Source: Nitrospirota bacterium (lineage in GTDB: Bacteria > Nitrospirota > UBA9217). From it: 64,000 bases of DNA. The position numbers were made by a program, and so were the translations under genes. A model generated the notes under the pieces. It searched no databases. It was given only the letters and a program-made list of their open reading frames with translations, and had not been told where the DNA came from. The stretch covers positions 20,385 through 84,384 of the forward strand of contig JBJKRX010000018.1 in the NCBI GenBank assembly GCA_046704425.1. Direction: 5' to 3'. Positions 1-64,000 of this stretch are shown piece by piece; positions within the stretch are counted from its first letter, which is position 1, and the number at the start of each line of letters is the position of its first letter.

Positions 1-1
1 G

Positions 2-193
2 CTGGACCAGATCATGCAGGGCGCACGGACCGTTGCCGAGGGGGTCCGGACGGCAAAGGCCGCGCGCGACCTGGCAGGGAAGTACGGCGTCGAGATGCCG
101 ATCGCGGACGAAGTTTGTCGGATACTGTACGAAGGCAAGGACCCGCGACAAGCCGTACAGGACTTGATGCAGCGGGAACTGAAGGAAGAATGA
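2..193 (+). CDS. gpsA: NAD(P)H-dependent glycerol-3-phosphate dehydrogenase, C-terminal fragment (5' end outside window)
   Basis: The frame opening at base 2 translates to ...TAKAARDLAGKYGVEMPIADEVCRILYEGKDPRQAVQDLMQRELKEE and stops at 191-193. This resembles the GpsA C-terminus. It is absent from the ORF track because it lacks a start codon and is under 60 aa. Confidence 0.5.
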   Translation: MDQIMQGARTVAEGVRTAKAARDLAGKYGVEMPIADEVCRILYEGKDPRQAVQDLMQRELKEE

Positions 194-215
194 ACCGATC
201 CCGGAAGAACCACCG

Positions 216-1019
216 ATGAATACCGAGGACATCAGCCGGCTGCTTCGCGGCGTCCGTGCCGGTACTACGTCCGTAGCAACGGCGCTCGAGCGCCTGAAGC
301 ACCTCCCCTTCGAGGACGTGGCCTACGCTCACATCGACCACCACCGCCACCTGCGCCACGGCATGCCCGAGGTCATCTACTGCGAAGGGAAGACGCTCGC
401 CCAGGTCGCAGGCATCGCGAAGCGCATGCTCGCCACCGGAAGCGACGTCCTCGCCACGCGCGCGAACGAAGCTGCCTACCGGGCGATCCGGAAGCTCGAC
501 CGCAGGGCCGTCTATCACGAGGCCTCACGTACCGTGGTCGTTCGGCGGACCAGGCACAAGCCGACCACCGGGATCGTGACGATCCTGACCGCGGGCACGT
601 CCGACATCCCGGTGGCAGAGGAGGCCGCGGTCACGGCAGACCTGCTGGGCAGCATGGTCCGGACCGTGTATGATGTGGGCGTGGCCGGCATCCATCGGAT
701 CCTGAGCAAACGGGACGTCTTGGATGCGGCGCGCGTGATCGTGGTGGTCGCGGGCATGGACGGAGCGCTTCCGTCGGTCGTAGGTGGCCTGGTGGACAAG
801 CCCGTGATCGCCGTTCCCACGAGCGTGGGCTACGGCGCGGGGTTCCGGGGCCTTGCGCCGCTCCTGACCATGCTGAACTCCTGCGCTGCCGGGATCGCCG
901 TGATGAACATCGATAACGGATTCGGCGCGGGAGCGCTCGCGCACCGGATCAACCTCTTGGGAGAAAAGATAGCGCCGTCCCCCAAGCGTCCTGCGCGACC
1001 GCCGCGGAGCGAAAGATAA
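216..1019 (+). CDS. larB: LarB-like PurE-family carboxylase (nickel-pincer cofactor biosynthesis, pyridinium-3,5-biscarboxylic acid mononucleotide synthase)
   Basis: The 267-aa ORF has an N-terminal extension followed by a PurE/AIR-carboxylase-like core (GIVTILTAGTSDIPVAEEA...VVVAGMDGALPSVVGG). It lies immediately upstream of the larC-like gene. Confidence 0.7.
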   Translation: MNTEDISRLLRGVRAGTTSVATALERLKHLPFEDVAYAHIDHHRHLRHGMPEVIYCEGKTLAQVAGIAKRMLATGSDVLATRANEAAYRAIRKLDRRAVYHEASRTVVVRRTRHKPTTGIVTILTAGTSDIPVAEEAAVTADLLGSMVRTVYDVGVAGIHRILSKRDVLDAARVIVVVAGMDGALPSVVGGLVDKPVIAVPTSVGYGAGFRGLAPLLTMLNSCAAGIAVMNIDNGFGAGALAHRINLLGEKIAPSPKRPARPPRSER

Positions 1020-1058
1020 AGCCGCCTCTTGGTCGGCACGACCACCATCGCATACGCC

Positions 1059-2255
1059 ATGACCCTCGCATACTTCGACTGTTTTTCCGGCATATCGGGC
1101 GACATGACCCTGGGGGCACTCGTGGACGCCGGCATCTCCCTCGATGCCCTGCGGCTGGAGCTTGTGAAGCTCGGCCTCGGCGGCTACCGGATCGAGGCAG
1201 CAAAGGTCATGCGTGCAGGGATCGCCGCGACCCAGGTGCGGGTCCTGCTTGACGAAGCGAAGCAGCCTGCGCGCCGTTTAGAGGACATCAAGGCCCTCAT
1301 CGCTGCCTCCTCGCTCGATCCCGCCCTGCGCGAAAAAGGCATCGCCCTGTTCGAGCGCCTGGCGCGCGTTGAAGCGGAGGTCCACGGCACGACGCCTGAG
1401 GCGGTCCACTTTCACGAGACCGGCGCCGTGGACGCGATCGTGGACATCATGGGAACGCTCATCGGCCTGGGCCTCTTGGGGGTCACCTGCATCGCCTGTT
1501 CCGCGATCAACCTCGGGTCCGGCACCGTGGAGTCCGCGCACGGGACCCTGCCGGTACCCGCGCCTGCAACCGTTGCCCTGCTTCGGGACATCCCCTCCTA
1601 CGGCTCTGCGGTCCCGCAGGAGCTGACCACACCCACGGGCGCGCTCCTCATGAGCGGACTTGCCTCGTCCTTCGGTCCCCTGCCTGCCCTGCGCATGGCC
1701 CGCATCGGATACGGCGCAGGAGGAAGGGACATTGCGCATCGGCCGAATGTGCTTCGGCTGATCCTTGGCGAGCCGGAGACCGCCTATGCAGAAGACCAAA
1801 CAACGGTGATCGAGACGAACATCGACGATCTGAACCCCCAGGTGTACGATTATCTCCTGGAGCGGCTTATACAGGAGGGGGCGCAGGACGCCTTTCTCAC
1901 CCCCATCATCATGAAGAAAGGGCGCCCCGCAGTACTCCTCTCGGTGCTCGCGGCCCCTGCCGCTGTCGATCCGCTGATCGCTACGATCTTCCGGGAAACA
2001 AGCAGCATCGGTGTCCGTATCAACGCCTGGGACCGGAAAAAGCTCAGCCGCGAGATCGTGCTCGTCGATACGCCCTATGGTCCGATCAGAGTCAAGGTGA
2101 GCAACAGGGACGGCGAGAAGCTCACGGCCACGCCGGAGTATGAGGACTGCCGCAGGGTCGCCCAGGAGCAAGGGATCCCGCTCCGCCGCGTCATGGAAGT
2201 AGCGCGGAGCCGTTGGATGCAGCAGGAAGCACAAAAATCGGAAGAGGAGCCTTGA
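1059..2255 (+). CDS. larC: LarC-like nickel insertion protein (DUF111/UPF0272 family)
   Basis: The N-terminus reads MTLAYFDCFSGISGDMTLGALVDAG, which matches the LarC/DUF111 signature. The ATG at 1059 was chosen over the TTG at 1029 because it agrees with family N-termini. Confidence 0.75.
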   Translation: MTLAYFDCFSGISGDMTLGALVDAGISLDALRLELVKLGLGGYRIEAAKVMRAGIAATQVRVLLDEAKQPARRLEDIKALIAASSLDPALREKGIALFERLARVEAEVHGTTPEAVHFHETGAVDAIVDIMGTLIGLGLLGVTCIACSAINLGSGTVESAHGTLPVPAPATVALLRDIPSYGSAVPQELTTPTGALLMSGLASSFGPLPALRMARIGYGAGGRDIAHRPNVLRLILGEPETAYAEDQTTVIETNIDDLNPQVYDYLLERLIQEGAQDAFLTPIIMKKGRPAVLLSVLAAPAAVDPLIATIFRETSSIGVRINAWDRKKLSREIVLVDTPYGPIRVKVSNRDGEKLTATPEYEDCRRVAQEQGIPLRRVMEVARSRWMQQEAQKSEEEP

Positions 2256-2260
2256 AAACC

Positions 2261-3985
2261 ATGAGGACCCTGCGCGTTGCCGTGGCCCAGATCAACCCCG
2301 TGGTCGGCGACCTGGCCGGGAACCGGGACAAGATCATCTCGTGCATCAACCGCGCCCGGCGGATCTCGGCAGACATCGTCGTATTTCCCGAGCTCGCCTT
2401 GACCGGCTATCCTCCCGAGGACCTGGTGTTCAAACCCCAGTTCGTCAAGGACAACCTGCGAACGCTCCGGCAGATCGTGCGTGTCGTGCGCGGTATCACG
2501 GCGATCGTCGGCTTCGTGGACAAGAAGGATTGCCTCTACGACGCGGCAGCGGTCATCAGCAACGGCAGGCTCGTGTATACCTATTACAAGATGCTGTTGC
2601 CGAACTATGGGGTCTTCGACGAGTACCGGTATTTCACGCCCGGAGACCGATTCCCCGTCGTCACCGTCAAAGGCGTCAATATGGGAGTGAACATCTGCGA
2701 GGATATCTGGTTCAGCGACGGCCCGGCGCGCACCCAGGCCCGCGCCGGTGCCGAGGTCATCGTCGCGCTCAACGCATCCCCGTACCACAAGGGCAAGGGC
2801 AAGGAGCGTCGGCGCATGCTCGCCGAGCGCGCCCGGCAGAACCGCGTTGCCGTGGTCTATGCCAACACCGTGGGCGGCCAGGACGAATTGATCTTCGACG
2901 GGCACAGCATGGTCCTGGCGACCGACGGCAGCCTGCTCGCATCGGGGAAACAATTCGAGGAAGACTTTGTCGTCTGCGATCTCCGGTTCCCCGGCCCCGC
3001 CCGGAGCGGCGCGGACACGGCGTTCGGCCGGATCCGAAACGAAGAGCGGGAACGGATCGATGCGATCGTGATCTCCGACAGACCGGCGACGAAGAAGCGG
3101 CCGCTTCCTCGGCAGCGTAAGTCGCGGCCCCTCTCGCCCTGCGAGGAGGTCTATCGCGCCCTGGTGCTCGGGACGAGGGACTACGTCAAAAAGAACGGGT
3201 TTAAGGCCGCGGTCGTGGGGCTCTCGGGCGGCGTGGACTCATCGCTCGTGGCGGCCGTGGCCGTGGCGGCGATCGGGAAGGAGAACGTGCACGGCGTCTT
3301 CATGCCCTCCCCCTTCAGTTCCGCGGAGAGCCGCGAGGACGCAACCGATCTGGCCCGCCGGCTCGACATCGATTTTCAAACCATCCCGATCCACCAGGCC
3401 TTCGATGCCTACCTCAACTCCCTGCGCGGCCCCTTCGCGCATACGCGGACCGGTGTGACCGAGGAGAATCTGCAGGCGCGCGTCCGAGGAAACCTCCTGA
3501 TGGCCCTCTCGAACAAGTTCGGCTGGCTCGTCCTGACCACGGGCAACAAGAGCGAGATGTCCACGGGATACGCGACGCTCTACGGCGACATGGCCGGGGG
3601 CTTCGCCGTGATCAAAGACGTGCCCAAGACGCTAGTCTACGAAGTCTGCCGCTGCATCAACCGGCTGGCGAGCAGGGAGGTCATCCCGCGCCGCGTTCTG
3701 GTCAAGGCGCCGACAGCCGAACTCCGACCGGGCCAGAAGGACAGCGACTCCCTCCCGGTCTATCCGGTGCTCGACCCGATCCTGAAGGCCTATGTGGAAG
3801 ACGACAAGGCATTCGACGAGATGCTCCGGATGGGTTTCCGTCGGAAAGACGTGGAGCGCGTTATCCGGCTGGTCGATGCGAGCGAGTATAAGCGGCGCCA
3901 GGCCCCACCCGGCCTCAAGATCACGCCGCGCAGCCTCGGAAAGGACCGCCGCTTTCCGATCACGAACCGCTACCGAAGCTACTGA
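2261..3985 (+). CDS. nadE: Glutamine-dependent NAD+ synthetase (N-terminal CN-hydrolase domain plus C-terminal NAD synthetase domain)
   Basis: The N-terminal nitrilase-like domain reads MRTLRVAVAQINPVVGDLAGN...FPELALTGYPPEDL. The C-terminal PP-loop reads VVGLSGGVDSSLVA...LVLTTGNKSEMSTGYATLYGD. Confidence 0.85.
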   Translation: MRTLRVAVAQINPVVGDLAGNRDKIISCINRARRISADIVVFPELALTGYPPEDLVFKPQFVKDNLRTLRQIVRVVRGITAIVGFVDKKDCLYDAAAVISNGRLVYTYYKMLLPNYGVFDEYRYFTPGDRFPVVTVKGVNMGVNICEDIWFSDGPARTQARAGAEVIVALNASPYHKGKGKERRRMLAERARQNRVAVVYANTVGGQDELIFDGHSMVLATDGSLLASGKQFEEDFVVCDLRFPGPARSGADTAFGRIRNEERERIDAIVISDRPATKKRPLPRQRKSRPLSPCEEVYRALVLGTRDYVKKNGFKAAVVGLSGGVDSSLVAAVAVAAIGKENVHGVFMPSPFSSAESREDATDLARRLDIDFQTIPIHQAFDAYLNSLRGPFAHTRTGVTEENLQARVRGNLLMALSNKFGWLVLTTGNKSEMSTGYATLYGDMAGGFAVIKDVPKTLVYEVCRCINRLASREVIPRRVLVKAPTAELRPGQKDSDSLPVYPVLDPILKAYVEDDKAFDEMLRMGFRRKDVERVIRLVDASEYKRRQAPPGLKITPRSLGKDRRFPITNRYRSY

Positions 3986-4821
3986 GAACGTCGAGGGGCG
4001 GATCGGACGCGTAGGCATCCCCGGCCCGTTGCCCGCCCCCTGCGTGCGATCCGGGCAGGAGTGTCGTCGGGCTGCGGGGGCCGCACCAGCAGGTGGCGCA
4101 GATCAACGGCGGAGAGCGCGGTGAGGAGTCCTGTCTTGGTGCCGGGCCGCTCACGCTCCAGTTCTGCGAGGAGCTGCTTGACCCGATTGCGCTTCAAGTC
4201 CGGATCGTGGCAGGCCGTGCAGGCGCAGCAGACAACGGGGAAGCTCGCAGCCGACGCGAAAGCGATGATGGCCTCTTCGGGGACGTAAACGAGCGGCCGA
4301 ATGACCGTATTCCATCCGTCGTCCGCACGCAGCAGGGGGGCCAAGGCCTTGATCCTGCCGTTATAGAGCAGGTTGAGAAGCAGCCTCTCGATGAAATCGT
4401 CGCGGTGGTGGCCCAGGGCGATCTTCGTGCAACCCCATTCGCGCGCCCGGCTGTACAGCACGCCGCGCCGGATCCGGGAGCAGAGGACACAGGGCGTTTC
4501 GTCCGGGGCGAGCCGCTCCAGCAAGAGCTCATGGATCGGCGCTGCGGCTATGCGATGTTCGATGCCGCGTGACCGCACCGCATCCGCGATCGTGCCTGCA
4601 TCGAATGCAGGAAACCCGGGGTGGATTGTTACGGCAACAAGCGAGAACGGGACCGGCGCCCGTTTCCGCAGGCTGTCCAGGATATGCAGAAGGGTCCAGC
4701 TGTCCTTGCCGCCCGACAGGGCGACCAGGATGCGGTCATTCCCCTCGATGAGACCAAAATCGCCAATGGCCCGGCCGACAAGCCTGCGGATAATGCGCTC
4801 GTGTTGCAGGAGAGGATTCAT
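3979..4821 (-). CDS. ttcA: TtcA-family PP-loop ATPase (tRNA 2-thiocytidine biosynthesis-like)
   Basis: It carries the SGGKDS PP-loop (ILVALSGGKDSWTLL). It also has a CxxC pair (PCVLCSR) and the sequence CCACTACH. The start was placed at MNPLLQHERIIRRL inside the longer track ORF, and the gene overlaps the nadE end convergently by 7 nt. Confidence 0.7.
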   Translation of the reverse strand: MNPLLQHERIIRRLVGRAIGDFGLIEGNDRILVALSGGKDSWTLLHILDSLRKRAPVPFSLVAVTIHPGFPAFDAGTIADAVRSRGIEHRIAAAPIHELLLERLAPDETPCVLCSRIRRGVLYSRAREWGCTKIALGHHRDDFIERLLLNLLYNGRIKALAPLLRADDGWNTVIRPLVYVPEEAIIAFASAASFPVVCCACTACHDPDLKRNRVKQLLAELERERPGTKTGLLTALSAVDLRHLLVRPPQPDDTPARIARRGRATGRGCLRVRSAPRRSQ

Positions 4822-4865
4822 GGCATGATTGCTCGAGGCCGGCGGCGCAGGAACGATGCTTGAGC

Positions 4866-4898
4866 GGAAAAGGGCTTCCGGATGTCTTTTCCGGAAGC
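4866..4898 (-). terminator. Rho-independent terminator downstream of the lysine-rich protein gene
   Basis: On the minus strand the hairpin is CTTCCGGAaaagacaTCCGGAAG, followed by CCCTTTTCC. Confidence 0.5.
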
Positions 4899-4924
4899 CC
4901 TCTGCAGCGTACACCGACGAGTCT

Positions 4925-5320
4925 TCAGCGCCTTCTTCTGGCGGCCTTCTTTCCTTTCTTAGCCGCTTTCTTCGTCGTCGTCTTTTTCTTGGCGACCTTT
5001 TTCTTCGTCGCCTTCTTCTTCGTTGTCTTTTTCTTTGCAGCCTTCTTCTTCGTTACCTTCTTCGCCGCCTTTCTCTTGGTTACCTTTTTCTTCGCAGCTT
5101 TCTTCTTCGTTGCCTTCTTCTTTGCCGCTTTCTTCTTGGTCGCCTTCTTCGCGGCGTTCTTTTTCACTGCCGGAGCGGCTGGCCGCTGCGGTGCGCCCAC
5201 CTTGGCCGCCTCCAAGCCGCAGCAATACACCGGCTCCTCGTACATATCGCCGGTCCGCGTCACATCGATCTTTCTGCCGCACACCCTGCACTCATATTGC
5301 ACCATCTTTTCCATAGCCAT
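4925..5320 (-). CDS. Small protein: FmdB-like zinc-ribbon N-terminus fused to histone-H1/AlgP-like lysine-alanine repeat tail
   Basis: The 131-aa product begins MAMEKMVQYECRVCGRKIDV...YCCG and continues into about 85 aa of KKAAKKKATKKK repeats. It has a strong RBS (AAAGGAGGG, 8 nt from the ATG), a promoter upstream and a rho-independent terminator downstream. Confidence 0.6.
   Translation of the reverse strand: MAMEKMVQYECRVCGRKIDVTRTGDMYEEPVYCCGLEAAKVGAPQRPAAPAVKKNAAKKATKKKAAKKKATKKKAAKKKVTKRKAAKKVTKKKAAKKKTTKKKATKKKVAKKKTTTKKAAKKGKKAARRRR
4930..5170 (-). repeat. Coding tandem repeat (GCC/TTC/TTT-rich on plus strand) encoding the KKAAKK lysine-rich tail
   Basis: Imperfect 30-36 nt periodic repeats are visible in the DNA (ttcttcgt(t/c)gcc ttcttc...). 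They match the reiterated AAKKKxTKKK peptide units. Confidence 0.6.
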
Positions 5321-5450
5321 ACGCAGTACCCTCCTTTTAAGCTGATAACCCGTTGCACAACGGGCGGTAGAGCGTTCCCGGCCGGCCTGCGGCCGGTATG
5401 CCGTGGCAGTGGAGCATCCTCTTGCATGAACGTGCGTTTCTTTTTGATTA

Positions 5451-5478
5451 CTCTAGAAGCATATTGATCGGATGTCAA
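5451..5478 (-). promoter_or_regulatory. Sigma70-like promoter for the lysine-rich protein gene (TTGACA-16-TAGAGT), about 110-nt leader with an inverted repeat CCGTTG-N2-CAACGG
   Basis: It was read from the minus strand. The leader inverted repeat lies at about 5352-5365. Confidence 0.35.
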
Positions 5479-5512
5479 GAGAATTCTGATTTGCGACCGC
5501 CCTGCCGCGGTC

Positions 5513-5704
5513 TCAACACCAGATGCGGGGCTGTCGTCGCTGCGCACCAGTTGCCGCGGAGCGCCGCTGATCCGCCCGGCGCAGCTCCCAGATCTTCTCC
5601 ATGCCCTCGATGGCAGACGCGAGCGCTTCGTCCGTTTTGGCACCATCCCATTCCCGGACCTCCGCCAGGCGATACAGCTCCATGATCACGTCTTCAAGGG
5701 TCAT
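5513..5704 (-). CDS. Hypothetical small protein (63 aa)
   Basis: The product begins MTLEDVIMELYRLAEVREWDGAKTDEALASAIEGMEKIWELRR... and has an AGGAGA RBS. It sits downstream of the nrdJ terminator with no obvious own promoter, and the tail is Arg/Gln-rich, so the call is uncertain. Confidence 0.25.
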   Translation of the reverse strand: MTLEDVIMELYRLAEVREWDGAKTDEALASAIEGMEKIWELRRADQRRSAATGAQRRQPRIWC

Positions 5705-5755
5705 TGACCGTCTCCTTTTGCCCGCCGCCGATCGGCGCGGGCCCCGAGCGTGCAT

Positions 5756-5786
5756 ACAAAAAACCGGGAGAAAGGTCTCCCGGTTG
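5756..5786 (-). terminator. Rho-independent terminator after nrdJ
   Basis: On the minus strand the hairpin is CCGGGAGAccttTCTCCCGG, followed by TTTTTTG. Confidence 0.6.
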
Positions 5787-5855
5787 TCCGCTTCCTGTCC
5801 GCAGAACACTGTCCCTGTGCCGTCCGACAATCGGTTCCACACTGCCTCCGCACCG

Positions 5856-8213
5856 CTAGCCGCACTTCGAGAACCCACACCCCCGGCAGAAGGCGCATCC
5901 CTCGCCGAACTCAAGCAGGCCGCCGCAGTCCGGGCACTCCGGGCAGAGCCCGAGATGATTCTGCCTGTTGCCGCCCTTCGCGCAGTCGGACGACACGTAC
6001 GAAACCGTCGGTTCCAGGGTCGCTGCCGGTTTGTGCATCGAGACATGCCGGTGCTCCCCGGCCTCTTTCTGGTACCGTTCGAGTGCGCGTCCGATGGCGT
6101 CCGGACAGGACAGGATCGATCCTCCCTCGCCCCAGGCCGGCGAGGGGCAGCGAATGCCCTTTACCTGTTTGATGATGGATTCGATCGAGACGCCGGACCG
6201 CAACGCGAGCGACACCATGCGGGAGACGGCCTCGGACTGGCTCGCCGCGCAGCCGCCGGATTTTCCCATGGTTGAAAAGACCTCGCAAATCCCCTCGTCG
6301 TCATGGTTGATCGTAATATAGAGGTTTCCGCAGCCGGTCGGGATCTTCTGGGTCACGCCGTGGGTCAGGACCGGCCGATGGCGGGGTTTCTTCTCCTCGG
6401 CAAGCTCGGGCGAGGCCGAGGCAACCGTGACCGACTGCGCTGCGGCGCGACGCGCCTTTTCCGTGGCGCCCGTCGAAAGCACTTGCTCGTCGCGCGATCC
6501 GTCCCGGTAGATGGTGACGCCCTTGCAGCCCGTCTGGTAGGCGAGGAGATAGACGTCTTCCACATCCTTCCGGGTAGCCGCGTGGGGGAAGTTCACGGTC
6601 TTGGAGACCGCGTTATCCGTGTACTTCTGGAAGGCCGCCTGCATCTGGATGTGCCACTCCGGCGTAATGTCGTGGGCCGTTACAAACACGCTCTGAACGT
6701 CCTCGGGCACCGACGCGAGGTTCGTGCACCCGCCGTGTTCGGCGATCTCCTTCATCAGGGTTTCGGAGGAGAACCCGCGCGCCTTCGCCACGCGGTCGAA
6801 CACGGGGTTTACTTCGACGAGTTCTGCACCGTCCAGCACCTTCCGGACGAACGTGAGGGCGAAGAGCGGCTCGATGCCGCTGGAGCAACCGGCGATGATG
6901 GACAGCGTGCCGGTTGGCGCGATGGTCGTGACCGTCGCATTGCGGACCGGCGGCATACCCGGCTTATCGTAGATGCTGCCCGGGAAGTTCGGGAAGGCAC
7001 CGCGCTCCACGGCCAGCTCCCTGCTCATGGCGCGGCCCTCGTCGGTAATGAGCTGCATGATCCGTTCGCCGGTGCGCACCGCCTCGTCGGAGTTATAGGG
7101 GATGCCCATCTCCAGGAGCATATCGGCGAAACCCATGACCCCCAGTCCGATCTTCCGATTCGCCCGCGTCATCGTGGCGATCGCTTCGAGGGGATAGCGG
7201 TTCACGTCGATCACGTTGTCCAGGAAGTGGACCGCGCTCCGAACGGTGCTGCGCAGCTTGGCGAAGTCGATCTCCCTGGCGGGCGTCAGCATCCGGGCAA
7301 GGTTGATCGAGCCCAGGTTGCAGGACTCGTACGGGAGGAGCGGCTGCTCGCCGCAGGGATTGGTGGACTCGACCCTGCCGATGTGCGGCGTGGGATTGTA
7401 CTGGTTGATGCGATCGAGATAGATGATGCCCGGATCACCGTTCTTCCAGGCCATGTTCACGATGGTATCGAAGACCTTGCGCGCCTTGAGCCGTTTGACC
7501 ACAGCCCGGTCGCGCGGGGAGACCAGGTCGTACTCGCCGTCCCGCGCCACCGCGTCCATGAACGCGTCGGTAATGGCGACGGAGATATTGAAGTTGTTCA
7601 GGCGGTCGTTCTGCTGCTTGCAGGTGATGAAGTCGAGGATATCCGGGTGGTCCACCTGGAGGATGCCCATGTTCGCCCCCCGCCGCGTGCCGCCCTGCTT
7701 CACCGTCTCGGTGGCCGCGTCGAAAACGGTCATGAACGAGATAGGGCCCGAAGAGACGCCCTTCGTGGACTTGACCACGTCGTTCTTCGGACGAATCCGC
7801 GAGAAGGAAAATCCCGTGCCGCCGCCGGACTTGTGGATGAGCGCCGCATCCTTCACGGATCCGAAGATCTCGTCCATGGAGTCACCCACGGGCAGCACAA
7901 AGCAGGCCGAAAGCTGTCCCAGCTCGCGTCCCGCATTCATAAGCGTGGGGCTGTTCGGCAGGAACTCGAGGGACGTCATGAGGCCGTAGAACTCGGTGGC
8001 CGTGCGTTCCACGTCCGCGTCGGTTGCGCCGTAGGCGCGGTCCGCATCGGCAATGGTCCGCGCGACGCGCGTGAACATATCCACCGCCGTTTCGACGACT
8101 GTCCCGTCCTCATTCCGTTTGAGGTAGCGTTTTTCGAGGACCTTGAGACTGTTCTCGGAAAGGTCGAGCCCCTTGCCCGATACGGTTGTCGAAACGGAAG
8201 CTTCCCTCTTCAT
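5856..8213 (-). CDS. nrdJ: Adenosylcobalamin-dependent ribonucleoside-diphosphate reductase (class II RNR) with C-terminal zinc-finger tail
   Basis: The 785-aa ORF shows class II RNR motifs (NPCGEQPLLPYESCNLGSINL, TIAPTGTLS) and a C-terminal cysteine cluster (CPECPDCGG...CAFCRGCG). The RBS is GGAGG. Confidence 0.9.
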   Translation of the reverse strand: MKREASVSTTVSGKGLDLSENSLKVLEKRYLKRNEDGTVVETAVDMFTRVARTIADADRAYGATDADVERTATEFYGLMTSLEFLPNSPTLMNAGRELGQLSACFVLPVGDSMDEIFGSVKDAALIHKSGGGTGFSFSRIRPKNDVVKSTKGVSSGPISFMTVFDAATETVKQGGTRRGANMGILQVDHPDILDFITCKQQNDRLNNFNISVAITDAFMDAVARDGEYDLVSPRDRAVVKRLKARKVFDTIVNMAWKNGDPGIIYLDRINQYNPTPHIGRVESTNPCGEQPLLPYESCNLGSINLARMLTPAREIDFAKLRSTVRSAVHFLDNVIDVNRYPLEAIATMTRANRKIGLGVMGFADMLLEMGIPYNSDEAVRTGERIMQLITDEGRAMSRELAVERGAFPNFPGSIYDKPGMPPVRNATVTTIAPTGTLSIIAGCSSGIEPLFALTFVRKVLDGAELVEVNPVFDRVAKARGFSSETLMKEIAEHGGCTNLASVPEDVQSVFVTAHDITPEWHIQMQAAFQKYTDNAVSKTVNFPHAATRKDVEDVYLLAYQTGCKGVTIYRDGSRDEQVLSTGATEKARRAAAQSVTVASASPELAEEKKPRHRPVLTHGVTQKIPTGCGNLYITINHDDEGICEVFSTMGKSGGCAASQSEAVSRMVSLALRSGVSIESIIKQVKGIRCPSPAWGEGGSILSCPDAIGRALERYQKEAGEHRHVSMHKPAATLEPTVSYVSSDCAKGGNRQNHLGLCPECPDCGGLLEFGEGCAFCRGCGFSKCG

Positions 8214-8357
8214 GTCACTCCCTCCTCCGGTGCAATATGGAAACCCTTCGAGTCCGCGCCGGCCTCACAGCCGGCATACCATGCCTGCGATGGTGATAAC
8301 AGCGGCCCCTGTCCTCCACACGGGGAGGGAGGATACCTTATTTAGTGGAACAGGGTA

Positions 8358-8387
8358 ATTATAGACACAATATCTTGTGCTTGTCAA
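8358..8387 (-). promoter_or_regulatory. nrdJ promoter (TTGACA-18-TATAAT) with NrdR-box-like palindrome in the spacer (plus-strand ACACAATATCTTGTGC at about 8365-8380)
   Basis: The -10 is a perfect TATAAT and the -35 is TTGACA. The 16-bp palindrome matches the NrdR box consensus acaCwAtATaTwGtgt at 14 of 16 positions. The leader is about 150 nt. Confidence 0.55.
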
Positions 8388-8548
8388 ACTATTTTTAAAA
8401 AAAGTATCGCGAAGAGAAAACTACAGAATAGGCTTATTTCATGCGGCGTTTCTGAGGGATACCCGCGTTCCGGATGCGCCAGATAAGGCGAAAATAAAAC
8501 AATGCTTGAAAACCGCAAGCCAGGCGCGCTCTTCCCGCCTCCCCTGTG

Positions 8549-8782
8549 CTACTGCGTCCGCGCTTTATGGCAGTACAGGCACTGTTCTTTCGGCGGATGC
8601 TTCGGGCGAAGGGGTTCCTTCCCCTGCGGTCCATGACATGCAAGACACGATGCGTTCGTTGCGGCGTTCCGATGCGCCGCATCGGCAGGCAGAAACGGGG
8701 CCTTCCGGCCGCGCGCGGAGAGGAAGAAGAGGAACACAAGGATGAGGACGACAGCAATCGGCAATCCGAGTTTTTTCAGCAT
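8549..8782 (-). CDS. Small membrane-anchored dihaem c-type cytochrome (77 aa)
   Basis: The product is MLKKLGLPIAVVLILVFLFFL (a transmembrane helix) followed by two CxxCH motifs (CLACH, CLYCH). GGGAG lies upstream of the ATG. Confidence 0.45.
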   Translation of the reverse strand: MLKKLGLPIAVVLILVFLFFLSARGRKAPFLPADAAHRNAATNASCLACHGPQGKEPLRPKHPPKEQCLYCHKARTQ

Positions 8783-8866
8783 GACGGGTCAGCTCCCGGG
8801 ACGATCGATCGCAGGCTGTTCCGCAGTTCGCAAATCGCCCCCGCCGCGCAGAACGGGGACAACGGA

Positions 8867-9673
8867 TCATTTGCTCAGTTCTTCGTAGGCCGTTGGCCGC
8901 CGGTTGGTGAGAAATCCCCAGGTGCGCATCGCTGCTTCGCGCTCAGCCGGATCGATATCTGCCATGACGATGGCCTCGGTGCCGCCTGCGCGCTCGGACG
9001 CAGGTTCTCCCCAGGGGTCGACGCAGAAGCTCCTGCCGTAAAAGGCGAGATCCCCCTCCTGCCCCACCCGGTTCACCCGAAAGAGGAACAGGTTGTTGGC
9101 AAAGGCACTCGCCGCAAGGGCGCGCTCCCAGAGCAGATGCGTGTCCTGCGAAGCGGCCGTGGGGGCAAGGACGATCTCTGCACCCCGCAGGGCCAGGATG
9201 CGCGCACCTTCGGGGAAAAGATTGTCCCAGCAGATCTGGATGCCGATCTTGCCCCGGGACGTTGCGAAGACCGGAAATCCTCCGTCGCCGGGGGAGAAGT
9301 AGAATTGCTCCCGGTAGTGGGGCAGGTCGGGAATATGGACCTTCCGGTACACGCCGAGCAGCCTGCCGTTGTCGAAGACCGCGGCGCTGTTGTAATAGTT
9401 CCCTGCTGCGGATTCAAAGAAGGGGACGACGAGGACGGTTTGCGAGGTTTCAGAAAAGCTGCGGAAGTCTTCCAGGGGCCCGTCCGCGACACCCTGTGCC
9501 AGCGAGAACAGCGACGGGTCTGCCTGCTCCGGGAACCAGGGCGTGAGAAACAGCGCCGGATAGCACAGGATGCCGGCACCTTTCTCGACGGCGACCGTGG
9601 CCATGTCGAGGGCGCGCTGGACATTGCGCTCCCGGTCCCTACCTGCGCTTATCTGGATGCCGGCGATTCGCAT
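8867..9673 (-). CDS. Carbon-nitrogen hydrolase family protein (nitrilase/amidase superfamily)
   Basis: The product begins MRIAGIQISAGRD and contains KIGIQICWDNLFPE. The layout is typical of a CN hydrolase with a Glu, Lys, Cys triad. Confidence 0.75.
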   Translation of the reverse strand: MRIAGIQISAGRDRERNVQRALDMATVAVEKGAGILCYPALFLTPWFPEQADPSLFSLAQGVADGPLEDFRSFSETSQTVLVVPFFESAAGNYYNSAAVFDNGRLLGVYRKVHIPDLPHYREQFYFSPGDGGFPVFATSRGKIGIQICWDNLFPEGARILALRGAEIVLAPTAASQDTHLLWERALAASAFANNLFLFRVNRVGQEGDLAFYGRSFCVDPWGEPASERAGGTEAIVMADIDPAEREAAMRTWGFLTNRRPTAYEELSK

Positions 9674-9706
9674 GGGAGGCCCCGGTGCAGACCGGGCAAG
9701 AGGACC

Positions 9707-12343
9707 TCACTTTCCATGACATTTTTTGTACTTCAAACCGCTGCCGCAGGGGCAGGGATCGTTGCGGCCGGTCTTTTTCCCGACGTGGACCGGAGCGGCC
9801 TTGACCGCGACCTCCTGCCCCCCGCCCGCGAAACTCAGGTTCGCCATCTGACGGCGCTGGCGACGCTCGATCTCCAGACCCTGCTCCTGGGCCGCCACCT
9901 TGATACGGAACAGGTTCTCGACCGTCGTCTCGACGATACGCTGCTTCATCTCCTCGAACATCTCGTACCCTTCCCGCTTATACTCGACAAGCGGGTCCAC
10001 CTGCCCGTAGCCGCGCAGGCCGATGCCGTCCTTCAGGTGGTCCATGGCCAGGAGGTGATCTTTCCAGAGATGATCGACTGCCTGGAGCATGAACACTTTC
10101 TCCAGGTGACGCACGACCTCGGCACCGATCTGCTCTTCTTTGGCTTCGTACTCGGCCTTGACCGCTTCCCAGAGGTTCCCGAGGAATTCTTCGCGTGCAA
10201 CCTTCTCGTGATCGGGCAGCGGCACCCGGAAGGAAAAGCGGGAGGTCAAGGCCTCGGAAAGACCGGTGATATCCCACTGCTCGGGGTAGGCGTCCATGGG
10301 GCAGTAGAGGTCGAACATGTCGTCGAGGAGCTGCTCCGCAAGGCCGAGCACGTCGTCCTTCAGGTCCCCGCCGGCCAGGATCTCACGCCGCTGCTCGTAG
10401 ATCACCTTGCGCTGCTGGTTCATGACGTCGTCGTATTCGAGCAGGTGCTTGCGAATATCGAAGTTGTGGTCTTCCACCTTCTTCTGGGCGTTCTCGATGG
10501 CGCGGGACACCATCCGGTGCTCGATCGGGACGTCCTCCTCCATGCCGAGCCGGCCCATGAGACCGGCGATGCGGTCGGAGCCGAAGATGCGCAGGAGATC
10601 GTCCTCCAGCGAAAGGTAGAACCGCGACGAACCCGGGTCGCCCTGACGGCCTGACCGGCCGCGGAGCTGGTTGTCGATCCGGCGGGACTCGTGCCGTTCC
10701 GTCCCCAGGATATGGAGCCCCCCGGCCGCAATGACCTTCTCTTTCTCCGCGGCGCACTGGGCCTGGAAGCGCTCGAGCGTCCGATCCCACTCGGCCTGAT
10801 CGAACTCCTTCCCCTTGAGGGCCTGACGCGTGAGTCCCTCGGGGTTGCCGCCGAGGATGATGTCGGTGCCGCGGCCCGCCATGTTCGTGGCGATCGTGAC
10901 CGCCCCGTAGCGACCTGCCTGGGCCACGATCTCCGCTTCCATCTCGTGATACTTGGCGTTCAGGACCGTGTGCTTGATCCCCTTTTTCTTGAGCATGGCC
11001 GCGAGCAGCTCGGACTTGGCGATGGAAATGGTCCCGACGAGGACCGGCTGCCCGTTCTTGTTTCGCTCCTCGATCTCCGCGATCGCGGCATGGAACTTCC
11101 CTTTTTCCGTCTTATAAATAAAATCGGGATTGTCCGCCCGGATCATGGGACGGTGAGTAGGGATCACGACAACGTCGAGATCGTAGATCTTGGCGAACTC
11201 CGCGGACTCGGTCTCCGCCGTGCCGGTCATGCCTGCGAGCTTATTGTAGAGGCGGAAGTAGTTCTGGAAAGTGATGGAAGCGAGGGTCTGGTTCTCGTTC
11301 TCGATCTTGACGCCTTCCTTGGCCTCGATCGCCTGATGCAGGCCGTCGCTCCAGCGCCTGCCCGGCATGAGCCTGCCGGTGAACTCGTCCACGATCATGA
11401 CTTCGCCGTCCTTGACCACATAGTCCACATCGCGGTGGAACAGGGCATGCGCCTTCAGCCCCTGGTGGACGTGGTGCACGAGATCGACGTTTGCGGGGTC
11501 GTAGAGGTTGCCGGCGTTCAGCAGGCGCTCGACTTTGATGTTGCCCTCTTCGGTCAGGGCCACCGTCTTGGTCTTCTCCTCGATCGTGAAATCCACGTCC
11601 TTTTTGAGGTTCGGGATGACGCGGTTGATCTTATAATACTTGTCGGTAGATTCCTCTGCGGGGCCCGAGATGATGAGCGGAGTGCGGGCCTCATCGATCA
11701 GGATCGAGTCCACCTCGTCCACGATGGCATAGTTCAGCTCGCGCTGCACGTATTCCGTGAGATCGAACTTCATATTGTCGCGTAGGTAATCGAAACCAAA
11801 CTCGTTGTTCGTCCCGTAGGTCACATCGGCGCCGTAGTTCTGCTGCCGTTCCTCGTCGGACAGGCCATGGACGATGATGCCCACCGTGAGCCCGAGGAAG
11901 GTATAGAGGGTTCCCATCCACTGCGCATCGCGGCGCGCCAGATAGTCGTTTACCGTTACGACGTGCACGCCCTTGCCGGACAGGGCGTTCAGATAGACCG
12001 GGAGTGTGGCGACCAGCGTCTTCCCTTCGCCGGTCTTCATCTCGGCGATCCGCCCCGTGTGGAGCACGATACCGCCGACCAGCTGCACGTCGAAGTGCCG
12101 CATCCCGAGCACCCGCTTCGACGCCTCGCGGACCGTGGCGAAGGCCTCAGGCAGGAGATCGTCGAGGGTCTCGCCCTCCGCAAGCCGCTTCCGGAATTCC
12201 ACGGTCCGGTTGCGCAGAGCTTCGTTCGAGAGGCCGGCCGCCTCCGGTTCCCGTTCGTTAATGCGATCGACGGTCTCCTGGATCCGTTTCAGCTCCCGGT
12301 CGTTCGCCGTTCCGAATATTTTCTTTATCACACCGCTGATCAT
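9707..12343 (-). CDS. secA: Preprotein translocase ATPase SecA
   Basis: The start was set at [20 protein letters not shown]. The product contains DEAD-like motifs and the C-terminal zinc site [23 protein letters not shown]. The RBS is GGGAGAG, and the ORF upstream of this start is discarded. Confidence 0.9.
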
Positions 12344-12379
12344 CGTCTTCTCTCCCGCCATCATGCTGCCGGTGGCCAT

Positions 12380-12410
12380 ACTAACATTTTCGGACGAGAT
12401 TTCAAGAGAA
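12380..12410 (-). promoter_or_regulatory. Putative secA promoter (TTGAAA-16-TAGTAT)
   Basis: It was read on the minus strand upstream of the secA RBS. Confidence 0.35.
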
Positions 12411-12504
12411 TAATCCCCGCGCACATGGCGGATGCGGCCCACGGGGCGGCTACGCAAGCCACTTATTGCTTGACAAAAAAAACTCTGCAGTGTAAAAACG
12501 ACGC

Positions 12505-12837
12505 ATGAAAACGATGCTGACGGACAGATCGATCTACGAAATGCAGGCGGAGGTCTGTAAGACGCTCACGAACCCCAAGCGCATCGAGATATTGAACACG
12601 CTCCGGAACGAAGAGAAGACCGTGAGCGAACTGGTGGCCGCGCTTGGCGCTTCCAAGGCGAACGTGTCGCAGCACCTTGCTGTCATGCGGCACAAGGGTA
12701 TCCTCCTGACCCGCCGGGCGGGAGTGAACATCTACTACCGCGTCTCGAACCCCAAGGTCATCGAGGCATGCAGCCTGATGAAAGAGGTTTTGTTCGAGCA
12801 GTATGCGGCACGTAGGAAAAGCACGGGCGGGAAATAG
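12505..12837 (+). CDS. ArsR/SmtB-family transcriptional regulator
   Basis: The product contains a winged helix: [50 protein letters not shown]. The upstream sequence TTGACA-17-TAAAAA suggests a near-leaderless transcript. Confidence 0.8.
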
Positions 12838-12886
12838 GTACGACGCAACCGGGCCGGACGGACCGGCATCGAGCGAACGGACATAG

Positions 12887-12921
12887 AAAAACCCCGAGGA
12901 TGGGGGATTCCTCGGGGTTGT
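12887..12921. terminator. Bidirectional rho-independent terminator between convergent arsR-like and csp genes
   Basis: The hairpin is CCCCGAGGA-tgggggat-TCCTCGGGG. It is flanked by AAAAA on the plus strand, which becomes a T-run for the minus strand csp transcript, and by TTGT on the plus side. Confidence 0.65.
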
Positions 12922-12987
12922 CCGTTAACATCGAAATACGGTCGGACCGCGCAATCACGGCGGCGTAACGGCCGATCCCGCCGCTTT

Positions 12988-13194
12988 TCACGCATTCTTC
13001 ATCACGTTGGATGCCTGGGGTCCTTTCTCTCCCTGGATGACCTCGAACTCGACGAACTGTCCCTCCGACAAGGTCTTATATCCCTCTCCCTGGATGGCAG
13101 AATAATGCACGAAGACGTCCCGCCCGCCGCCATCCGGCTCGATGAAACCGTACCCTTTTGATTCATTGAACCACTTCACTTTCCCCGTCGACAT
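12988..13194 (-). CDS. cspA: Cold-shock protein (CspA family)
   Basis: The product begins [35 protein letters not shown]. It has an AAGGAGGG RBS and a roughly 195-nt 5' leader typical of csp genes. Confidence 0.85.
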
Positions 13195-13389
13195 AAGACT
13201 GACTCCCTCCTTGCTGGCTTTCGCCCCCAGTCTGCTCCGGAGACCGCGTGACGGAAATAGCAGTACGAAACCGGGAGCGGGCATCCTCTCAGCCCCCCAC
13301 ACCCGCCAGCCCGAGCGATCCCGCCATGCTGTCCGTGGAAAAAAAACGATATCGACACGTGGGAAGTCCGACGTGAAGACTGTGCAGCG

Positions 13390-14328
13390 TTAATTATTAA
13401 TATACTTCATCGGATTAACCGGCAGACCGTTCAGGCGGACCTCGTAGTGGAGATGCGGGCCGGTGCTGGAACCGGTATCGCCGACGTAAGAGATGATGTC
13501 TCCCCGCTTCACATGCTGACCGACCTTGACGTTGAGACGGGAGTTGTGCGCGTACACGGTCTTGATGCCGTATCCGTGACTGATCTCCACCATGTTTCCA
13601 TATCCGCTGCTGAAACCCGCCCGGACCACGATCCCGTCGGCAGGCGCCACAACCGGCGTCCCGGTCTGGGCAGCGATATCAACCCCCTCGTGGAACTTTA
13701 CGATGCCGCTGAACGGCGAGGTCCTGTTGCCGAAGGGAGACGTGATCCAGCCGTGGACGGGCCACCCCAACGGGGTGGAGGCGTAGAGCGAGCGCTTATC
13801 CTCGAAGTACTCCATGAGCGTTTGCAGGCTCGCCTCCTGCTTCGATGCCGCACCCTTCAGTTGGGTGAGCTCCTCGTGCATCTCTTTCAATGCCTCGTCC
13901 TGCTTCTTCTCACCCATGGTGGCCAGGTTCTGCACGGACAGTTCGTCCGGTCCCCCGATGCCGAGCACCTGCTGCGCCCGTCCCCGAGGACCCAGGCTGA
14001 CGACGCGCCGCAGCTTCGTATCGAGATCGCGCAGCAGGAACATTTGACGTTTGTAATCAATCAGATTGAGGGCGAAGCTCTGCACCTGCGCCTTCTGCTG
14101 CATCAACTCCTCGCGCAGGGACTGGAGCTCTCCGACCTTCGATTGGGCGTTCCGGTATTCAGCGAAGAGGTAGATGGAAAACGTGAGGGCGACTGCTACG
14201 GCAAGAGCCAGCGTCTTAAGTACGGTTTTCGAGATGCTGAAGGTGCGGACCCGGCCGTTCGGACCGGGTACCAGCATGACGGTGTAATATTCTTTTTTCT
14301 TTTTATTCCGAGACTTATCCAGCTTCAT
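13390..14328 (-). CDS. M23-family peptidase with N-terminal TM and coiled-coil (EnvC/NlpD-like murein hydrolase activator/endopeptidase)
   Basis: The C-terminal M23 domain reads HEGVDIAAQTGTPVVAPADG...GDTGSSTGPHLHYEVR. Confidence 0.8.
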   Translation of the reverse strand: MKLDKSRNKKKKEYYTVMLVPGPNGRVRTFSISKTVLKTLALAVAVALTFSIYLFAEYRNAQSKVGELQSLREELMQQKAQVQSFALNLIDYKRQMFLLRDLDTKLRRVVSLGPRGRAQQVLGIGGPDELSVQNLATMGEKKQDEALKEMHEELTQLKGAASKQEASLQTLMEYFEDKRSLYASTPLGWPVHGWITSPFGNRTSPFSGIVKFHEGVDIAAQTGTPVVAPADGIVVRAGFSSGYGNMVEISHGYGIKTVYAHNSRLNVKVGQHVKRGDIISYVGDTGSSTGPHLHYEVRLNGLPVNPMKYINN

Positions 14329-14443
14329 CCGTCCTCCGGAATCCACACGCACAAACTCAACTATTTAATAGCATAATCTGCGGAAAATTGTCAAGCCTTA
14401 AATTCCCGCGGGCGGGGGCGCGGGGTGCAGCGGAGAGGAATGC

Positions 14444-15088
14444 CTAGAGGGATCGCAGGATGCCGATGACCTTGCCGAGGATGCGGAATTCTCCCCCGCT
14501 GACGAGGATCGGCGGCATGTCCGCATTCTCCGGTTGGAGTCTTACGCGTCCGTGCTCGCGGAAGAAGCGCTTGACCGTGGACTCACCGTCCACGAGGGCG
14601 ACGACGATCTCTCCGTTCCGGGCCGTGGACTGTTCCCGCACGAGCAGCATGTCCCCGTCCAGGATATGCGCGCCCACCATGCTCTCGCCGCGCGCCTGCA
14701 GGGCGAAAAGCTGTTCGGAGCTCCGGAGCGAAAAAAGCGCAAGGTCCACCGCCACCTCACCCTCGCGGTTCTCGGGTGCGTGGACGGGCAGTCCCGCGGC
14801 GACACTGCCCAGAAGCGGCACCGTCGCTGACCGGCGAATTGTTCCGCGTGCGATCGTACCGCGCGATCGGCCCCGCTCGCGCGTAATGAGGCCCTGTCGT
14901 TCGAGGGCCGCAAGATGGCCGGCAACGCCGTTCGTCGAGCGGATATTGAACTCTTTTCCGATCTCGCGCAGCGATGGCGGGATGCCCCGTTCTTCCGTCG
15001 TCCGGCGGATGAACTCGCAGATCAGACGGCGGCGTTCGGTAATGTCGCCCGCGCAGGTCTTTGCTGGTCTTTTCGGTCTTCCCGTCAT
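14444..15088 (-). CDS. lexA: LexA repressor
   Basis: The product has an N-terminal HTH (LREIGKEFNIRSTNGVAGHLAALERQG), the Ala-Gly cleavage site (VAAGLPV) and the S24 peptidase motifs GESM...VKR. It starts 8 nt after the dinB stop. Confidence 0.9.
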   Translation of the reverse strand: MTGRPKRPAKTCAGDITERRRLICEFIRRTTEERGIPPSLREIGKEFNIRSTNGVAGHLAALERQGLITRERGRSRGTIARGTIRRSATVPLLGSVAAGLPVHAPENREGEVAVDLALFSLRSSEQLFALQARGESMVGAHILDGDMLLVREQSTARNGEIVVALVDGESTVKRFFREHGRVRLQPENADMPPILVSGGEFRILGKVIGILRSL

Positions 15089-15096
15089 GATGTCTC

Positions 15097-16326
15097 TCAG
15101 TACAGCCGGTCTCCCGCAGGCCGCCAGGCCGGGGAGAGGATCCGTTCGTGCGGGTGGAGGTCCATGAGCGCGGCCCAATTGACCGTGCGTTCGCCGTAGC
15201 GGTCGTTGATCTCGTCCATGGCCTGCATGAGCGTCTGTTGCCTGCGCTCGCCTGAGAACAGTGCGAGCTGGGCCTCGTCCCGTTCCAGGGCTGCGATGCT
15301 CACGCCCACAAGCCGCACGGGCCGGGCGGGTCGGACCTCCTGCAGGATATCCCGCGCCACCGCGGCAATGTCCGGTCCGAGGTCCACAGAGCGCGGCAGA
15401 CGCCGCTGGCGGGAAAAGGTATGAAAATCCGCGTACCGGAGCGTCAGGGTCACGGTCCGGCCGCGATAGCCTCCCCGCCGCAGCCTGCGGCCGACCTTTT
15501 CCGCGAGTTCCGATACGTACCCGGCAAGCAGGGCGGGATCGGTGCAGTCTTCGCGCAGGGTCATGCCGTGCCCCATGGATTTGTTTGGTTCGTCTCCCTG
15601 ACGGTCTGCGGGCTTGACGGGATCGTCGTCGATGCCCTGCCCCATCTCCCGGAGCCGCTCGCCGACGATCCCGAACCGGGCAAGGAGCAGCGGAAACGGA
15701 GCGCGGCCGAGTTGCCCGCAGGTCCGGATCCCCATTGCCGCGAGCTGGCGGGCCAGACTCGGGCCGACGCCGCACAGGTCCTTGACGGGCAGGTCTTCGA
15801 GCACGGCGGCGACGTCCTCCCGCGGGATGAGGACGAGCCCGTCCGGTTTCTGCATGTCGCTGCCGAGCTTCGCCAGCAGCTTGTTCGGCCCGATGCCGAT
15901 GGAGCAGAGGAGCCCCGTTTCCCGCCAGATGCGCTCCTTGAGTGCGACGGCCATCTGTACGGGATCGCCGAAGAGCAGGTCGCAACCCGTCACGTCGAGA
16001 AAGGCCTCGTCGATCGAGAAGAGCTCCACCAGCGGCGTATAGTCCCGCCAGATCGCGAGCAACCCCTCGCAGGCATCCGTGTACTTTGCGGAATCGGCCG
16101 GTACCAGTACCAGTCCCGGACAGACCCGCCGGGCCTCGCCGTAGGTCATGCCGGTCCTGACCCCGAAGGCCCGTGCCTCGTAGGAGGGCGAGAGCACCAC
16201 GCCGCGGTGCGCCGATCCGATCACGGCCATTGGCCGGTCCCGGAGCGCGGGGTCGGCCCGCTGTTCCACCGAGGCGAAGAAGGCGTTCATATCGATGTGG
16301 AGAATGGTCCGTTCACCCTGCCGCAT
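15097..16326 (-). CDS. dinB: DNA polymerase IV (Y-family)
   Basis: The product begins ILHIDMNAFFASVEQ and contains SIDEAFLDVTG, which are Y-family polymerase motifs. The length is 409 aa. Confidence 0.85.
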   Translation of the reverse strand: MRQGERTILHIDMNAFFASVEQRADPALRDRPMAVIGSAHRGVVLSPSYEARAFGVRTGMTYGEARRVCPGLVLVPADSAKYTDACEGLLAIWRDYTPLVELFSIDEAFLDVTGCDLLFGDPVQMAVALKERIWRETGLLCSIGIGPNKLLAKLGSDMQKPDGLVLIPREDVAAVLEDLPVKDLCGVGPSLARQLAAMGIRTCGQLGRAPFPLLLARFGIVGERLREMGQGIDDDPVKPADRQGDEPNKSMGHGMTLREDCTDPALLAGYVSELAEKVGRRLRRGGYRGRTVTLTLRYADFHTFSRQRRLPRSVDLGPDIAAVARDILQEVRPARPVRLVGVSIAALERDEAQLALFSGERRQQTLMQAMDEINDRYGERTVNWAALMDLHPHERILSPAWRPAGDRLY

Positions 16327-16555
16327 GCAAGATCCTCCAACGGAATGTTCCAGTATGGAAGGTGATGTCGTACAGCCCCTGGCCGTCGGTCACCGAAAAG
16401 TGGAACACGCGGGCGTCCCCTTCCCGGGTCTTCCAGGCGAGCGCCGTTTCCCGTATGCGAAGCTGCCTGCCTCTCCAGGAGAACCAGATCGGCCGGATCG
16501 AGCCGTTGTTGAAGACCGCGCAGACCGATATGGCTTCATCCACCGTGACCGTCAT
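16313..16555 (-). CDS. Small SOS-promoter-proximal ORF (about 80 aa), uncharacterised; overlaps the dinB start by 14 nt
   Basis: The product is MTVTVDEAISVCAVFNNGSIRPIWFSWRGRQLRIRETALAWKTREGDARVFHFSVTDGQGLYDITFHT.... Its ATG lies about 7 nt downstream of the -10, so the transcript appears leaderless. The composition is not the Arg/Ala-rich pattern typical of antisense artefacts. Confidence 0.4.
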   Translation of the reverse strand: MTVTVDEAISVCAVFNNGSIRPIWFSWRGRQLRIRETALAWKTREGDARVFHFSVTDGQGLYDITFHTGTFRWRILHAAG

Positions 16556-16562
16556 GGATGAT

Positions 16563-16591
16563 AGTATAGTGAACATTTGTTCACTTGTCAA
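16563..16591 (-). promoter_or_regulatory. SOS promoter TTGACA-17-TATACT with LexA (Cheo-type) box GTGAACAAATGTTCAC in the spacer (about 16568-16585)
   Basis: The minus strand reads cccTTGACAagtGAACAAATGTTCacTATACTatcatccATG. The GAAC-N4-GTTC palindrome sits directly upstream of the small ORF, dinB and lexA, which suggests an autoregulated SOS operon. Confidence 0.6.
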
Positions 16592-16618
16592 GGGGGAAAA
16601 TACGGAGGGAGGGATCCC

Positions 16619-17032
16619 TTACGCGGTTTCGCGGCTGCGCAGGAATTTCCCGAACTTCATGTCCAGCTTCATGATATGGGCGACGATCCAGTCCACGATC
16701 ACCTGGTTCGTGGTCGCGGAAAGATCATAGGTGCTGCCCTGGATGCGCGGGAGGGATGCCTGCTGCTTGAGCTCGGCGATGGCGTCGAGATACCGCTTGT
16801 GGTCCCGCTGCTGCTCTTCCAGGCCGTCGTACCCGGCCTCGCGCATGCGACGCTCCTCCTCGGCGAAATGGATCCGCGCATAATCGTCGAGGAACTGGAT
16901 GGTACCGTCGATCTCGGCCTTGCAGCGCTGCTGTTTGATCGCCAGGACCAGGTTATTGATCCGTTTGAACAGCTCTTGATGCTGGCTGTCGATGGTTTTA
17001 ATACCAATGCTCAGCGATTCATTCCATTCCAT
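16619..17032 (-). CDS. Bacteriohaemerythrin
   Basis: The product begins MEWNESLSIGIKTIDSQHQELFKRIN and contains HFAEEERRM and WIVAHIMKLD, the haemerythrin His/Glu ligand pattern. The start was set at MEW inside the longer track ORF. Confidence 0.8.
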   Translation of the reverse strand: MEWNESLSIGIKTIDSQHQELFKRINNLVLAIKQQRCKAEIDGTIQFLDDYARIHFAEEERRMREAGYDGLEEQQRDHKRYLDAIAELKQQASLPRIQGSTYDLSATTNQVIVDWIVAHIMKLDMKFGKFLRSRETA

Positions 17033-17162
17033 GCACACCCTCCTGCCGGCAGGTTTCTCCGGCTGCGGAATAGTAACAAGCAGCAGAGGGGAAGTCAAGC
17101 GGCTGGCATCGCCCCACGGACGGGTTTGACAGGGGGGACCGGAATACGGTAAGCTGACGATC

Positions 17163-17951
17163 ATGAAGTCTGCGGTCGAGATCTATAAGCTCCTCCCAAA
17201 AACCAACTGTGGGAAGTGCGGCACCCCCACCTGTTTCGGTTTCGCAGCCAAGCTCGCGGCAAACATGGCCGCGCCGGACCAGTGCGCGGGCATGACCCCT
17301 GCCGCGCGTGCCGAACTCGCGGCGAACGCCCGGGGCACGGCGGGCACCCCGGGCACGGTCTATGAACAGGCCCTGGAATCGCTCCAGCCCAGGATCCAGG
17401 CCCTGGATTTTCCCGCCATTGCCGCCCGATTCGGGGCGACGCTTTGCGGGCCCGATACCCTGGAGATCCGCTTTCTGAACGAGACCTATCGGGTGACCAA
17501 GGAGAAGGTCCGCGACGCATCAGGCAACGAGCCGCGTCCCTGGATCTCGATCCTGATCTACAACCACCTCTGCTCACCGAACCCGCCTCTGCCCGCGGGG
17601 GAGTGGATCACCTTCGGGTCCGTGCCTGCGTCCCACGCCAAGGACAAGGCATGGGCAGGCCACGTGGAGGAAGAGATCGCGCGCCGCTTTGTTGGAGACG
17701 TTCCGGGCCTCAAACAGGCCTGTGAGCGTTTCGGCGGAACGCCGGTAGCCTTTCCGGGCAATCACGACGCCGCGTACACCTTCCGTTTCTTCCCCCACTA
17801 CCCCGTCCTGCTCCTCTTTTACGATGCCGTAGTGGAGGAGAACTTTCCGGCCCAGTGCAAACTGCTCCTGGACAAGACCGCCCCCCGGTATCTCGACATC
17901 GAATCGATCGTGGTATTGGGGGAAGAGTTTGCGGGAAGGCTGACGGCATAG
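17163..17951 (+). CDS. Fe-S cluster domain (AcsC/RnfB-like N-terminal 4Fe-4S motif) protein with DUF3786-like C-terminal region
   Basis: The N-terminus MKSAVEIYKLLPKTNCGKCGTPTCFGFAAKLA matches the PF04060-type motif found at the CODH/ACS gamma subunit N-terminus. Confidence 0.55.
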   Translation: MKSAVEIYKLLPKTNCGKCGTPTCFGFAAKLAANMAAPDQCAGMTPAARAELAANARGTAGTPGTVYEQALESLQPRIQALDFPAIAARFGATLCGPDTLEIRFLNETYRVTKEKVRDASGNEPRPWISILIYNHLCSPNPPLPAGEWITFGSVPASHAKDKAWAGHVEEEIARRFVGDVPGLKQACERFGGTPVAFPGNHDAAYTFRFFPHYPVLLLFYDAVVEENFPAQCKLLLDKTAPRYLDIESIVVLGEEFAGRLTA

Positions 17952-17995
17952 AAGCACCGCACCCGGCGATCGGACAACCGGCCGGAGGGCCCTGC

Positions 17996-18514
17996 ATGTC
18001 CCCCATGCCTCGTACCAACATCGTCCTGATCGGCATGCCCGGATCCGGCAAAAGCACGGTCGGCGTGATCCTGGCCAAGCAGTCGGGACGCGCGTTCATG
18101 GACACGGACCTCTTGATCCAGTCACGGGAGGGCAGGTCGCTCCAGGACATCGTGGACCAAGAAGGCTACCAAGAGCTGCGCCGGATCGAGGAAGAGATCC
18201 TGCTCTCGCTGTCGGTCCAAGACGCCGTGGTGGCCACGGGCGGGAGCGCGGTCTACAGCAGGGCGGCCATGGAGCACCTGGGGAAAACCGGCGTGATCGT
18301 CTTTCTGGACGTGGGCCTTGCGATCCTCGAATCCCGTGTGCAAAACTTCGGCGAACGGGGGCTGGCCAAACGGCCTGACCAGACCTTCGCGCAGCTTTTT
18401 GCGGAGCGCCTTCCCCTCTACCGGGCCTCCGCGGAGATCACGATCCCCGGCGGCAGGTTGACCCACGAAGAGGTCGCGGCCGCAATCCTCGCTGCATACG
18501 AACGGCGTCGGTGA
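17996..18514 (+). CDS. aroK: Shikimate kinase
   Basis: The product has the Walker A motif IVLIGMPGSGKSTVG, and the remainder is shikimate-kinase-like. Confidence 0.8.
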   Translation: MSPMPRTNIVLIGMPGSGKSTVGVILAKQSGRAFMDTDLLIQSREGRSLQDIVDQEGYQELRRIEEEILLSLSVQDAVVATGGSAVYSRAAMEHLGKTGVIVFLDVGLAILESRVQNFGERGLAKRPDQTFAQLFAERLPLYRASAEITIPGGRLTHEEVAAAILAAYERRR

Positions 18515-18524
18515 CGCAGGAAGG

Positions 18525-19283
18525 TCACGGCTGCCGCTCGGCGGACAGGAGAAACTCCACGTTCCCGTCCTGGCCCGTGATCGGCGATGGGATCACGCCC
18601 CGCACCGTAAAGCCGAGGTCCCGGACGACCGTGACTACGCGCTCCACTACTGCGCGCCGCACCTCTGCGTCCCGTACGATCCCGCCCTTGCCCACCTGCC
18701 CCCTGCCCACCTCGAACTGCGGCTTGATCAACGCGATGAGCTCCGTCCCCGGACGGAGGAACGGCAAAAGAGCGGGGATGACCTTTTCGAGGGAGATGAA
18801 CGAGACATCGATGACGACGAGATCGATGGGATCGGGGACCTGGGCCGGGGAAAGAGAACGGATGTTCGCGCGCTCGATCACGACCACGCGCGGGTCCTGC
18901 CGCAGCTTCCATGCAAGCTGCCCGTAGCCCACGTCTACGGCATAGACCTTCTGCGCGCCCTTCTGCAGCAGACAATCGGTGAATCCGCCTGTCGAGGCCC
19001 CCACGTCGAGACAGATCCGCTTCTGGACAGCGACCGCGAACCCTTCCAGCGCAGCCGCAAGCTTCACGCCTCCCCTGCTCACGTAGGGCAGGTCGTCTCC
19101 GAGAATGCGGATTGCGGCCCCTGCCGGAACCAGCGCACCTGCCTTGCTCTGTTTCTGTTCGTTCACCAGCACCTGGCCCGCAAGGATCAGGGCCTGGCCG
19201 CGCTCCCGGCTCGCGACCAGCCCCCGGCTCACGAGGAGCCGGTCGAGCCGGAGCTTTCTCTCCTGGGACGGTTTTCCGTTCAT
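18525..19283 (-). CDS. tlyA: TlyA-family rRNA 2'-O-methyltransferase (S4 domain plus FtsJ-like MTase)
   Basis: The product has an S4-like N-terminus (LRLDRLLVSRGLVASRERGQALI) and the SAM-binding motif LDVGASTGGFTD. Confidence 0.8.
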   Translation of the reverse strand: MNGKPSQERKLRLDRLLVSRGLVASRERGQALILAGQVLVNEQKQSKAGALVPAGAAIRILGDDLPYVSRGGVKLAAALEGFAVAVQKRICLDVGASTGGFTDCLLQKGAQKVYAVDVGYGQLAWKLRQDPRVVVIERANIRSLSPAQVPDPIDLVVIDVSFISLEKVIPALLPFLRPGTELIALIKPQFEVGRGQVGKGGIVRDAEVRRAVVERVVTVVRDLGFTVRGVIPSPITGQDGNVEFLLSAERQP

Positions 19284-19344
19284 GGGAAGAAAAAGGGCAC
19301 TGGGAAGGATCCCAGTGCCCCGGACGTTTTCCTGCGCAGGCTCC

Positions 19345-21267
19345 TTAGGCGTCCTTTGCCTTGAAGCTCACGACGGGCGCCACCGCCTTCAGGCGGGTCC
19401 TTTCGATGAACTCCTTCACCGACGCGGTAATGCCGTCCGCGTCCAGCCCGTACTTCCGGCGCAGATCCTTCTGGGCGCCGTGTTCGATATAGGCGTCGGG
19501 AAGCCCGATCCGGTGCGTCTTGACGCCCGTCATCCCCTGCAGGTCGAACAGTTCCAGCACCGCGCTCCCGAACCCGCCCTGCAGGACGTGCTCCTCGATC
19601 GTCACGATCCGGCCGGTCTTTTTCGCGAGCGACAGGATGAGTTCCTCGTCGAGGGGCTTCACGAACCGCGCGTTCACCACCGCGACCGACAGTCCCTCGT
19701 CCGCGAGCCGCAGGGCGGCCTTGATCGCGGGGCAGACCGTGTTCCCGATCGCGATGATCGCGGCATCGGCGCCGTCCATCACGAGCTCGGCCTTGCCGAT
19801 CGGCAGGCTGAGCAGTTCCTGGTCCATGGGCACGCCGCACCCGATGCCGCGGGGGTACCGCACGGCAACGGGACCGGGATGCTCCACGGCGGTCTTGATC
19901 ATGTGCTGCAGCTCGTTCTCATCCTTGGGCGCCATGACCACCATGTTCGGCACGTGGCGCAGGTAGGCCATGTCGAAGACCCCGTGGTGCGTGGGCCCGT
20001 CCTCGCCCACGAGGCCCGCCCGGTCCAGGGCCAGCGTCACCGGCAGGTTCTGAAGGCAGAGGTCATGCACCACCTGATCGTAGGCGCGCTGGGTGAAGGT
20101 GGAATAGATGGCGGCCACCGGGTGCATCCCTTCGACCGCGAGGCCGCAGGCAAAGGTGACGCCGTGCGGCTCCGCGATGCCCACGTCGAAGAACCGTTCC
20201 GGATAGAGTTCCGCGAACTTGTCGAGACCCGTGCCCTCGGACATGGCTGCGGAGATCGCCACGAGCCGCTCGTTCTCCTCGGCCAGCCGGATCATGGTCT
20301 TCCCGAAGACCTCGGTATAGCTCATGATGGACTGTTTCTTCGCCTTCGCCTTCCCGGTCTCGGGGTCGAAAGGCGCCACGCCGTGGTACTGCGACGGGTT
20401 GCACTCGGCGAACTCGCACCCCTTGCCCTTGCGCGTGATGACGTGGACCAGCACGGGCCAGGAGTAGCGCTTCACGTTCCGGAAGGTCTCGATCAGGTGG
20501 TTGATGTTGTGGCCGTCGATGGGACCCACGTACTGGAACCCCAGGTCCTCGAACAGCATGCCCGGCACCATCAGGCCCTTGATGGAGTCCTCGGCCTTCT
20601 TCGCCAGCTGGGACATGGGCCCCCCGACCTTCGGGATGCCTTGGAGAAAGTTCTTCGTCTCCTTCCGCAACCGGGTATAGAAGCTCCCGGTCAGAAGCCT
20701 GCTGAGGTACGACGAGAGAGCGCCCACGTTCGGGGAGATGGACATCTCGTTGTCGTTCAGGACGACGATCAGGTTCTTCTTGAGATGCCCCGCCTGGTTC
20801 AGCCCTTCGAAGGCGAGCCCCGCAGAGATGGAGCCGTCCCCGATCAGGGCGATGACCTTGAAATCCTCGCCCTTGATGTCGCGGGCCGAGATCATGCCGA
20901 GGGCCGCGGAGATGGACGTGCTCGCGTGGCCAACGTCGAAATGGTCGTAGGGGCCTTCCTCGCGCTTGGGAAATCCGCTCAGGCCGCCGAACTGACGCAG
21001 AGTGGCGAATTGCGCGCGCCTGCCGGTCAGGAGCTTGTGGGCGTATGCCTGGTGGCCCACGTCCCAGACGATGCGGTCGCGCGGGGTGTCGAAGGCGAAG
21101 TGCAGCGCAATGGTCAGGTCCACCACCCCGAGGCTCGGCGCCAGATGGCCGCCGGTATGCGAGACCGTCCCGATGATCTCCTGCCGCACCTCCTCTGCCA
21201 GCACCGGCAGGTCTTCGGGGGGCAGTGCCCGCAGATCGTCGGGGTTATTGATGGTGTCGAGAATCAT
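19345..21267 (-). CDS. dxs: 1-deoxy-D-xylulose-5-phosphate synthase
   Basis: The 640-aa ORF begins [15 protein letters not shown] and contains the TPP-binding motif [18 protein letters not shown]. It shows transketolase-like domains. Confidence 0.9.
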
Positions 21268-21287
21268 GGAATACCTCTTGGGTAAAA

Positions 21288-22178
21288 TTAATGCACGCGC
21301 TGTACGATGTAGCGCGCCAGTGTCCGGAGCGGCTCGGCCTTGCGGTCGAAGTCCTTGAGCGATGCGATCGCACGGTCCGCGACCTCCTCCGCCCTCCGGC
21401 GAGACTCCGCCAAACCGTAGAAGCTCGGGAAGGTCTTCTTCCCCTTTTTCAGGTCGCTGCCTACGTCCTTGCCGATCTGTTCCTGCGTTCCCGTAATGTC
21501 CAGGATGTCGTCAACGATCTGGAACGCGAGCCCTACCGCCTCTCCGTAGTGGGTGAGCGCCGCGAACTGCCGTTTGCCCGCATTGCCGAAGAAGGCGCCC
21601 GTGCGCACCGAGGCACGGAAGAGCGCGCCGGTCTTGTGTGTATGGATGTATTCCAGGGTCGGGAAATCCACGTCCCTGCCTTCGGACTCCATGTCCACCA
21701 CCTGGCCGCCCACCATGCCGTGGATGCCCGATGCAGTGGCGATCTCCCGGATGATCGCCACCAGCCGCTTCGCGGGGATCGTCTTCTGCAGCCGGGGATC
21801 GGCCAGGACCTCGAAGGCCCGGTTCAAGAGCCCGTCTCCCGCAAGGATGGCGATCGCCTCGCCGAACTTCTTGTGACACGTGGGCTTGCCGCGCCGAAAA
21901 TCGTCGTCGTCCATGGCAGGCAGGTCGTCGTGGATCAGGGAGTAGGTATGAATGAGCTCCAGCGAACCCGCGATCGGCAGGAGGTCAACGGTCCTGGCTC
22001 CCAGGGCCTCGGCCGCAGCGATCGCCAGGATCGGCCGCACGCGCTTGCCGCCCGCGAAGAGGCTGTAGCGCATGGCCTCGTGGATCGATCCGGGAAAGAC
22101 TTTCGCCGGCGGCACGAGCTTATCGAGCGCCTTGTCCACGAGCACTTTTTTCTTCTGGAGATAGGCCTTGATGTCCAT
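21288..22178 (-). CDS. ispA: Polyprenyl (farnesyl/geranylgeranyl) diphosphate synthase
   Basis: The product has the first and second Asp-rich motifs ([26 protein letters not shown]). The start was set at MDIKAYLQ. Confidence 0.85.
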
Positions 22179-22240
22179 CGGTTGAACCAAGCACCAAACA
22201 ACAAGCATCAAATGCCAAATTAAAACTTCTTCCGCAGGGG

Positions 22241-22468
22241 TTACTCTTCTTCCTCAAAGGGTTCGGCCTTCAGTTCCCCGTCCTTCCCCTTGACCAGGAT
22301 CTCCACCTTACGCTCGGCCTCGTCGAGCCGTCGGGAACAGATGCGGGAGAGCTTGATGCCTTCCTCGAAGAGCTTGAGGGACTGCTCCAGGCTGCCCTCG
22401 CCCTTTTCGAGCTCCTGCACGATCTCTTCCAGCCGGGCCATGGCTGCTTCGAATTTCTTTTCCGCCAT
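22241..22468 (-). CDS. xseB: Exodeoxyribonuclease VII small subunit
   Basis: The 75-aa product is MAEKKFEAAMARLEEIVQELEKGEGSLEQSLKLFEEGIKLSRICSRRLDEAERKVEIL. Confidence 0.8.
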   Translation of the reverse strand: MAEKKFEAAMARLEEIVQELEKGEGSLEQSLKLFEEGIKLSRICSRRLDEAERKVEILVKGKDGELKAEPFEEEE

Positions 22469-22503
22469 AATATTCCGTCAGCTGCGACAGCAACGCATCC
22501 CGA

Positions 22504-22532
22504 ATTATATACGCCAGAAGGGCATAAATCAA
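22504..22532 (-). promoter_or_regulatory. Promoter for the xseB-ispA-dxs-tlyA operon (TTGATT-17-TATAAT), preceded by the lhr terminator hairpin GCCGGAG-N9-CTCCGGC (about 22540-22562)
   Basis: It was read on the minus strand. The -10 is perfect. Confidence 0.45.
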
Positions 22533-22574
22533 GATAAATGCCGGAGAAACGGAGGCTCCGGCCCTGCAAAGGGG

Positions 22575-25500
22575 TCAATATTCTTTCCATAGCTCCAGCG
22601 CGTTCCGTGCAATGCGGAAGCCGATCTGCTGGAAGGCCGCGGCGTAGGCGCTCTCTGCGGCAGGCTCGTTGTTAATCGTTTCGATCAGGACCCGGGGGAG
22701 AGGGGTGAACTCGCGGAGCAGCATCTCCCTCAATACCATGCCGTAGTCCCGGAGCCGCGGATCCTCCGGGGCCGCCGGGATCTCGAGCGTCCTTCCGCGG
22801 CGCTTCACGATCATGACAAGCCTGCCCCCGTGGTACACGAGCGAGGTCGAAACAAGCCGCGGCGGAAGACCGGCAAAAGGAGCGAGCCCTAGTCCGCAGA
22901 GCGATGCCGGATCGGCAGCGTTCATCCAGAATACCGCGTCCGGCGGCAGCGGCTCCTGCAGCATGCGAAACGCCTCGTGCGAGACGAACTGCGGTCCGGA
23001 AATCCCCGCAAAGAAATAACCCGCAAGGACCTCGCCGGAAAGCTCCATTAACCGCAGGGAGCGAAAGAGAGCCCGCCACTGGAGCAGGGGGAGCTCGTTC
23101 TGCAGCAGCTCGCGGAACAGAATGCCGTAGCGCTTGAAAAGCTGCCGGATGCGGTCCTTCATCAGCTCTTCGTCTTCCAGAAGGTCCTGTTCCCGCTCAG
23201 GCGGATCGATCCGAAGCCAGTGCCCTTCCAACGGACGGGACAGCTTCCAGCGATTGAATCCGGACCTGCGCGAGGGCGGTCTCCCGGCATCACCGACGGC
23301 CCGGGCGGTGAACCCCGTGACGGCGCCCTGCCTGATCGTTCGGAACGAATCGCTCGTCACGTTCCCTTTCCAGGCCTCCTTCCACAGCAGTTCCGTGGCC
23401 CTGACCGTGTCCATGCGGGAGAGATCGATAATCTCCGAAAAACGATACTTGCCGCGCCGGTCGGGGATCAGGCGGGCAAGCTCGTCGTCGTGCTCTGCTG
23501 TCGCGTCGGGTGTGCGGAACAGTTCCAGGTCCTGGTGGAACGCGAGGCTGATGCGCTTCTGCCCGCAGCCGAACCAGACAAGATCGCTTTCGCTCATGAG
23601 CCTGTCCAACCATTCGCCCCGATAGGGCTTCATGCGGCTGGGCAGGAGGTGCTCTTCCCAGGCCGCAACAGGTGCGGGCCAGCCGAAGAGCTGTTCCAGG
23701 CGGTTCTGGAGGTCCTCCGGGGACTCCCCCCGGGGGGTGATGCCCTGGAAGGCTGCAAGAAAAAGCGGAAGCTGCTCAGGCAACAGGGCGGTGAAGGAGG
23801 GCCTCCGGTAGCGCCGCGCCATGCGAAGCAGCATCTCGAGATTTTCGCTGTCGCAGAGCTCGAGGGTCCCGCTCGCTTCGCCGAACCGGTCCAGGATGAG
23901 GTCCCCCGACTCGATCAGGGGTTCCACGGCCTCGTCCAGCCGCTCCGGGGTGACGCCGAGCAGGTGATGGAGCTGTTCCTTTCCGATGGGGCCGTAGTAG
24001 GCGAGAAAGCTCGCGAGGAACCCGGAGAGGTCGTACTCCTCGGGGATCGTCGTGCCTTTGCGAATGAAGCTTAGTGCCCTTCCTTTCGCGGTTTCGCCGG
24101 ATTCTTCTCGGGAAACCGGCGTTATGTGCAGATCCTCCGGGAGGAGCCGGAAGGCGACAAGGATCCTCGGCAGGCTTTCGAGGGCTGCGAGAAGAGGATG
24201 TGCGACCCCGGGCCAGGTCAGCCAGGCGAGCTTCTTCACCTGGGCATGGAGCCACGCAGCGGGATCGACGCCAATGTCTTGCCTGATCGCGACGGCAAGC
24301 TCCTTCCACTCAGGCTCGGGGATCAGCAGCCGCTCCTTCACCCAGTCGAGCAGTTCCCGGGGAGAGCCGGGCGCGTAGCCCGTTGCCGAACGCTTCAGCT
24401 TTTCGTCGAGGATGCGGAACAGCGCATCGGGGATCTTCGGACGCAGGTGCGGGGAGAACAGCAGTTCTTTGATCAGATCGGGCCGCAGGTTCGATCCTTT
24501 TGCCGTGAGCGGCGTGTCGTCTTCGTACATATACCTGTTCGTCTGCTTCCAGACGAGGTGGGAGGCGAAGGGAGAGGCGGCGCGCGTCACGGTCTCGCTT
24601 ACGGCGATCGAGCGATCGTGCAGGTCGTCGAGCACCTGCTTCAGGTTTGCGAGGTCGAATTCGTCCTCCAGACAGGTCCTCCAGGTCTCGATCAGGACCG
24701 GGAAGTCCTCATACCTGCGGATCGACTCGAGCAGCTCCTTGGACCGGAGCCTGATGAGCCAGAGCGGCATGCGGCGCTTGAAGCTTGCCTTGGGGAGGAG
24801 AAGCGCCCGCTCGGCGTTCTCCCGGAACCGGGCCCCGAAGAAGCCCGTCTGTTCCAGCTTCTTCCGAAGAAATCCTTCCACGTTCTCGGCGTTCAGGAGC
24901 CCGAGGACCTCCCCAGCCGCTGTCTCGCGCGGGAGCATGAGCAGAAGCGCGTCGTCTGCCTCGATCACCGAGAGCGGCGTGTGCTCGCGCTCTTCCCAGG
25001 CCTGGGAGAGGGCAAGCCCGAAGGGCCGGTTCACCCTTCCGCCCCAGAAGGTGTGGATGATCATCTGCCGCTGCTCGCCGCTACCAGCAGGCTCTTCGAG
25101 GTGTTCGATCAGGATATGGTGGCGGTGTGGCAGGCTTTGGCCGGTCGCCTCTTTCTGAAGCCTCAGGAACAGGACAAGCTCGTCGGCCGCGGTCTCTTCC
25201 ATGGCATGGCCTTGGATGAGCCCGGTCTTGAACGCCGGGTCGCCGAGCCGCTTGTCCGCATCTTCGAGGAACAGCCCGATCCGTTCGGAGAGGTGGAAGT
25301 CTCGGTTCAGTTCCTCCGCCTTCCAGAAAGGGAAGATGCCGGCAGCGGAATGTGCGGGAAGGACCTCCACGTCGTTCGGGGTGATCTTCTCGATCCGCCA
25401 GAGCTGCGATCCCAGGGTGAAGGTATCGCCGATGGACCGCTCCCAGACGAACTCTTCGTCGAGCTCGCCGATCTTGGCGCGCGAGTCCTTGAGCCGGAGA

Positions 25501-27032
25501 GCGAAGTAGCCCCGCTCGGGGATGGTCCCGCCCGACAGGGAGAGGAGATAGGCCGTCCCCTTCCCGGCATCTATCGTATTGTCGATTGCATCGATCGAGA
25601 TTCGCGGCTTGAGCTCCCGGAGCCTCGTATCCGCGTATCGGCCGGCCAGCATGTCGAGCACCAGGTCGAAATGCCTCCGCGGCAGCGCGCGATAGGGGTA
25701 CATGGTCCTGATGAAGGCGTACAGCTCGTCCATGTCCCAGCGTTCCCCGACGGTCATGGACAGGACGACCTGGGCCAGGAGGTCGAGCGGAGACTCCACG
25801 GGCCGCACTTCCTCGATGTCCTGGTCCAGCACGGCCCGCGCCATGACCGCCGCGTCCACGAAATCGCGTCCATGGAGCGGGAAGATCCTCCCGCGGCTCA
25901 CCGCGCTCACCGCGTGGCCGGAGCGTCCGACGCGCTGGAGGGCCGAGGACACGGCGCGCGGGGTCTGGATCAGGACCACCTCGTCCAGGCTCCCGATATC
26001 GATGCCCAGTTCGAGCGAGTTCGTCGCCACGATGGCCTTGAGTTCGCCGTTCTTCAGCTTCTGCTCCACTGCCAGCCGGATCTCGCGGCTGAGCGAGCCA
26101 TGGTGCGCATAGGCAAGCTCGTCCCCCGCTGTCTCGTTGATCATCCGGACGACCTTTTCCGTGGTTCGCCTGCTGTTCGCAAAGAACAGGGTCGAACGGC
26201 GTCGGGAGATGATCTCCCGGAACGCGTCGATCAGTGCCGGCCACCAGGAATCATCGGCCATCTTTTCCCGGGCATCGGCAGGAAAGGAAACGTTGAGCGC
26301 GTAGGACTTCCCGTGACTCGACCGGATGATCGCAACCGCCCGCTTTTCCGGGACGGCGTCCTGCCCGTTGCCGGTCCTGCGAAATCCGCCCACGAACGCC
26401 GCAACCCGCTCCGGGGGATTGATCGTGGCGGACAGGGCGATGCGCTGGAACTCGCCGGAGAGCAGAACGAGCCGTTCGACGGCAGTGATGAGATGGGTGC
26501 CCCGCTTTGACCCGACCACGGCGTGGATCTCGTCGAGGATCACGGCAGCGACGCCCGTGAGCATCGATCTGCCGCTCCGGGAGGCGAGAAGAAGGTTCAG
26601 GGATTCGGGCGTGGTGATCAGGATCTCCGGCGGCCTGCGGGCCATCTTCCGCCGTTCTTCGGCCGGCGTGTCGCCGCTCCGCGTGAGGACCGAGATCTCC
26701 GGAAACGGTTCGCCGGCCTTCGTGAAGGTATCCTGCAACTCGGCAAGGGGCTTGAGCAGGTTGCGCTGGACATCGTTGTTCAGCGCTTTGAGCGGGGAGA
26801 CATAGAGGACGCGCACCGTGCCTCGCGGCCAGGCACCGGTGATGAGCTGGTGCATGCCCCACAGGAATGCGGCCAGGGTCTTGCCGCAGCCAGTGGGCGC
26901 GGTCACGAGCACGTGGCTTCCCTGGACGATCGCGGGCCAGGCCTTTTCCTGGATGTCCGTCGGTTGCCCGACCGTTTCGCGGAACCACTGTTGGATCAGG
27001 GGATGGAACGATGACAGGGCGCTTGCCGTCAT
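22575..27032 (-). CDS. lhr: Lhr-family large ATP-dependent DNA helicase (1485 aa)
   Basis: The N-terminal superfamily-2 helicase region reads VLVTAPTGCGKTLAAF with DEIH, and the long C-terminal extension is typical of Lhr. Confidence 0.85.
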   Translation of the reverse strand: MTASALSSFHPLIQQWFRETVGQPTDIQEKAWPAIVQGSHVLVTAPTGCGKTLAAFLWGMHQLITGAWPRGTVRVLYVSPLKALNNDVQRNLLKPLAELQDTFTKAGEPFPEISVLTRSGDTPAEERRKMARRPPEILITTPESLNLLLASRSGRSMLTGVAAVILDEIHAVVGSKRGTHLITAVERLVLLSGEFQRIALSATINPPERVAAFVGGFRRTGNGQDAVPEKRAVAIIRSSHGKSYALNVSFPADAREKMADDSWWPALIDAFREIISRRRSTLFFANSRRTTEKVVRMINETAGDELAYAHHGSLSREIRLAVEQKLKNGELKAIVATNSLELGIDIGSLDEVVLIQTPRAVSSALQRVGRSGHAVSAVSRGRIFPLHGRDFVDAAVMARAVLDQDIEEVRPVESPLDLLAQVVLSMTVGERWDMDELYAFIRTMYPYRALPRRHFDLVLDMLAGRYADTRLRELKPRISIDAIDNTIDAGKGTAYLLSLSGGTIPERGYFALRLKDSRAKIGELDEEFVWERSIGDTFTLGSQLWRIEKITPNDVEVLPAHSAAGIFPFWKAEELNRDFHLSERIGLFLEDADKRLGDPAFKTGLIQGHAMEETAADELVLFLRLQKEATGQSLPHRHHILIEHLEEPAGSGEQRQMIIHTFWGGRVNRPFGLALSQAWEEREHTPLSVIEADDALLLMLPRETAAGEVLGLLNAENVEGFLRKKLEQTGFFGARFRENAERALLLPKASFKRRMPLWLIRLRSKELLESIRRYEDFPVLIETWRTCLEDEFDLANLKQVLDDLHDRSIAVSETVTRAASPFASHLVWKQTNRYMYEDDTPLTAKGSNLRPDLIKELLFSPHLRPKIPDALFRILDEKLKRSATGYAPGSPRELLDWVKERLLIPEPEWKELAVAIRQDIGVDPAAWLHAQVKKLAWLTWPGVAHPLLAALESLPRILVAFRLLPEDLHITPVSREESGETAKGRALSFIRKGTTIPEEYDLSGFLASFLAYYGPIGKEQLHHLLGVTPERLDEAVEPLIESGDLILDRFGEASGTLELCDSENLEMLLRMARRYRRPSFTALLPEQLPLFLAAFQGITPRGESPEDLQNRLEQLFGWPAPVAAWEEHLLPSRMKPYRGEWLDRLMSESDLVWFGCGQKRISLAFHQDLELFRTPDATAEHDDELARLIPDRRGKYRFSEIIDLSRMDTVRATELLWKEAWKGNVTSDSFRTIRQGAVTGFTARAVGDAGRPPSRRSGFNRWKLSRPLEGHWLRIDPPEREQDLLEDEELMKDRIRQLFKRYGILFRELLQNELPLLQWRALFRSLRLMELSGEVLAGYFFAGISGPQFVSHEAFRMLQEPLPPDAVFWMNAADPASLCGLGLAPFAGLPPRLVSTSLVYHGGRLVMIVKRRGRTLEIPAAPEDPRLRDYGMVLREMLLREFTPLPRVLIETINNEPAAESAYAAAFQQIGFRIARNALELWKEY

Positions 27033-27104
27033 GGCCGCTGTTCCTTTACTGCAACCATAGCCCCGGGAGGAGGAAAAAACAAGACACTGGCGGCAACACC
27101 CTGG

Positions 27105-27965
27105 TCACTGCAGAAACTCGTATTGCACGTCCGTGATCTTCCCCTTCCAGTACCGCTGCCGTCCCTGCGGCAGCAGCCATGCCGCTTCGCCCGCGCGGGG
27201 AGTTCGCATCCCGTCCTGTTCAACATAATCCCAGACGCGGACCTCCCAGGGGGTGAGCACGAATTTCCCTTCCACCTCCCGGTATCGGCCGGGAGAGGTG
27301 ATGTCCGTGACATCCCCCTGTTTATCGAAGTGGTATATCACGGAGACCGTCGTCTTTCCGTCCGTCAGGGTTGCGCGAGCGCTGGTCGCATCGATCGCGC
27401 TCCAGGTCACGCCCGCGCCCGGGATGAGGGCGGTGGGAAACCAGACCGCCTCGGCGAGATATCGCTGCAGGGAGCCGGAATTGAGCTCCTGGCCGCCCTT
27501 CTCATCAAAGACCGGAATCACACCGTTGGCCTCGGCCTCCATGGACCCCTTCCCGGCCTGGTAGCCGTCGCGCACGCGCAGTCGCATAAGGAGGGCCATA
27601 CGGATGTGGGCGTCCCAGACATACGCGGGTGGGGATGCGGTGAAGTGTTCCATTGCGGTAAAGGGACGCCACGCCTCGTTCTCCTGGCTCGTCAGGAACT
27701 CGCCCCCCTGACTCACCCGTGCCGTAAGGACGCAGGCCTGACCGTCCGTAAGTGCCCTGCGCAGGTATCGGGCGACCGGAGCAGGCAGGTGATCGAAATC
27801 CTTGAACGATACCGTTTTCACCTTGAGTCCTGCCGCTTCGTGCAGTTCCGCAACCATATCGGAGGTCATGCTGTTCCATTTGGCCGTCCCGATCCAGATG
27901 ATGACGCCGAAGACGATGGCGAACAAGATCGTAATGGCCAGTATAAGTCTCACCGCAATACGCAT
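27105..27965 (-). CDS. Hypothetical protein with N-terminal transmembrane anchor (family not recognised)
   Basis: The product begins MRIAVRLILAITILFAIVFGVIIWIG and continues into a beta-rich soluble region of about 250 aa. It is the last gene of the PilZ/HTH-Zn-ribbon operon. Confidence 0.45.
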   Translation of the reverse strand: MRIAVRLILAITILFAIVFGVIIWIGTAKWNSMTSDMVAELHEAAGLKVKTVSFKDFDHLPAPVARYLRRALTDGQACVLTARVSQGGEFLTSQENEAWRPFTAMEHFTASPPAYVWDAHIRMALLMRLRVRDGYQAGKGSMEAEANGVIPVFDEKGGQELNSGSLQRYLAEAVWFPTALIPGAGVTWSAIDATSARATLTDGKTTVSVIYHFDKQGDVTDITSPGRYREVEGKFVLTPWEVRVWDYVEQDGMRTPRAGEAAWLLPQGRQRYWKGKITDVQYEFLQ

Positions 27966-28002
27966 GTGCTCTCCTCAAGTGCGCGGAACCGGCTGCTCCG
28001 CG

Positions 28003-28335
28003 CTATCCTTGTCCCTCGATTCCGAACCGCGGCTCCCGGATCGATTCCCCCTTGCAGACCGGGCACCGGCCCGGCGTCTGCAATCGTCCCCGCTTGATGA
28101 AGAGAAAGCCGCACTTCCTGCATGTTGCCGACTCGACCACGAGATGCAATCCCGACGACGCAAGCGTCTTTTGAATATGTTCGAGGTGGCCGTATACCTC
28201 GCGCTCGGGGATCCGCACCGCGGCGGAAAGGTCCCGGGCGGAGCACGGTCCGTCGCGCAGGACGGCGATGATCTCCTGCCGCACCGTTTCCCTCGTTGCG
28301 ACAGGTACGCAGGGGGGCTTCGCTTTCCTGGCCAT
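28003..28335 (-). CDS. Predicted transcriptional regulator: HTH domain fused to C-terminal Zn-ribbon (COG3357-like)
   Basis: The product is MARKAKPP...TVRQEIIAVLRDGPCSARDLSAAVRIPEREVYGHLEHIQK followed by CRKCGF...CPVCKG. The start was set inside the longer track ORF. Confidence 0.5.
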   Translation of the reverse strand: MARKAKPPCVPVATRETVRQEIIAVLRDGPCSARDLSAAVRIPEREVYGHLEHIQKTLASSGLHLVVESATCRKCGFLFIKRGRLQTPGRCPVCKGESIREPRFGIEGQG

Positions 28336-28346
28336 CGCCGTTTTCC

Positions 28347-29036
28347 TCACGACGCCGGTCCGGCCTTTTTCCGCACAAAGTCCTCGATCGCCGCGGCATC
28401 CTCGGGCGCGACGGTCCCGAATTGCACCCCGTACTTGGCCTCGCCGGATGCGTTCGGAGGCGCGACCTTCCGTACGACCTTTCCGGCGACGGTAATCCGC
28501 TTGTGCCCAGGAAGAAAAAACGAGCAGGCCAGGCGGTCGCCGAGCGATAACGGCCGATCCGACTCGAGCAGCAGACCGGTGGCGCTGATATTCTCCGACC
28601 TGCAGAAAAACGACTTGTTCGCGTCGTCGCCGTTGAGGCTGACGCTCAGGAGAACGCGGTAACATCCGCGGGAGGGGATCGCGAGCAGGGCTTCGGCCTT
28701 TTCGACGAATTGGGCGCTGTTCACCGGGAGCGGGAACATCACGTTCGGCTTGCAGAGCGCGGCGCGTCCCAGCTCTCCGGGCCGGTTCCCGTGGTACAGA
28801 ATGATGGAAACCGCGCGCAGGGCCGCGTCATCACGGATGGTCCGAAAGATCTGCTCACATGCCGCCCCCGGCGCGTCCACCCGCGAGACGATGAGATTCA
28901 CTTTTTCCAGCCGGTGGACCGAGAGAATATCGTCGTTCGTTCTGGCCGTCAGAATCTTCACATCGGCGCGCTGGAAGATGCTTGCGTCTTTCGCAAGGAC
29001 GCTGCCGATCATGTCGTTGATGAGGATCTTCTTCAT
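28347..29036 (-). CDS. PilZ-domain c-di-GMP receptor with N-terminal receiver-like domain
   Basis: The PilZ motifs are RGCYR (RxxxR) and, about 20 aa later, ENISATG (D/NxSxxG). The N-terminal 120 aa resemble a CheY-like REC fold. Confidence 0.6.
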   Translation of the reverse strand: MKKILINDMIGSVLAKDASIFQRADVKILTARTNDDILSVHRLEKVNLIVSRVDAPGAACEQIFRTIRDDAALRAVSIILYHGNRPGELGRAALCKPNVMFPLPVNSAQFVEKAEALLAIPSRGCYRVLLSVSLNGDDANKSFFCRSENISATGLLLESDRPLSLGDRLACSFFLPGHKRITVAGKVVRKVAPPNASGEAKYGVQFGTVAPEDAAAIEDFVRKKAGPAS

Positions 29037-29182
29037 GGTCCGTCCGCTCCTGTCCGGATTTTCTCCTCCGCTCCTCTCGAGCGCAACCTACTATACCATA
29101 CTCCCCGGTGGAGCGGAAGACCTGTTGCGGCCCGTGGCTGTGCATGCTATAATCGCCCAGGCAAGGGGGAAAGGAGCGATCG

Positions 29183-30109
29183 ATGAGACTCGTTACGCGC
29201 GGCGACCTCGACGGATTGGTGGCGGCCGTCCTGATCACGACCATGGAGCCGGTGGGTTCTCTGGAGCTGATCCACCCGCAGGACATCACGGACGGGAAGT
29301 TCCCGGTCCGCGAAGGCGACATCCTGTCCAACCTCCCCTATCACCCTTCCTGCTCCCTCTGGTTCGACCACCACGAACTCACGGACAGCAATCCGAAACC
29401 GCCCCCGGTCTTCACGGGCAAACACGCCCTCTTGCCGAGCGTGGCGCGCGTGGTCTTCGATTACTACCACTCCGACAAGCTCGCCCGCTACGAACCGCTG
29501 ATCGCGGAAACGGACCGCTTCGACTCCGCCCGGCTCACGGCAGACGACATCTCCGATCCCCAGGGCGTGGTCCTGCTCGGCTTCACGATCGATCCGCGTA
29601 CGGGACTCGGCATCGACAAAGACATTTTTACGGGCCTCGTAGAATTGCTCAAGACCTCGTCCATGGACGCAGTCCTGGAGACTCCCGAGATCGCGCGCCG
29701 CATCCGACTCTGCCGGGAGAACGATCTCACGGCCCTGCAGACCTTGCAGGACTGTTCGCGTCTGGCGGGGAACGTGATCGTAACGGACTTCCGGACCGTC
29801 GCACAGCCGCCGATCGGCAATCGATTTCTCATCTATCTCGTCCATCCGGAAGGCAATGTGTCCGTGCGCGCCCAATGGGGACCGCAACGGGAGTTCGTTG
29901 CGATCACCGTGGGCCACAGCATCCTGAACCGGACCTGCACGACCGATATCGGCCGCCTGTGCAGCGACTTCGGGGGCGGCGGCCACCACGGCGCGGGAGG
30001 GTTCACGGTAGCACTGCAGGAAGCGAACCGGACACTGGACGCGGTGGTCAAACGGCTGCAGGAGGGGGAGGGACGGATCGCTCAGAAATACCAGTTGAGC
30101 GCCAGGTAG
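29183..30109 (+). CDS. DHH/DHHA1-family phosphoesterase (NrnA/DhhP-like)
   Basis: The product has DLDGL (motif I), WFDHH (the DHH motif) and the DHHA1 motif GGGGHHGAGGF. The RBS is AAGGAG, and the promoter reads TTGCGG-17-TATAAT. Confidence 0.7.
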   Translation: MRLVTRGDLDGLVAAVLITTMEPVGSLELIHPQDITDGKFPVREGDILSNLPYHPSCSLWFDHHELTDSNPKPPPVFTGKHALLPSVARVVFDYYHSDKLARYEPLIAETDRFDSARLTADDISDPQGVVLLGFTIDPRTGLGIDKDIFTGLVELLKTSSMDAVLETPEIARRIRLCRENDLTALQTLQDCSRLAGNVIVTDFRTVAQPPIGNRFLIYLVHPEGNVSVRAQWGPQREFVAITVGHSILNRTCTTDIGRLCSDFGGGGHHGAGGFTVALQEANRTLDAVVKRLQEGEGRIAQKYQLSAR

Positions 30110-31278
30110 GTGAGCTCCGGATAGAGCCCGAACTCGTTTCGCGGCGGCGCGCCTCCCGGTGATTGTCCCCCGATGCTCCGGTAGGCGCCGAGATGTGCGT
30201 AGAGGTTCTCCGAGGCATTGTACTCTACCGTGCCGGAAGCCAGGACGGACCCGTCCCCGAGGTTCACAAGCGCCTGGCCGCGCAGGGTGACGAGGGGGGT
30301 GAGCTCGTACCGGAGGCCGGGCGCGAGATAGTTCCTGCCCAGAAGGTACACCGCGCCCTCGGTGTAGGCCGTGCGCGTCGCGTTCGCGAGATACCCCGCA
30401 GGCCCTTTCGCCCCTGCGCCGTTGTAATGGTATTCCACGAACCCGGAGAGGGAAGAGACGAAGGTGTAATCCGCTCCAACGGATACTCGGGCGTAGCTGC
30501 CGTCGTTCGGGTCCTGCGGCAGGACCTCGGCTGCCTCGAACCACCCCCCTGCCCCGCCGATCGAGCGGGCGAGGCTCACGCCCACAAGGTCGTTCTCCCG
30601 GAATTCCATGGCCATGACGGACACGTCGGTTTGCCACGCCTCGGTCCGCATGCGCGCGAATGCCGCGCTCTGTCCCGCCTCGCAACGCCTCCCGCAGACA
30701 AGCCCCATGTCCAACTCCCCCAGAGAGCCGAAGGGCTTCTTGAACCGGACCGCGTCCACGCCCCGCAGTTCCTCCGTGGCGATGGTCGTAAAGGAAAAGG
30801 GGGCAAGGACATCGGTCGGATTCACCACGCGCGCGGTGCCGAAGGAGATCGGCTGCCTCCCGACGGTCAGATCGTACCCCGTTGCCCTGTGCACCACCAG
30901 GAAGCGGTCGAGGTTCTGATCGAGTTCGAACCCGCTGCCTGCGGGCGGTTCCTGGGGCTCAAGGCGTTCGCGGAGGTCATAGGCCCGATAGTCTCCCAGG
31001 GCAGCGGCAGGGAGCGGCCCTGCGGCATTCCCGTTCGTGCCCACGAGGCGAGGGACCAGTTCGTAGGCAGCCTCTGCGGAGGTGTCTGCGGACGCATCGG
31101 AACGGATCCGGATTCGGACGAGGGACAGGAGTTCCTGCGTGGTCACGCCGTCCTGCCGCGTCACGAGAGCGTAGTTCCTGAGAGACCCCGTGACACCTGC
31201 GGCGCTCGCCCGGATCGCTGCGGGTCCCAGGGCGAGCAGACAGGCGGCGAGTCCCGCGCCGAGTATCCGCCGCCGCAC
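30082..31278 (-). CDS. Predicted outer-membrane beta-barrel protein (signal peptide, C-terminal aromatic residue)
   Basis: The product begins MRRRILGAGLAACLLALGPAAIRASAAG and ends ...YLALNWYF. Its start overlaps the stop of the ABC ATPase gene. Confidence 0.45.
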   Translation of the reverse strand: MRRRILGAGLAACLLALGPAAIRASAAGVTGSLRNYALVTRQDGVTTQELLSLVRIRIRSDASADTSAEAAYELVPRLVGTNGNAAGPLPAAALGDYRAYDLRERLEPQEPPAGSGFELDQNLDRFLVVHRATGYDLTVGRQPISFGTARVVNPTDVLAPFSFTTIATEELRGVDAVRFKKPFGSLGELDMGLVCGRRCEAGQSAAFARMRTEAWQTDVSVMAMEFRENDLVGVSLARSIGGAGGWFEAAEVLPQDPNDGSYARVSVGADYTFVSSLSGFVEYHYNGAGAKGPAGYLANATRTAYTEGAVYLLGRNYLAPGLRYELTPLVTLRGQALVNLGDGSVLASGTVEYNASENLYAHLGAYRSIGGQSPGGAPPRNEFGLYPELTYLALNWYF

Positions 31279-31976
31279 TAGGCCGCCCCCCGGGTCTCGT
31301 CCGAGGCGATCTCGCCGTCCCGCAGCATCACGAGCCGCTTCGCCCGCTCCATGATCATGCCGTCATGGGTCGAAAAGACGAAGGTCATGCCGCGCGTCTC
31401 GTTCAGGGCATGCATCATGTCGAGCAGCGCGGTCCCGGTCGCGGAATCGAGGTTCGCCGTGGGCTCGTCCGCCAGGATGATGTCCGGACGCGAGGCCATG
31501 GCCCGTGCGATCGCCACGCGCTGCTGCTGCCCGCCGGAGAGCTGTTTCGGAAGCCGCTTCTCCATACCGCCGAGCCCCACGTCTTCCAGAAGGGCCGCCA
31601 CGCGCTCCTGCCGCTCGCGATCATCCACGCCCTGCAGCAGCATGATGTACTCGATGTTCTCGCGCACGGTAAGCACCGGGATGAGGTTGTACGACTGGAA
31701 GATGAAACCAATATGGTCCCGCCGGAAATCGGAGAGTTCCCTCCCCCGCATCTCGCTGATGGCCCTCCCCGCCAAAAGCGCGCGCCCCTGAGTCGGGACG
31801 TCGAGCCCGCTCATGATGTAGAGCAGCGTGGTCTTGCCGGACCCCGACGGGCCCGCAAGCGCGGCGAAAGAACCCGGCGCGATGGTCAGGTTCAGGTCCC
31901 GCAAGGCGTGCACCGGCACGCCGTCGGTATGGTAGACCTTCGAAACGTTCTCGATGCGGATGAGCTCGTCCGGCAT
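31278..31976 (-). CDS. lolD: ABC transporter ATP-binding protein (LolD/MacB-type)
   Basis: The product has Walker A (GPSGSGKTT), the signature LSGGQQQRVAIARA and Walker B (ILADEPT). The start was set at MPDELIRIENVSK. Confidence 0.8.
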   Translation of the reverse strand: MPDELIRIENVSKVYHTDGVPVHALRDLNLTIAPGSFAALAGPSGSGKTTLLYIMSGLDVPTQGRALLAGRAISEMRGRELSDFRRDHIGFIFQSYNLIPVLTVRENIEYIMLLQGVDDRERQERVAALLEDVGLGGMEKRLPKQLSGGQQQRVAIARAMASRPDIILADEPTANLDSATGTALLDMMHALNETRGMTFVFSTHDGMIMERAKRLVMLRDGEIASDETRGAA

Positions 31977-31996
31977 GGTTCTCCCTCCTGGGATGG

Positions 31997-33226
31997 CTAC
32001 ATGCTCCGCTGCATGGCCTTCGCGGGCAGGAGCCGCGCGGCGAAGATCGCGGGGTAGATCGCCGCGATCAGCGAAAAGACGCCGATGAGCAGCGGGTAGA
32101 GCGTGAACTGCCTGAGCCGGAACACGGGATAGAGCAGGTCGGTGATGGTCACGCCCGCAAACTCGATGCCCTGGTAATTGATCCCGAAGACGCCCACGAC
32201 CTTGATGATCAGCCAGCCGAGCGCCATGCCCCACAGGATGCTGATGAACGCAAGGGCCGCGGCCTCGAGGAAGATGATGAGCGCCATGTCAACGGGCCGG
32301 GTGCCGACGGCCCGGAGCACCCCGAACTCGAACATCCGTTCGTAGAGCGACATGAAGAGGGTGTTCATGATGATGACCGCCACGATCGCGAAGATGAGGC
32401 CCGTGACGATGGCCGTGGTCATGTCGCTCATCTCCACGACGCTCTGGAGCTGCTTCACGAGCTCTTTCCAGCCCAGGGCCTCGTTCCCGCCTTGGGAATA
32501 CTTCTTCCAGAACGGGAGCCGGGGATTGCCGGCGTCCTGCAGATGATGGAACCGGAGCGCGATCTCGTGCACGCCGCTGCCCAAGGCCAGGAGCCGCTGG
32601 GCCTCATGGATATTGATGAAGGCCGTCCCGCCGTCGAACTCCCGGATGCCCAGGTGGAAGATCCCCCCCACCCGGAACAGGTCCTGGGCGAGCGCGCCCG
32701 TGCCTGCCTCTGCCGTGGTCAGCACCACCCGGTCGCCCACGCCGACCTCGAGCAGCTCCGCCGTCTTGGAGCCGAGCAGGATCTTTCCGTCGTCTCCCGG
32801 CGCGAGCCACTGCCCCTGCCGGATCGCCTTGTCCACGATCGAGATGCGCGGCTCCGTCCGCGGGTCCACGCCGTACAGCATGACCGAGGCGACGCCGTTC
32901 GGCGAGCTCAGCATGGCAAAGGACAGGGTGCGGGGGGTGTAGGCCGCGATGCGCTTCTCCGTCGCCAGAGAGCGCAGGACCGCATCCGAATGGTGGATCA
33001 CGTCCTCCACGGCCATCGTCTCGCGGAATCCTGCTGCGTGGATCTCGCCCTGCCCCAGGAAGGTGTCGGTTGCCGTGCGGATCATGCTTTGCAGCATGCC
33101 GTCCAGCAGGCCGTCGATGAAGATCAGTGAGGCCAGACTGATGCCCACGGCAAGACCGGCCAGGATCGTCCGACGCTTGTTGCGCATCACGTTGCGCCAC
33201 GCAAGCTTGACGTAGAGGAGCTTCAT
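31997..33226 (-). CDS. lolE: FtsX-family ABC permease (LolE/LolC-like, 4 TM with periplasmic domain)
   Basis: The 409-aa ORF has a MacB/Lol-type periplasmic domain followed by C-terminal FtsX transmembrane helices. Confidence 0.75.
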   Translation of the reverse strand: MKLLYVKLAWRNVMRNKRRTILAGLAVGISLASLIFIDGLLDGMLQSMIRTATDTFLGQGEIHAAGFRETMAVEDVIHHSDAVLRSLATEKRIAAYTPRTLSFAMLSSPNGVASVMLYGVDPRTEPRISIVDKAIRQGQWLAPGDDGKILLGSKTAELLEVGVGDRVVLTTAEAGTGALAQDLFRVGGIFHLGIREFDGGTAFINIHEAQRLLALGSGVHEIALRFHHLQDAGNPRLPFWKKYSQGGNEALGWKELVKQLQSVVEMSDMTTAIVTGLIFAIVAVIIMNTLFMSLYERMFEFGVLRAVGTRPVDMALIIFLEAAALAFISILWGMALGWLIIKVVGVFGINYQGIEFAGVTITDLLYPVFRLRQFTLYPLLIGVFSLIAAIYPAIFAARLLPAKAMQRSM

Positions 33227-33227
33227 G

Positions 33228-34445
33228 TCAGTTGGACCTCAACGCCTTGACCGGGACGATGCGCGCCGCGCGCAGGGCGGGCCAGAGGCTCACCAGGACG
33301 GCTGCACCGAAGACCACCCCTGCGGGCAGCAGGATCGATTGGGTGGTGATCTGGGAAGTCATGGTGGTGAAGGCGAAGCCGCCGTACTCGATAGGCGAAG
33401 GATAGGAGATCCCGTGCAGGGAGAGCCACCAGTTCCCTGCCAGCCCGCAGAGCGTGCCTGCCACGATGCTGAGCACGGCCAGGAAGGCCGTCTCGAGCAC
33501 GATGAGCAGAAAGATCTGGGACGGCCGCGAGCCGAGCGCCTTCAGGATGCCGAACTCCCGGGTCCGTTCCAGGATCGCCATGAGCACGGTGTTCAGCACC
33601 CCGACCGCGATGATCACGGTCAGGACCGTCATGGTCCACCAGTTGCCTTTGATGTCCGCCTGCATGGCGGTATAGAACTCGCTCTCGATCACCTGCCAGG
33701 GTTCCACGTCGATCGACGGATCATGCAGGAGCGTCCGGATCTTGCCCACCGTTGCCTCGGTCTTCCGGTAATCATTGAGCACGACGACAAGCTCGTGCAC
33801 GCCGGTCGGCAGAGAGAGGAAGGAGCGCGCCGTTTCGATCGGCAGATAGCACTGGGACATGCCGGCGCCGCCCGTGTCCTCGCGCATGATCCCCGCGACG
33901 CGGAAGAGCCCGTTCGCGATCGACCCGTCCGCCCCCTCGGCGATCAGCGCAACCTCTCCGCCGAGTCCCACCTTGAGGGTCCGGGCCAGGTTGTGGCTCA
34001 GCACGATGCCCTTCGGTGCGTTCGCGGAAACGAACCGTCCCTCGCCGACATGGAGCGCCAGCCGAGTGGTCCGGGGCTCGCGGACCGGGTCGACGCCCAC
34101 GATGCGCGCGCCCGCGGTCCGGGTCCCGGCAAAGGCCAGGGCCGGGGAATAGATCCGGGGAGTCCAGGAACGGACCGCGGGCAGGGAAGCGATCTTCGCG
34201 CCCAGGGCGGTCGGGTGCTGCAGGACCTTGTAGAGCGTCGGCTTGTCGAGATAGCCCTTGGCGTGCACCTGGATGTGGCCGGTATGATCGCGCGTGAATC
34301 CGTCGATGATCGCGCCGTAACTGCCGGACACGAGCCCGAGCGAGATCGCAAAGAGCGCGCAACCGCCCGCCATCATAAGACCGGTCAGGAGGGACCGTGT
34401 CTTGCTCCGGAATATGTTGCGGAATGCGATCTTCGCCGTGACCAT
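33228..34445 (-). CDS. lolC: FtsX-family ABC permease (LolC/LolE-like)
   Basis: The 405-aa ORF is a paralogue of the adjacent permease. The product begins MVTAKIAFRNIFRSKTRSLL. Confidence 0.75.
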   Translation of the reverse strand: MVTAKIAFRNIFRSKTRSLLTGLMMAGGCALFAISLGLVSGSYGAIIDGFTRDHTGHIQVHAKGYLDKPTLYKVLQHPTALGAKIASLPAVRSWTPRIYSPALAFAGTRTAGARIVGVDPVREPRTTRLALHVGEGRFVSANAPKGIVLSHNLARTLKVGLGGEVALIAEGADGSIANGLFRVAGIMREDTGGAGMSQCYLPIETARSFLSLPTGVHELVVVLNDYRKTEATVGKIRTLLHDPSIDVEPWQVIESEFYTAMQADIKGNWWTMTVLTVIIAVGVLNTVLMAILERTREFGILKALGSRPSQIFLLIVLETAFLAVLSIVAGTLCGLAGNWWLSLHGISYPSPIEYGGFAFTTMTSQITTQSILLPAGVVFGAAVLVSLWPALRAARIVPVKALRSN

Positions 34446-34465
34446 GATCGGGGGCGGCAGCCGGT

Positions 34466-35227
34466 TCAGCGCTGCAGGTTCCTGAGCGTAAAGACGTCGG
34501 GCGGCAACGGGGCGTCGAATTGGAGCGTTCGGTAGCGGATGACGGTCTTTTTGTCCGGTGTGTGCAGGGGCCGCATCTCGAGCACCGACGGGATCCGCCG
34601 CTTCCCGAAGGTACGCACGTCGCTGAATTCCAGGACGCGTACGGCATCTCCCCGGTCGTCATAGTAGGTCTCGCGCACGGGCAGCAGGTCCGCCTTGCGC
34701 ACCTGGAGGATGATCTTGGCCCAGACGATGGCCATGTCTTTGTGCGGGGTGAGCTCGACGAAATAGTAGTCTTCGGGCCGCGGCCCTGCGGGGGTCGTGA
34801 GCTGGAATCGGTAGTCCCGGGTGAGCGAACTTTCCTTCACCAGGTCGTCGTTCGTGAAATCAGAGCCCATCCAGGAGCTCATCATCATGGAAGGAGGAAT
34901 CTTCATGACCCGGTCGATCTTGGGAAAGTAGTTCCACATCTCGTTCCCGATGCGGAGCGTGGCAATGCCCGCGTCCTTCCGGGGTGATCGGATGCGGATG
35001 AAGGACTTTTCCCTGCCTGCGGACCAGACGTCCATGGCGAGCGTGCGCGTCCAGTGCTTGGTCACGATGGTCATCTCCACCTCGCCCTGACTCGTGGCGC
35101 TGCGATAGAGGGTGTCTACGGAGTCCACGATGCGTTTCAGCGTTGCGTCGTCCTGCGCCCTGCAAGGGACCGCCGTCGCCGAAAGCAGGAGCAGCGCGAA
35201 GACCGTTGCGCCGATACGTCTCTTCAT
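34466..35227 (-). CDS. LolA-like outer-membrane lipoprotein-sorting protein family (periplasmic, signal peptide)
   Basis: The product begins MKRRIGATVFALLLLSATAVPCRA and continues into a LolA-like beta-barrel region (ATLRIGNEMWNYFPKIDRVMKIPPSMM). It is the first gene of the ABC operon. Confidence 0.6.
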   Translation of the reverse strand: MKRRIGATVFALLLLSATAVPCRAQDDATLKRIVDSVDTLYRSATSQGEVEMTIVTKHWTRTLAMDVWSAGREKSFIRIRSPRKDAGIATLRIGNEMWNYFPKIDRVMKIPPSMMMSSWMGSDFTNDDLVKESSLTRDYRFQLTTPAGPRPEDYYFVELTPHKDMAIVWAKIILQVRKADLLPVRETYYDDRGDAVRVLEFSDVRTFGKRRIPSVLEMRPLHTPDKKTVIRYRTLQFDAPLPPDVFTLRNLQR

Positions 35228-35261
35228 CCCTGCGCCCCCTCCCCGGGCCATCCCGGCCGGA

Positions 35262-35753
35262 TCACGGCCGCTGCCCGAACTTTCTGCGCACCTTGTCCGC
35301 CACAACCGGCGGCACCAGGCTGCTGATATCCCCGCCGTAACTCGCCGCCTCCTTCACGATCGTCGAGGTGATGAACGAATATTCCTCGCTCGGCATGAGG
35401 AAGACCGTCTCGATCTTGCTGTCGAGCCGCCGGTTCATGAGGGCCATCTGCATCTCGTATTCGAAGTCCGATACCGCGCGGAGGCCCCGGATGATGCCCA
35501 CGGCCCTGGTGCGCCGCACGTAGTCCACCAGGAGCCCGTCGAACCCCTCGATCCGCACCCGTTTCCGCAGCCGCGCGAGAGATTTCCGGAAGAGGTCGAT
35601 CCGTTCGTCGAGCGTGAAGAGCGGCTGCTTCCGCGGATTCGCAGCCACGGCCACGATCACCTCATCGAAGATCCGGAGGCTCCGCTCCACGAGGTCGATA
35701 TGCCCGTTCGTGACCGGATCGAAGGTCCCGGGATAGACCGCGATATGTTTCAT
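35262..35753 (-). CDS. coaD: Phosphopantetheine adenylyltransferase
   Basis: The product begins MKHIAVYPGTFDPVTNGHIDLVERS. Confidence 0.85.
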   Translation of the reverse strand: MKHIAVYPGTFDPVTNGHIDLVERSLRIFDEVIVAVAANPRKQPLFTLDERIDLFRKSLARLRKRVRIEGFDGLLVDYVRRTRAVGIIRGLRAVSDFEYEMQMALMNRRLDSKIETVFLMPSEEYSFITSTIVKEAASYGGDISSLVPPVVADKVRRKFGQRP

Positions 35754-35807
35754 GGAAGCTCCTCGGCAGGAGAAAGACGGTTTCAACAATGCAACCTGAA
35801 TCCCGCT

Positions 35808-36377
35808 TCACTCCTGGCTTCTGACATCTGATTCCTGACTTCTGTAGGTATAGAACGCCAGTACCGTATCCCCGTAGCGGACCTCGCGGAACCGCTCCAA
35901 ACCGCCTGCCTGTTCCGGTACGGGCCGTTTCCGGAAATGCTCGACCACCACCACGCCGTCCTGTTTTACAATCCCTGCCTCTCCGATGCGGCGAAGCACT
36001 GGCTCCGGCTCCATGGCGTAGGGCGGGTCAATGAACACGATATCATAGGGACCGGATCGTTTTTGCAGGAAGGCCGTGACGTCCATTGCCAGGACCTGCG
36101 CGCGGTTTGCAAGAACGGTCTCCGCGAGGTTCCGCGTAATCGCCTGGAGCGCAGGCCGGGAGGAATCGACGAAGACCGTCGTCGCCGCGCCGCGGCTGAG
36201 CGCCTCGATCCCAATGCCCCCCGTGCCCGCGAAAAGGTCGAGAAACGCAGCGCCCGGTACGCGGTCACGCAGGATATTGAACAGCGCCTGCCTGACCTTG
36301 TCCGCCGTGGGCCTGACGTCCGATCCCGTGGGGGCGCGCAACCGGCGCCCCTTTGCCGTGCCTCCGGTGACGCGCAT
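35808..36377 (-). CDS. rsmD: 16S rRNA (guanine966-N2)-methyltransferase RsmD
   Basis: The product contains LDLFAGTGGIGIEALSRGA and the DPPY motif (VFIDPPYAM). The rsmD-coaD pair is conserved. Confidence 0.8.
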   Translation of the reverse strand: MRVTGGTAKGRRLRAPTGSDVRPTADKVRQALFNILRDRVPGAAFLDLFAGTGGIGIEALSRGAATTVFVDSSRPALQAITRNLAETVLANRAQVLAMDVTAFLQKRSGPYDIVFIDPPYAMEPEPVLRRIGEAGIVKQDGVVVVEHFRKRPVPEQAGGLERFREVRYGDTVLAFYTYRSQESDVRSQE

Positions 36378-36508
36378 GGGGTGAAGCGGCCCGGCATGCA
36401 GCGCCGCCGCTTGATTTTGATGCTACAGAAAAACCGGACCAGAGTCAAGCAGTTCTTGACAGTTTCCCCGGTTATCGATATACTTGGCCTAGTCTTTCGG
36501 GGGGTACC

Positions 36509-37861
36509 ATGCGCAAACTTCCGGCCCTGACCGTCTTCGTCCTTTTCTCCCTTGCGATCCTCGTTGTCGTACCGACGATTTTTGCGAAGACCTCACCTCC
36601 CCCGCGGTCGTCCTCCCCGGCCGCGCAGGCAGTCGAACCGCCGACGCAGGTCTTCCATATCGCCATCGACGCCCCCATCACGCCGGTCGTGGCCGAATAC
36701 ATCGTAAAATCCATCAGTGCCGCCGAAAATGCCGATGCCGAAGCGATCATCATCGAGCTGAACACGCCGGGGGGACTCGTGGATTCCATGCAGCAGATCG
36801 TCATGAAGATCATGGCCTCCCGCGTTCCGGTCGTCGTATATGTGGGGCCGAGCGGCGCGCGGGCGGCATCGGCCGGAACGTTCATCACCCTTGCCGCGAA
36901 CATCGCGGCCATGGCTCCCACGACCCACCTCGGCGCTGCCCATCCCGTCACCATGGAAGGGAAAATGGACAAGACCATGGAGGTCAAGGTCGTGAACGAC
37001 CTTGCCGCGATGGCGCGCAGCATCGCCGACAAGCGGGGACGGAACGCACAATGGGCCGAGGAGGCCGTGCGCAAGAGCGTTTCGCTCACCGACACCGAGG
37101 CCCTGAAAAAGGGCGTGATCGACCTGATCGCACCAGACGTCCCCACGCTCGTCAAGGACCTCGACGGGAGAACGGTGGAACTGGCCTCCGGCAAGCGGAC
37201 GCTCGCCACGCGCAACGCGACGATCCACGAGGTACACATGGGGTTCCGGTACCGGCTGCTCGAGCTCATCGGCAACCCCAACATCGCGTATATCCTGATG
37301 ATCCTCGGGTTCTACGGCCTCTACTTCGAGCTGGCCAATCCCGGCGCGGTCCTCCCCGGGGTGGCGGGTGCCATCTGCCTGGTCCTCGCCTTCTACGCGC
37401 TCCACACCCTTCCGATCAACTATGCCGGCCTCCTCCTCATTATCATCGGCATCGGCCTGTTCATCGCCGAGGCCTTCATCACGAGCCACGGCATCCTCGG
37501 CATCGGGGGAGTGGTTTCCATGCTGCTCGGCTCGGTCATGCTCATCGACTCACCAGCCCCCTTCCTGCAGCTCTCCTGGGCCGTGATCCTGCCTGCCGTG
37601 GTGGTTTCGGCGGTCCTCTTCATAATCACCGTGACCGTCGCCGTCCGGGTCTTCCGGGAGAAGCCCGACACGGGAAAAGAAGGGCTCATCGGCATGCAGG
37701 CGGTTGCCAAGACGGACATCCGCCAGGACGGCCAGGTCTTCCTGCGCGGGGAATACTGGACCGCCTGGAGCGATGAACCGATCGTTGCGGGAACCCAAGT
37801 GACCGTCGTTGCGATCGAAGGGCTTCGGCTCAAGGTGGCACCCAAACCGCAAACGTCGTAA
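36509..37861 (+). CDS. nfeD: NfeD-family membrane-bound ClpP-class serine protease (stomatin operon partner)
   Basis: The product has a signal/TM segment and a ClpP-like domain (GGLVDSMQQIV...GARAASAGTFI). It also has a multi-TM segment and a C-terminal OB domain. Confidence 0.75.
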   Translation: MRKLPALTVFVLFSLAILVVVPTIFAKTSPPPRSSSPAAQAVEPPTQVFHIAIDAPITPVVAEYIVKSISAAENADAEAIIIELNTPGGLVDSMQQIVMKIMASRVPVVVYVGPSGARAASAGTFITLAANIAAMAPTTHLGAAHPVTMEGKMDKTMEVKVVNDLAAMARSIADKRGRNAQWAEEAVRKSVSLTDTEALKKGVIDLIAPDVPTLVKDLDGRTVELASGKRTLATRNATIHEVHMGFRYRLLELIGNPNIAYILMILGFYGLYFELANPGAVLPGVAGAICLVLAFYALHTLPINYAGLLLIIIGIGLFIAEAFITSHGILGIGGVVSMLLGSVMLIDSPAPFLQLSWAVILPAVVVSAVLFIITVTVAVRVFREKPDTGKEGLIGMQAVAKTDIRQDGQVFLRGEYWTAWSDEPIVAGTQVTVVAIEGLRLKVAPKPQTS

Positions 37862-37900
37862 CGGCGTCGATTTCAAAAAAAATACAGGAGGTGCGTCATC

Positions 37901-38677
37901 ATGTCGGAGTACGTGGGAACCGGTCTGGTCTTTACCGTAGTCATCATCGTCCTGGTCCTGTTCAACATCATCAAGGTCCTGAAACAGTACGAGCGCGGCG
38001 TCATCTTCACCCTCGGCAAGGTCAGCACCACCGGCGGCGTCAAAGGACCGGGGGTCATCTTCCTCCTGCCGGGAATCCAAAAGATGGTCCGCGTGAGCCT
38101 TCGGACGGTGACCATGGACGTCCCCTCCCAGGACGTGATCACAAAGGACAACGTAACCGTCAAGGTGAACGCCGTGGTCTACTTCCGGGTCATCGACCCC
38201 CGGAATGCGATCATCGAGGTCGAAGACTTCTACTACGCCACCTCCCTTATCTCGCAGACCACCCTGCGGAGCGTACTCGGCCAGAACGCCCTCGACGATT
38301 TGCTCTCGAACCGCGAGGCGATCAACGCAGAGCTGCAAAAGGTGATCGATCTGCAGACCGAGCCCTGGGGCATCAAGGTCACGTCCGTGGAGGTCAAGAA
38401 CGTGGATCTGCCGCCCGATATGCAGCGGGCCATCGCGATCCAGGCCCAGGCGGAGCGCGAACGACGGGCCAAGATCATCCACGCCGAGGGCGAACTCCAG
38501 GCGTCCACGAAGCTGGCCGAGGCAGCCGATGTCATCAGCAAGAATTCGACGTCGCTACAGCTCCGGTACCTTCAGACCCTGACCGAGATCGCCTCGGAAA
38601 AGAACTCGACGATCGTATTTCCGCTGCCGCTCGACCTGATCTCCTCGTTCATGCAACTGCTCGGGAAAAAGGGGTAG
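37901..38677 (+). CDS. SPFH/band-7 (stomatin-like) protein
   Basis: The product contains [12 protein letters not shown]...[26 protein letters not shown]. Confidence 0.85.
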
Positions 38678-38710
38678 ACGGCAGATCGAGAAGGCGTTTT
38701 GCAAACGTAA

Positions 38711-38775
38711 AGGCCGGGTGGAGGCATCCACCCGGCCTTTACTGCGAAAAAAAAGGAGCCGGCGAATGCCGGCTC
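38711..38775. terminator. Two adjacent hairpins forming a bidirectional terminator (GGCCGGGTGG-N6-CCACCCGGCC then A8 then GGAGCCGGC-gaat-GCCGGCTCC)
   Basis: The first hairpin followed by TTT terminates the plus-strand SPFH operon. The second hairpin followed by T8 on the minus strand terminates the dsrMKJOP-fdx transcript. Confidence 0.65.
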
Positions 38776-38801
38776 CCTATGTAATGGCGATATGCGGTTT
38801 A

Positions 38802-38987
38802 CTAAATCTCGTTGACCGTGATGCACTGCTGCGGGCAGTTCTCCACGCAGGTCAGACAGTTGATGCATTCCGACATATTCACGGGATCAGCCTTGCCGCC
38901 CTCAACCTTGAAGACCGACTGCGGGCAGACGTTCGCGCAGGTGCCGTCCCCGGCGCATTTGTTCGTGTCGACCGTTACCATGTACAT
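38802..38987 (-). CDS. Small 2x[4Fe-4S]-type ferredoxin (61 aa) at the end of the dsrMKJOP operon
   Basis: The product has CAGDGTCANVCP and CINCLTCVENCP cysteine clusters. The RBS is AAGGAGGA. Confidence 0.65.
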   Translation of the reverse strand: MYMVTVDTNKCAGDGTCANVCPQSVFKVEGGKADPVNMSECINCLTCVENCPQQCITVNEI

Positions 38988-39096
38988 TGTGCCTGAATCC
39001 TCCTTGCCTTAAGATATGTTTCCGAAACAGCCAAGCTTGTTATACTACCCGGCCGATTCGATAAAATCAAGCACGAAATAACGGGGTCCGAGACGT

Positions 39097-40269
39097 TCAA
39101 TGCTTGATCTCGATACCCGCGGTCCGCTCGCGGACTGAGATCGCGATCTTATACAGCATAGACAGCACCAAGAGACCAATGGCCCAGATGCCTATTGTAA
39201 TCATCGTCTCGGGTCCGGTCGGCCAGTAGGTATGCACGTCGCCGAAGGGGTTCGGAACAAACCCGCCGACGATCAGGCCGAAGCCCTTGTCGATCCAGAG
39301 CGAGATGAACAGCATGACACAAGTCAGGGCGAGCAGGCCTTCGTTTCTGCGAATGCGCGGAACGACCAGCATCAGAAGCGAGACGACGGCAAAGATCGTC
39401 GACACCCACATAAGCGGAACGAGCTCCGCGTGTCCGGCCATTCCTTTATAGAGATAGATAAAGCTGGCCCGGTGCTCCGGGATACCGCTGTAGAAGGCTG
39501 TAAAGAACTCGAGACCCAGGAAGAAGACGTTGGCGAACATGGCGTAACCCACGATCTTGCCCACGGCCTGGATCGGTTCCCGGCCCGGATCGAACTTCGA
39601 GACCTTCCGAACGATCAACGCCAGGATAATAAGCAGTGCCGGCCCGGCCGCGAACGCCGAGGCGAGGAACCGCGCCGCCATAATGGCACTAAGCCAGTAG
39701 TCACGCCCCGGCAGACCCGAGTAGAGGAACGCCGTGACCGTGTGGATGCTGACCGCCCAGGGGATCGAGAGGTAGATGAAGAACTTAATCCACTTCGGCG
39801 GCGGCGCCCCCTTCCGGTCGGCGCTCAGGGTGATCCAGCCGACCAAGGCGTTGATCGCCAGATAGCCGGACAGCACGAGAAAGTCCCAGAACATAACCGA
39901 GTTCGGCGTGGGATGAAGCATGATGTTCATGAACCGCATGGGCTGGCCCATATCGGCCATGATGAAGAGCATGCACATAAGCACCGCTGAGATCGCAAGG
40001 AACTCCCCAAGGATCACGATCTTGGTAAACTTCTTGAAATCGTGCAAATAATAGGGGATAACCAGCATCACGGCCGATGCGGCGACTCCGACGAGGAATG
40101 TGAACTGTCCGATGTACAGGCCCCATGACACGTCGCGGTGCATGCCGGTCATTCCCAGACCGAAGGCGAACTGCTTGAGATACCAATAGAATCCGATGCT
40201 CGCCACGACGACGAGGAAGATGATCCACGTCCAGTATTTCTTCCCGCCTTCAAATGCTTTCTCAAGCAT
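39097..40269 (-). CDS. dsrP: DsrP, NrfD/PsrC-family integral membrane quinone-interacting subunit
   Basis: The 390-aa ORF is a polytopic membrane protein of the NrfD family. It is positioned after dsrO. Confidence 0.8.
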   Translation of the reverse strand: MLEKAFEGGKKYWTWIIFLVVVASIGFYWYLKQFAFGLGMTGMHRDVSWGLYIGQFTFLVGVAASAVMLVIPYYLHDFKKFTKIVILGEFLAISAVLMCMLFIMADMGQPMRFMNIMLHPTPNSVMFWDFLVLSGYLAINALVGWITLSADRKGAPPPKWIKFFIYLSIPWAVSIHTVTAFLYSGLPGRDYWLSAIMAARFLASAFAAGPALLIILALIVRKVSKFDPGREPIQAVGKIVGYAMFANVFFLGLEFFTAFYSGIPEHRASFIYLYKGMAGHAELVPLMWVSTIFAVVSLLMLVVPRIRRNEGLLALTCVMLFISLWIDKGFGLIVGGFVPNPFGDVHTYWPTGPETMITIGIWAIGLLVLSMLYKIAISVRERTAGIEIKH

Positions 40270-41092
40270 GTTCGGTCCCTCCTATCAGGTAATAAATGGC
40301 CGGCCCGGTACCCAACTCGGCTTTACGCCTGATAGTCAGGCGGTTCGTCACGAGTTGCCTGACCTCGGACTTCGGGTCGTCGATGTCCCCGAAGAACATG
40401 GCGCCGGTCGGTGCGGCCTCCACGCAGGCAGGCATCTTGCCCATCTCAAGCCGCTCGGAGCAGAAGATGCACTTCTCCACGACGCCCTTGGTCCGCGTGG
40501 GGTATGCATAGTTGATGTACTTGGGATCGAGCGCCTTGCGCGGGTCGGTCCAGTTGAAGCTACGCGCCCCGTAGGGGCAGGCGGCCATGCAAAACCGGCA
40601 ACCGATGCAGCGGTGCTCGTCCTGCATCGTGATACCGTTGGGCAGCTTGAACGTGGCCTGGGTTGGGCAAACCCGTACACACGGAGCATGGTCACAGTGG
40701 TTGCAAAGAACGAGGAACGGCATATTCTTCAGACGCTCCTCCATGAAAGCATTCTCGGAGCCAGGAAAGGTCTTCTCATAGGGCTCTTCCCAGATCCACT
40801 TGATCTGAAATTTCAGGTCCGGCGTGCCGTCAGGGTTCCGGAAGTCGGGAACGTTGTGGGTATGATGACAGGCGTCGATGACCTTCTGCATGTCCTCGAC
40901 GCTCTTGAACTTGCTCATGTCCACGACCATGGCCCACCGCTTCGCGTGCAGGGCGTCCGGACTTTCCTCGACCTGCGGCGACGTCAGCTCCTTCTGCCAG
41001 TACGTACGGGACGCCGAGGCGACGGAGGCGCCGAATCCCAGGATGGAGGAGATCCCGGCGATCTTCAGAAACTTTCTCCTGTCCATGCTCAT
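40262..41092 (-). CDS. dsrO: DsrO, periplasmic 4x[4Fe-4S] ferredoxin-like subunit with Tat signal
   Basis: The product begins MSMDRRKFLKIAGISSILGFGASVASA, a twin-arginine signal. It contains several CxxCxxCxxxCP clusters. Confidence 0.8.
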   Translation of the reverse strand: MSMDRRKFLKIAGISSILGFGASVASASRTYWQKELTSPQVEESPDALHAKRWAMVVDMSKFKSVEDMQKVIDACHHTHNVPDFRNPDGTPDLKFQIKWIWEEPYEKTFPGSENAFMEERLKNMPFLVLCNHCDHAPCVRVCPTQATFKLPNGITMQDEHRCIGCRFCMAACPYGARSFNWTDPRKALDPKYINYAYPTRTKGVVEKCIFCSERLEMGKMPACVEAAPTGAMFFGDIDDPKSEVRQLVTNRLTIRRKAELGTGPAIYYLIGGTEHA

Positions 41093-41520
41093 GATTTGTT
41101 CCCCTCCTTTTCCTGCGGCGACAGGTGGCAGTCGAAGCAGTACGGCTTGACCGCCAGGTAATTGTGGCACTCGTCGCAGAACTCTTTTTTGTTCGAGTGG
41201 CAGTTCAGGCAGCCATTCTGCAGGCTCATGTCGAACCGATAGCCGTTCGTGGCGCTGAGATACGACCGGTTCATGTTGCGAACCACGGAGTCACGCCAGT
41301 CGTTCAGGAGCTGCATGTGCTCCGCCCGCATGTACTCCTTGGACTCCACGCAGTCTTTCTTCCCGTTATGCAGCGCCGCCCACGACTGGATCGCCGGCGT
41401 GTCCAACTTCAGGTCGGGCTTGGCGTTCACGGTCCCGATGTCGTAGTAGAACGGGAACAGCGCAGCGGCCAAAAAGACCAGAAGCCCGAGGAATATCGGT
41501 CCTTTGTTATAGATCTTCAT
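41089..41520 (-). CDS. dsrJ: DsrJ, trihaem c-type cytochrome
   Basis: The product has a signal/TM segment and three CxxCH motifs (CLNCH, CDECH, CFDCH). Confidence 0.8.
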   Translation of the reverse strand: MKIYNKGPIFLGLLVFLAAALFPFYYDIGTVNAKPDLKLDTPAIQSWAALHNGKKDCVESKEYMRAEHMQLLNDWRDSVVRNMNRSYLSATNGYRFDMSLQNGCLNCHSNKKEFCDECHNYLAVKPYCFDCHLSPQEKEGNKS

Positions 41521-43142
41521 CAGGCTTTCTCCTCCTTCTGCTGTTCTTTTGTCGGGAGGGGCTCGCCGCGCAGGTCGGTCTCCCGCGGTTTCTCGCCCTT
41601 CATGACCAGCGCGTTGCCCACCAGCTCATGCAGGCCCGCGACGTTGACGCTCGGCACCCAGTAATCCATGAGCGGCTTCAGCGTGGCGCGGTCGATGGCG
41701 CAGATGTTCGCCAGCATGTTCACGCCGTAATGCTTCTGCACGAACTGCACGGCGTTCGCGCGGGGGAACCCGCCTTTCATCCGGAGATCCATATCTTCCG
41801 AGGCGTTGAGGCCCGAGCCGCTGCCGCAGCAGAAGGTCTTCTCGCGGATCGTGTCCTCCGGCATCTCGACGAAATTGTTCACCACATGATTGAGCACGTA
41901 GCGGGGTTCCTCAAAGAAACCCATGCCGCGTGCGGTGTTGCACGAGTCGTGCCACGTGACCGTGAGATGATCGTTCCGGCTCGGGTCGAGCGTGATCTTC
42001 TTGTTCTTGATGAGGTCGGCGGTAAACTCGGCGACATGGACGATCTTGAGAGACTTGGTGTTCTCAAAGACCGTCCCGGTGATCGGCGACTTGGGGACCT
42101 CCAGGAAGTCCGCCGGCCCGTTCCAGGTGTCCGTGTACTGGGTCAGAACGCGCCACATGTGGCCGCACTCGCCGCCCAGGATCCACTTGACGCCGAGCCG
42201 TTTCGCCTCGGCGTAGATCTTCGAATTGAGCCGCTTTGCCATCTCGTTCGTCGTGAAGAACCCGAAGTTGCCGCCCTCCGAGGCGTAGGTGCTCCACGTA
42301 TAGTCCAGGCCGAGCTCCTCGAAGAGCATGAGGTAACCCATGCAGGTGTACGTCCCCGGATCGGCGAAGAGGTCGCCCGAGGGGGTCACGAAGAGGATCT
42401 CCGCGCCCTTGCGATTAAAGGACGGCTTGATCCGCTTGCCGGTGATGGTCTCGATGTCGTCCAGCATGTACTCCATGTTGCCTACGATGGTGTGCGGCTC
42501 CAGTCCCAGGTGATTGCCCTTCATGTAGCAGTTGGACACCGGTCCCGCGATCCATTCGATGTTGAGACCGAGTTCGTTCAGGAGCTCGCGTCCCATGATC
42601 GTGATCTCAGCCTGGTCGATGCCGTAGGGGCAGAACACCGAACAGCGGCGGCATTCGGTGCACTGGTAGAAGTAGTACCACCACTCCTTGAGCACGTCGA
42701 TGGTCAGGTCGCGGGCGCCTGCCATCTTGCCCAGGATCTTGCCTGCGGTCGTAAACTCTTTGCGGTAGACGGACCGGATCAGCTCGGCCCGCAGGACCGG
42801 CATGTTCTTCGGGTCTCCGGTGCCGATGAAGAAATGGCACTTGTCGGCGCAGGCGCCGCAGCGCACGCAGATGTCCATGAACAGCCGGAACGACCGGTAT
42901 TTCTTGAGCCGTTCCGCGATCCCCTTGATGAGGATCTCCTTCCAGTTCTCCGGCAGTTTCCAGTCCTCGTCAGCGGGACGCCACTCCCGCGGGTTCGGGA
43001 AGCCAACGATCTCCAGGCTCTTGGGCTTCGAGCCGTGGCAGAACATGCCTTCCTTCAGCACGGCAGGCGTGTTCATCCATCCCGTCTTGGGCAGTCGGTA
43101 ATCGACTTTCGCCAATTCCTCTGGTTTCGGTAGTTTCGCCAT
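41520..43142 (-). CDS. dsrK: DsrK, HdrD-like catalytic subunit with CCG domains and Fe-S clusters
   Basis: The 540-aa product has CVRCGACADKCH and CTECRRCSVFCP ferredoxin-like clusters. It has two CCG-type cysteine-rich domains (CGHMW..., FCCGSGSG). Confidence 0.85.
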   Translation of the reverse strand: MAKLPKPEELAKVDYRLPKTGWMNTPAVLKEGMFCHGSKPKSLEIVGFPNPREWRPADEDWKLPENWKEILIKGIAERLKKYRSFRLFMDICVRCGACADKCHFFIGTGDPKNMPVLRAELIRSVYRKEFTTAGKILGKMAGARDLTIDVLKEWWYYFYQCTECRRCSVFCPYGIDQAEITIMGRELLNELGLNIEWIAGPVSNCYMKGNHLGLEPHTIVGNMEYMLDDIETITGKRIKPSFNRKGAEILFVTPSGDLFADPGTYTCMGYLMLFEELGLDYTWSTYASEGGNFGFFTTNEMAKRLNSKIYAEAKRLGVKWILGGECGHMWRVLTQYTDTWNGPADFLEVPKSPITGTVFENTKSLKIVHVAEFTADLIKNKKITLDPSRNDHLTVTWHDSCNTARGMGFFEEPRYVLNHVVNNFVEMPEDTIREKTFCCGSGSGLNASEDMDLRMKGGFPRANAVQFVQKHYGVNMLANICAIDRATLKPLMDYWVPSVNVAGLHELVGNALVMKGEKPRETDLRGEPLPTKEQQKEEKA

Positions 43143-43144
43143 GA

Positions 43145-44128
43145 TTACTCCTTTTCTACCGGCAGACCGGCATCTTTCATCTTGGCCCGGAAATCGTTTT
43201 CATACTCTTCGTAGGTGTGCAGGTGCACCGGATAGTTCCAGGGATTGATGTGCCGTTTCCAGCGATTGTTGTTCGCCATGTTGCGCGTCGGGCTGAAGAA
43301 TACGCCCCCCGAATGCACCAGCTTGCTAAAGGGGAAATAGGCGAAGAGGGTGCAGATCAGGAAGAGGTGGATGTAAAAGAGGGGGGTGATCCCCTGCGGA
43401 ACCGTCGGATGGAAGCTGATGAGCCCCATGGCCAGGATCTTGACGTTCACGAGGTCCGTGCGGAAGAAATACCGCATGAGCACGCCCGTACAACCGATGC
43501 CGAAGATGAGGAAGAGCGGGAAATAGTCGTTGATGAGCGAGATGTAGCGCACCTGCGGCAGGCTGACCCGACGGAGGAACAGGTAGAGGATCGCGGCCAG
43601 GAAAACGACGTCGGTCATGTACAACTGCGGCACGCCGATCTGGAGGAAACCGTCCAGGTAATCGGCGCGCTGCACGAGTGCCGGAATATGCTCGGTAAAG
43701 AACCGGAGATGCCTGAAGAAGATGATGAGGAAGGTCCAGTGGAATGCCATCCCCGCCGCCCACAGCCACTTTGCCTCGCCGTACACCAGCTGGGAATCTT
43801 CATCGCGAAGCTGGGTTTTCAGGTTGCGGAAGAGCGAACGGAAGAGCAGCACTTCGAGGGCCATCCTGCCGATCACGCCGAGCAGCCCCGCGGGGCTCTC
43901 CAGTCTGCTCCGCTTGATCCAGGGGAGGGATTTCTGCTGTCCGCAGGTGGTCGGGATCCGGAACGGCACAGGCGAGCTCCCCCACCGGAGGACGCGGAGG
44001 ATCATCCCGAAGAGGAACGTCACCCCGGCGATGTAGGGGATGATCACGCCGAAGAAGAACGATCCGGCGCCCACGTAGGCGATCAGCGCCAAGACGAGGA
44101 CTACGATGAACGAGAAAAGTGCTTTCAT
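43145..44128 (-). CDS. dsrM: DsrM, NarI-like membrane dihaem cytochrome b
   Basis: The start was set at MKALFSFIVVLVLAL. The product has multiple transmembrane helices with conserved His and is about 327 aa. Confidence 0.8.
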   Translation of the reverse strand: MKALFSFIVVLVLALIAYVGAGSFFFGVIIPYIAGVTFLFGMILRVLRWGSSPVPFRIPTTCGQQKSLPWIKRSRLESPAGLLGVIGRMALEVLLFRSLFRNLKTQLRDEDSQLVYGEAKWLWAAGMAFHWTFLIIFFRHLRFFTEHIPALVQRADYLDGFLQIGVPQLYMTDVVFLAAILYLFLRRVSLPQVRYISLINDYFPLFLIFGIGCTGVLMRYFFRTDLVNVKILAMGLISFHPTVPQGITPLFYIHLFLICTLFAYFPFSKLVHSGGVFFSPTRNMANNNRWKRHINPWNYPVHLHTYEEYENDFRAKMKDAGLPVEKE

Positions 44129-44184
44129 TTCGTTACCTCTTTTCGTTATAGGTTGGCGATGAGGCACGTTATGGAAAACTGCGC

Positions 44185-44700
44185 TTAGTCGGGCCGGTCG
44201 ACGATCAGGCGCGCCTGCTGCAGGAGCCGGTAGGTCTGGTTCCGCGCCTCGTTCGCCTTCAACTCGTAGATCTTTTCGCGACACTGCATGTAGAGGTCGA
44301 AGGCGAAGAGGCCGAGATCATCGACGGCGGACTCGAAAGCCGCCAGTTCCGCAGCGATCCCGGGCCGTGCCAGGTTGTCGCTGCCGAGTTCCCGCCGGAC
44401 GACCTGCTTGAGCTGGAAGACGAAGGCGACCGCCTCGGAGGGGGGGAAGTCCTGGACCGCGCGAATCCTGACGATGCCGTCAAGGAACCGGGAGACATCG
44501 CCGGCGAGCAGACCGGCGAGCAGCCCGTCGAACAACCCCTCCATCCCCTCGGATAGGGTGAACCCGACGGGGTTCGTAAACTGCGCTTTTTTCTTTTTCA
44601 GGAAGGCGGACGTGTCTGGTTGATAGGTTTCCGTGATGGCGTCGAACCAAGCCTTGAGGATCGCGGTCTTTTTTTCCGTCAGCAGCTGTTTGAGGTCCAT
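44185..44700 (-). CDS. Hypothetical protein, possibly RsbRD N-terminal-domain-like (candidate DsrT-like)
   Basis: The 171-aa helical product begins MDLKQLLTEKKTAILKAWFDAITETY.... It lies immediately upstream of dsrM. The family assignment is from memory only. Confidence 0.4.
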   Translation of the reverse strand: MDLKQLLTEKKTAILKAWFDAITETYQPDTSAFLKKKKAQFTNPVGFTLSEGMEGLFDGLLAGLLAGDVSRFLDGIVRIRAVQDFPPSEAVAFVFQLKQVVRRELGSDNLARPGIAAELAAFESAVDDLGLFAFDLYMQCREKIYELKANEARNQTYRLLQQARLIVDRPD

Positions 44701-44765
44701 GGCCCTCTCGGGGAGGTCGGCAACACGCTACAGCCCCCGCAGCACTTCACTGCGGGGGCCGGCGG

Positions 44766-45179
44766 CTAAAAGAACAATACGTGTTGGACCGACTCCATCT
44801 CTTTTTGAATATCGGCGAAGGAGACGAAGGTGGTCTTGATCTCCGCCCCCAGTTCCTCCGCATCGGTGATCATCTGGTCTTCCTTGAGGCCGAGGCGCTC
44901 CATATCCTCTTTGCAGACCCACACCGGCATGTCGATCAGGAGGCTGTTCTTGATGTGGCTTTCCGTGCTGGTGACGCCGTACATTTTCATCGCTTGCTGG
45001 TTCTTTACCGCGTTCAGCACGCCGTCCCCGACGAACACGACGGTCGGCACCACGGAATCGCCGTCATCCATGTAGATCTCAGCGGTCTGGCTGGCGATGG
45101 CATGGGTGAGCGCCAACCGGGGGTTCTCGCTCTTGTACGGCGGCCTCTGCACGAGAAACAACAATCTGACTGCTCCCAT
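44766..45179 (-). CDS. DsrE/TusD-like sulfurtransferase family protein
   Basis: The 137-aa product contains VVFVGDGVLNAV and a conserved Cys in PVWVCKEDMERLGL, analogous to TusD Cys78. Confidence 0.55.
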   Translation of the reverse strand: MGAVRLLFLVQRPPYKSENPRLALTHAIASQTAEIYMDDGDSVVPTVVFVGDGVLNAVKNQQAMKMYGVTSTESHIKNSLLIDMPVWVCKEDMERLGLKEDQMITDAEELGAEIKTTFVSFADIQKEMESVQHVLFF

Positions 45180-45539
45180 TTACTCACCTCCTATGTGCAG
45201 CAGGCGGTCGGTCTTGACCGTCTTTGCCAGGTACCAGTCCATACTGGCCCGCTTCATACCCTCCGGAGTGTCCTCCTTATGGTAGCCGCGGGCCTCGGCG
45301 CAGGCCTCGCAGACCGTGAGTTCCATGCCCTTGCCGATCAGTTCCATCATTTTCTTTTCACAGTGCGAATAGTCCTTGAACGTTTTCTGCCCCTTCTTGG
45401 CCATCATTACCGCATTACCGGAGAGCCACATATTCACCTTGTGCCCCTTGGCCATCGCGGCCTCGGCAAGCTTGAACGAAAAATCAAGCGACATCGAGCC
45501 GACCAGCGAGGAGAAAACCCCCATCGTCAATTCAGCCAT
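45180..45539 (-). CDS. DsrE/DsrF (TusC-like) family protein
   Basis: The 119-aa product contains MELTVCEACAEARGY. It abuts the preceding gene with no gap. Confidence 0.5.
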   Translation of the reverse strand: MAELTMGVFSSLVGSMSLDFSFKLAEAAMAKGHKVNMWLSGNAVMMAKKGQKTFKDYSHCEKKMMELIGKGMELTVCEACAEARGYHKEDTPEGMKRASMDWYLAKTVKTDRLLHIGGE

Positions 45540-45654
45540 GCTGTCCTCCTTTAAGAATCTGCGAAGATGCGGGGAGATGCGCCCGGATCGTCCGCTTGGG
45601 CACTCATGCCGGAGCGCCGCCCATCCGCAGCCGTTGTTCGCCGCGAGCGATGCG

Positions 45655-45954
45655 CTACAGCCAGGCGCTCTTCTCGTAGTCGTTCATGATGAGGTCGACG
45701 ATATCGCCGTACCCCACAACCTTTACCTTCGGATTCACGCTCGCGGCGGTAAGACCGCGCGTCTCGAGGTCGTCCAACAGTGCATAGAAGGTCGCCCCGG
45801 CCTTTCCCAGCACGGGCGAATCCTTCCCGTCTTCCTTGACGACAGCATGGTAGACGCCGTTTTCTACCAGAACGATCCCCAGTTTTTCTGCGCTGATCCG
45901 CTCGAGGGTTTCTTCCGTCCTTCGCCAATCGCTTATAAAGAGAGCCAACTTCAT
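45655..45954 (-). CDS. DsrH/TusB-like protein
   Basis: The 99-aa product is MKLALFISDWRR...GIVLVENGVYHAVV, which has TusB-like layout. Confidence 0.5.
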   Translation of the reverse strand: MKLALFISDWRRTEETLERISAEKLGIVLVENGVYHAVVKEDGKDSPVLGKAGATFYALLDDLETRGLTAASVNPKVKVVGYGDIVDLIMNDYEKSAWL

Positions 45955-45982
45955 CGATTCACCTCCCCTGTGCAGCAGTGGG

Positions 45983-46022
45983 ATAAAAAAACAGGGGATA
46001 ATGTGTTCTTCCTATTATCCCC
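45983..46022 (-). terminator. Rho-independent terminator after dsrC
   Basis: On the minus strand the hairpin is GGGGATAAT-aggaagaacac-ATTATCCCC, followed by TGTTTTTTTA. Confidence 0.6.
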
Positions 46023-46177
46023 TTCGTTGTTGATCGAAGCTTCGCCGGTGTATTAGGAGCGACATGCCGCAACGCCCGTTCACTGCGCGCACCCCGTCCG
46101 ATAACCGGAGGGATTACACCGGCAGCGCCGTGCCCCTGCCCGCGGCAACGCCGAACGGCTGAAAGCCGGTCTCGCGC

Positions 46178-46513
46178 CTACACGCAGCCGGTCGGCTTCG
46201 GCAGACCGGCGATCTTGCAGGCCTGTTTCGCCGGGCCGCCCGGGTACAGCTCGTACAGGTACTTCGTGTTGCCCTTTTCCGGTCCGAGCTTTTTGCCGAT
46301 CTCTTTCACCAGGATCTTGATCATCGGCGCGATCTGGTACTGTGCATAGTAATCGCGCAGGAAATTCACCACTTCCCAGTGCTGGTCGCTCATCTGGATG
46401 CCCTCGACCTCTGCGAAGTAATTTGCTACATCCATGCTCCAATCGTCGAGGTTTGCCAAGAACCCATCCTCATCCACTTCCAGCGTCTTGCCTTTTACCG
46501 AAATCGTTCCCAT
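46178..46513 (-). CDS. dsrC: DsrC (TusE/DsrC family) with conserved C-terminal CxxxxxxxxxxCV arm
   Basis: The product ends ...YPGGPAKQACKIAGLPKPTGCV*. The start was set at MGTISVKGKTLEVDEDGFL. Confidence 0.85.
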   Translation of the reverse strand: MGTISVKGKTLEVDEDGFLANLDDWSMDVANYFAEVEGIQMSDQHWEVVNFLRDYYAQYQIAPMIKILVKEIGKKLGPEKGNTKYLYELYPGGPAKQACKIAGLPKPTGCV

Positions 46514-46612
46514 TGCTGATCCCCTTTCTATCGTTGACAATATGGTCGGGCGCCTTTCTTCGGCAATCCCTCGCTTCGTTCCTTCTGCCTGTTGCGTCGG
46601 CGGTCCGGTCCG

Positions 46613-46978
46613 CTACGCTGCCTGCTGTTTCACCCGCACTATGTACAACCGCCCAAATCCGTCCCGGAACCCTTTGCTGATACCCGGTGAGCGGTGAGTC
46701 CGCCAATCATAGCTCAAGATCGCATCTTCGTAATCGTCGCCGGGCATAAGGTCCGACGGGCTCTTCCGCAGTCGTTCCGCGGCGATGCCCAGCGCCTGCA
46801 CCATCGCCTCGCCGGCATTCTTCCCGGTCTGATCGACGATGTAGATCGCCCCGCACCCTTTGCAGAAACCACCGAGCACCCGCTCGGCGTCACCTGCGTC
46901 TATGGATTCCGGCCGGTCGAGCGCCGCACCGCAGAACGGGCAGGTCGGGTCGATGCTTCCTCGCGGTCGGGATCGCAT
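46613..46978 (-). CDS. Hypothetical Zn-ribbon protein (121 aa) between dsrN and dsrC
   Basis: The product has CPFCG...CKGCG motifs. Its start is 7 nt after the dsrN stop, which suggests translational coupling. Its composition is non-artefactual (IYIVDQTGKNAGEAMVQALGIAAERL). Confidence 0.4.
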   Translation of the reverse strand: MRSRPRGSIDPTCPFCGAALDRPESIDAGDAERVLGGFCKGCGAIYIVDQTGKNAGEAMVQALGIAAERLRKSPSDLMPGDDYEDAILSYDWRTHRSPGISKGFRDGFGRLYIVRVKQQAA

Positions 46979-46985
46979 ATGCTGG

Positions 46986-48389
46986 TCACCTCGTTCTCTT
47001 CGCGTCCCGTACGCCTGCTTGCCGTTCTCTGGCCATCCGCACCATGGCAGGAGCCCATTGCGGCGTCGCCAGTGCGTGAATATGGGTGTACGCCGCTACA
47101 ACGTTGCGGGTGACGAGTCCGTCGCGTTTGCCGTCGATCCCCGAACCCCGCCGCACATCATACGCCATCATCGGGTGTCCGTCAACCCGATCAAGCCGCG
47201 AGTAATGAAACTCGTGCCCCCGAACCTCGGTCCCCGCATCCAGGAATCTTCCGGACGTCCCGGCCTCGAGCACCGCATAGCCGTGCGCCTGGGGCCTGCT
47301 TTCCAGGATAAAATCCGCCGGAAACACGCCGGTCATGGCATAGCTCCTACCGCTGACCGTGAGGCTGCGTCCGAGATAGAGCAGACCGCCGCATTCCGCG
47401 TAGATCGGCAGCCCGTCGTCCGCCGCTTCCCTGACCGATCGGCAGAAATCGCCGTTTGCCGCGAGTTCCGCGGCCTGGGTTTCCGGAAACCCGCCGCCGA
47501 TATACAGCGCCTCGAGATCCGCCGGAAGCGCCCGATCCTGCAGGGCATTGATCTCGCGAAGGATTGCACCATGCCGTTCGAGCGCTTCCAGGTTATCGGG
47601 ATAGTAGAACTGAAACGCCTTGTCCCGGACAACCCCGACGGTGACGGTCGGACCGCCCAGGCGGGAACGTGGCGCCCCGTCCCGCTCCGTCGCAAACGTC
47701 TCTGCCGTTCCGGCCGCGCTCCAAAGCGCGTCGAGATCGCAATGCCGCTCCACCAGCGCCCGCGCCGCGTCGATGGCACCGATTGCTTCGGGATGCTCAT
47801 GGAACGGCGTGAGCCCCATATGCCGTTCCGGAAAACCGCCCCGCTGGCGGGGGATCGCACCGAGCACCGGCAGGCCGCTGCTTTTCGCTACCGCCTTCCG
47901 GATGACGTCCTCGTGGCGCGCCGAGGCAAGGTTGTTCAGTATGACGCCGACGATCCTGCAGGACGGATCGTACCGCAGACAGCCGAGCACCACGGCCGCC
48001 ACGGTGCTGGTCGCCTTGGTGCAGTCGACGATCAGCGCCGTCGGGGTCCTGAGCAGGGCTGCCAGCCGGGCCGTACTGTACGTGCCGGATTCGTCGACGC
48101 CGTCGTAGAGCCCCCGGTTCCCTTCGATAACAGCCGCATCCGCATCGGCCGCGTGAAGCAGAAAGGAATCAACGATCCGTTCCTCCGCCATCATGAACGG
48201 ATCGAGATTGTAGCAGGGCCGGTCCGCTGCGACGCCGAGCCATCCGGCATCAATGAAGTCCGGCCCCTTCTTGAACACTGCAACGCTGCGTCCCTGCCGC
48301 CGCCAGGCGGCGACGATGCCGAGGGCGATGGTTGTTTTCCCGATCCCCCCCCGCGTCGCCGCGATGACGAGCCTCGGCAAATCCCGCAT
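46986..48389 (-). CDS. dsrN: DsrN, cobyrinic acid a,c-diamide synthase homologue (sirohaem amidase)
   Basis: The product has a CbiA/CobB N-terminal P-loop (IAATRGGIGKTTIALG) and a C-terminal glutamine amidotransferase-like domain. It sits immediately after dsrD. Confidence 0.75.
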   Translation of the reverse strand: MRDLPRLVIAATRGGIGKTTIALGIVAAWRRQGRSVAVFKKGPDFIDAGWLGVAADRPCYNLDPFMMAEERIVDSFLLHAADADAAVIEGNRGLYDGVDESGTYSTARLAALLRTPTALIVDCTKATSTVAAVVLGCLRYDPSCRIVGVILNNLASARHEDVIRKAVAKSSGLPVLGAIPRQRGGFPERHMGLTPFHEHPEAIGAIDAARALVERHCDLDALWSAAGTAETFATERDGAPRSRLGGPTVTVGVVRDKAFQFYYPDNLEALERHGAILREINALQDRALPADLEALYIGGGFPETQAAELAANGDFCRSVREAADDGLPIYAECGGLLYLGRSLTVSGRSYAMTGVFPADFILESRPQAHGYAVLEAGTSGRFLDAGTEVRGHEFHYSRLDRVDGHPMMAYDVRRGSGIDGKRDGLVTRNVVAAYTHIHALATPQWAPAMVRMARERQAGVRDAKRTR

Positions 48390-48625
48390 TACGACTGCGG
48401 ATTGGCAGAGCCTTCCACATGGGGAATTTCGATGAAGCTGCCGCCGAAGTACGAATAGACCAGCTTGCCGCCGTCAACCAGTTCGCGCAGCGCTTCTTTG
48501 AACTCCGCTTCGGTCGCGCCTTCCGCGACCATGGCCTTCTTCAGGTCGCCGGACTTCATCTTCTTCTTGCCCATGTTCTTTTCTACGAGGTCATAGATCT
48601 TTTTCTGCAATTCCTGGGCGTCCAT
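48389..48625 (-). CDS. dsrD: DsrD, small winged-helix protein of reductive-type dsr operons
   Basis: The 78-aa product is MDAQELQKKIYDLVEKNMGKKKMKSGDLKKAM...GKLVYSYFGGSFIEIP. It lies immediately downstream of dsrB. Confidence 0.75.
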   Translation of the reverse strand: MDAQELQKKIYDLVEKNMGKKKMKSGDLKKAMVAEGATEAEFKEALRELVDGGKLVYSYFGGSFIEIPHVEGSANPQS

Positions 48626-48647
48626 GTAATGTCCCCCTGGTCAGGTT

Positions 48648-48695
48648 TGAGTGAAAAGGAAAACCGGCCTCCCGAACGATCGTACGGGAGGCCGG
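48648..48695 (-). terminator. Strong intercistronic hairpin between dsrB and dsrD (CCGGCCTCCCG-N9-CGGGAGGCCGG then TTTTCCTTTT)
   Basis: It has an 11-bp GC stem followed by a T-rich tract on the minus strand. It is a candidate partial terminator or mRNA-processing/stability element. Confidence 0.5.
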
Positions 48696-48708
48696 ACCCA
48701 GTCGTGTA

Positions 48709-49782
48709 TTACTCCCACTTGAAGGTGGGGGTCATCCGGAACGTGTCGCGGGCAAAGGTGAAGTCATCGATATGCTGATACGTGAACGGCAGGCCCGTGA
48801 GATTGAAGAACCGCTCCCAGCCGATCCGTTCGATCCATTCGCCGTAGCGCTCGTGCTTCCGCGCATCGCTCGCATAGACCTCCACCAGGTGCTTCACGGC
48901 CTTCACCGTTTCCGGCCACCGCGGGGGGTTGTTCGGCAGGAACGGGATGGCGAGCTTGGACATGCGCGCCGGGCCGCGGGCGTTCGACACCTTCCCGCCC
49001 ACATAGATCGAGATACCGTCGCCGGTCGCATCGGCGAGCGGAAGCGAGGGGCACATGGTGTAGCAGTTACCGCAGTACATGCAGCGCTCTTCCTTGATCT
49101 TCACGGACTTGATCGCCGGGTTCGGGCTGATGGCGCCCGTGGGGCACGAAGCGATGGTCGTGGGGATCTCGCACTGGTTGCCCAGGGTCGCATCGTTCAC
49201 CTTCGGCGGTTTGCGGTGAATGCCGAGGATGGCGATGTCGGAGCAGTGGACCGCGCCGCACATGTTCAGGCAGCACGCGAGGGCGATGCGGACGCGCGCC
49301 GGCAGGGTCTTGGTGGTGAAATACTCGTGCAGTTCGTCCATGACCGCCTTCACCACGCCCGAGGCGTCGGTTGCCGGGGTGTGGCAGTGGATCCAGCCCT
49401 GGGTATGCACGACGTTGCTGATGCCGTAGCCGATGCCGCCGGAGAGGTGGCCGCGCTTCTTGAGCTCGGCCTGCAGCGGTTCGACCTGCCCCTTGTCCGG
49501 GAAGAACTCGACGTTGTGCCGGGTCGTCCAGCGGAGATGGCCGCCGGAGAACTTCTCGGCGAGATCGCACATCTCGCGGATGTAGTCGGTGCTCACGAGC
49601 CGCGGGGTCGCCACGCGGACGGTGTACATCTCGTCGCCGGTCTCGGAGACGTGCTTCATCGCACCCTTATTGAGATACTCATGGTACTTCCACTTCCCGT
49701 AGTTCTTCGCGATCACCGGGGGCAGGAATTTTTTATAGTCAGGTGCGCCAATATCCGTTATTCTCTTCGGTTTGTCAGCCAT
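48709..49782 (-). CDS. dsrB: Dissimilatory sulfite reductase beta subunit
   Basis: The 357-aa product has sirohaem/[4Fe-4S] cysteine motifs ([26 protein letters not shown]) and a ferredoxin-like insert ([12 protein letters not shown]). Confidence 0.9.
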
Positions 49783-49828
49783 TATCGGTATTCCTCCTTA
49801 AAGAAAATGGTCGTTGTCGCGCAGGACC

Positions 49829-51007
49829 TTACTTCACGTCCGCCTGATCCCAGAACACGTAGGGGTTCGTCCGCGGAGCCTTCACCATCTGCGGAACCGG
49901 CTTCAGCCCCGTTGCCTCAAGCATGGACTTCATGCCCATACGGTCGACCAACTCGCCGATACGCTCGCGGTTCTTGCCGTGGTCGTCCCACCATTCCCAG
50001 AGCTTGCGAATCAGGTCCTTCAGGTTATCGTAGGGCTCCTCAAGCTTGATGAAGGGGATGAGGACCCAGCTCATGAGCGCGCCGGTCACGATCGGGGCCT
50101 TGCCGCCGAGGAGGATCGTAGCGCCCTGATCCTTGCCGGGGCGCAGGGCCTTCGGCATCTGATTGATGCAGTGCATGCAGCGGGTGCAGTCCTTGTCGTT
50201 GACCTTGAGGGTGCCGCCGTCGTAGCTCATGCACTTCGTCGGGCACATGTTGATGATCTCTTCCTGGATGTTCATCTTGGAAGCGTAGTTCTTCACCTCT
50301 GCCTGGTCGATCCGGATGCTGTCCCGCCAGGTGCCGATGATGGACATGTCGGCGCGAGCGATGGAGGCGGTGCAGTCGTTGGCGCATCCGGAAACCTTGA
50401 TCTTGAACTTGTAGGGGAAGGCGGGGCGATGGAGTTCGTCCTGGAACTCATGGGTCATGGCGTGGCAGATGGACATGGTGTCGATGGTCGCGAACTCGCA
50501 CCGCGCCTTGCCGACGCAAGAGCTCGGGGTGCGGAGGCAGGACCCGGAACCGCCGAGGTCCCAGCCCTTCGCGGTGATTTCAGCGAAGATCGGCTCCAGT
50601 TTGTCGGTCTGCGTGCCGAGCCAGATCATGTCGCCCGTCGAACCGTGCATGTTCGTCATGCCGCTGCCGTACTTGTCCCAGATGTCGCAGAGCTCCTTGA
50701 GCGCCTGGGAGGTGTAGAAGAAACCGGAAGGCTGGTTGATACGGACGGTGTGGAAGTGGGCCACGCCGGGGAATTCTTCGGGGAGGTCGCAGTACCGGCC
50801 GATGACGCCGCCACCGTACCCGAGGACGCCGACGATGCCGCCGTGCTTCCAGTGGGTGACTTTATCCTTGTACGAGCGCTCCAGGATGCCGAGCAGGTCT
50901 TTTGCCGTATTGCTCTTGACGGCGGCCTTTTTGATCTCCTTGACAAAACTCGGCCACGCGCCTTTTTCCAGTTCATCAAGCATCGGGGTCTTACCATCTG
51001 TGCTCAT
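49829..51007 (-). CDS. dsrA: Dissimilatory sulfite reductase alpha subunit
   Basis: The 392-aa product begins MSTDGKTPMLDELEKGAWPSFVKEIKK and contains CxxxxxC...CANDC motifs. The RBS is GAAGGAGGA. Confidence 0.9.
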   Translation of the reverse strand: MSTDGKTPMLDELEKGAWPSFVKEIKKAAVKSNTAKDLLGILERSYKDKVTHWKHGGIVGVLGYGGGVIGRYCDLPEEFPGVAHFHTVRINQPSGFFYTSQALKELCDIWDKYGSGMTNMHGSTGDMIWLGTQTDKLEPIFAEITAKGWDLGGSGSCLRTPSSCVGKARCEFATIDTMSICHAMTHEFQDELHRPAFPYKFKIKVSGCANDCTASIARADMSIIGTWRDSIRIDQAEVKNYASKMNIQEEIINMCPTKCMSYDGGTLKVNDKDCTRCMHCINQMPKALRPGKDQGATILLGGKAPIVTGALMSWVLIPFIKLEEPYDNLKDLIRKLWEWWDDHGKNRERIGELVDRMGMKSMLEATGLKPVPQMVKAPRTNPYVFWDQADVK

Positions 51008-51662
51008 GAGAAAATCCTCCTTCGTAGAATTAACTTAATTCTGCACCAGGGTGGAAATGAAACGAGTACGTCGTGGTTCACCGAAGCAGCACTTGACGCT
51101 GCGGGGGCATCCGGCTGCGCCCGCGACGGCGCGAATTCGGATGCATTCAGGCTGGAGCAACAGTCCCCCTTTCCGAAAAAGGTTATCGTAAAATTGCTGA
51201 AGTGAGGCGGGAATAGGGTCCGATGATGCAGAAGGCACGAACCATTCTACTCTACGACCGTAAGACAACAGATTGTATGGGCACACCCCCTTTTAGTCAA
51301 ATAAAAAAAACTAATTATCCTATAATGTCCAATAATTAAATAGTTTAGCAATCGCAAAAAAACATGCAAATGAATACAGGGGGTTATGACTCCTTGTCTT
51401 CGCCGCTGAAGTGCTGCTTTGGCGAGGAATGAATCCCGCAGAATGCCCATAGCGACGGAAGTGCCGAGAGTCTTGTATAATCATAATATTGGATGATATG
51501 ATTGCCGTTTTTTTGCTGCAACCGCAAAAGGTATTGCGCTTGCTGCAGACCACGATGCCTTCCGAAGAGCCGCTTGAGAATGATCGATGCCCATGACAGG
51601 GATGCAGGATTCGCCCCTGCCCGCAACAGGAAAAACATCCTTACCGCTTAGGAGGAAAACCG
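51008..51662. promoter_or_regulatory. 655-bp divergent intergenic region between dsrA and the osmC-like gene; strongly AT-rich core (about 51290-51370) in a 65% GC genome
   Basis: It contains many candidate -10/-35 hexamers, for example TTGCTA...TATTTAAT on the minus strand. It implies a long dsrA leader. The track ORFs here were rejected on composition. Confidence 0.4.
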
Positions 51663-52085
51663 ATGATGATCGAGGCCAACGTGACGTTGTTAGAGAATAT
51701 GCACTTTTCCGCGACTGCATCTTCGGGCCATACATTGCACCTGGATGCCGATCCTGAGGCCGGCGGAACCGAACAGGGCTTCCGGCCCATGGAACTGCTG
51801 CTCGTGGGGTTCGGCGGATGTTCGGGTATGGACGTTTTGTCCCTCCTCCGGAAAAAACGACAAGCCGTTACCGGTCTCGAGATCGTCGTGAAAGGGGAGA
51901 AGGCGGAGGACTTCCCCAAGGTCTATAAGGCGATCCATATTGCCTATCTCATCAAGGGAAAAGGGATAACCAAAGAGGCCGTGGAACGGTCCATCGCATT
52001 GTCTCTGGACAAGTACTGCTCCGTGGGCGCGACCCTGGCAAAGGCAGCGACGATCACGCACAGCTATCGCATCGTCGAGGCATAG
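51663..52085 (+). CDS. OsmC/Ohr-family peroxiredoxin-like protein
   Basis: The 140-aa product contains MELLLVGFGGCSGMDVLSLL and DKYCSVGATL, the two conserved Cys motifs. The RBS is TAGGAGGAAAA. Confidence 0.75.
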   Translation: MMIEANVTLLENMHFSATASSGHTLHLDADPEAGGTEQGFRPMELLLVGFGGCSGMDVLSLLRKKRQAVTGLEIVVKGEKAEDFPKVYKAIHIAYLIKGKGITKEAVERSIALSLDKYCSVGATLAKAATITHSYRIVEA

Positions 52086-52117
52086 CCGGAAACCCGGCGT
52101 ACACCGTCGGCACCGCC

Positions 52118-52771
52118 TTACGCGTCCCTCAGCCTGTCCAGTTCCTTTTTCAGGACGTCGATCTGCACCTGCAGTTCGATGAGCCTGTCCGCAATCGGAT
52201 CGGGAATATGGATATGATCGAGCAGCGCCTCGTCGGGAACGCGCTCGTCTTTGATCCGCACGATCCTGCCCGGGATCCCGACCACGGTGGAATGGTCCGG
52301 CACGTCCTGCAGGACGACCGAATTCGCTCCGATCTTAACATAGTTGCCGATCCGGATGGGCCCCAGCACCTTCGCACCCGCTCCGACGACCACATGACTC
52401 CCCAGGGTCGGATGACGCTTGCCGCGCTCTTTCCCGGTCCCGCCGAGCGTCACTCCCTGGAAGAGCGTCACATGATCTCCGATCTCCGCAGTCTCGCCGA
52501 TCACCACACCCATGCCATGATCGATGAACAACCCCGATCCGATGGTCGCACCCGGATGGATCTCGATGCCGGTCAGGAAACGGGCGAGCTGCGACAGGGC
52601 GCGGGGGAAAAAAGGGATGCGTTTCTTCCACATGCCATGTGCGCACCGGTAGGCCAGAAGCGCGTGAAACCCCGCATAGGTCAGGACGACCTCGATCCTG
52701 CTCGTCGCCGCAGGGTCCATGGCCAATGCGGCGTTGAAGTCATTCTTTATCTTTCGGAATGTCTCGCACAT
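52118..52771 (-). CDS. cysE: Serine O-acetyltransferase
   Basis: The product has hexapeptide-repeat LbH and reads IHPGATIGSGLFIDHGMGVVIGETAEIGDHVTLFQGVTLGG. Confidence 0.8.
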   Translation of the reverse strand: MCETFRKIKNDFNAALAMDPAATSRIEVVLTYAGFHALLAYRCAHGMWKKRIPFFPRALSQLARFLTGIEIHPGATIGSGLFIDHGMGVVIGETAEIGDHVTLFQGVTLGGTGKERGKRHPTLGSHVVVGAGAKVLGPIRIGNYVKIGANSVVLQDVPDHSTVVGIPGRIVRIKDERVPDEALLDHIHIPDPIADRLIELQVQIDVLKKELDRLRDA

Positions 52772-52837
52772 CTTTCTGAGGGCGGGGACGTCCTGCTCCG
52801 AGGGAGTTTCCTCCTTACCCCTGCACCGATCCGGTTC

Positions 52838-53470
52838 CTACTCCCGCAGCCATCCGGGAGGCACGCCCGCTTTGCGGGCCTCCTCCGGGATCACCACCTC
52901 GATCTCGTTCCGCGCATTATCGGCCTCTTTCTGGGCAGCGGCGATCTCCGCATCCAGTTGCTCCGCCTCCAGCCGGGCGGCGGCCGGCGCATAGGCCGGC
53001 GAGCCCCATCGCGTCAGCAGCGCGGCGCGTTGTTGTTCCAGCGCGGCGCGTTTGGTCTTCGCGTTGGCCAATCGCGTTTTCGCCTCCTGCAAACGGCTCT
53101 GCCATCGGCTTCGTTCGGCCACCGCTTCCCGCTCGGACGCGTTCGGCGCCACCCCCGAGGACGGAGGCATGGAGGCGGAGGGAGGCTCGGACCCGCGCAC
53201 CGATTCCAGCTTGACCGCCCGTTCCCGGTATTGCGGCGGCACGTCCTCGGGGACATCGGTCATGTGCGCAACGCCCTGGTCGTCGGTCCATTCATAGAGA
53301 AAGACCTTCTTCTTCTCGTTCGCTGGCTTTGCCCCCTGGGTGCCGGTCATTTGAGCGGCTTCCTGTGCCGCAACGGTTTGCGTCATCAGGACCAGCACGG
53401 TGACAAGAAGAAAAAAGAGTGGCTTCCTGCTATGCCGTTTTCCCGAGGGTACAGACCGCATAGGCCGCAA
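52838..53470 (-). CDS. Secreted DUF4124-like protein with Ala/Glu-rich coiled-coil tail
   Basis: The product has a signal peptide and the motif [24 protein letters not shown], which is DUF4124-like. Confidence 0.45.
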
Positions 53471-53906
53471 TCCCTTCCCGCCTGCCCGTGAACCCCAGCC
53501 CCTCCGTGGTCGTGGCCTTGACGTTCACCGCAGCCCGGTCCGCTCCGGAGGCCGTCGCGATGTTCGCGACCATGGCCGGGATATGGGGCGCCATCCGCGG
53601 CCGTTCGGCGACGATGGTAGCGTCGATGTTGTGCACGCCCCAGCCCGCCTCGCCGATGATCCGCTTCACTTCCTGCAGCAGGACCATGCTCGAAATGCCG
53701 CGGTATTTCGGTGCGCTTTCGGGGAAATGCCGGCCGATGTCTCCCAGCCCGGCGGCGCCCAGAAGCGCATCGCAGATCGCGTGCAGCAGCACGTCGGCAT
53801 CCGAGTGTCCGAGCAGACCCGGCTCGCCCGGGATCTCCACCCCGCCGAGCACCAGTTTCCGCCCCTCCCCGAAACCATGGACGTCATACCCTATGCCGGT
53901 CCGCAT
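53430..53906 (-). CDS. ispF: 2-C-methyl-D-erythritol 2,4-cyclodiphosphate synthase
   Basis: The product begins [44 protein letters not shown]. Confidence 0.85.
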
Positions 53907-54594
53907 TGCCCCTCCTCAGGATATCCTCCGCCAGGACCAGGTCCTCTGGCGTGGTGATCTTGATGTTCTCGGAAATCCCCCGGATGATCCGCACCGCGGT
54001 CCCGCTCCGCTCAACAAGCGCTGCGTCGTCGGTTCCCCGCCACTGCTTGAGCGCTGCCGCTGCGTAGGCCCGTTTCAGAACAGCCGCGGGAAAGGCCTGC
54101 GGCGTCTGGATCGCCCAGAGCCTGCTCCGGTCGAGCGTATGGCGAACGAACCCCGCGTCGTCCACTTCCTTGATCGTGTCCGTGAGCGGCACCCCCACGG
54201 CGACGCACTCGCCGCGGCACGCCCGGTCTGCGGCTTCCCGGATCATCTCCTCGGTCGCAAAGGGGCGCACGCCGTCGTGCACCAAAACCGCCGTAACGTC
54301 CTCGCCGACACTTTGCAGGCCGTTGGCGATCGAGTCCTGCCGCTCCGGCCCGCCCGCCACGATCGTCCGGACCTTCGTGATCCGGTAGCGCTCGACCACG
54401 TCCCGGAGGCAACGTTCCCGGTCCTCGGCGGGAAGGATGAGGATGATCTCATCCACCACCGCGGCGTGCTGGAACACCAGGAGCGTATGCGCCAGCAGCG
54501 GACGGTCGCCCAGCGACAGATACTGCTTTGCAACGGCCCCGCCCATGCGTCTCCCTGCACCGGCTGCGGGGATGAGCGCCGTCACCTTTGCCAT
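53884..54594 (-). CDS. ispD: 2-C-methyl-D-erythritol 4-phosphate cytidylyltransferase
   Basis: The product begins [18 protein letters not shown]...KQYL. The start was set inside the longer track ORF. It overlaps ispF by 23 nt. Confidence 0.85.
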
Positions 54595-54637
54595 GGTGCA
54601 CCTGGCGCGGCCGGCGGTGCGACCGGTCTGCGCGGTA

Positions 54638-55546
54638 TCATCTTTTAAAATTTTTGACGAGGACCTTGAACCGTTTGGAGAGAGGAGCATCCATATCGAT
54701 CGCCACGCGCATCTCGAACTGCTCTTCCCCCTCCCCGGTCACCACGTCGAACGGAAGGATGATCTGGCGGTCCTCCATGGAGGGAGTGCCGAGATGCACC
54801 CGCATGCCGGCATCCACCGCCTGCTCGAGCGCCGCAACATCCGAACGGGCGTCGGCCATGGGGGCCTCCTCCGACGGCGGCTCCGGTACCGGCTCTGCCA
54901 CAACCGGCTCGCGCTCCGCCTTGCCGCCTCCGATGTCGCTCAAGGTGAAATTGTGGCGCTCCGGGTATTTCTGCATGTCCTGGAGCACGAGCTTCGAGAT
55001 GGCCGTAAAGGTTTTCAGGACGCCCTCGCCGGTCGTGGCGACCGCCTCGAACGCGGGGACCTGCCGCGGGTTCAGCGCCGCGTTCAGTTCGTCCACGGTC
55101 AGGATGTCGGGGAGGTCGCGCTTGTTGTATTGGATCGCCACGGGAAAATCGGCGATATCGACGCCCATATCCGAGAAGTTGTCCCGCAGGTTGGCGAGGC
55201 TCTCCTGGTTCGCGTCAAGCATGGCGCGCTGCGAATCTGCCACGAAGATGACGCCGTCAGCACCCTTGAGCACCAGTTTACGGGTTGCGTTGTAGAAGAC
55301 CTGGCCCGGGACCGTATAGAGGTGGAACCGGACGCGGTAGTTCTTGATCGTGCCGAGTTCGACGGGCAGAAAGTCGAAGAAGAGGGTGCGGTCCGTCTCG
55401 GTGGCAAGTGAGATGAGCTTGCCCCGCTGCGTGGGGGCGATGCGGTGATAGATGAGATGGATGTTCGTCGTCTTGCCGCAAAGGCCGGGGCCGTAGTAGA
55501 CGATCTTCGCGTTGATCTCGCGCGTGGTGTGATTGACAAGCGCCAT
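54638..55546 (-). CDS. MglA-family Ras-like small GTPase with about 105-aa C-terminal extension
   Basis: The product has an MglA-like N-terminus (MALVNHTTREINAKIVYYGPGLCGKTTNIHLIY) and an acidic Pro/Glu-rich linker plus an extra C-terminal domain. Its promoter reads TTGACA-16-TGTAAT. Confidence 0.65.
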   Translation of the reverse strand: MALVNHTTREINAKIVYYGPGLCGKTTNIHLIYHRIAPTQRGKLISLATETDRTLFFDFLPVELGTIKNYRVRFHLYTVPGQVFYNATRKLVLKGADGVIFVADSQRAMLDANQESLANLRDNFSDMGVDIADFPVAIQYNKRDLPDILTVDELNAALNPRQVPAFEAVATTGEGVLKTFTAISKLVLQDMQKYPERHNFTLSDIGGGKAEREPVVAEPVPEPPSEEAPMADARSDVAALEQAVDAGMRVHLGTPSMEDRQIILPFDVVTGEGEEQFEMRVAIDMDAPLSKRFKVLVKNFKR

Positions 55547-55667
55547 AAGGACTCATAATTACATAAAAAAGTAGGCCTGTCAATACAACTCTGCCGGGAC
55601 GCCTCCGCGGAGGACCTTCCCATGCGCGTCTCTCGTGCCCGCGCCGGCCGAGCGACAACGATCCGGC

Positions 55668-56513
55668 TCAGGCGTCGCGATTCCCTCCCCGGCGGCCCCC
55701 GTCCTGCCGATGGAGCAGGTCCAGGGCCTGGACATGCAGCCGATCGTGGGCGCTCGCGAGCAGCGGGACGGTGCGCTCGAGCCCGGCGGCCACGTGGTCC
55801 AGCCGTCCCCCTGCAAGGTCGGTGATCACGCCGTCCGCCTCTTCGAGGATCAGCATGCCGGCGGCGTAGTCGAAGGTGCGCGACGGTGCGGCCGTCGCGA
55901 AGACGCTGATTGCCCCCGCGGCAAGGTACGCGAGGGCCAGTGAGGTGCAGCCGAAGCAGCGTGTGCGCCGCGCCTGGACGAGCAACGGCAGGATGCGCGG
56001 CAGATCGGTGCGGGGCGACGACGCCTCGTAGGCCGCGACCGTGAACCCCTCCCGGGCAGAGGTCCGGATGGCCTTTCCGTTTTGAAAGGCCCCTTGGCCG
56101 CGCAGGGCCCAGAATTCGTCTTCCGCCGCGAGGTTCACGACGTAGCCGACCGCGAGATCCGCCAGGGTGTCGCCGGAAAGGAGCGCGAGGGACGAAGCGA
56201 AGAAGGGCACGCCGGTCTTGGCGTTGTTGCTGCCGTCTACGGGGTCCACGAGCACGATCGTCTTCCCTGCGCCGAACTTCCGGATCCCCAGTTCCTCGGA
56301 GATCAGGGTGAAGGCCTCGCCGTCCTTGTGGACCGCATCGAGCGCGGCGAGGACGACGTCCTCGGCCCATTTGTCCACCGGAAAGGTCTTGTCCCCGCCC
56401 GCTCCCCTGCCGAGCGGAACCGTGCCGTCCGCTCGACCCAGAATCTCCGGCAGGCCTGCGCGGAGCGTGACGCCGATGTTCTTGAAAACCGCGAGCCACT
56501 CTTCGTTGGTCAT
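55668..56513 (-). CDS. Inositol monophosphatase / FBPase-like family protein
   Basis: The product contains VLVDPVDGSNNAKTG and FDYAAGMLILEEADG, which are IMPase metal-binding motifs. Confidence 0.7.
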   Translation of the reverse strand: MTNEEWLAVFKNIGVTLRAGLPEILGRADGTVPLGRGAGGDKTFPVDKWAEDVVLAALDAVHKDGEAFTLISEELGIRKFGAGKTIVLVDPVDGSNNAKTGVPFFASSLALLSGDTLADLAVGYVVNLAAEDEFWALRGQGAFQNGKAIRTSAREGFTVAAYEASSPRTDLPRILPLLVQARRTRCFGCTSLALAYLAAGAISVFATAAPSRTFDYAAGMLILEEADGVITDLAGGRLDHVAAGLERTVPLLASAHDRLHVQALDLLHRQDGGRRGGNRDA

Positions 56514-56595
56514 ATCGACTCCTCTGCCATTTGCATACAAGGCCTCCTGCGCCCCGCACGCGGCGGATGCCTGTCACTCCCCGCTCCGCCGCCGT

Positions 56596-58443
56596 TCATT
56601 CGGTTGGTACGCCCGGTCCTGGGGCCTGCTGAAAGTACGCGACGATTTCGCGGGCGGTCTTCCGGCTCATCCCCGGAAGCGCTGCCAGTTCCTCCTCCGA
56701 CGCCTGCCGGATCTTCTCCACGCTGCCGAAATGACGCAGGAGCGCCTTCTTCCTCATCTCCCCGACGCCGGGCACGGCGTCGAGCACCGAGGCAACCGCC
56801 CGTTGTCCGCGCAGCTTCCGGTGGTAGGTGATCGCGAACCGATGCGCCTCGTCCCGCACTCGGGCCACCAGGTGCGTGGTCGCGCTCGTCGGGTCGAGGA
56901 CCACCGGCTCCTCCACGCCTGGGAGAAAGACACGCTCGAACTCCCGCTCGGCGCCCGTCTCCCCGCTCCGCGCCTTGGCCAGCCCGATCACGTCCGGTTC
57001 GGTCACCCCGAGGCCGGCCAGCGCGTCGAGCGCCGCATTGAGCTGCCCCTTGCCGCCGTCGATCAGGATGAGGTCGGGCAGCGTTCCTTCCTCCAGTGCC
57101 CGCGCGTATCTCCTCCCGACCACTTCGGCCATGCTCGCAAAATCGTCCTGCCCGGTTACGGTCCTGATCCGGAACCGTTTATAGTGCCGCTTGTCCGGCA
57201 GGTTGTTCGCGAAGCGGACCATGCTCGCCACGGGCTCCGTGCCCTGGATCTGCGAGATGTCGAAGGCCTCGATCGTGCGCGGCAGGTTCTTGAGTCCCAG
57301 CTCCTCCTGCAGCTCCGCGAGGACGCGTTCCTTGCTCCGCTGCGAAAGCTGGTGTTCCCGCAGCGACTGCGCCGCGTTGTCCGAAGCCATCCGGACCAGG
57401 TCGCGCTTCCTGCCGCGCTGGGGTACCTGGACCTCCACGCGCCCCTCGCGCTTCGTTGCGAGCCAGGCCTCGAACACTTCGCGGTCGGGCAGATCGCGGG
57501 GCAGCAGGACCTCGGCGGGAACGATCATCTCCTTGGCATAGAACTGGCGCAGAAAGTCGGCGAGGACCTCCTCCTCGGAGAGACCGCGCACGTCGTCGAG
57601 AAAGAAGTCCTTCCTGCCGACCATCATGCCGTTCCGGATGAACAGCACCTGGAGGTCCGCCCTGCCCGCTGCCGACGCCGTGCCGACCACGTCCTGGTTC
57701 TCGAACCCCGGGGAAACGACCTTCTGCTTCGCGAAGGCCCCTTCGATCTTCGCGATCCGGTCCCGCAGCTCGGCGGCGCGTTCGTACTCCGTCCGCGCCG
57801 ACGCCTCTTCCATGCGCCGGCGCAGCAGGACGAGCAGGTCGCGGTTCTTCCCTTCGAGAAAGAGCCGTACCTGCTGCACCATGTCGCGGTACGCTGCGTC
57901 GTCGATAGCGGCGGAACAGGGCGCCAGGCATCTGCCGATCTGGAACTGGACGCAGGGCCGCTCGGGCCGGTCCTTCCGAAACTCCTTTTTACAGGACGCG
58001 AGCGGGAAGGTGCGTCGTACGAGCGCCAGCAGCTCCCACATGCCGCCGGCCGGCACATAGGGACCGTAGTACGTTGCGCCGTCCTTCTTTAAACGCCGGA
58101 CCACTTCGAGCCGCGGATACGGGGAGGCGAGATCGAAACGGAGGTAGGGGTAGTTCTTGTCGTCCCGCAGCACGATATTGTAGCGCGGATGATGTTTCTT
58201 AATGAGGTTCGCCTCCAGGACCAGGGCCTCGAGCTCCGTATGGGTCACGATGGTCTCGAGGTCCGCCACCTGGCGCACCATGAGCTCGGTCTTCTCGCCT
58301 TTCGGCCCTTTCTGGAAATAGGAGCCCACGCGGTTGGCAAGCGACACCGCCTTCCCGATGTAGATGATATGGCCCCGCGCGTCCTTCATGACATAGACGC
58401 CCGGTTCGTCCGGCAGGGTTTGGAGTTTTTCCGCAAGGGTCAT
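56596..58443 (-). CDS. uvrC: Excinuclease ABC subunit C
   Basis: The 615-aa product has an N-terminal GIY-YIG domain (GVYVMKDARGHIIYIGKA), a UvrB-binding region, and a C-terminal RNaseH-like and HhH domain. The upstream extension of the long track ORF, which runs antisense to aspC, is discarded. Confidence 0.9.
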   Translation of the reverse strand: MTLAEKLQTLPDEPGVYVMKDARGHIIYIGKAVSLANRVGSYFQKGPKGEKTELMVRQVADLETIVTHTELEALVLEANLIKKHHPRYNIVLRDDKNYPYLRFDLASPYPRLEVVRRLKKDGATYYGPYVPAGGMWELLALVRRTFPLASCKKEFRKDRPERPCVQFQIGRCLAPCSAAIDDAAYRDMVQQVRLFLEGKNRDLLVLLRRRMEEASARTEYERAAELRDRIAKIEGAFAKQKVVSPGFENQDVVGTASAAGRADLQVLFIRNGMMVGRKDFFLDDVRGLSEEEVLADFLRQFYAKEMIVPAEVLLPRDLPDREVFEAWLATKREGRVEVQVPQRGRKRDLVRMASDNAAQSLREHQLSQRSKERVLAELQEELGLKNLPRTIEAFDISQIQGTEPVASMVRFANNLPDKRHYKRFRIRTVTGQDDFASMAEVVGRRYARALEEGTLPDLILIDGGKGQLNAALDALAGLGVTEPDVIGLAKARSGETGAEREFERVFLPGVEEPVVLDPTSATTHLVARVRDEAHRFAITYHRKLRGQRAVASVLDAVPGVGEMRKKALLRHFGSVEKIRQASEEELAALPGMSRKTAREIVAYFQQAPGPGVPTE

Positions 58444-58680
58444 GGTTCGCTCATTGCGGCGCCTTACGCCGCATGCCGCAGTATACGCCGGAACACGGCG
58501 TGCCCGCAAGCCGAGAGAAGCGTTTCCGCCAACAAACTCGTTGACTTTCCGTTGGTTCTGTGCTACATAAAATACTCCGTCATCCGCTGAGCGGCGATCC
58601 CCGGGAGCGGCATCCACTGCTCCCCGCCGTCCGGAGCGATCCGCAAGCAGCAGAGCAGAAGAAAGGAATTCCGCATTCCG

Positions 58681-59874
58681 ATGGGTATCGCAAAACGCGC
58701 ACGCGCAATCAAGCCCTCTCCCACCCTTGCCGTTGCCGCAAAGGCAAAGGCCATGAAGGCCCAGGGGATCGACGTAGTGGATTTCGGCGTAGGCGAACCG
58801 GATTTCGACACGCCGGAAAACGTGAAGGAGGCCGCGATCCGCGCCATCCGGGACGGGTACACGAAGTACACGCCTGCGGGAGGGACCGACGAGCTCAAGG
58901 ACGCCGTGATCGAGAAGTTCAAACGGGACAACGGCCTCGCCTATGAACGGTCCCAGGTGCTCATCTCCTGCGGCGCGAAGCACAGCCTCTACAACATCGC
59001 CGAGGCCCTGTTCGATCCCGGGGACGAGGTCATCATCCCCGCTCCCTACTGGGTCTCCTACCCCGATCAGGTACTGTTGAACGACGCCCAGCCGGTGATC
59101 GTCGCGACCACCGAGGAAGAGGGGTTCCGGATTTCCGCGGACGCGCTCGCGCGGGCCGTAACGAAGAAGACGAAGGCCCTCATCCTGAACAGCCCCTCGA
59201 ACCCGACGGGCCTGGCCTACGACCGCAAGACCCTGGAGGCGATCGCGAAGCTGGCGGTGCAGCACGACTTCTACGTGATCTCCGACGAGATCTACGAGAA
59301 ACTGCTCTACGACGGTTTCACCCACGTGAGCATCGCCTCGCTGGGCGACGCGATCAAGGAGCGCACGATCACGGTGAACGGGGTCTCCAAGTCGCACGCC
59401 ATGACCGGCTGGCGCATCGGTTACGCCGCCGGCCCGAAGGATGTGATCGCCGCCATGGCGAACATCCAGAGCCAGAGCACCTCGAACCCCACATCCATCT
59501 CCCAGAAGGCTGCCGTCGAGGCGCTGCGGGGTCCCCAGGACTGCATCGGCATCATGAACGCCGAGTTCGACAAACGGCGCAGATACATGATCGAACGGCT
59601 GAACGCGATGCCCGGCGTCTCCTGTCTCATGCCCGTAGGCGCGTTCTACGCCTTCCCGCGCACGGCCGCGCTCTACGGCAAATCGCTCGCGGGACGACGG
59701 GTCGCAAACTCCTCCGACCTTGCCTCCCTGCTGCTCGACGAGGCCCAGGTGGCCCTCGTTTCCGGAGACGCCTTCGGCGCCGATCCCTATATCCGGCTCT
59801 CGTACGCAACCTCGCTGGAATCGATCCGGAAGGGCCTCGACCGTATGGAACAGACAATCGCCCGGCTGCGTTAG
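58681..59874 (+). CDS. aspC: Aspartate/aromatic aminotransferase (class I PLP fold)
   Basis: The product contains LNSPSNPTG and the PLP-lysine region VNGVSKSHAMTGWRIGY. It is 397 aa. Confidence 0.85.
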   Translation: MGIAKRARAIKPSPTLAVAAKAKAMKAQGIDVVDFGVGEPDFDTPENVKEAAIRAIRDGYTKYTPAGGTDELKDAVIEKFKRDNGLAYERSQVLISCGAKHSLYNIAEALFDPGDEVIIPAPYWVSYPDQVLLNDAQPVIVATTEEEGFRISADALARAVTKKTKALILNSPSNPTGLAYDRKTLEAIAKLAVQHDFYVISDEIYEKLLYDGFTHVSIASLGDAIKERTITVNGVSKSHAMTGWRIGYAAGPKDVIAAMANIQSQSTSNPTSISQKAAVEALRGPQDCIGIMNAEFDKRRRYMIERLNAMPGVSCLMPVGAFYAFPRTAALYGKSLAGRRVANSSDLASLLLDEAQVALVSGDAFGADPYIRLSYATSLESIRKGLDRMEQTIARLR

Positions 59875-59910
59875 CGGCCGGCGCATTACGCAGAAGGGGG
59901 CATCCGAACT

Positions 59911-60654
59911 ATGAAAATCGTAACCTCCGTACTGGCTGCACTGCTCGTGCTCGCGCTCGGCGCGGCGGCGGCGTTCTACTTCATGACCTATACGCCGATG
60001 GCCACCGACTATGCGCGAATGAAGGCCGGCCTCCCCGCATTCGACGCAGCAAAGGCAGAACTGAGGCAGTGCCAGGCAAAAGCGAAGGCGCAGGAAAAGA
60101 AGACGGCTGAGGAGCAGGCCTGGAAGGGCCCCGCCCTCGTGACCCTGCAGCTCGGACTTGCCGACGCGATCAAGGAGGGCAAGGCCGAGGTGCTGGACGC
60201 CGGGGACCGCCTGATCGTGAACATCCCCGAGAACGCGGTCTACCTGCACCATTCCTATGTCTTTCAGCGGCACAGTCCGAAACTGCTCGACCAGATCGCC
60301 TCATCGCTCAAGGACGACCGGCTCAAGGGCCTGGAGGTCACGATCGGGAACACCACTGATGCCGTCCCTGCGCGCGGCCGGGGCAGGAGGCGGATCCCCG
60401 CCAAATCAGCACGGGAACTGGCCGCCGACCGCTCGGGCAAGCTGGTGCAGTATCTGGAACGGGACGGTTTGAACGGCAACGTCATGATCGCGGCCGCCTA
60501 TTCGGCCCACCCGCCGAAGATCGGGACAGCGTTCCTGGACCATAAGGTGATCATCACGATCGAGAAGATGCCGCAGCTCCAGCCTGTTGCGACGCAGCAA
60601 AACGCAAAGCCCAAGATGATCCCGATCGTCCCGGCAAAGCCCAAGACACCCTAA
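59911..60654 (+). CDS. Membrane-anchored OmpA/MotB-like domain protein
   Basis: The product has an N-terminal TM (IVTSVLAALLVLALGAAAAFYF) and a coiled-coil. Its C-terminus is OmpA-like (SARELAADRSGKLVQYLERDGL). Confidence 0.5.
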   Translation: MKIVTSVLAALLVLALGAAAAFYFMTYTPMATDYARMKAGLPAFDAAKAELRQCQAKAKAQEKKTAEEQAWKGPALVTLQLGLADAIKEGKAEVLDAGDRLIVNIPENAVYLHHSYVFQRHSPKLLDQIASSLKDDRLKGLEVTIGNTTDAVPARGRGRRRIPAKSARELAADRSGKLVQYLERDGLNGNVMIAAAYSAHPPKIGTAFLDHKVIITIEKMPQLQPVATQQNAKPKMIPIVPAKPKTP

Positions 60655-60708
60655 ACCGACATCGACGGCTGGCGCCCCCGCCGACACGCGGGGCGCGTCG
60701 GGCACAGG

Positions 60709-61854
60709 ATGCTGATGGCCGATGAAACCCACAGAGAGACGATCGCCCGTCTCGAGCGGGAGCTGACGGAAAGCCGAGCCCATGAAAAGACGCTGGGAGA
60801 CCTGCTCGAAAAGAAACTGAACGAGGTCTACGTCCACTACCACATCTCCCGGACCATCGGCTCGATCCTCGACCTGCACGACCTGCTCCAGGGAATCGTC
60901 GAGATCATCCGGACCTCGCTGCCGGTCGAGAGCGTCTCCGTCTATCTTCTTGATGAGGAGAAAAAACGGATCGACCTCGTCTACACCAGCGGTCTCCCCG
61001 ATCCGGGCGAGGTATCCCTCCAGCCCGGCCAGGGGGTCCCCGGCAGGATCGTGGAAAGCGGGGAGCACGTCCATATCCACGATCTCTCGCTCTTCCACGA
61101 GACCTTAAGCGACTTCATCCACTACCCCGGCGAGGAGCGGCAGGACGGATCGTACATCGGCATCACGCTCCGCGCCCATAACGCCACGATCGGCTGCATC
61201 GGGCTGAGCAACCGGCGGCGATACGGCCTGTCGGTCGACGATATGGATTTTCTGGCGATCCTGTCGCACCAGATCGCCGGCGGCATCGAGAAGTCCCGCC
61301 TCTTCGTGGAAGCGCACCGCCTCTCCCAGTTCGACGCCCTGACCGGCCTGTACAACTACCGCATGTTCCACGAGAAGCTCCGGCAGGAGATCTCACGGCA
61401 AGGGCGGAACGGCTCGTCGCTCTCCCTCATGATGATCGACATCGACTACTTCAAGCACTTCAACGACACCTACGGCCATCAAACCGGCGACGCGGTGCTC
61501 AAGCAGCTCGCGGACATCATCGCGGGCCAGACGCGCTGCGGGACCATCGACATCTGCTGCCGGTACGGCGGCGAGGAATTCGCGGTGATCATGCCGGAAC
61601 AGGACGTCGATCACGCGGCAGTCGTCGCCGAGCGCCTTCGGTCCGCAGTGGAGCAGACCGACCTGCAGATCGCGAACGGCAGCCCCGGCAGGCACGCGAT
61701 CACGGTCAGCATCGGCGTGGCGGGCCATGAGAACGGGCCGGACCTGCAGGGCGAGGAACTCATCAAGCGGGCCGATGAGGCGCTCTACCGGTCGAAACGG
61801 AACGGCCGGAACCGGGTGACCCGCGCCCCGGCAAACGCCCCCGCCCGTCAGTGA
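60709..61854 (+). CDS. GAF-GGDEF diguanylate cyclase
   Basis: The product has a GAF domain (VSVYLLDEEKKRIDLVYTSG) and a GGDEF domain with an intact RYGGEEF active site. Confidence 0.8.
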   Translation: MLMADETHRETIARLERELTESRAHEKTLGDLLEKKLNEVYVHYHISRTIGSILDLHDLLQGIVEIIRTSLPVESVSVYLLDEEKKRIDLVYTSGLPDPGEVSLQPGQGVPGRIVESGEHVHIHDLSLFHETLSDFIHYPGEERQDGSYIGITLRAHNATIGCIGLSNRRRYGLSVDDMDFLAILSHQIAGGIEKSRLFVEAHRLSQFDALTGLYNYRMFHEKLRQEISRQGRNGSSLSLMMIDIDYFKHFNDTYGHQTGDAVLKQLADIIAGQTRCGTIDICCRYGGEEFAVIMPEQDVDHAAVVAERLRSAVEQTDLQIANGSPGRHAITVSIGVAGHENGPDLQGEELIKRADEALYRSKRNGRNRVTRAPANAPARQ

Positions 61855-61973
61855 TCGCCCCGGGTCTGGTATACTTTTCAGTAGCGACCGGCCCCCTGCC
61901 CTCCTCCCATCGTTGATCCTGCTCAGCCGGTCCGCAGTGCGCAGCAGCATCTCTCGTTCTCAAAGGAGCCGCC

Positions 61974-64000
61974 ATGAGGCAGTATCGATTCGACGTGGTC
62001 GTCGTGGGCGCCGGACCTGCGGGAGTTGCCGCCGCAGGCGCACTTGCCGGCGCAGGGATTTCCGTTGCCTTGCTCGAGGCCGGCGTGTACGCCGGGGCGG
62101 AGAACTGGTCGGGATGCGTTTTCTTTTCCGAGAGCCTTGCCGAGCCCGACTGTTTCGGCCCCGCGGCCGTTGCGGCCGCGCCGTTCGAGCGGGCGGTGAC
62201 ACGGCGCGGGACCCTGCTGCACAACGGCCTGGACGTAGTGGGCGCAGAGCTCACGGACCCGGCCGCGTTCCCCCATTGCTATACCGTGCTCCGCCCCGTC
62301 TACGATCCCTATTTCGCGCGCCTTGCTTGCGCAAAGGGCGCGCTGCTCTTGACCGACACGACCGTCACCGGGCTCCTGCGGAAAGACCGGCGGGTCGTCG
62401 GGGTGGACACGAACCGCGGACCGCTCTTCGCCGACGTGGTCTTTCTCGCCGAGGGCGATGCGTCCCACCTCGTGCGAACGGAAGGGCTGGAGAAGGCCGC
62501 CTCCCCGCACTTCGCCCAGGGGATCAAGGCCGTGCTTACCCTCCCGCCCGAAGAGATCGAGAAGCGCTTTACACTCCGGCCCGGCGAGGGAGCGGCCTAT
62601 GAGCTCCTGCTCCGGAACGCGGCGATCGCAGGCAGGACCGCGCGTCTGAACGCCGGTGCGTTCCTCTATACCAATCGCGACAGCCTCTCCCTGGGGCTCG
62701 TGGCGCCGCTCGAAGGCCTGCGCAAGAACTTCCGCGGCATGCACGATGTGCTGTTCGAATGGCTGCGCGGCCTTCCCTTCATCCGCGAGCATACGGAAGG
62801 CGCCGCCCTCTCCGCCTACGGCGCCAAACTCATCCGGACCGGCGGCTGGCGCGACCGGCCCGTGCTCGTCGAGGACGGGCTCGTAGTGGGAGGATCGTCC
62901 GCCGGCTTCGGCGTGGACCTGCCGTTCCCGAACTTCACCGGTCCCGCTGCGGCGACCGGCCTCTACTTCGCGCGCGCGATCAAGAGACTCCAGAGCAGCG
63001 GTCGTTCCCCGAGCGCCAAAAACCTGATTCAAGAGTATTGCGAGCCCCTCTTTGCAAGCGTATACGGCCGGAACGCCCGGGACCTCGCCCAGTGGCCCGC
63101 ATACTTCAGCAGATCGCGGGCACTCTTCGGCAGGACCGTGGACGCTGCCTGTGGAACCGTCCGGTTCCTGAACGACGGGGGGCTGATGCAGACCGGAAGA
63201 TTCCTCCGCCCCTATCTTCTCTCGATAAAAAGCCTGAAGGAGTGGTTCTCCGACGGTCTCAGGGCATCGAAGGCACTCAAGCTCCGGCGGCCCGTGTTCG
63301 GTATTCTGGTGCGGCCTGCGACCTGGTTCCGATGGATGCGCAATCTCCTGACAAGCAGGCACAAGGATGATCGCCTGCATCTGGTTCTGCACATTGCGGG
63401 AACGGACCGCGATGCCGCTTCCCTGCCATGGCCCCTGGGCCCGCTGGCCCGGCGTCTGCATCCAACGATCGCCCGGGCGATCGCCACGGTCTATGCCAAC
63501 GATACGAAACCGCTCAAGGACAAGATCGCCGCGGGAGCGCAGACGATCATCCGCGGCCTGCGGCTTACGGATTTCATTCTTCTTCCGTGCTTTGGGTGCA
63601 TCCTGGTCCTTGCCGCCCTGGGCACGGCTGCCTGGGACGCCTTCCGCTTTTACGTGCTCAAGACCCCGGTCACGAAACTCCTCGCCGAGCCGGTCATGGC
63701 CTATACCTCCCAACTCCGTACGCTGCGCGATCTGGATGCCGTAAAGCCCGCGATGAGCCTCGAGGCCAAGCTCGCCACCAACACTTACCGCGTGGGAACC
63801 GCGTCCCATATCAGGACGCTCTGGCCCGATCGGATCACGTCCCACGCAGAGATGTCCAAGGCGGGGATCTGGTGGGTCTGTCCGGCACGGGTCTATCTCT
63901 ACGATGTCCTGCCCCTGGCCGGACGCGGCAAGGTAACGGTGAACTACGAGAACTGCATCAAATGCGAATCCTGCTGGCACGCCGAGCCCGCACGGGTCCT
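61974..64000 (+). CDS. FAD-dependent oxidoreductase, FixC/ETF-quinone-oxidoreductase-like with C-terminal ferredoxin-like Cys motif (3' end beyond window)
   Basis: I translated it by hand because it is absent from the track; it has no stop inside the window. The product begins MRQYRFDVVVVGAGPAGVAAAGALAGAGISVALLEAG (a Rossmann FAD site) and ends ...NYENCIKCESCWHAEPARV at the window edge. The RBS is AAAGGAG. Confidence 0.55.
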   Translation, partial: MRQYRFDVVVVGAGPAGVAAAGALAGAGISVALLEAGVYAGAENWSGCVFFSESLAEPDCFGPAAVAAAPFERAVTRRGTLLHNGLDVVGAELTDPAAFPHCYTVLRPVYDPYFARLACAKGALLLTDTTVTGLLRKDRRVVGVDTNRGPLFADVVFLAEGDASHLVRTEGLEKAASPHFAQGIKAVLTLPPEEIEKRFTLRPGEGAAYELLLRNAAIAGRTARLNAGAFLYTNRDSLSLGLVAPLEGLRKNFRGMHDVLFEWLRGLPFIREHTEGAALSAYGAKLIRTGGWRDRPVLVEDGLVVGGSSAGFGVDLPFPNFTGPAAATGLYFARAIKRLQSSGRSPSAKNLIQEYCEPLFASVYGRNARDLAQWPAYFSRSRALFGRTVDAACGTVRFLNDGGLMQTGRFLRPYLLSIKSLKEWFSDGLRASKALKLRRPVFGILVRPATWFRWMRNLLTSRHKDDRLHLVLHIAGTDRDAASLPWPLGPLARRLHPTIARAIATVYANDTKPLKDKIAAGAQTIIRGLRLTDFILLPCFGCILVLAALGTAAWDAFRFYVLKTPVTKLLAEPVMAYTSQLRTLRDLDAVKPAMSLEAKLATNTYRVGTASHIRTLWPDRITSHAEMSKAGIWWVCPARVYLYDVLPLAGRGKVTVNYENCIKCESCWHAEPARV

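Follow-up and report, generated by a model that had tools for sequence, protein, structure and literature searches.

Does a set of small DsrH-, DsrE- and DsrF-like proteins encoded within a dissimilatory sulfite reductase (dsr) cluster of reductive type deliver sulfur to DsrC, and for which metabolism? The question arose from a stretch of Nitrospirota DNA of 64,000 nucleotides (the window), in which an earlier note, made from the sequence alone, had described a single-strand dsr gene set of about 12.5 kb combining dsrD with DsrE/F/H-like genes. All the genes that it named were found at their places by profile matches and ORF reading (Table 1). The locus is the standard dsr cluster of a widespread uncultured Nitrospirota lineage, which is related, among others, to Nitrospirae bacterium GWC2_57_13 and to isolate UBA9217. 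It is real, coherent, and largely already explained, since its divergent three-protein sulfur-carrier module has recently described counterparts in sulfate reducers.

Gene content and order of the cluster

The cluster runs on the minus strand in the order dsrA, dsrB, DsrD-like gene, dsrN, Zn-ribbon ORF, dsrC, hairpin with T-run, DsrH-, DsrE-, and DsrF-like genes, dsrT, dsrMKJOP, and ferredoxin. The promoter-like site upstream of dsrA is proposed tentatively because consensus sites were no more numerous than in shuffled sequence.

Table 1. Features of the dsr cluster in the window (bit scores are followed by the model cut-off)
Feature	Size and properties	Position	Strand	Evidence
Complete dsr cluster	~12.5 kb, single-strand	38753-51300	-	uncultured Nitrospirota lineage
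Promoter-like site upstream of dsrA	TTGACT-17-TACAAT	51272..51300	-	consensus scan, 10/12 matches
dsrA, dissimilatory sulfite reductase alpha	392 aa	49829..51007	-	TIGR02064, 577 bits vs 393, E 2.4e-173
dsrB, dissimilatory sulfite reductase beta	357 aa	48709..49782	-	TIGR02066, 486 vs 342, E 4e-146
DsrD-like winged-helix protein	78 aa, divergent	48389..48625	-	gene position and winged-helix model only
dsrN, siroheme/cobyrinic-acid a,c-diamide synthase homologue (CobB-type)	467 aa	46986..48389	-	NF002204, TIGR00379; Pfam GATase_3 and CbiA
Zn-ribbon ORF, conserved	121 aa	46613..46978	-	CPFC...C-x2-C cysteines invariant
dsrC	111 aa, both C-terminal cysteines (Cys99, Cys110)	46178..46513	-	PF04358, E 6e-47; TIGR03342
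Hairpin GGGGATAAT/ATTATCCCC between dsrC and dsrH	9-bp stem and T7	45985..46022	-	sequence and folding
DsrH/TusB-like	99 aa, without cysteine	45655..45954	-	PF04077, 43 bits vs 24.4, E 4.7e-11
DsrE/TusD-like	119 aa, presumed active-site Cys77, motif C77-E-A-C80	45180..45539	-	PF02635, 47.7 bits vs 22.7
DsrF/TusC-like	137 aa, conserved Cys89 (VCKEDMERLG)	44766..45179	-	PF02635, 38.5 bits vs 22.7, E 1.5e-9
dsrT, RsbRD_N domain	171 aa	44185..44700	-	PF14361, E 1.8e-22
dsrM, NarI-like membrane cytochrome b		43145..44128	-	PF02665, E 3e-16
dsrK, Fe-S/CCG-domain subunit		41520..43142	-	Fer4_8, Fer4_17, and CCG domains
dsrJ, triheme cytochrome c		41089..41520	-	three CxxCH in translation: CLNCH, CDECH, CFDCH
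dsrO, Tat-signal ferredoxin-like subunit		40262..41092	-	Fer4_11, E 7e-19; twin-arginine RRKFLK
dsrP, NrfD-family membrane subunit		39097..40269	-	PF03916, E 3.8e-36
Ferredoxin, small 2x[4Fe-4S]-type, last gene of cluster	61 aa	38802..38987	-	Cys motifs in sequence
Terminator (intrinsic), cluster end	stem of 11 bp with 8 GC pairs, then T-run	38753..38778	-	

DsrA matched DsrA chains in PDB with E values of 1e-160 to 1e-164 and was 75–90% identical to its counterparts in relatives; for DsrB, identity was 88–93% to most relatives and 78% to one. Since DsrA and DsrB were 85% and 91% identical, respectively, to those of GWC2_57_13, a lineage whose DsrAB was placed basally within the Nitrospirae supercluster (PMC5812927), DsrAB is inferred to be of the reductive bacterial type. 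The dsrD gene, taken by the earlier note as a reductive marker, could be kept only as a divergent DsrD-like gene. It directly follows dsrB in all relatives, and its AlphaFold (AF2) model is a confident winged helix (pLDDT 86), for which Foldseek returned folds of the Z-alpha and winged-helix kinds, the DsrD structures (1WQ2/1UCR) among them at TM 0.61–0.71; the match to PF08679, however, was below threshold (E 0.022, 15.5 bits vs. a cut-off of 24.2), and the ORF is labelled "hypothetical" in every source. The Zn-ribbon ORF had no family match in profile searches; every close relative, and the distant loci L053 and L054 too, has it between dsrN and dsrC.

The gene assigned to dsrT lies in the interval from dsrC/HEF to dsrM, which is the position of dsrT in Nitrospirae clusters (PMC5812927). 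Comparison with relatives 329–334 aa long placed the start of dsrM at the ATG of MKALFSF. DsrK was 77–92% identical to its relatives, dsrJ is placed between dsrK and dsrO in relatives too, the dsrO start overlaps the dsrJ stop (ATGA), and the terminal ferredoxin gene keeps its position in most relatives. Among the scanned ORFs of the window, no dsrL, as the earlier note had observed, and no tusA, yedE, sat, apr, or qmo was found; sqr and sox genes were also absent from the window. The other scanned ORFs were housekeeping genes.

The layout resembles the reductive dsr operon of Thermodesulfovibrio yellowstonii and Ca. Sulfobium mesophilum, in which dsrA-B-D-N ... C-T-M-K-J-O-P share a strand, a small conserved ORF separates dsrN from dsrC, and DsrAB is of the Nitrospirae supercluster (PMC5812927). 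In contrast to these organisms, genes H-E-F are inserted here between dsrC and dsrT, usually with the ferredoxin gene as well, and a conserved hairpin precedes dsrH.

The earlier note regarded this arrangement as unusual, a view which we do not share for three reasons. The same order is standard in approximately 50 species-level Nitrospirota genomes, in which the genes are already annotated. The premise that DsrEFH-like genes are a hallmark of sulfur oxidizers is outdated, given that co-occurrence of dsrD with dsrEFH has been known since 2018 (PMC6018805, PMC11406059) and that a divergent DsrEFH "type II" is widespread alongside reductive DsrAB, also in Nitrospirota (Plum-Jensen et al. 2026, ISME J, PMC13293266). 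Finally, clustering at a single locus, which had been set against Desulfovibrio, is reported to be common outside that genus (PMC6018805, legend of Fig. 5; PMC5812927).

The DsrH-, DsrE-, and DsrF-like proteins and the adjacent DsrC

Profile comparison reversed two of the labels previously given to the three small proteins: the 119-aa protein, which carries the active-site cysteine, scored highest with TusD/DsrE among the Tus/Dsr models, and the 137-aa protein with TusC/DsrF (TIGR03010, 32.9 vs. a cut-off of 94). Assignment to the DsrE/F/H families stood at the level of Pfam (PF02635 and PF04077 above cut-offs), but all three proteins fell below the TIGRFAM TusBCD/DsrEFH cut-offs, the DsrH-like one closely (TIGR03011, 47.0 vs. 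49.2). The start codon of the dsrF-like gene immediately follows the dsrE-like stop. We conclude that the three genes most likely encode a sulfurtransferase complex of the DsrEFH/TusBCD fold.

Cys77 of the DsrE-like protein is aligned with Cys78 of Allochromatium vinosum DsrE (type I, PDB 2HY5) and was invariant in 51/51 sequences. In A. vinosum, DsrE-Cys78 binds sulfur and donates it to DsrC-Cys111 (PMC3397948). A DsrC is encoded next door here too; it scored below the TusE equivalog cut-off (129 vs. 191), has Cys99 and Cys110 both invariant (48/48 sequences), and was 59% identical to A. vinosum DsrC and 48–50% identical to DsrC of sulfate/sulfite reducers. The earlier note's suggestion of a relay that supplies DsrC with sulfur appears right.

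The module nevertheless departs from type I of A. vinosum and other sulfur oxidizers. The DsrE identity is only ~18–21%, the gene order is H-E-F instead of E-F-H, and the associated genes are those of reductive-type DsrAB, a DsrD-like protein, and DsrT, with no dsrL. The best PDB match of the 99-aa protein is A. vinosum DsrH (E 1.9e-5), but Leu17 is aligned with its Cys20, and no conserved cysteine was present in the DsrH-like subunit across 53 sequences. A. vinosum requires DsrH Cys20 in vivo (PMC3397948), so the absence of this residue here counts against an oxidative, type II relay. The DsrF-like Cys89 was retained in 51/52 sequences.

An additional cysteine, Cys80, forms with Cys77 a CxxC pair which is invariant in the DsrE-like proteins. 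Many YchN-like proteins have this pair too, and type I DsrE/TusD lacks it. Among single chains, the 119-aa protein matches E. coli YchN (PDB 1JX7) best in both sequence and structure, and the two share C-x-x-C-x3-R-G. H-E-F might be a redox or accessory factor of the YchN/DsrE family using this pair, for example, for thiol-disulfide exchange with the DsrC trisulfide/disulfide or with DsrK, rather than a persulfide carrier; a thioredoxin gene immediately after dsrK in locus L055 is in line with this. We hold it to be improbable: YchN is a one-gene homo-oligomer, whereas the present module comprises three different paralogous subunits with genomic links to dsrC, tusA, or dsrMK, in the architecture of heterotrimeric sulfurtransferases; linkage to tusA in relatives points to persulfide trafficking, and the first cysteine of the pair is exactly aligned with the proven DsrE/TusD persulfide site.

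The folds and the chemical logic are also those of E. coli TusBCD-TusE (PDB 2D1P), in which TusD Cys78 passes a persulfide to TusE. Homologues in relatives are annotated as "DsrE family protein" or, by JGI, as "tRNA 2-thiouridine synthesizing protein D", and matches to the TusB, TusC, and TusD models, though weak, exist. That the module is a TusBCD homologue acting with a TusE-like protein in tRNA 2-thiouridine (mnm5s2U) synthesis, and present in a dsr cluster by chance, is disfavoured and very unlikely: equivalog scores are far below cut-offs (TusD 19.7 vs. 92, TusC 25.8 vs. 79, TusB 36.7 vs. 104), the neighbour is a true two-cysteine DsrC in a dissimilatory sulfur context, association with dsr genes is seen independently in three configurations, and neither mnmA nor another tRNA-modification gene is adjacent.

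Conservation in relatives and probable affiliation with DsrEFH type II

In the ~50 genomes of identical gene order, the module lies inside the operon, and the DsrE-like protein is 85–94% identical across the lineage. This matches DsrB and DsrC (DsrN, 54–71%; DsrT, 37–74%) and is counted as evidence of selection. Linkage with Dsr genes persists in two further configurations: in L053 and L054, H-E-F-tusA is convergent with and abuts dsrN..C-T-MKJOP-fd; in L055 and L056, H-E-F is directly upstream of dsrM-dsrK, and L055 is archaeal-looking. In the more distant Nitrospirota loci L051–L054, tusA follows the module.

By published description, the module probably belongs to the DsrEFH type II group, formerly a YTD-cluster dsrE-like gene with two hypothetical neighbours. 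Type II accompanies reductive dsrAB, has Nitrospirota as its second main phylum, is syntenic with tusA, and includes archaeal copies beside dsrMK; it has <30% identity to type I, and its conserved DsrE cysteine (Cys67) takes the role of DsrE-Cys78 (PMC13293266). Our assignment rests on the agreement with these traits: three small co-located DsrE/F/H-fold proteins of low identity to type I, one DsrE cysteine that is conserved where type I has its active site, reductive dsrAB in a main host phylum, tusA beside the module in relatives, and the archaeal-looking copy beside dsrMK. The module differs from type II as described in its location inside a dsr operon, in the dsrC-dsrT interval without tusA or yeeE nearby, and in the order H-E-F, which is not that of the YTD-cluster listing. 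Compared to the cable-bacterial type II trimer, the summed mass of H, E, and F is 39.5 kDa vs. 33 kDa, the cysteine is Cys77 vs. Cys67, and the module is detectable with Pfam models, whereas the cable-bacterial proteins were missed by sequence tools.

Proposed direction of sulfur flow

On balance, we lean toward a type II-like relay that loads DsrC so that the reductive-type Dsr toolkit oxidizes or disproportionates sulfur; the bidirectional or disproportionating pathway suggested in the earlier note remains the best functional hypothesis. Sulfane sulfur would be delivered as a persulfide to Cys77 of the DsrE-like protein, in relatives from a TusA encoded beside the module, and then be passed to Cys110, the penultimate cysteine of DsrC. 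Loaded DsrC would be processed by DsrMKJOP and reductive-type DsrAB, and zero-valent sulfur would be converted to sulfite, either in sulfur oxidation or in the oxidative half of disproportionation. If the module does load DsrC, reductive-type Dsr machinery would be able to oxidize or disproportionate sulfur; oxidative activity of reductive-type DsrAB is without demonstration at the enzyme level (PMC13293266).

Several observations weigh against this oxidative or disproportionating relay. As to the donor, the window contained neither tusA nor yedE, and in the 50 close relatives neither gene was found within 10 kb of the module. The locus is without dsrL, which was present in all dsrD+dsrE genomes of PMC11406059. 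The module is co-oriented with the DsrD-like gene and dsrT, both associated with reduction, and in related Nitrospirae expression of Dsr proteins was observed under sulfate amendment/sulfate-reducing conditions (PMC5812927). All but the first of these points also suit a relay to DsrC in the reductive direction, in which S(0) from polysulfide, S0, or thiosulfate would be loaded on DsrC and reduced to sulfide by DsrMKJOP, or persulfide from sulfite reduction would be handled, the organism being simply a sulfate/sulfite/sulfur reducer. The module is co-directional with dsrMKJOP and reductive-type DsrAB as well, the window has no dsrL, sqr, or sox, and of the 46 type II carriers in culture, 35 reduce sulfate/sulfite (14 also disproportionate sulfur) and the other 11 are known only as sulfur disproportionators. 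Against this direction, transfer in vitro went only from DsrEFH to DsrC for both types I and II (PMC3397948, PMC13293266), and in the species examined it feeds an oxidation pathway; canonical sulfate reducers thrive without the module; and in Thermodesulfovibrio and Ca. Sulfobium, judging by the locus tags given in PMC5812927, dsrC is followed by dsrT directly or with one gene between. We regard the reductive direction as doubtful, while less so than a redox factor.

Expression of the module may be set apart from that of dsrABC. The terminator that the earlier note had placed after dsrC at about 45983-46022 corresponds to the hairpin with T7 in Table 1, and the 45-nt stretch upstream of its T-run has a fold energy of -14.7 kcal/mol. 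The hairpin (GGGGATAGTT/AATTATCCCC) and T-run are kept in 48/49 lineage members, 28–43 nt before the dsrH ATG. This element, a candidate intrinsic terminator or attenuator, probably reduces transcription of HEF-T-MKJOP below that of dsrABC.

Composition of the dsr cluster

The minus strand of the window carries an uninterrupted, co-directional gene series running from ~51.3 kb down to 38.75 kb (see table). Among the window ORFs that were scanned, none was identified as sat, apr, qmo, dsrL, tusA, or yedE.

Features of the dsr cluster and its surroundings, with positions in the window and supporting matches
Feature	Position	Strand	Evidence or remark
LarB-like, LarC-like, and PP-loop (LarE-like) genes	216-4914		on either side of NAD synthase
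dsrA		minus	TIGR02064, 577 bits
dsrB		minus	TIGR02066, 486 bits
DsrD-like ORF, 78 aa	48389-48625	minus	
dsrN		minus	CobB-type a,c-diamide synthase
Zn-ribbon ORF, 121 aa	46613-46978	minus	cysteine-rich; without family
dsrC	46178-46513	minus	PF04358, E 6e-47
dsrC-dsrH interval	45955-46177		
Hairpin	45985-46022	minus	
DsrH-family ORF, 99 aa	45655-45954	minus	family scan
DsrE-family ORF, 119 aa	45180-45539	minus	family scan
DsrE-family ORF, 137 aa	44766-45179	minus	family scan
dsrT		minus	RsbRD_N ORF at dsrT position
dsrM		minus	NarI-like
dsrK		minus	Fe-S and CCG domains
dsrJ		minus	triheme CxxCH protein
dsrO		minus	Tat signal, Fer4_11
dsrP		minus	NrfD
Ferredoxin, 61 aa, then strong terminator		minus	cluster end
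OsmC-like gene	51663-52085		divergent from dsrA
ORF with UvrC domains, 1225 aa	56596-60273	minus	

DsrA and DsrB were 85% and 91% identical, respectively, to those of Nitrospirae bacterium GWC2_57_13, from which we infer that DsrAB of the window is of the reductive bacterial type and belongs to the Nitrospirae supercluster. DsrAB of the GWC2-57-13 lineage was placed in a basal position of this supercluster as reductive bacterial-type, near uncultured lineage 10 (Zecchin et al., PMC5812927), and dsrAB of the class UBA9217 was also typed as reductive (PMC11033732). Upstream of dsrA, a non-coding stretch of ~650 nt extends to the OsmC-like gene, and the G+C content falls to 0.555 at positions 50001-52000 vs. 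~0.63 elsewhere.

Both C-terminal cysteines of DsrC, Cys99 and Cys110, were invariant in 48 of 48 sequences, and the protein scored 164 with TIGR03342 (cut-off 53.5) and 129 with the TusE equivalog PRK11508 (cut-off 191). Judged by its cysteines as well as by its family scores, it is DsrC as opposed to TusE. It was 59% identical to DsrC of A. vinosum (E 1e-45), 50% to that of Desulfomicrobium, and 48% to that of Archaeoglobus. An assignment to an 'oxidative-type' DsrC by likeness to A. vinosum was rejected, since 59% vs. 48–50% for sulfate/sulfite reducers is too weak a difference. The seven-residue segment GPEKGNT, absent from DsrC of the Desulfovibrio/Desulfomicrobium type, accounts for part of the identity gap.

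The 78-aa ORF had been read as dsrD in the earlier note, which its fold (as modeled) and its position after dsrB support and its sequence does not (PF08679, 15.5 bits vs. 24.2; E 0.022). The protein is named hypothetical in all databases, and neither single-sequence nor profile searches against PDB found DsrD. Structure prediction, made with database homologues and not with the locus sequence, gave an AlphaFold model of a three-helix winged helix (pLDDT 86). Its Foldseek neighbors were Z-alpha domains and other winged helices; DsrD structures 1WQ2 and 1UCR, with TM scores of 0.61–0.71, ranked 22nd and 43rd in a long list of winged-helix matches. DsrD of D. vulgaris (1WQ2, 1UCR) is described as a Z-alpha-like winged helix by Mizuno et al. 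(2003), as cited in PMC8477390. As expected of DsrD, a winged helix of ~75 aa encoded directly after dsrB, the modeled protein has a winged-helix fold and its gene a conserved position directly downstream of dsrB. Because of this model and place, we treat the 78-aa protein as divergent and DsrD-like rather than as DsrD proper. Many Nitrospirota with reductive dsrAB were reported to 'lack dsrD' (PMC11033732), probably because the protein in the DsrD position misses PF08679 and is annotated as 'hypothetical'.

The 121-aa Zn-ribbon ORF between dsrN and dsrC had no Pfam or NCBIfam match. Its cysteines (CPFC...C-x2-C), Y90, R93, and H95 are invariant, and it is kept in all close relatives, with 35–37% identical counterparts in distant Nitrospirota (L054:17736-18101, L053:17959-18360). 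It is apparently a conserved gene of the dsr cluster that has no name yet.

The H-E-F module and its distribution

The 99-, 119-, and 137-aa ORFs between dsrC and dsrT form a module with the gene order H-E-F, since the 119-aa protein is DsrE/TusD-like and the 137-aa protein TusC/DsrF-like. The earlier note had exchanged the latter two labels. The best curated matches of the 119-aa protein were TusD/DsrE models, and its segment VC77EAC80AEARG aligned to VC78VAAAQRRG of A. vinosum DsrE, which puts Cys77 at the position of Cys78; the top score of the 137-aa protein was with TusC/DsrF, and a sequence search of PDB with it gave no meaningful match. In the TIGRFAM/Pfam check proposed in the earlier note, the proteins matched the DsrH and DsrE families; all three remained below the TIGRFAM equivalog cut-offs (TIGR03010-03012), TusB/DsrH with 47.0 vs. 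49.2, TusD/DsrE with 24.7 vs. 89.25, and TusC/DsrF with 32.9 vs. 94.15.

Cys77 of the DsrE-like protein was invariant in 51 of 51 sequences and Cys80 likewise (51–53 sequences compared), and Cys89 of the DsrF-like protein (VCKEDMERLG) was found in 51 of 52. At the place of A. vinosum DsrH Cys20, which is essential in vivo (PMC3397948), the DsrH-like protein has Leu17, and no conserved cysteine was found across 53 DsrH-like sequences. By tblastn, the DsrE-like protein was one of the most conserved in the cluster, with identities across the lineage of 85–94%, compared to mostly 88–93% for DsrB, 86–96% for DsrC, 54–71% for DsrN, and 37–74% for DsrT, which argues for strong purifying selection. 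Readings as pseudogenes or as chance ORFs were rejected because of scores, conservation, and context.

Scanning of one genome per GTDB species for the DsrE-like protein yielded 50 loci with a best-segment identity of 83–94%. Almost all carried the label Nitrospirota or Nitrospirae and were MAGs sampled from groundwater, soil, and the subsurface; they included Nitrospirae bacterium GWC2_57_13, GWC2_57_9, and isolate UBA9217. According to tblastn with all 16 window proteins, the order A-B-D-N-Zn-C-(fd)-H-E-F-T-M-K-J-O-P-(fd) was retained in the same orientation wherever the contig was long enough. The arrangement, suspected to be unusual in the earlier note, is therefore common to these relatives, and the locus is a real and coherent, normal dsr cluster of a known but uncultured lineage. 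As in the window, tusA was absent from the 50 close loci over a distance of 10 kb around the module.

Other Nitrospirota, including Ca. Magnetoovum chiemensis, had homologues with 65–71% identity, in which H-E-F was kept and followed by tusA. In two of these distant loci (L051, L052), H-E-F-tusA did not adjoin dsr genes; in two others (L053, L054), it converged on and abutted the end of dsrN-x-Zn-dsrC-dsrT-dsrMKJOP-fd. No YeeE was seen near the tusA-linked modules of these four loci. HMMER with a profile of the DsrE-like family retrieved a compact family, of which six representatives reached E<=1e-30 and 166 reached E<=1e-3; the next sub-family (E 4e-27) had identities of 38% for E, 39% for F, and 49% for H. 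In this sub-family, found in an archaeal-looking contig (L055:7689-11577 and L056; JGI 3300027323; Logan SRR1587974), H-E-F lay directly upstream of dsrM-dsrK-thioredoxin. The archaeal-looking contig also has, on the opposite strand, another DsrE-family gene (100 aa) and an ORF of 98 aa. With the in-operon, the abutting tusA-linked, and the dsrMK-upstream loci, there are three independent configurations in which the triad is linked to parts of the Dsr system.

The internal terminator-like structure of the earlier note, at ~45983-46022, proved to be real: a hairpin whose stem is formed by GGGGATAAT/ATTATCCCC, with a run of seven T after it. The same element, a GGGGATAGTT/AATTATCCCC stem with a T-run, was conserved in sequence in 48 of 49 lineage members (among L001-L050), 28–43 nt before the ATG of dsrH, both with and without a ferredoxin gene between dsrC and dsrH; in L017, a hairpin with a T-run was not found. 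Upstream of the separately transcribed H-E-F-tusA units (L051-L054), there was no such hairpin, and sigma-70-like hexamers were found instead. The sequence after the T-run leaves space for little beyond a ribosome-binding site and has no room for a promoter, so HEF-T-MKJOP is probably transcribed by read-through. The hairpin is thus likely an attenuator within one long operon, which would give high levels of DsrABC and lower ones of the relay and membrane complex. In most relatives, dsrC is followed, ahead of the hairpin, by a ferredoxin gene of 61 aa (e.g., L003:9028-9586). It is missing in the window, L005, L010, L018, L029, and L048, and the dsrC-dsrH interval of the window holds 186 nt of apparently non-coding sequence where relatives carry this ferredoxin.

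Relation to known DsrEFH systems and possible function

With the A. vinosum-type DsrEFH (type I), the module shares the sulfur-binding cysteine of DsrE. It differs in the low curated scores, the missing DsrH Cys20, and gene context, which together rule out type I membership. Type I goes with oxidative-type dsrAB and dsrL, without dsrD, whereas the window cluster has a DsrD-like gene, dsrT, and DsrAB of the inferred reductive type. A role in TusBCD-TusE tRNA thiolation was likewise rejected because of the scores (PRK13510, 36.7 vs. 104; PRK00207, 19.7 vs. 92; PRK00211, 25.8 vs. 79; PRK11508, 129 vs. 191), the two-cysteine DsrC, conservation, and context.

The 'oxidative-type' genes here are probably of a class just published from sulfate-reducer-like genomes, the divergent type II DsrEFH (Plum-Jensen et al. 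2026, PMC13293266). Type II genes were counted in 985 genomes, the majority of which have reductive dsrAB, and their main phyla are Desulfobacterota and Nitrospirota; subtype 1, the closest to type I, is 57% Nitrospirota (PMC13293266). In bacteria, they adjoin tusA and yeeE, and in archaea dsrMK or qmoAB; to count as a member, a set has to exceed 80 bits with each of three type II HMMs (HMSS2 extension) and to fall within the type II tree (PMC13293266). The window module resembles type II in having three syntenic DsrE/F/H-fold genes with <30% identity to type I and a conserved functional DsrE cysteine, and its relatives do so in the archaeal-looking H-E-F-dsrMK and tusA-linked Nitrospirota loci. 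The bacterial synteny with tusA and yeeE/yedE is not matched in the window or the 50 close loci, and the cable-bacterial prototype differs in summed size (33 kDa vs. 39.5 kDa here), in the position of the cysteine, in the order of the genes, and in whether Pfam models detect it. Compared by the published description, H-E-F is quite probably a type II member, because the host, the partner genes in relatives, the identity range, and the conserved cysteine fit it. Reports of dsrD together with dsrEFH date back to 2018 (PMC6018805), and the combination was noted for Nitrospirota in a study in which all mixed genomes had dsrL (PMC11406059).

For type II, sulfur transfer TusA<->DsrE(Cys67)->DsrC was demonstrated in vitro (PMC13293266). 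Most likely, H, E, and F would assemble as a DsrEFH-like complex, in which a TusA- or rhodanese-type protein encoded elsewhere would donate a persulfide to Cys77 of the E subunit; from there, the sulfur would go to Cys110 of DsrC, and DsrMKJOP and DsrAB would then act on the loaded DsrC. As in the organisms studied so far, such a route would feed the oxidation of zero-valent sulfur to sulfite. A serious rival is the use of the same relay in the reductive direction. As a lesser rival, H-E-F might have a CxxC-based redox role: the HMMER output also included many YchN-like CxxC proteins, beside the compact family to which the DsrE-like protein belongs. Returning to the sulfur relay, a tentative and rather doubtful proposal is that in this Nitrospirota lineage of aquifers and soils, H-E-F has been built into the dsr operon without tusA, yeeE, or dsrL behind a lineage-conserved attenuator, and that this single transcription unit, with reductive-type DsrAB, a DsrD-like protein, and DsrT, could be bidirectional. 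Organisms presently classed as sulfate reducers would in that case be in fact sulfur oxidizers or disproportionators, and it would be the hairpin that determines how much DsrABC is made relative to the relay and membrane complex.

In large surveys with standard DsrEFH models, reductive Nitrospirota came out as DsrEFH-negative and were taken for sulfate reducers (PMC10591310), because all three subunits fall just or far under the TIGRFAM cut-offs. A KEGG-based study of Thermodesulfovibrionia reported "dsrFH, but no dsrE" (PMC11033732), since the subunits are under the TIGRFAM/PRK equivalog cut-offs. The divergent module is conserved as well as DsrB/DsrC, and its physical linkage to dsr genes takes three different forms. 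If the type II hypothesis (PMC13293266) is true, sulfur oxidation or disproportionation could be within reach of a Nitrospirota lineage that is widespread in groundwater and soil, and marker-gene predictions of sulfur cycling would need revision. What still makes the locus of value is that the module lies within the operon, that tusA and dsrL are absent, that the DsrD-like protein is divergent, and that the hairpin is conserved; the in-operon dsrC, H, E, and F are a compact gene set for biochemical tests.

Other genes of the window

The window has a G+C content of ~63%, and Rfam and tRNA scans of it gave no matches. Outside the dsr cluster, it encodes housekeeping functions (LarB/C/E-like proteins, NAD synthase, ribonucleotide reductase, SecA, DinB, Lhr, Dxs, IspA, IspD, CysE, UvrC, and others). 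The LarB-like (AIR carboxylase), LarC-like (Ni insertion), and LarE-like genes are a probable nickel-pincer cofactor biosynthesis set. In the 1225-aa ORF, UvrC domains were found only from residue 624 on; the first 620 residues had no family match and may represent an over-extended start in high-GC sequence or a separate in-frame gene.

Follow-up and report, generated by a model that had tools for sequence, protein, structure and literature searches.

DsrC and the accessory proteins of the Dsr pathway

The Dsr pathway drives global sulfate reduction and sulfur disproportionation, together with part of sulfur oxidation, and the list of its components is usually taken as nearly closed (DsrABCDEFHLMKJOPNRST). 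DsrC, which functions via two redox-active cysteines, is the central and least understood of these proteins, not least as to how it reaches, and is recovered from, DsrAB and DsrK.

The protein analysed here, X, is a 121-aa four-Cys protein whose gene lies between dsrN and dsrC in a Nitrospirota dsr locus. The closest described system is the DVU0298 family (NF045662), whose members, found in sulfate reducers and syntrophs and annotated as ‘HEAT repeat’ or ‘PBS lyase’ proteins, are catalogued but uncharacterised. These proteins share with X four invariant Cys, a D49/G56/DY/YD..H pattern, the order of the predicted secondary-structure elements, and the location of their genes in dsr loci. They differ in two respects: X is without the ~210-residue HEAT/ARM domain, which is the sole part modelled by NF045662, and X is co-directional with, and directly upstream of, dsrC, whereas the fused genes are found 2–4 kb from dsrAB on the other strand. 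Generic zinc-ribbon or rubredoxin-like domains, such as Lar, LysW and the ChsH2 zinc finger, resemble X in having two Cys knuckles ~22 residues apart, with beta-hairpins predicted. The TusA and DsrEFH sulfur-relay proteins, which act on DsrC, are likewise small and genomically tied to dsrC; X, however, has no homology to TusA, DsrE, DsrF or DsrH, and no free catalytic Cys. DsrD, an allosteric activator of DsrAB (PMC8794893), is likewise a small accessory protein that reductive-type organisms encode within the dsr operon; it was long left unnamed and, as is proposed for X, works by contact with a core Dsr protein. X is unrelated to DsrD in sequence and fold, DsrD being a winged-helix protein without a metal site.

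Literature searches found no mention of the X family in the context of dsr, including in papers on Dsr synteny and evolution, nothing on THEYE_A0002, the unnamed gene between dsrN (A0001) and dsrC (A0003) of Thermodesulfovibrio yellowstonii, and nothing that links dsr genes to a HEAT repeat or PBS lyase. The term ‘DVU0298’ appeared in one paper, seemingly as a typo for a CO dehydrogenase locus. In a table of dsr locus tags published with Ca. Sulfobium, one or two unnamed genes stand uncommented between dsrN and dsrC in the genomes of Nbg-4, a groundwater MAG and Thermodesulfovibrio yellowstonii (A0001 / A0003) (PMC5812927); these are possibly X.

Position of X within the dsr locus

X (MRSRPRGSIDPTCPFCGAALDRPESIDAGDAERVLGGFCKGCGAIYIVDQTGKNAGEAMVQALGIAAERLRKSPSDLMPGDDYEDAILSYDWRTHRSPGISKGFRDGFGRLYIVRVKQQAA) is encoded on the minus strand at 46613–46978 of the window, the 64,000-nucleotide stretch of Nitrospirota contig JBJKRX010000018.1 that was analysed, with an ATG start and a TAG stop. 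It is flanked on the same strand by dsrN (46986–48389), encoding a sirohaem amidase homologue of the CobB/CbiA type, which scores 430.9 bits against NF002204 and matches Pfam GATase_3 and CbiA, and by dsrC (46178–46513), whose 111-aa product scores 163.8 bits against TIGR03342 and has both Cys of the C-terminal arm. Family models thus uphold the two neighbours named in the original prediction, and the coordinates confirm its 7-nt gap between the dsrN stop (TGA, 46988–46986) and the X start (ATG, 46978–46976); the distance from X to dsrC, which it had put at about 100 nt, measures 99 nt (TAG at 46615–46613, ATG at 46513–46511). A strong, near-perfect Shine-Dalgarno sequence, GAGGTGA (46986–46992, minus strand), precedes X and overlaps the stop codon of dsrN (46986–46988). 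The 99-nt spacer between X and dsrC (46514–46612, minus strand) contains the dsrC ribosome-binding site (RBS), GAAAGGGGA (46520–46528), and an imperfect GC-rich hairpin (~46548–46570).

Further upstream of dsrN are dsrD, a separate gene at 48389–48625 whose match to the DsrD model is weak and below cut-off, then dsrB and dsrA. Downstream of dsrC are three DsrH/E/F-like genes (44766–45954, minus strand), which score beneath the TusB, TusD and TusC equivalog cut-offs, followed by dsrT (RsbRD_N) and ORFs at the position of dsrMKJOP. The names dsrA, dsrB and dsrMKJOP rest on gene position and on synteny with homologous loci that are annotated, and not on model scans.

Conservation and selection

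The window has a G+C content of 63% and many long chance ORFs on all strands, so that the length of an ORF is by itself no proof of a gene, and independent evidence is needed. A search of 5.8 billion proteins returned 19 homologues beyond the window's own entry, with 48–74% identity, and a scan using one genome per species found relatives of X encoded by 27 genomes. All but one of these (26/27) are labelled Nitrospirota, Nitrospirae, Nitrospiria or Nitrospiraceae, the remaining one being a MAG labelled Betaproteobacteria. The original prediction had named a lack of conservation in related dsr loci as one result that would count against this ORF, and had looked to the Desulfobacterota for the comparison. 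Conservation was found: the order dsrB-dsrD-dsrN-X-dsrC...dsrH is kept in 33/33 fetched related loci, as far as the contigs reach. The choice of lineage proved mistaken, as the window is from Nitrospirota and none of the 27 genomes with the stand-alone gene is from Desulfobacterota, where the domain is instead fused to a HEAT-repeat domain and a search for X between dsrN and dsrC is misdirected.

The dN/dS ratio of X ranges from 0.056 to 0.356, and is mostly 0.1–0.2, in the 25 least-diverged pairs listed (Nei-Gojobori), which were drawn from 48 pairs with dS of 0.05–1.5. The GC3 value of X (0.75) is close to those of dsrN (0.76) and dsrC (0.78), and an excess of third-position GC is absent from two overlapping alternative ORFs. 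On the strength of its synteny, dN/dS, coding-like GC3 and conserved start position, X is a genuine protein-coding gene under purifying selection.

Start codons and expression signals

In 13 of the 19 database homologues the annotated start is an internal Met, meaning that gene callers have cut the first metal knuckle off these orthologues. When the frames were read from stop to stop, a Cys-x-x-Cys knuckle (nearly always CPFC) was present in all 34, and every X locus has an ATG, GTG or TTG codon 10–13 codons before the first Cys. The corrected gene models span 118–129 aa. The presumed starts, which were picked by position, are TTG in 22 loci, GTG in five and ATG in seven, such that 27/34 would use TTG or GTG. 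Measured from these starts, X and the dsrN stop share 4 nt in 15 loci and 1 nt in a further one; elsewhere X begins after the stop, at a distance of 7 nt in the window, 13–15 nt in 13 loci and 43 nt in one, with three fragmentary or frameshifted loci giving no usable distance. This overlap or proximity indicates that translational coupling of X to dsrN is conserved in the clade. Along with the conserved position of X inside the dsr locus, such tight coupling argues for the dedicated role that had been suggested for it.

The signals of dsrC are of a different kind, its RBS, GAAAGGGGA, being invariant and placed 6–9 nt before the ATG in all 29 non-redundant loci. The sequence signals therefore suggest that X is expressed weakly and dsrC strongly, and the weak starts of X, set against the invariant RBS and ATG of dsrC, would fit a sub-stoichiometric helper encoded beside an abundant substrate protein.

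Cysteine knuckles and predicted fold of X

The only cysteines of X are C13, C16, C39 and C42. They form a first metal knuckle, Cys13-Pro-Phe-Cys16 (46931–46942, minus strand), and a second, Cys39-Lys-Gly-Cys42 (46853–46864, minus strand), in agreement with the CPFCG and CKGCG motifs originally read in the ORF. Alignment of 43 superfamily sequences shows all four to be invariant, along with D49, G56 and Y90, while P14, F15, P23, G37, G43, A44, D82, Y83 and H95 are at least 90% conserved. Within the clade, all four Cys are kept in every full-length frame, and 28/29 X proteins have exactly four Cys, with a median pI of 6.7 and a net charge of about 0. Orthologues differ in the second knuckle, some having CxxC and many others CxC, so the CKGCG form holds for the window but not throughout the clade. 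Clade-invariant positions comprise D49, T51, K53, G56, L63, D82, Y83 and L88–H95 (LSYDWRTH), as well as S97, G99, D106, G109, R110 and Y112. The most conserved block spans residues 82–112 (DYEDAILSYDWRTHRSPG...DGFGRLY; 46643–46735, minus strand).

An AlphaFold2 model of X, built from a 20-sequence alignment, reached a moderate mean pLDDT of 75.2 and a pTM of 0.68. Its predicted elements are strands at residues 24–27, 33–38 and 45–49, a helix at 55–70, and strands at 83–91 and 108–116; together they would make up a single compact domain, with the hairpins of the knuckles forming part of a sheet that packs against the helix. X has the two CxxC-type knuckles on beta-hairpins that characterise a zinc ribbon (CPFC and Cx(1-2)C, with predicted strands around them), and the Zn-ribbon-like signature of four Cys noted earlier stands. 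The four invariant Cys most likely bind a structural Zn, which would stabilise X. The conserved polar residues D49, D82, Y83, Y90 and H95 could alternatively form a catalytic site or a second metal site.

In scans of Pfam and NCBIfam, X reaches no cut-off, the sub-threshold matches being confined to the knuckles (Lar, ChsH2 zinc finger, DUF4762). Membership of Lar was rejected at 20.1 bits against a cut-off of 39.6 for TIGR03655, and 14.2 against 28.6 for PF14354, with only the knuckle region matching. Identity with DsrC, DsrD, DsrE/F/H or DsrT was rejected as X does not match PF04358, PF08679, PF02635, PF04077 or PF14361, models that do match its neighbours, and no Pfam or NCBIfam match places it with DsrR, DsrS or TusA. 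A rubredoxin was also rejected: neither Pfam nor NCBIfam gives such a match, and the CxC second knuckle of many orthologues breaks the fixed spacing. A sequence search of the PDB with the superfamily profile returned insignificant matches only, to C2H2 and ribosomal zinc fingers (E of at least 0.014), and comparison of solved structures with the AlphaFold model found none resembling it and no informative neighbour. The verdict that X corresponds to no named Dsr protein is hence sustained, with no match in Pfam or NCBIfam and no relative in the PDB.

The cysteines bear directly on whether X could handle electrons or sulfur itself, either through a rubredoxin-like Fe site or as a Zn-thiolate switch that exchanges electrons or sulfur with the Cys of the DsrC arm. 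The knuckles, CPFCG and CxxCG, do resemble those of rubredoxin, and the partner would be a protein that works through two redox-active cysteines. In addition, two distant homologues follow a YeeE/YedE-type transporter, next to which TusA/YeeD-type carriers are often encoded (PMC13293266). However, X matches no rubredoxin, TusA or DsrE family and has no fifth conserved Cys that could carry a persulfide, and the variable spacing of the second knuckle (CxxC or CxC) is more typical of a structural Zn site. The redox-active Cys pair that had been considered possible is not to be found, since all four Cys sit in the metal knuckles and none is spare; a thiol contact with the DsrC arm would need the metal ligands themselves. 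We regard a redox or sulfur-handling role as improbable.

X and the DVU0298-family HEAT-repeat proteins

A profile of the X clade, searched against 1.84 billion representatives, gave 84 matches, from which seven giant or repeat proteins (P0033, P0048, P0049, P0054, P0072, P0073 and P0086) were rejected as low-complexity or repeat artefacts. The remainder comprise stand-alone proteins of ~115–145 aa and longer proteins. The longer proteins number 18 and span 272–583 aa, and in them the match to the X profile is confined to the N-terminal ~120 residues. Seven of the longer proteins were scanned, and in all seven the C-terminal ~200 residues match NF045662 (‘DVU0298 family protein’) at 125–175 bits, against a cut-off of 75, and five of the seven also have Pfam HEAT-repeat matches. 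Their four-Cys N-terminal domain is covered by no Pfam or NCBIfam model. A search with full-length fused proteins found 379 clusters at E up to 1e-10, with source names that include Syntrophaceae, Syntrophobacteria, Desulfatiglandaceae, Desulfovibrionales, Thermodesulfobacteriota and Peptococcaceae.

Membership of X in NF045662 itself was considered and rejected. X does not match this model (213 HEAT positions, 75-bit cut-off), and neither the window nor, out to 8 kb, the related Nitrospirota loci encode a HEAT domain of the DVU0298 type. Without the defining HEAT domain, X falls outside NF045662; its homology is to the N-terminal part of NF045662-bearing proteins, which the model leaves uncovered. 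Sequence homology thus makes X a stand-alone counterpart of the N-terminal domain in DVU0298-family HEAT proteins, and it appears to represent the domain-only, dsrC-linked form of these catalogued but uncharacterised proteins.

Genomic neighbours beyond the clade

Five distant stand-alone homologues, with 30–38% identity to X, extend the comparison beyond the clade, and in four of them (32–38% identity) dsrC lies downstream of the X-like gene. In Ca. Magnetobacterium casense (P0111) the two halves of a YeeE/YedE gene are followed by the X-like gene, dsrC, dsrM and dsrK, and a metagenome contig (P0108) has the same YeeE/YedE halves, X-like gene and dsrC. In a MAG (P0112), a methyltransferase gene on the opposite strand precedes X-like, dsrC, dsrM and dsrK, and in a further metagenome contig (P0105) the order is an adenosine-kinase-like gene, X-like, a 54-aa ORF, dsrC, dsrT and dsrM. 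The exception is a MAG (P0120) in which the X-like gene has a PilZ and sensor-kinase context. In none of the four dsrC-linked cases does dsrN adjoin the X-like gene. With dsrC kept while dsrN is absent and the upstream genes differ, dsrC is the only constant neighbour.

The split YeeE/YedE-family sulfur transporter is directly upstream of the X-like gene and dsrC at L034 2510–3705 and L122 2835–4024, both from Magnetobacterium-type Nitrospirota, and no TusA/YeeD gene was called beside it at these two loci. At a separate locus (L035 4323–5750), a 475-aa protein is encoded ~1.2 kb upstream of an X-like gene and dsrC; part of it is weakly DsrC-like, and it also has a class V aminotransferase domain of the cysteine desulfurase type.

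The fused genes, too, are found in dsr loci. Within 1–4 kb of dsrABD, and with dsrN nearby, the fused gene occurs in a Thermodesulfobacteriota MAG and on one contig each of Desulfatiglandaceae and Peptococcaceae; on the Peptococcaceae contig a ferredoxin-dsrMK-dsrC-dsrN operon is also near. A metagenome scan yielded 80 loci of one fused subfamily (at least 56% identical to the query). For 30 of them the downstream flank reaches 4.4 kb or more, and in 29 of these dsrAB is found on the opposite strand at a distance of 1.7–4.4 kb, with dsrN and dsrC usually next; these loci are related to one another, and the 29 are not independent observations. The nearest dsr genes in fused-type loci are dsrD, dsrB and dsrA (2–4 kb), with dsrC farther away (6–8 kb). 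In three phyla, the Nitrospirota, Desulfobacterota and Firmicutes, the four-Cys domain family has a link to dsr loci.

The spacer upstream of dsrC

The spacer of the window (46514–46612, minus strand) was compared with its equivalents in the related loci L001–L032. In most of them, a GC-rich hairpin lies ~20–35 nt upstream of the dsrC RBS. Its stems vary by locus, examples being GGAUGCC/GGCGUCC, GGGCCGCCGG/CCGGUGGCCC and GACGCG/CGCGUC, and are followed by an A/U-rich stretch; the hairpin of the window is weaker. Such a hairpin could act as a partial terminator or attenuator after X, or as a 5' stabiliser of the dsrC mRNA. RNAalifold, applied to a MAFFT alignment of the spacers, did not recover the hairpin of the single-sequence folds, and scans of the region for promoter and terminator consensus sequences and for Rfam families found none.

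That most loci have a hairpin in the corresponding place, formed by different stems beside an invariant RBS, is what might be expected were X a regulator of dsrC that binds the DNA or mRNA leader upstream of this gene, for example at the hairpin, and so tunes the level of DsrC relative to DsrAB. Zinc ribbons are often nucleic-acid binders, and X is directly upstream of dsrC on the same strand in 33 related loci and for the four distant homologues. Even so, this reading is doubtful: X is near neutral, unlike typical small nucleic-acid binders, and matches no DNA- or RNA-binding family; the hairpin was not recovered by RNAalifold; and the same domain, when fused to a protein-binding HEAT solenoid and encoded on the opposite strand far from dsrC, is hard to fit to a cis-acting role.

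A candidate adaptor or chaperone for DsrC

The reading that we favour, at a probability of roughly 40%, is that X serves the Dsr pathway as a metal-stabilised adaptor or chaperone acting on DsrC, both metal binding and DsrC binding being putative and suggested by sequence and gene context. X would be produced at a low level from the distal part of the dsrABDN transcript, given its weak start in most orthologues and its coupling to dsrN. It would then bind DsrC, or DsrC in complex with DsrAB, DsrK or DsrEFH, and help in the loading, protection or hand-over of DsrC during the sulfite-reduction or sulfur-transfer cycle. In the sulfate reducers of the Desulfobacterota and Firmicutes, the fused HEAT/ARM alpha-solenoid may provide a second docking surface, in which case X of the Nitrospirota would be the docking domain alone. 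DsrC is proposed as the partner because dsrC is the sole constant neighbour and because the fusion partner of the domain is a protein-binding solenoid. The protein itself is also in keeping with such a role, being neutral and having no spare Cys, with the expression signals of a helper rather than of a stoichiometric subunit; its near neutrality and the lack of Cys beyond the knuckles speak against a general role in nucleic-acid binding or in persulfide transport.

Several observations run against an adaptor for DsrC. Gene adjacency can equally reflect co-regulation, X is coupled in this clade to dsrN and not to dsrC, fused-type loci are nearer to dsrDBA than to dsrC, and P0120 lies in an unrelated context. 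The coupling of X to dsrN, and the similar rate at which the two diverge, would favour a maturation factor that works with DsrN on the sirohaem-amide cofactor or on DsrAB. X might then dock on DsrN or apo-DsrAB and aid hand-over of the amidated tetrapyrrole, with the fused HEAT domain holding the cofactor or client by analogy with HEAT-repeat bilin lyases. We consider this maturation role unlikely since four distant stand-alone homologues are near dsrC with no dsrN nearby, X lacks the HEAT domain and neither the window nor related loci, to a distance of 8 kb, encode one, and the match to CpcE/F is no better than those to dozens of unrelated solenoids. Among the roles that the original prediction had listed, those related to DsrC are consequently the best supported, as the distant homologues are found just upstream of dsrC even without dsrN; cofactor handling and regulation have less in their favour.

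Extending the adaptor or chaperone reading to the whole family, we suggest tentatively that the four-Cys domain may be an unnamed, widespread component of the Dsr system, an adaptor or chaperone specific to DsrC, on which DsrC would depend to cycle efficiently between DsrAB and DsrMK (or DsrEFH). The Nitrospirota would have it as a protein on its own, and the Desulfobacterota and Firmicutes as the N-terminal module of DVU0298-type HEAT proteins. Its sequence and setting make X a credible candidate new accessory protein of the Dsr pathway. A conserved domain beside dsrC and dsrAB in three phyla, for which there is no curated core-domain family, is a concrete candidate for a missing helper, and were X a regulator or maturation factor instead, it would still be a new part of a well-studied operon.

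Other features of the dsr loci

The DsrH/E/F-like genes of the window are probably of the ‘DsrEFH type II, subtype 1’, which was recently described and is found mostly in Nitrospirota (PMC13293266). In all four related contigs inspected, a 2x[4Fe-4S] ferredoxin of 61 aa (106 aa in some loci) is encoded between dsrC and dsrH; the corresponding 222-nt gap of the window (45955–46177) has no ORF for this ferredoxin. The DsrH/E/F-like genes share the locus with dsrD, dsrT and dsrMKJOP, and the presence of dsrD and dsrEFH-like genes in one locus constitutes a mixed reductive/oxidative signature.

In Desulfobacterota and Peptococcaceae dsr loci, the stretch between the DVU0298-family gene and dsrD contains ORFs without a family, of ~201–209 aa and ~390–406 aa, and also a gene for a 208-aa CxxCxxCC protein. 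These ORFs (L038 4886–5512, 6777–7382 and 7454–8674; L039 8092–10467; L040 8234–8863) may represent additional unnamed dsr-associated proteins.
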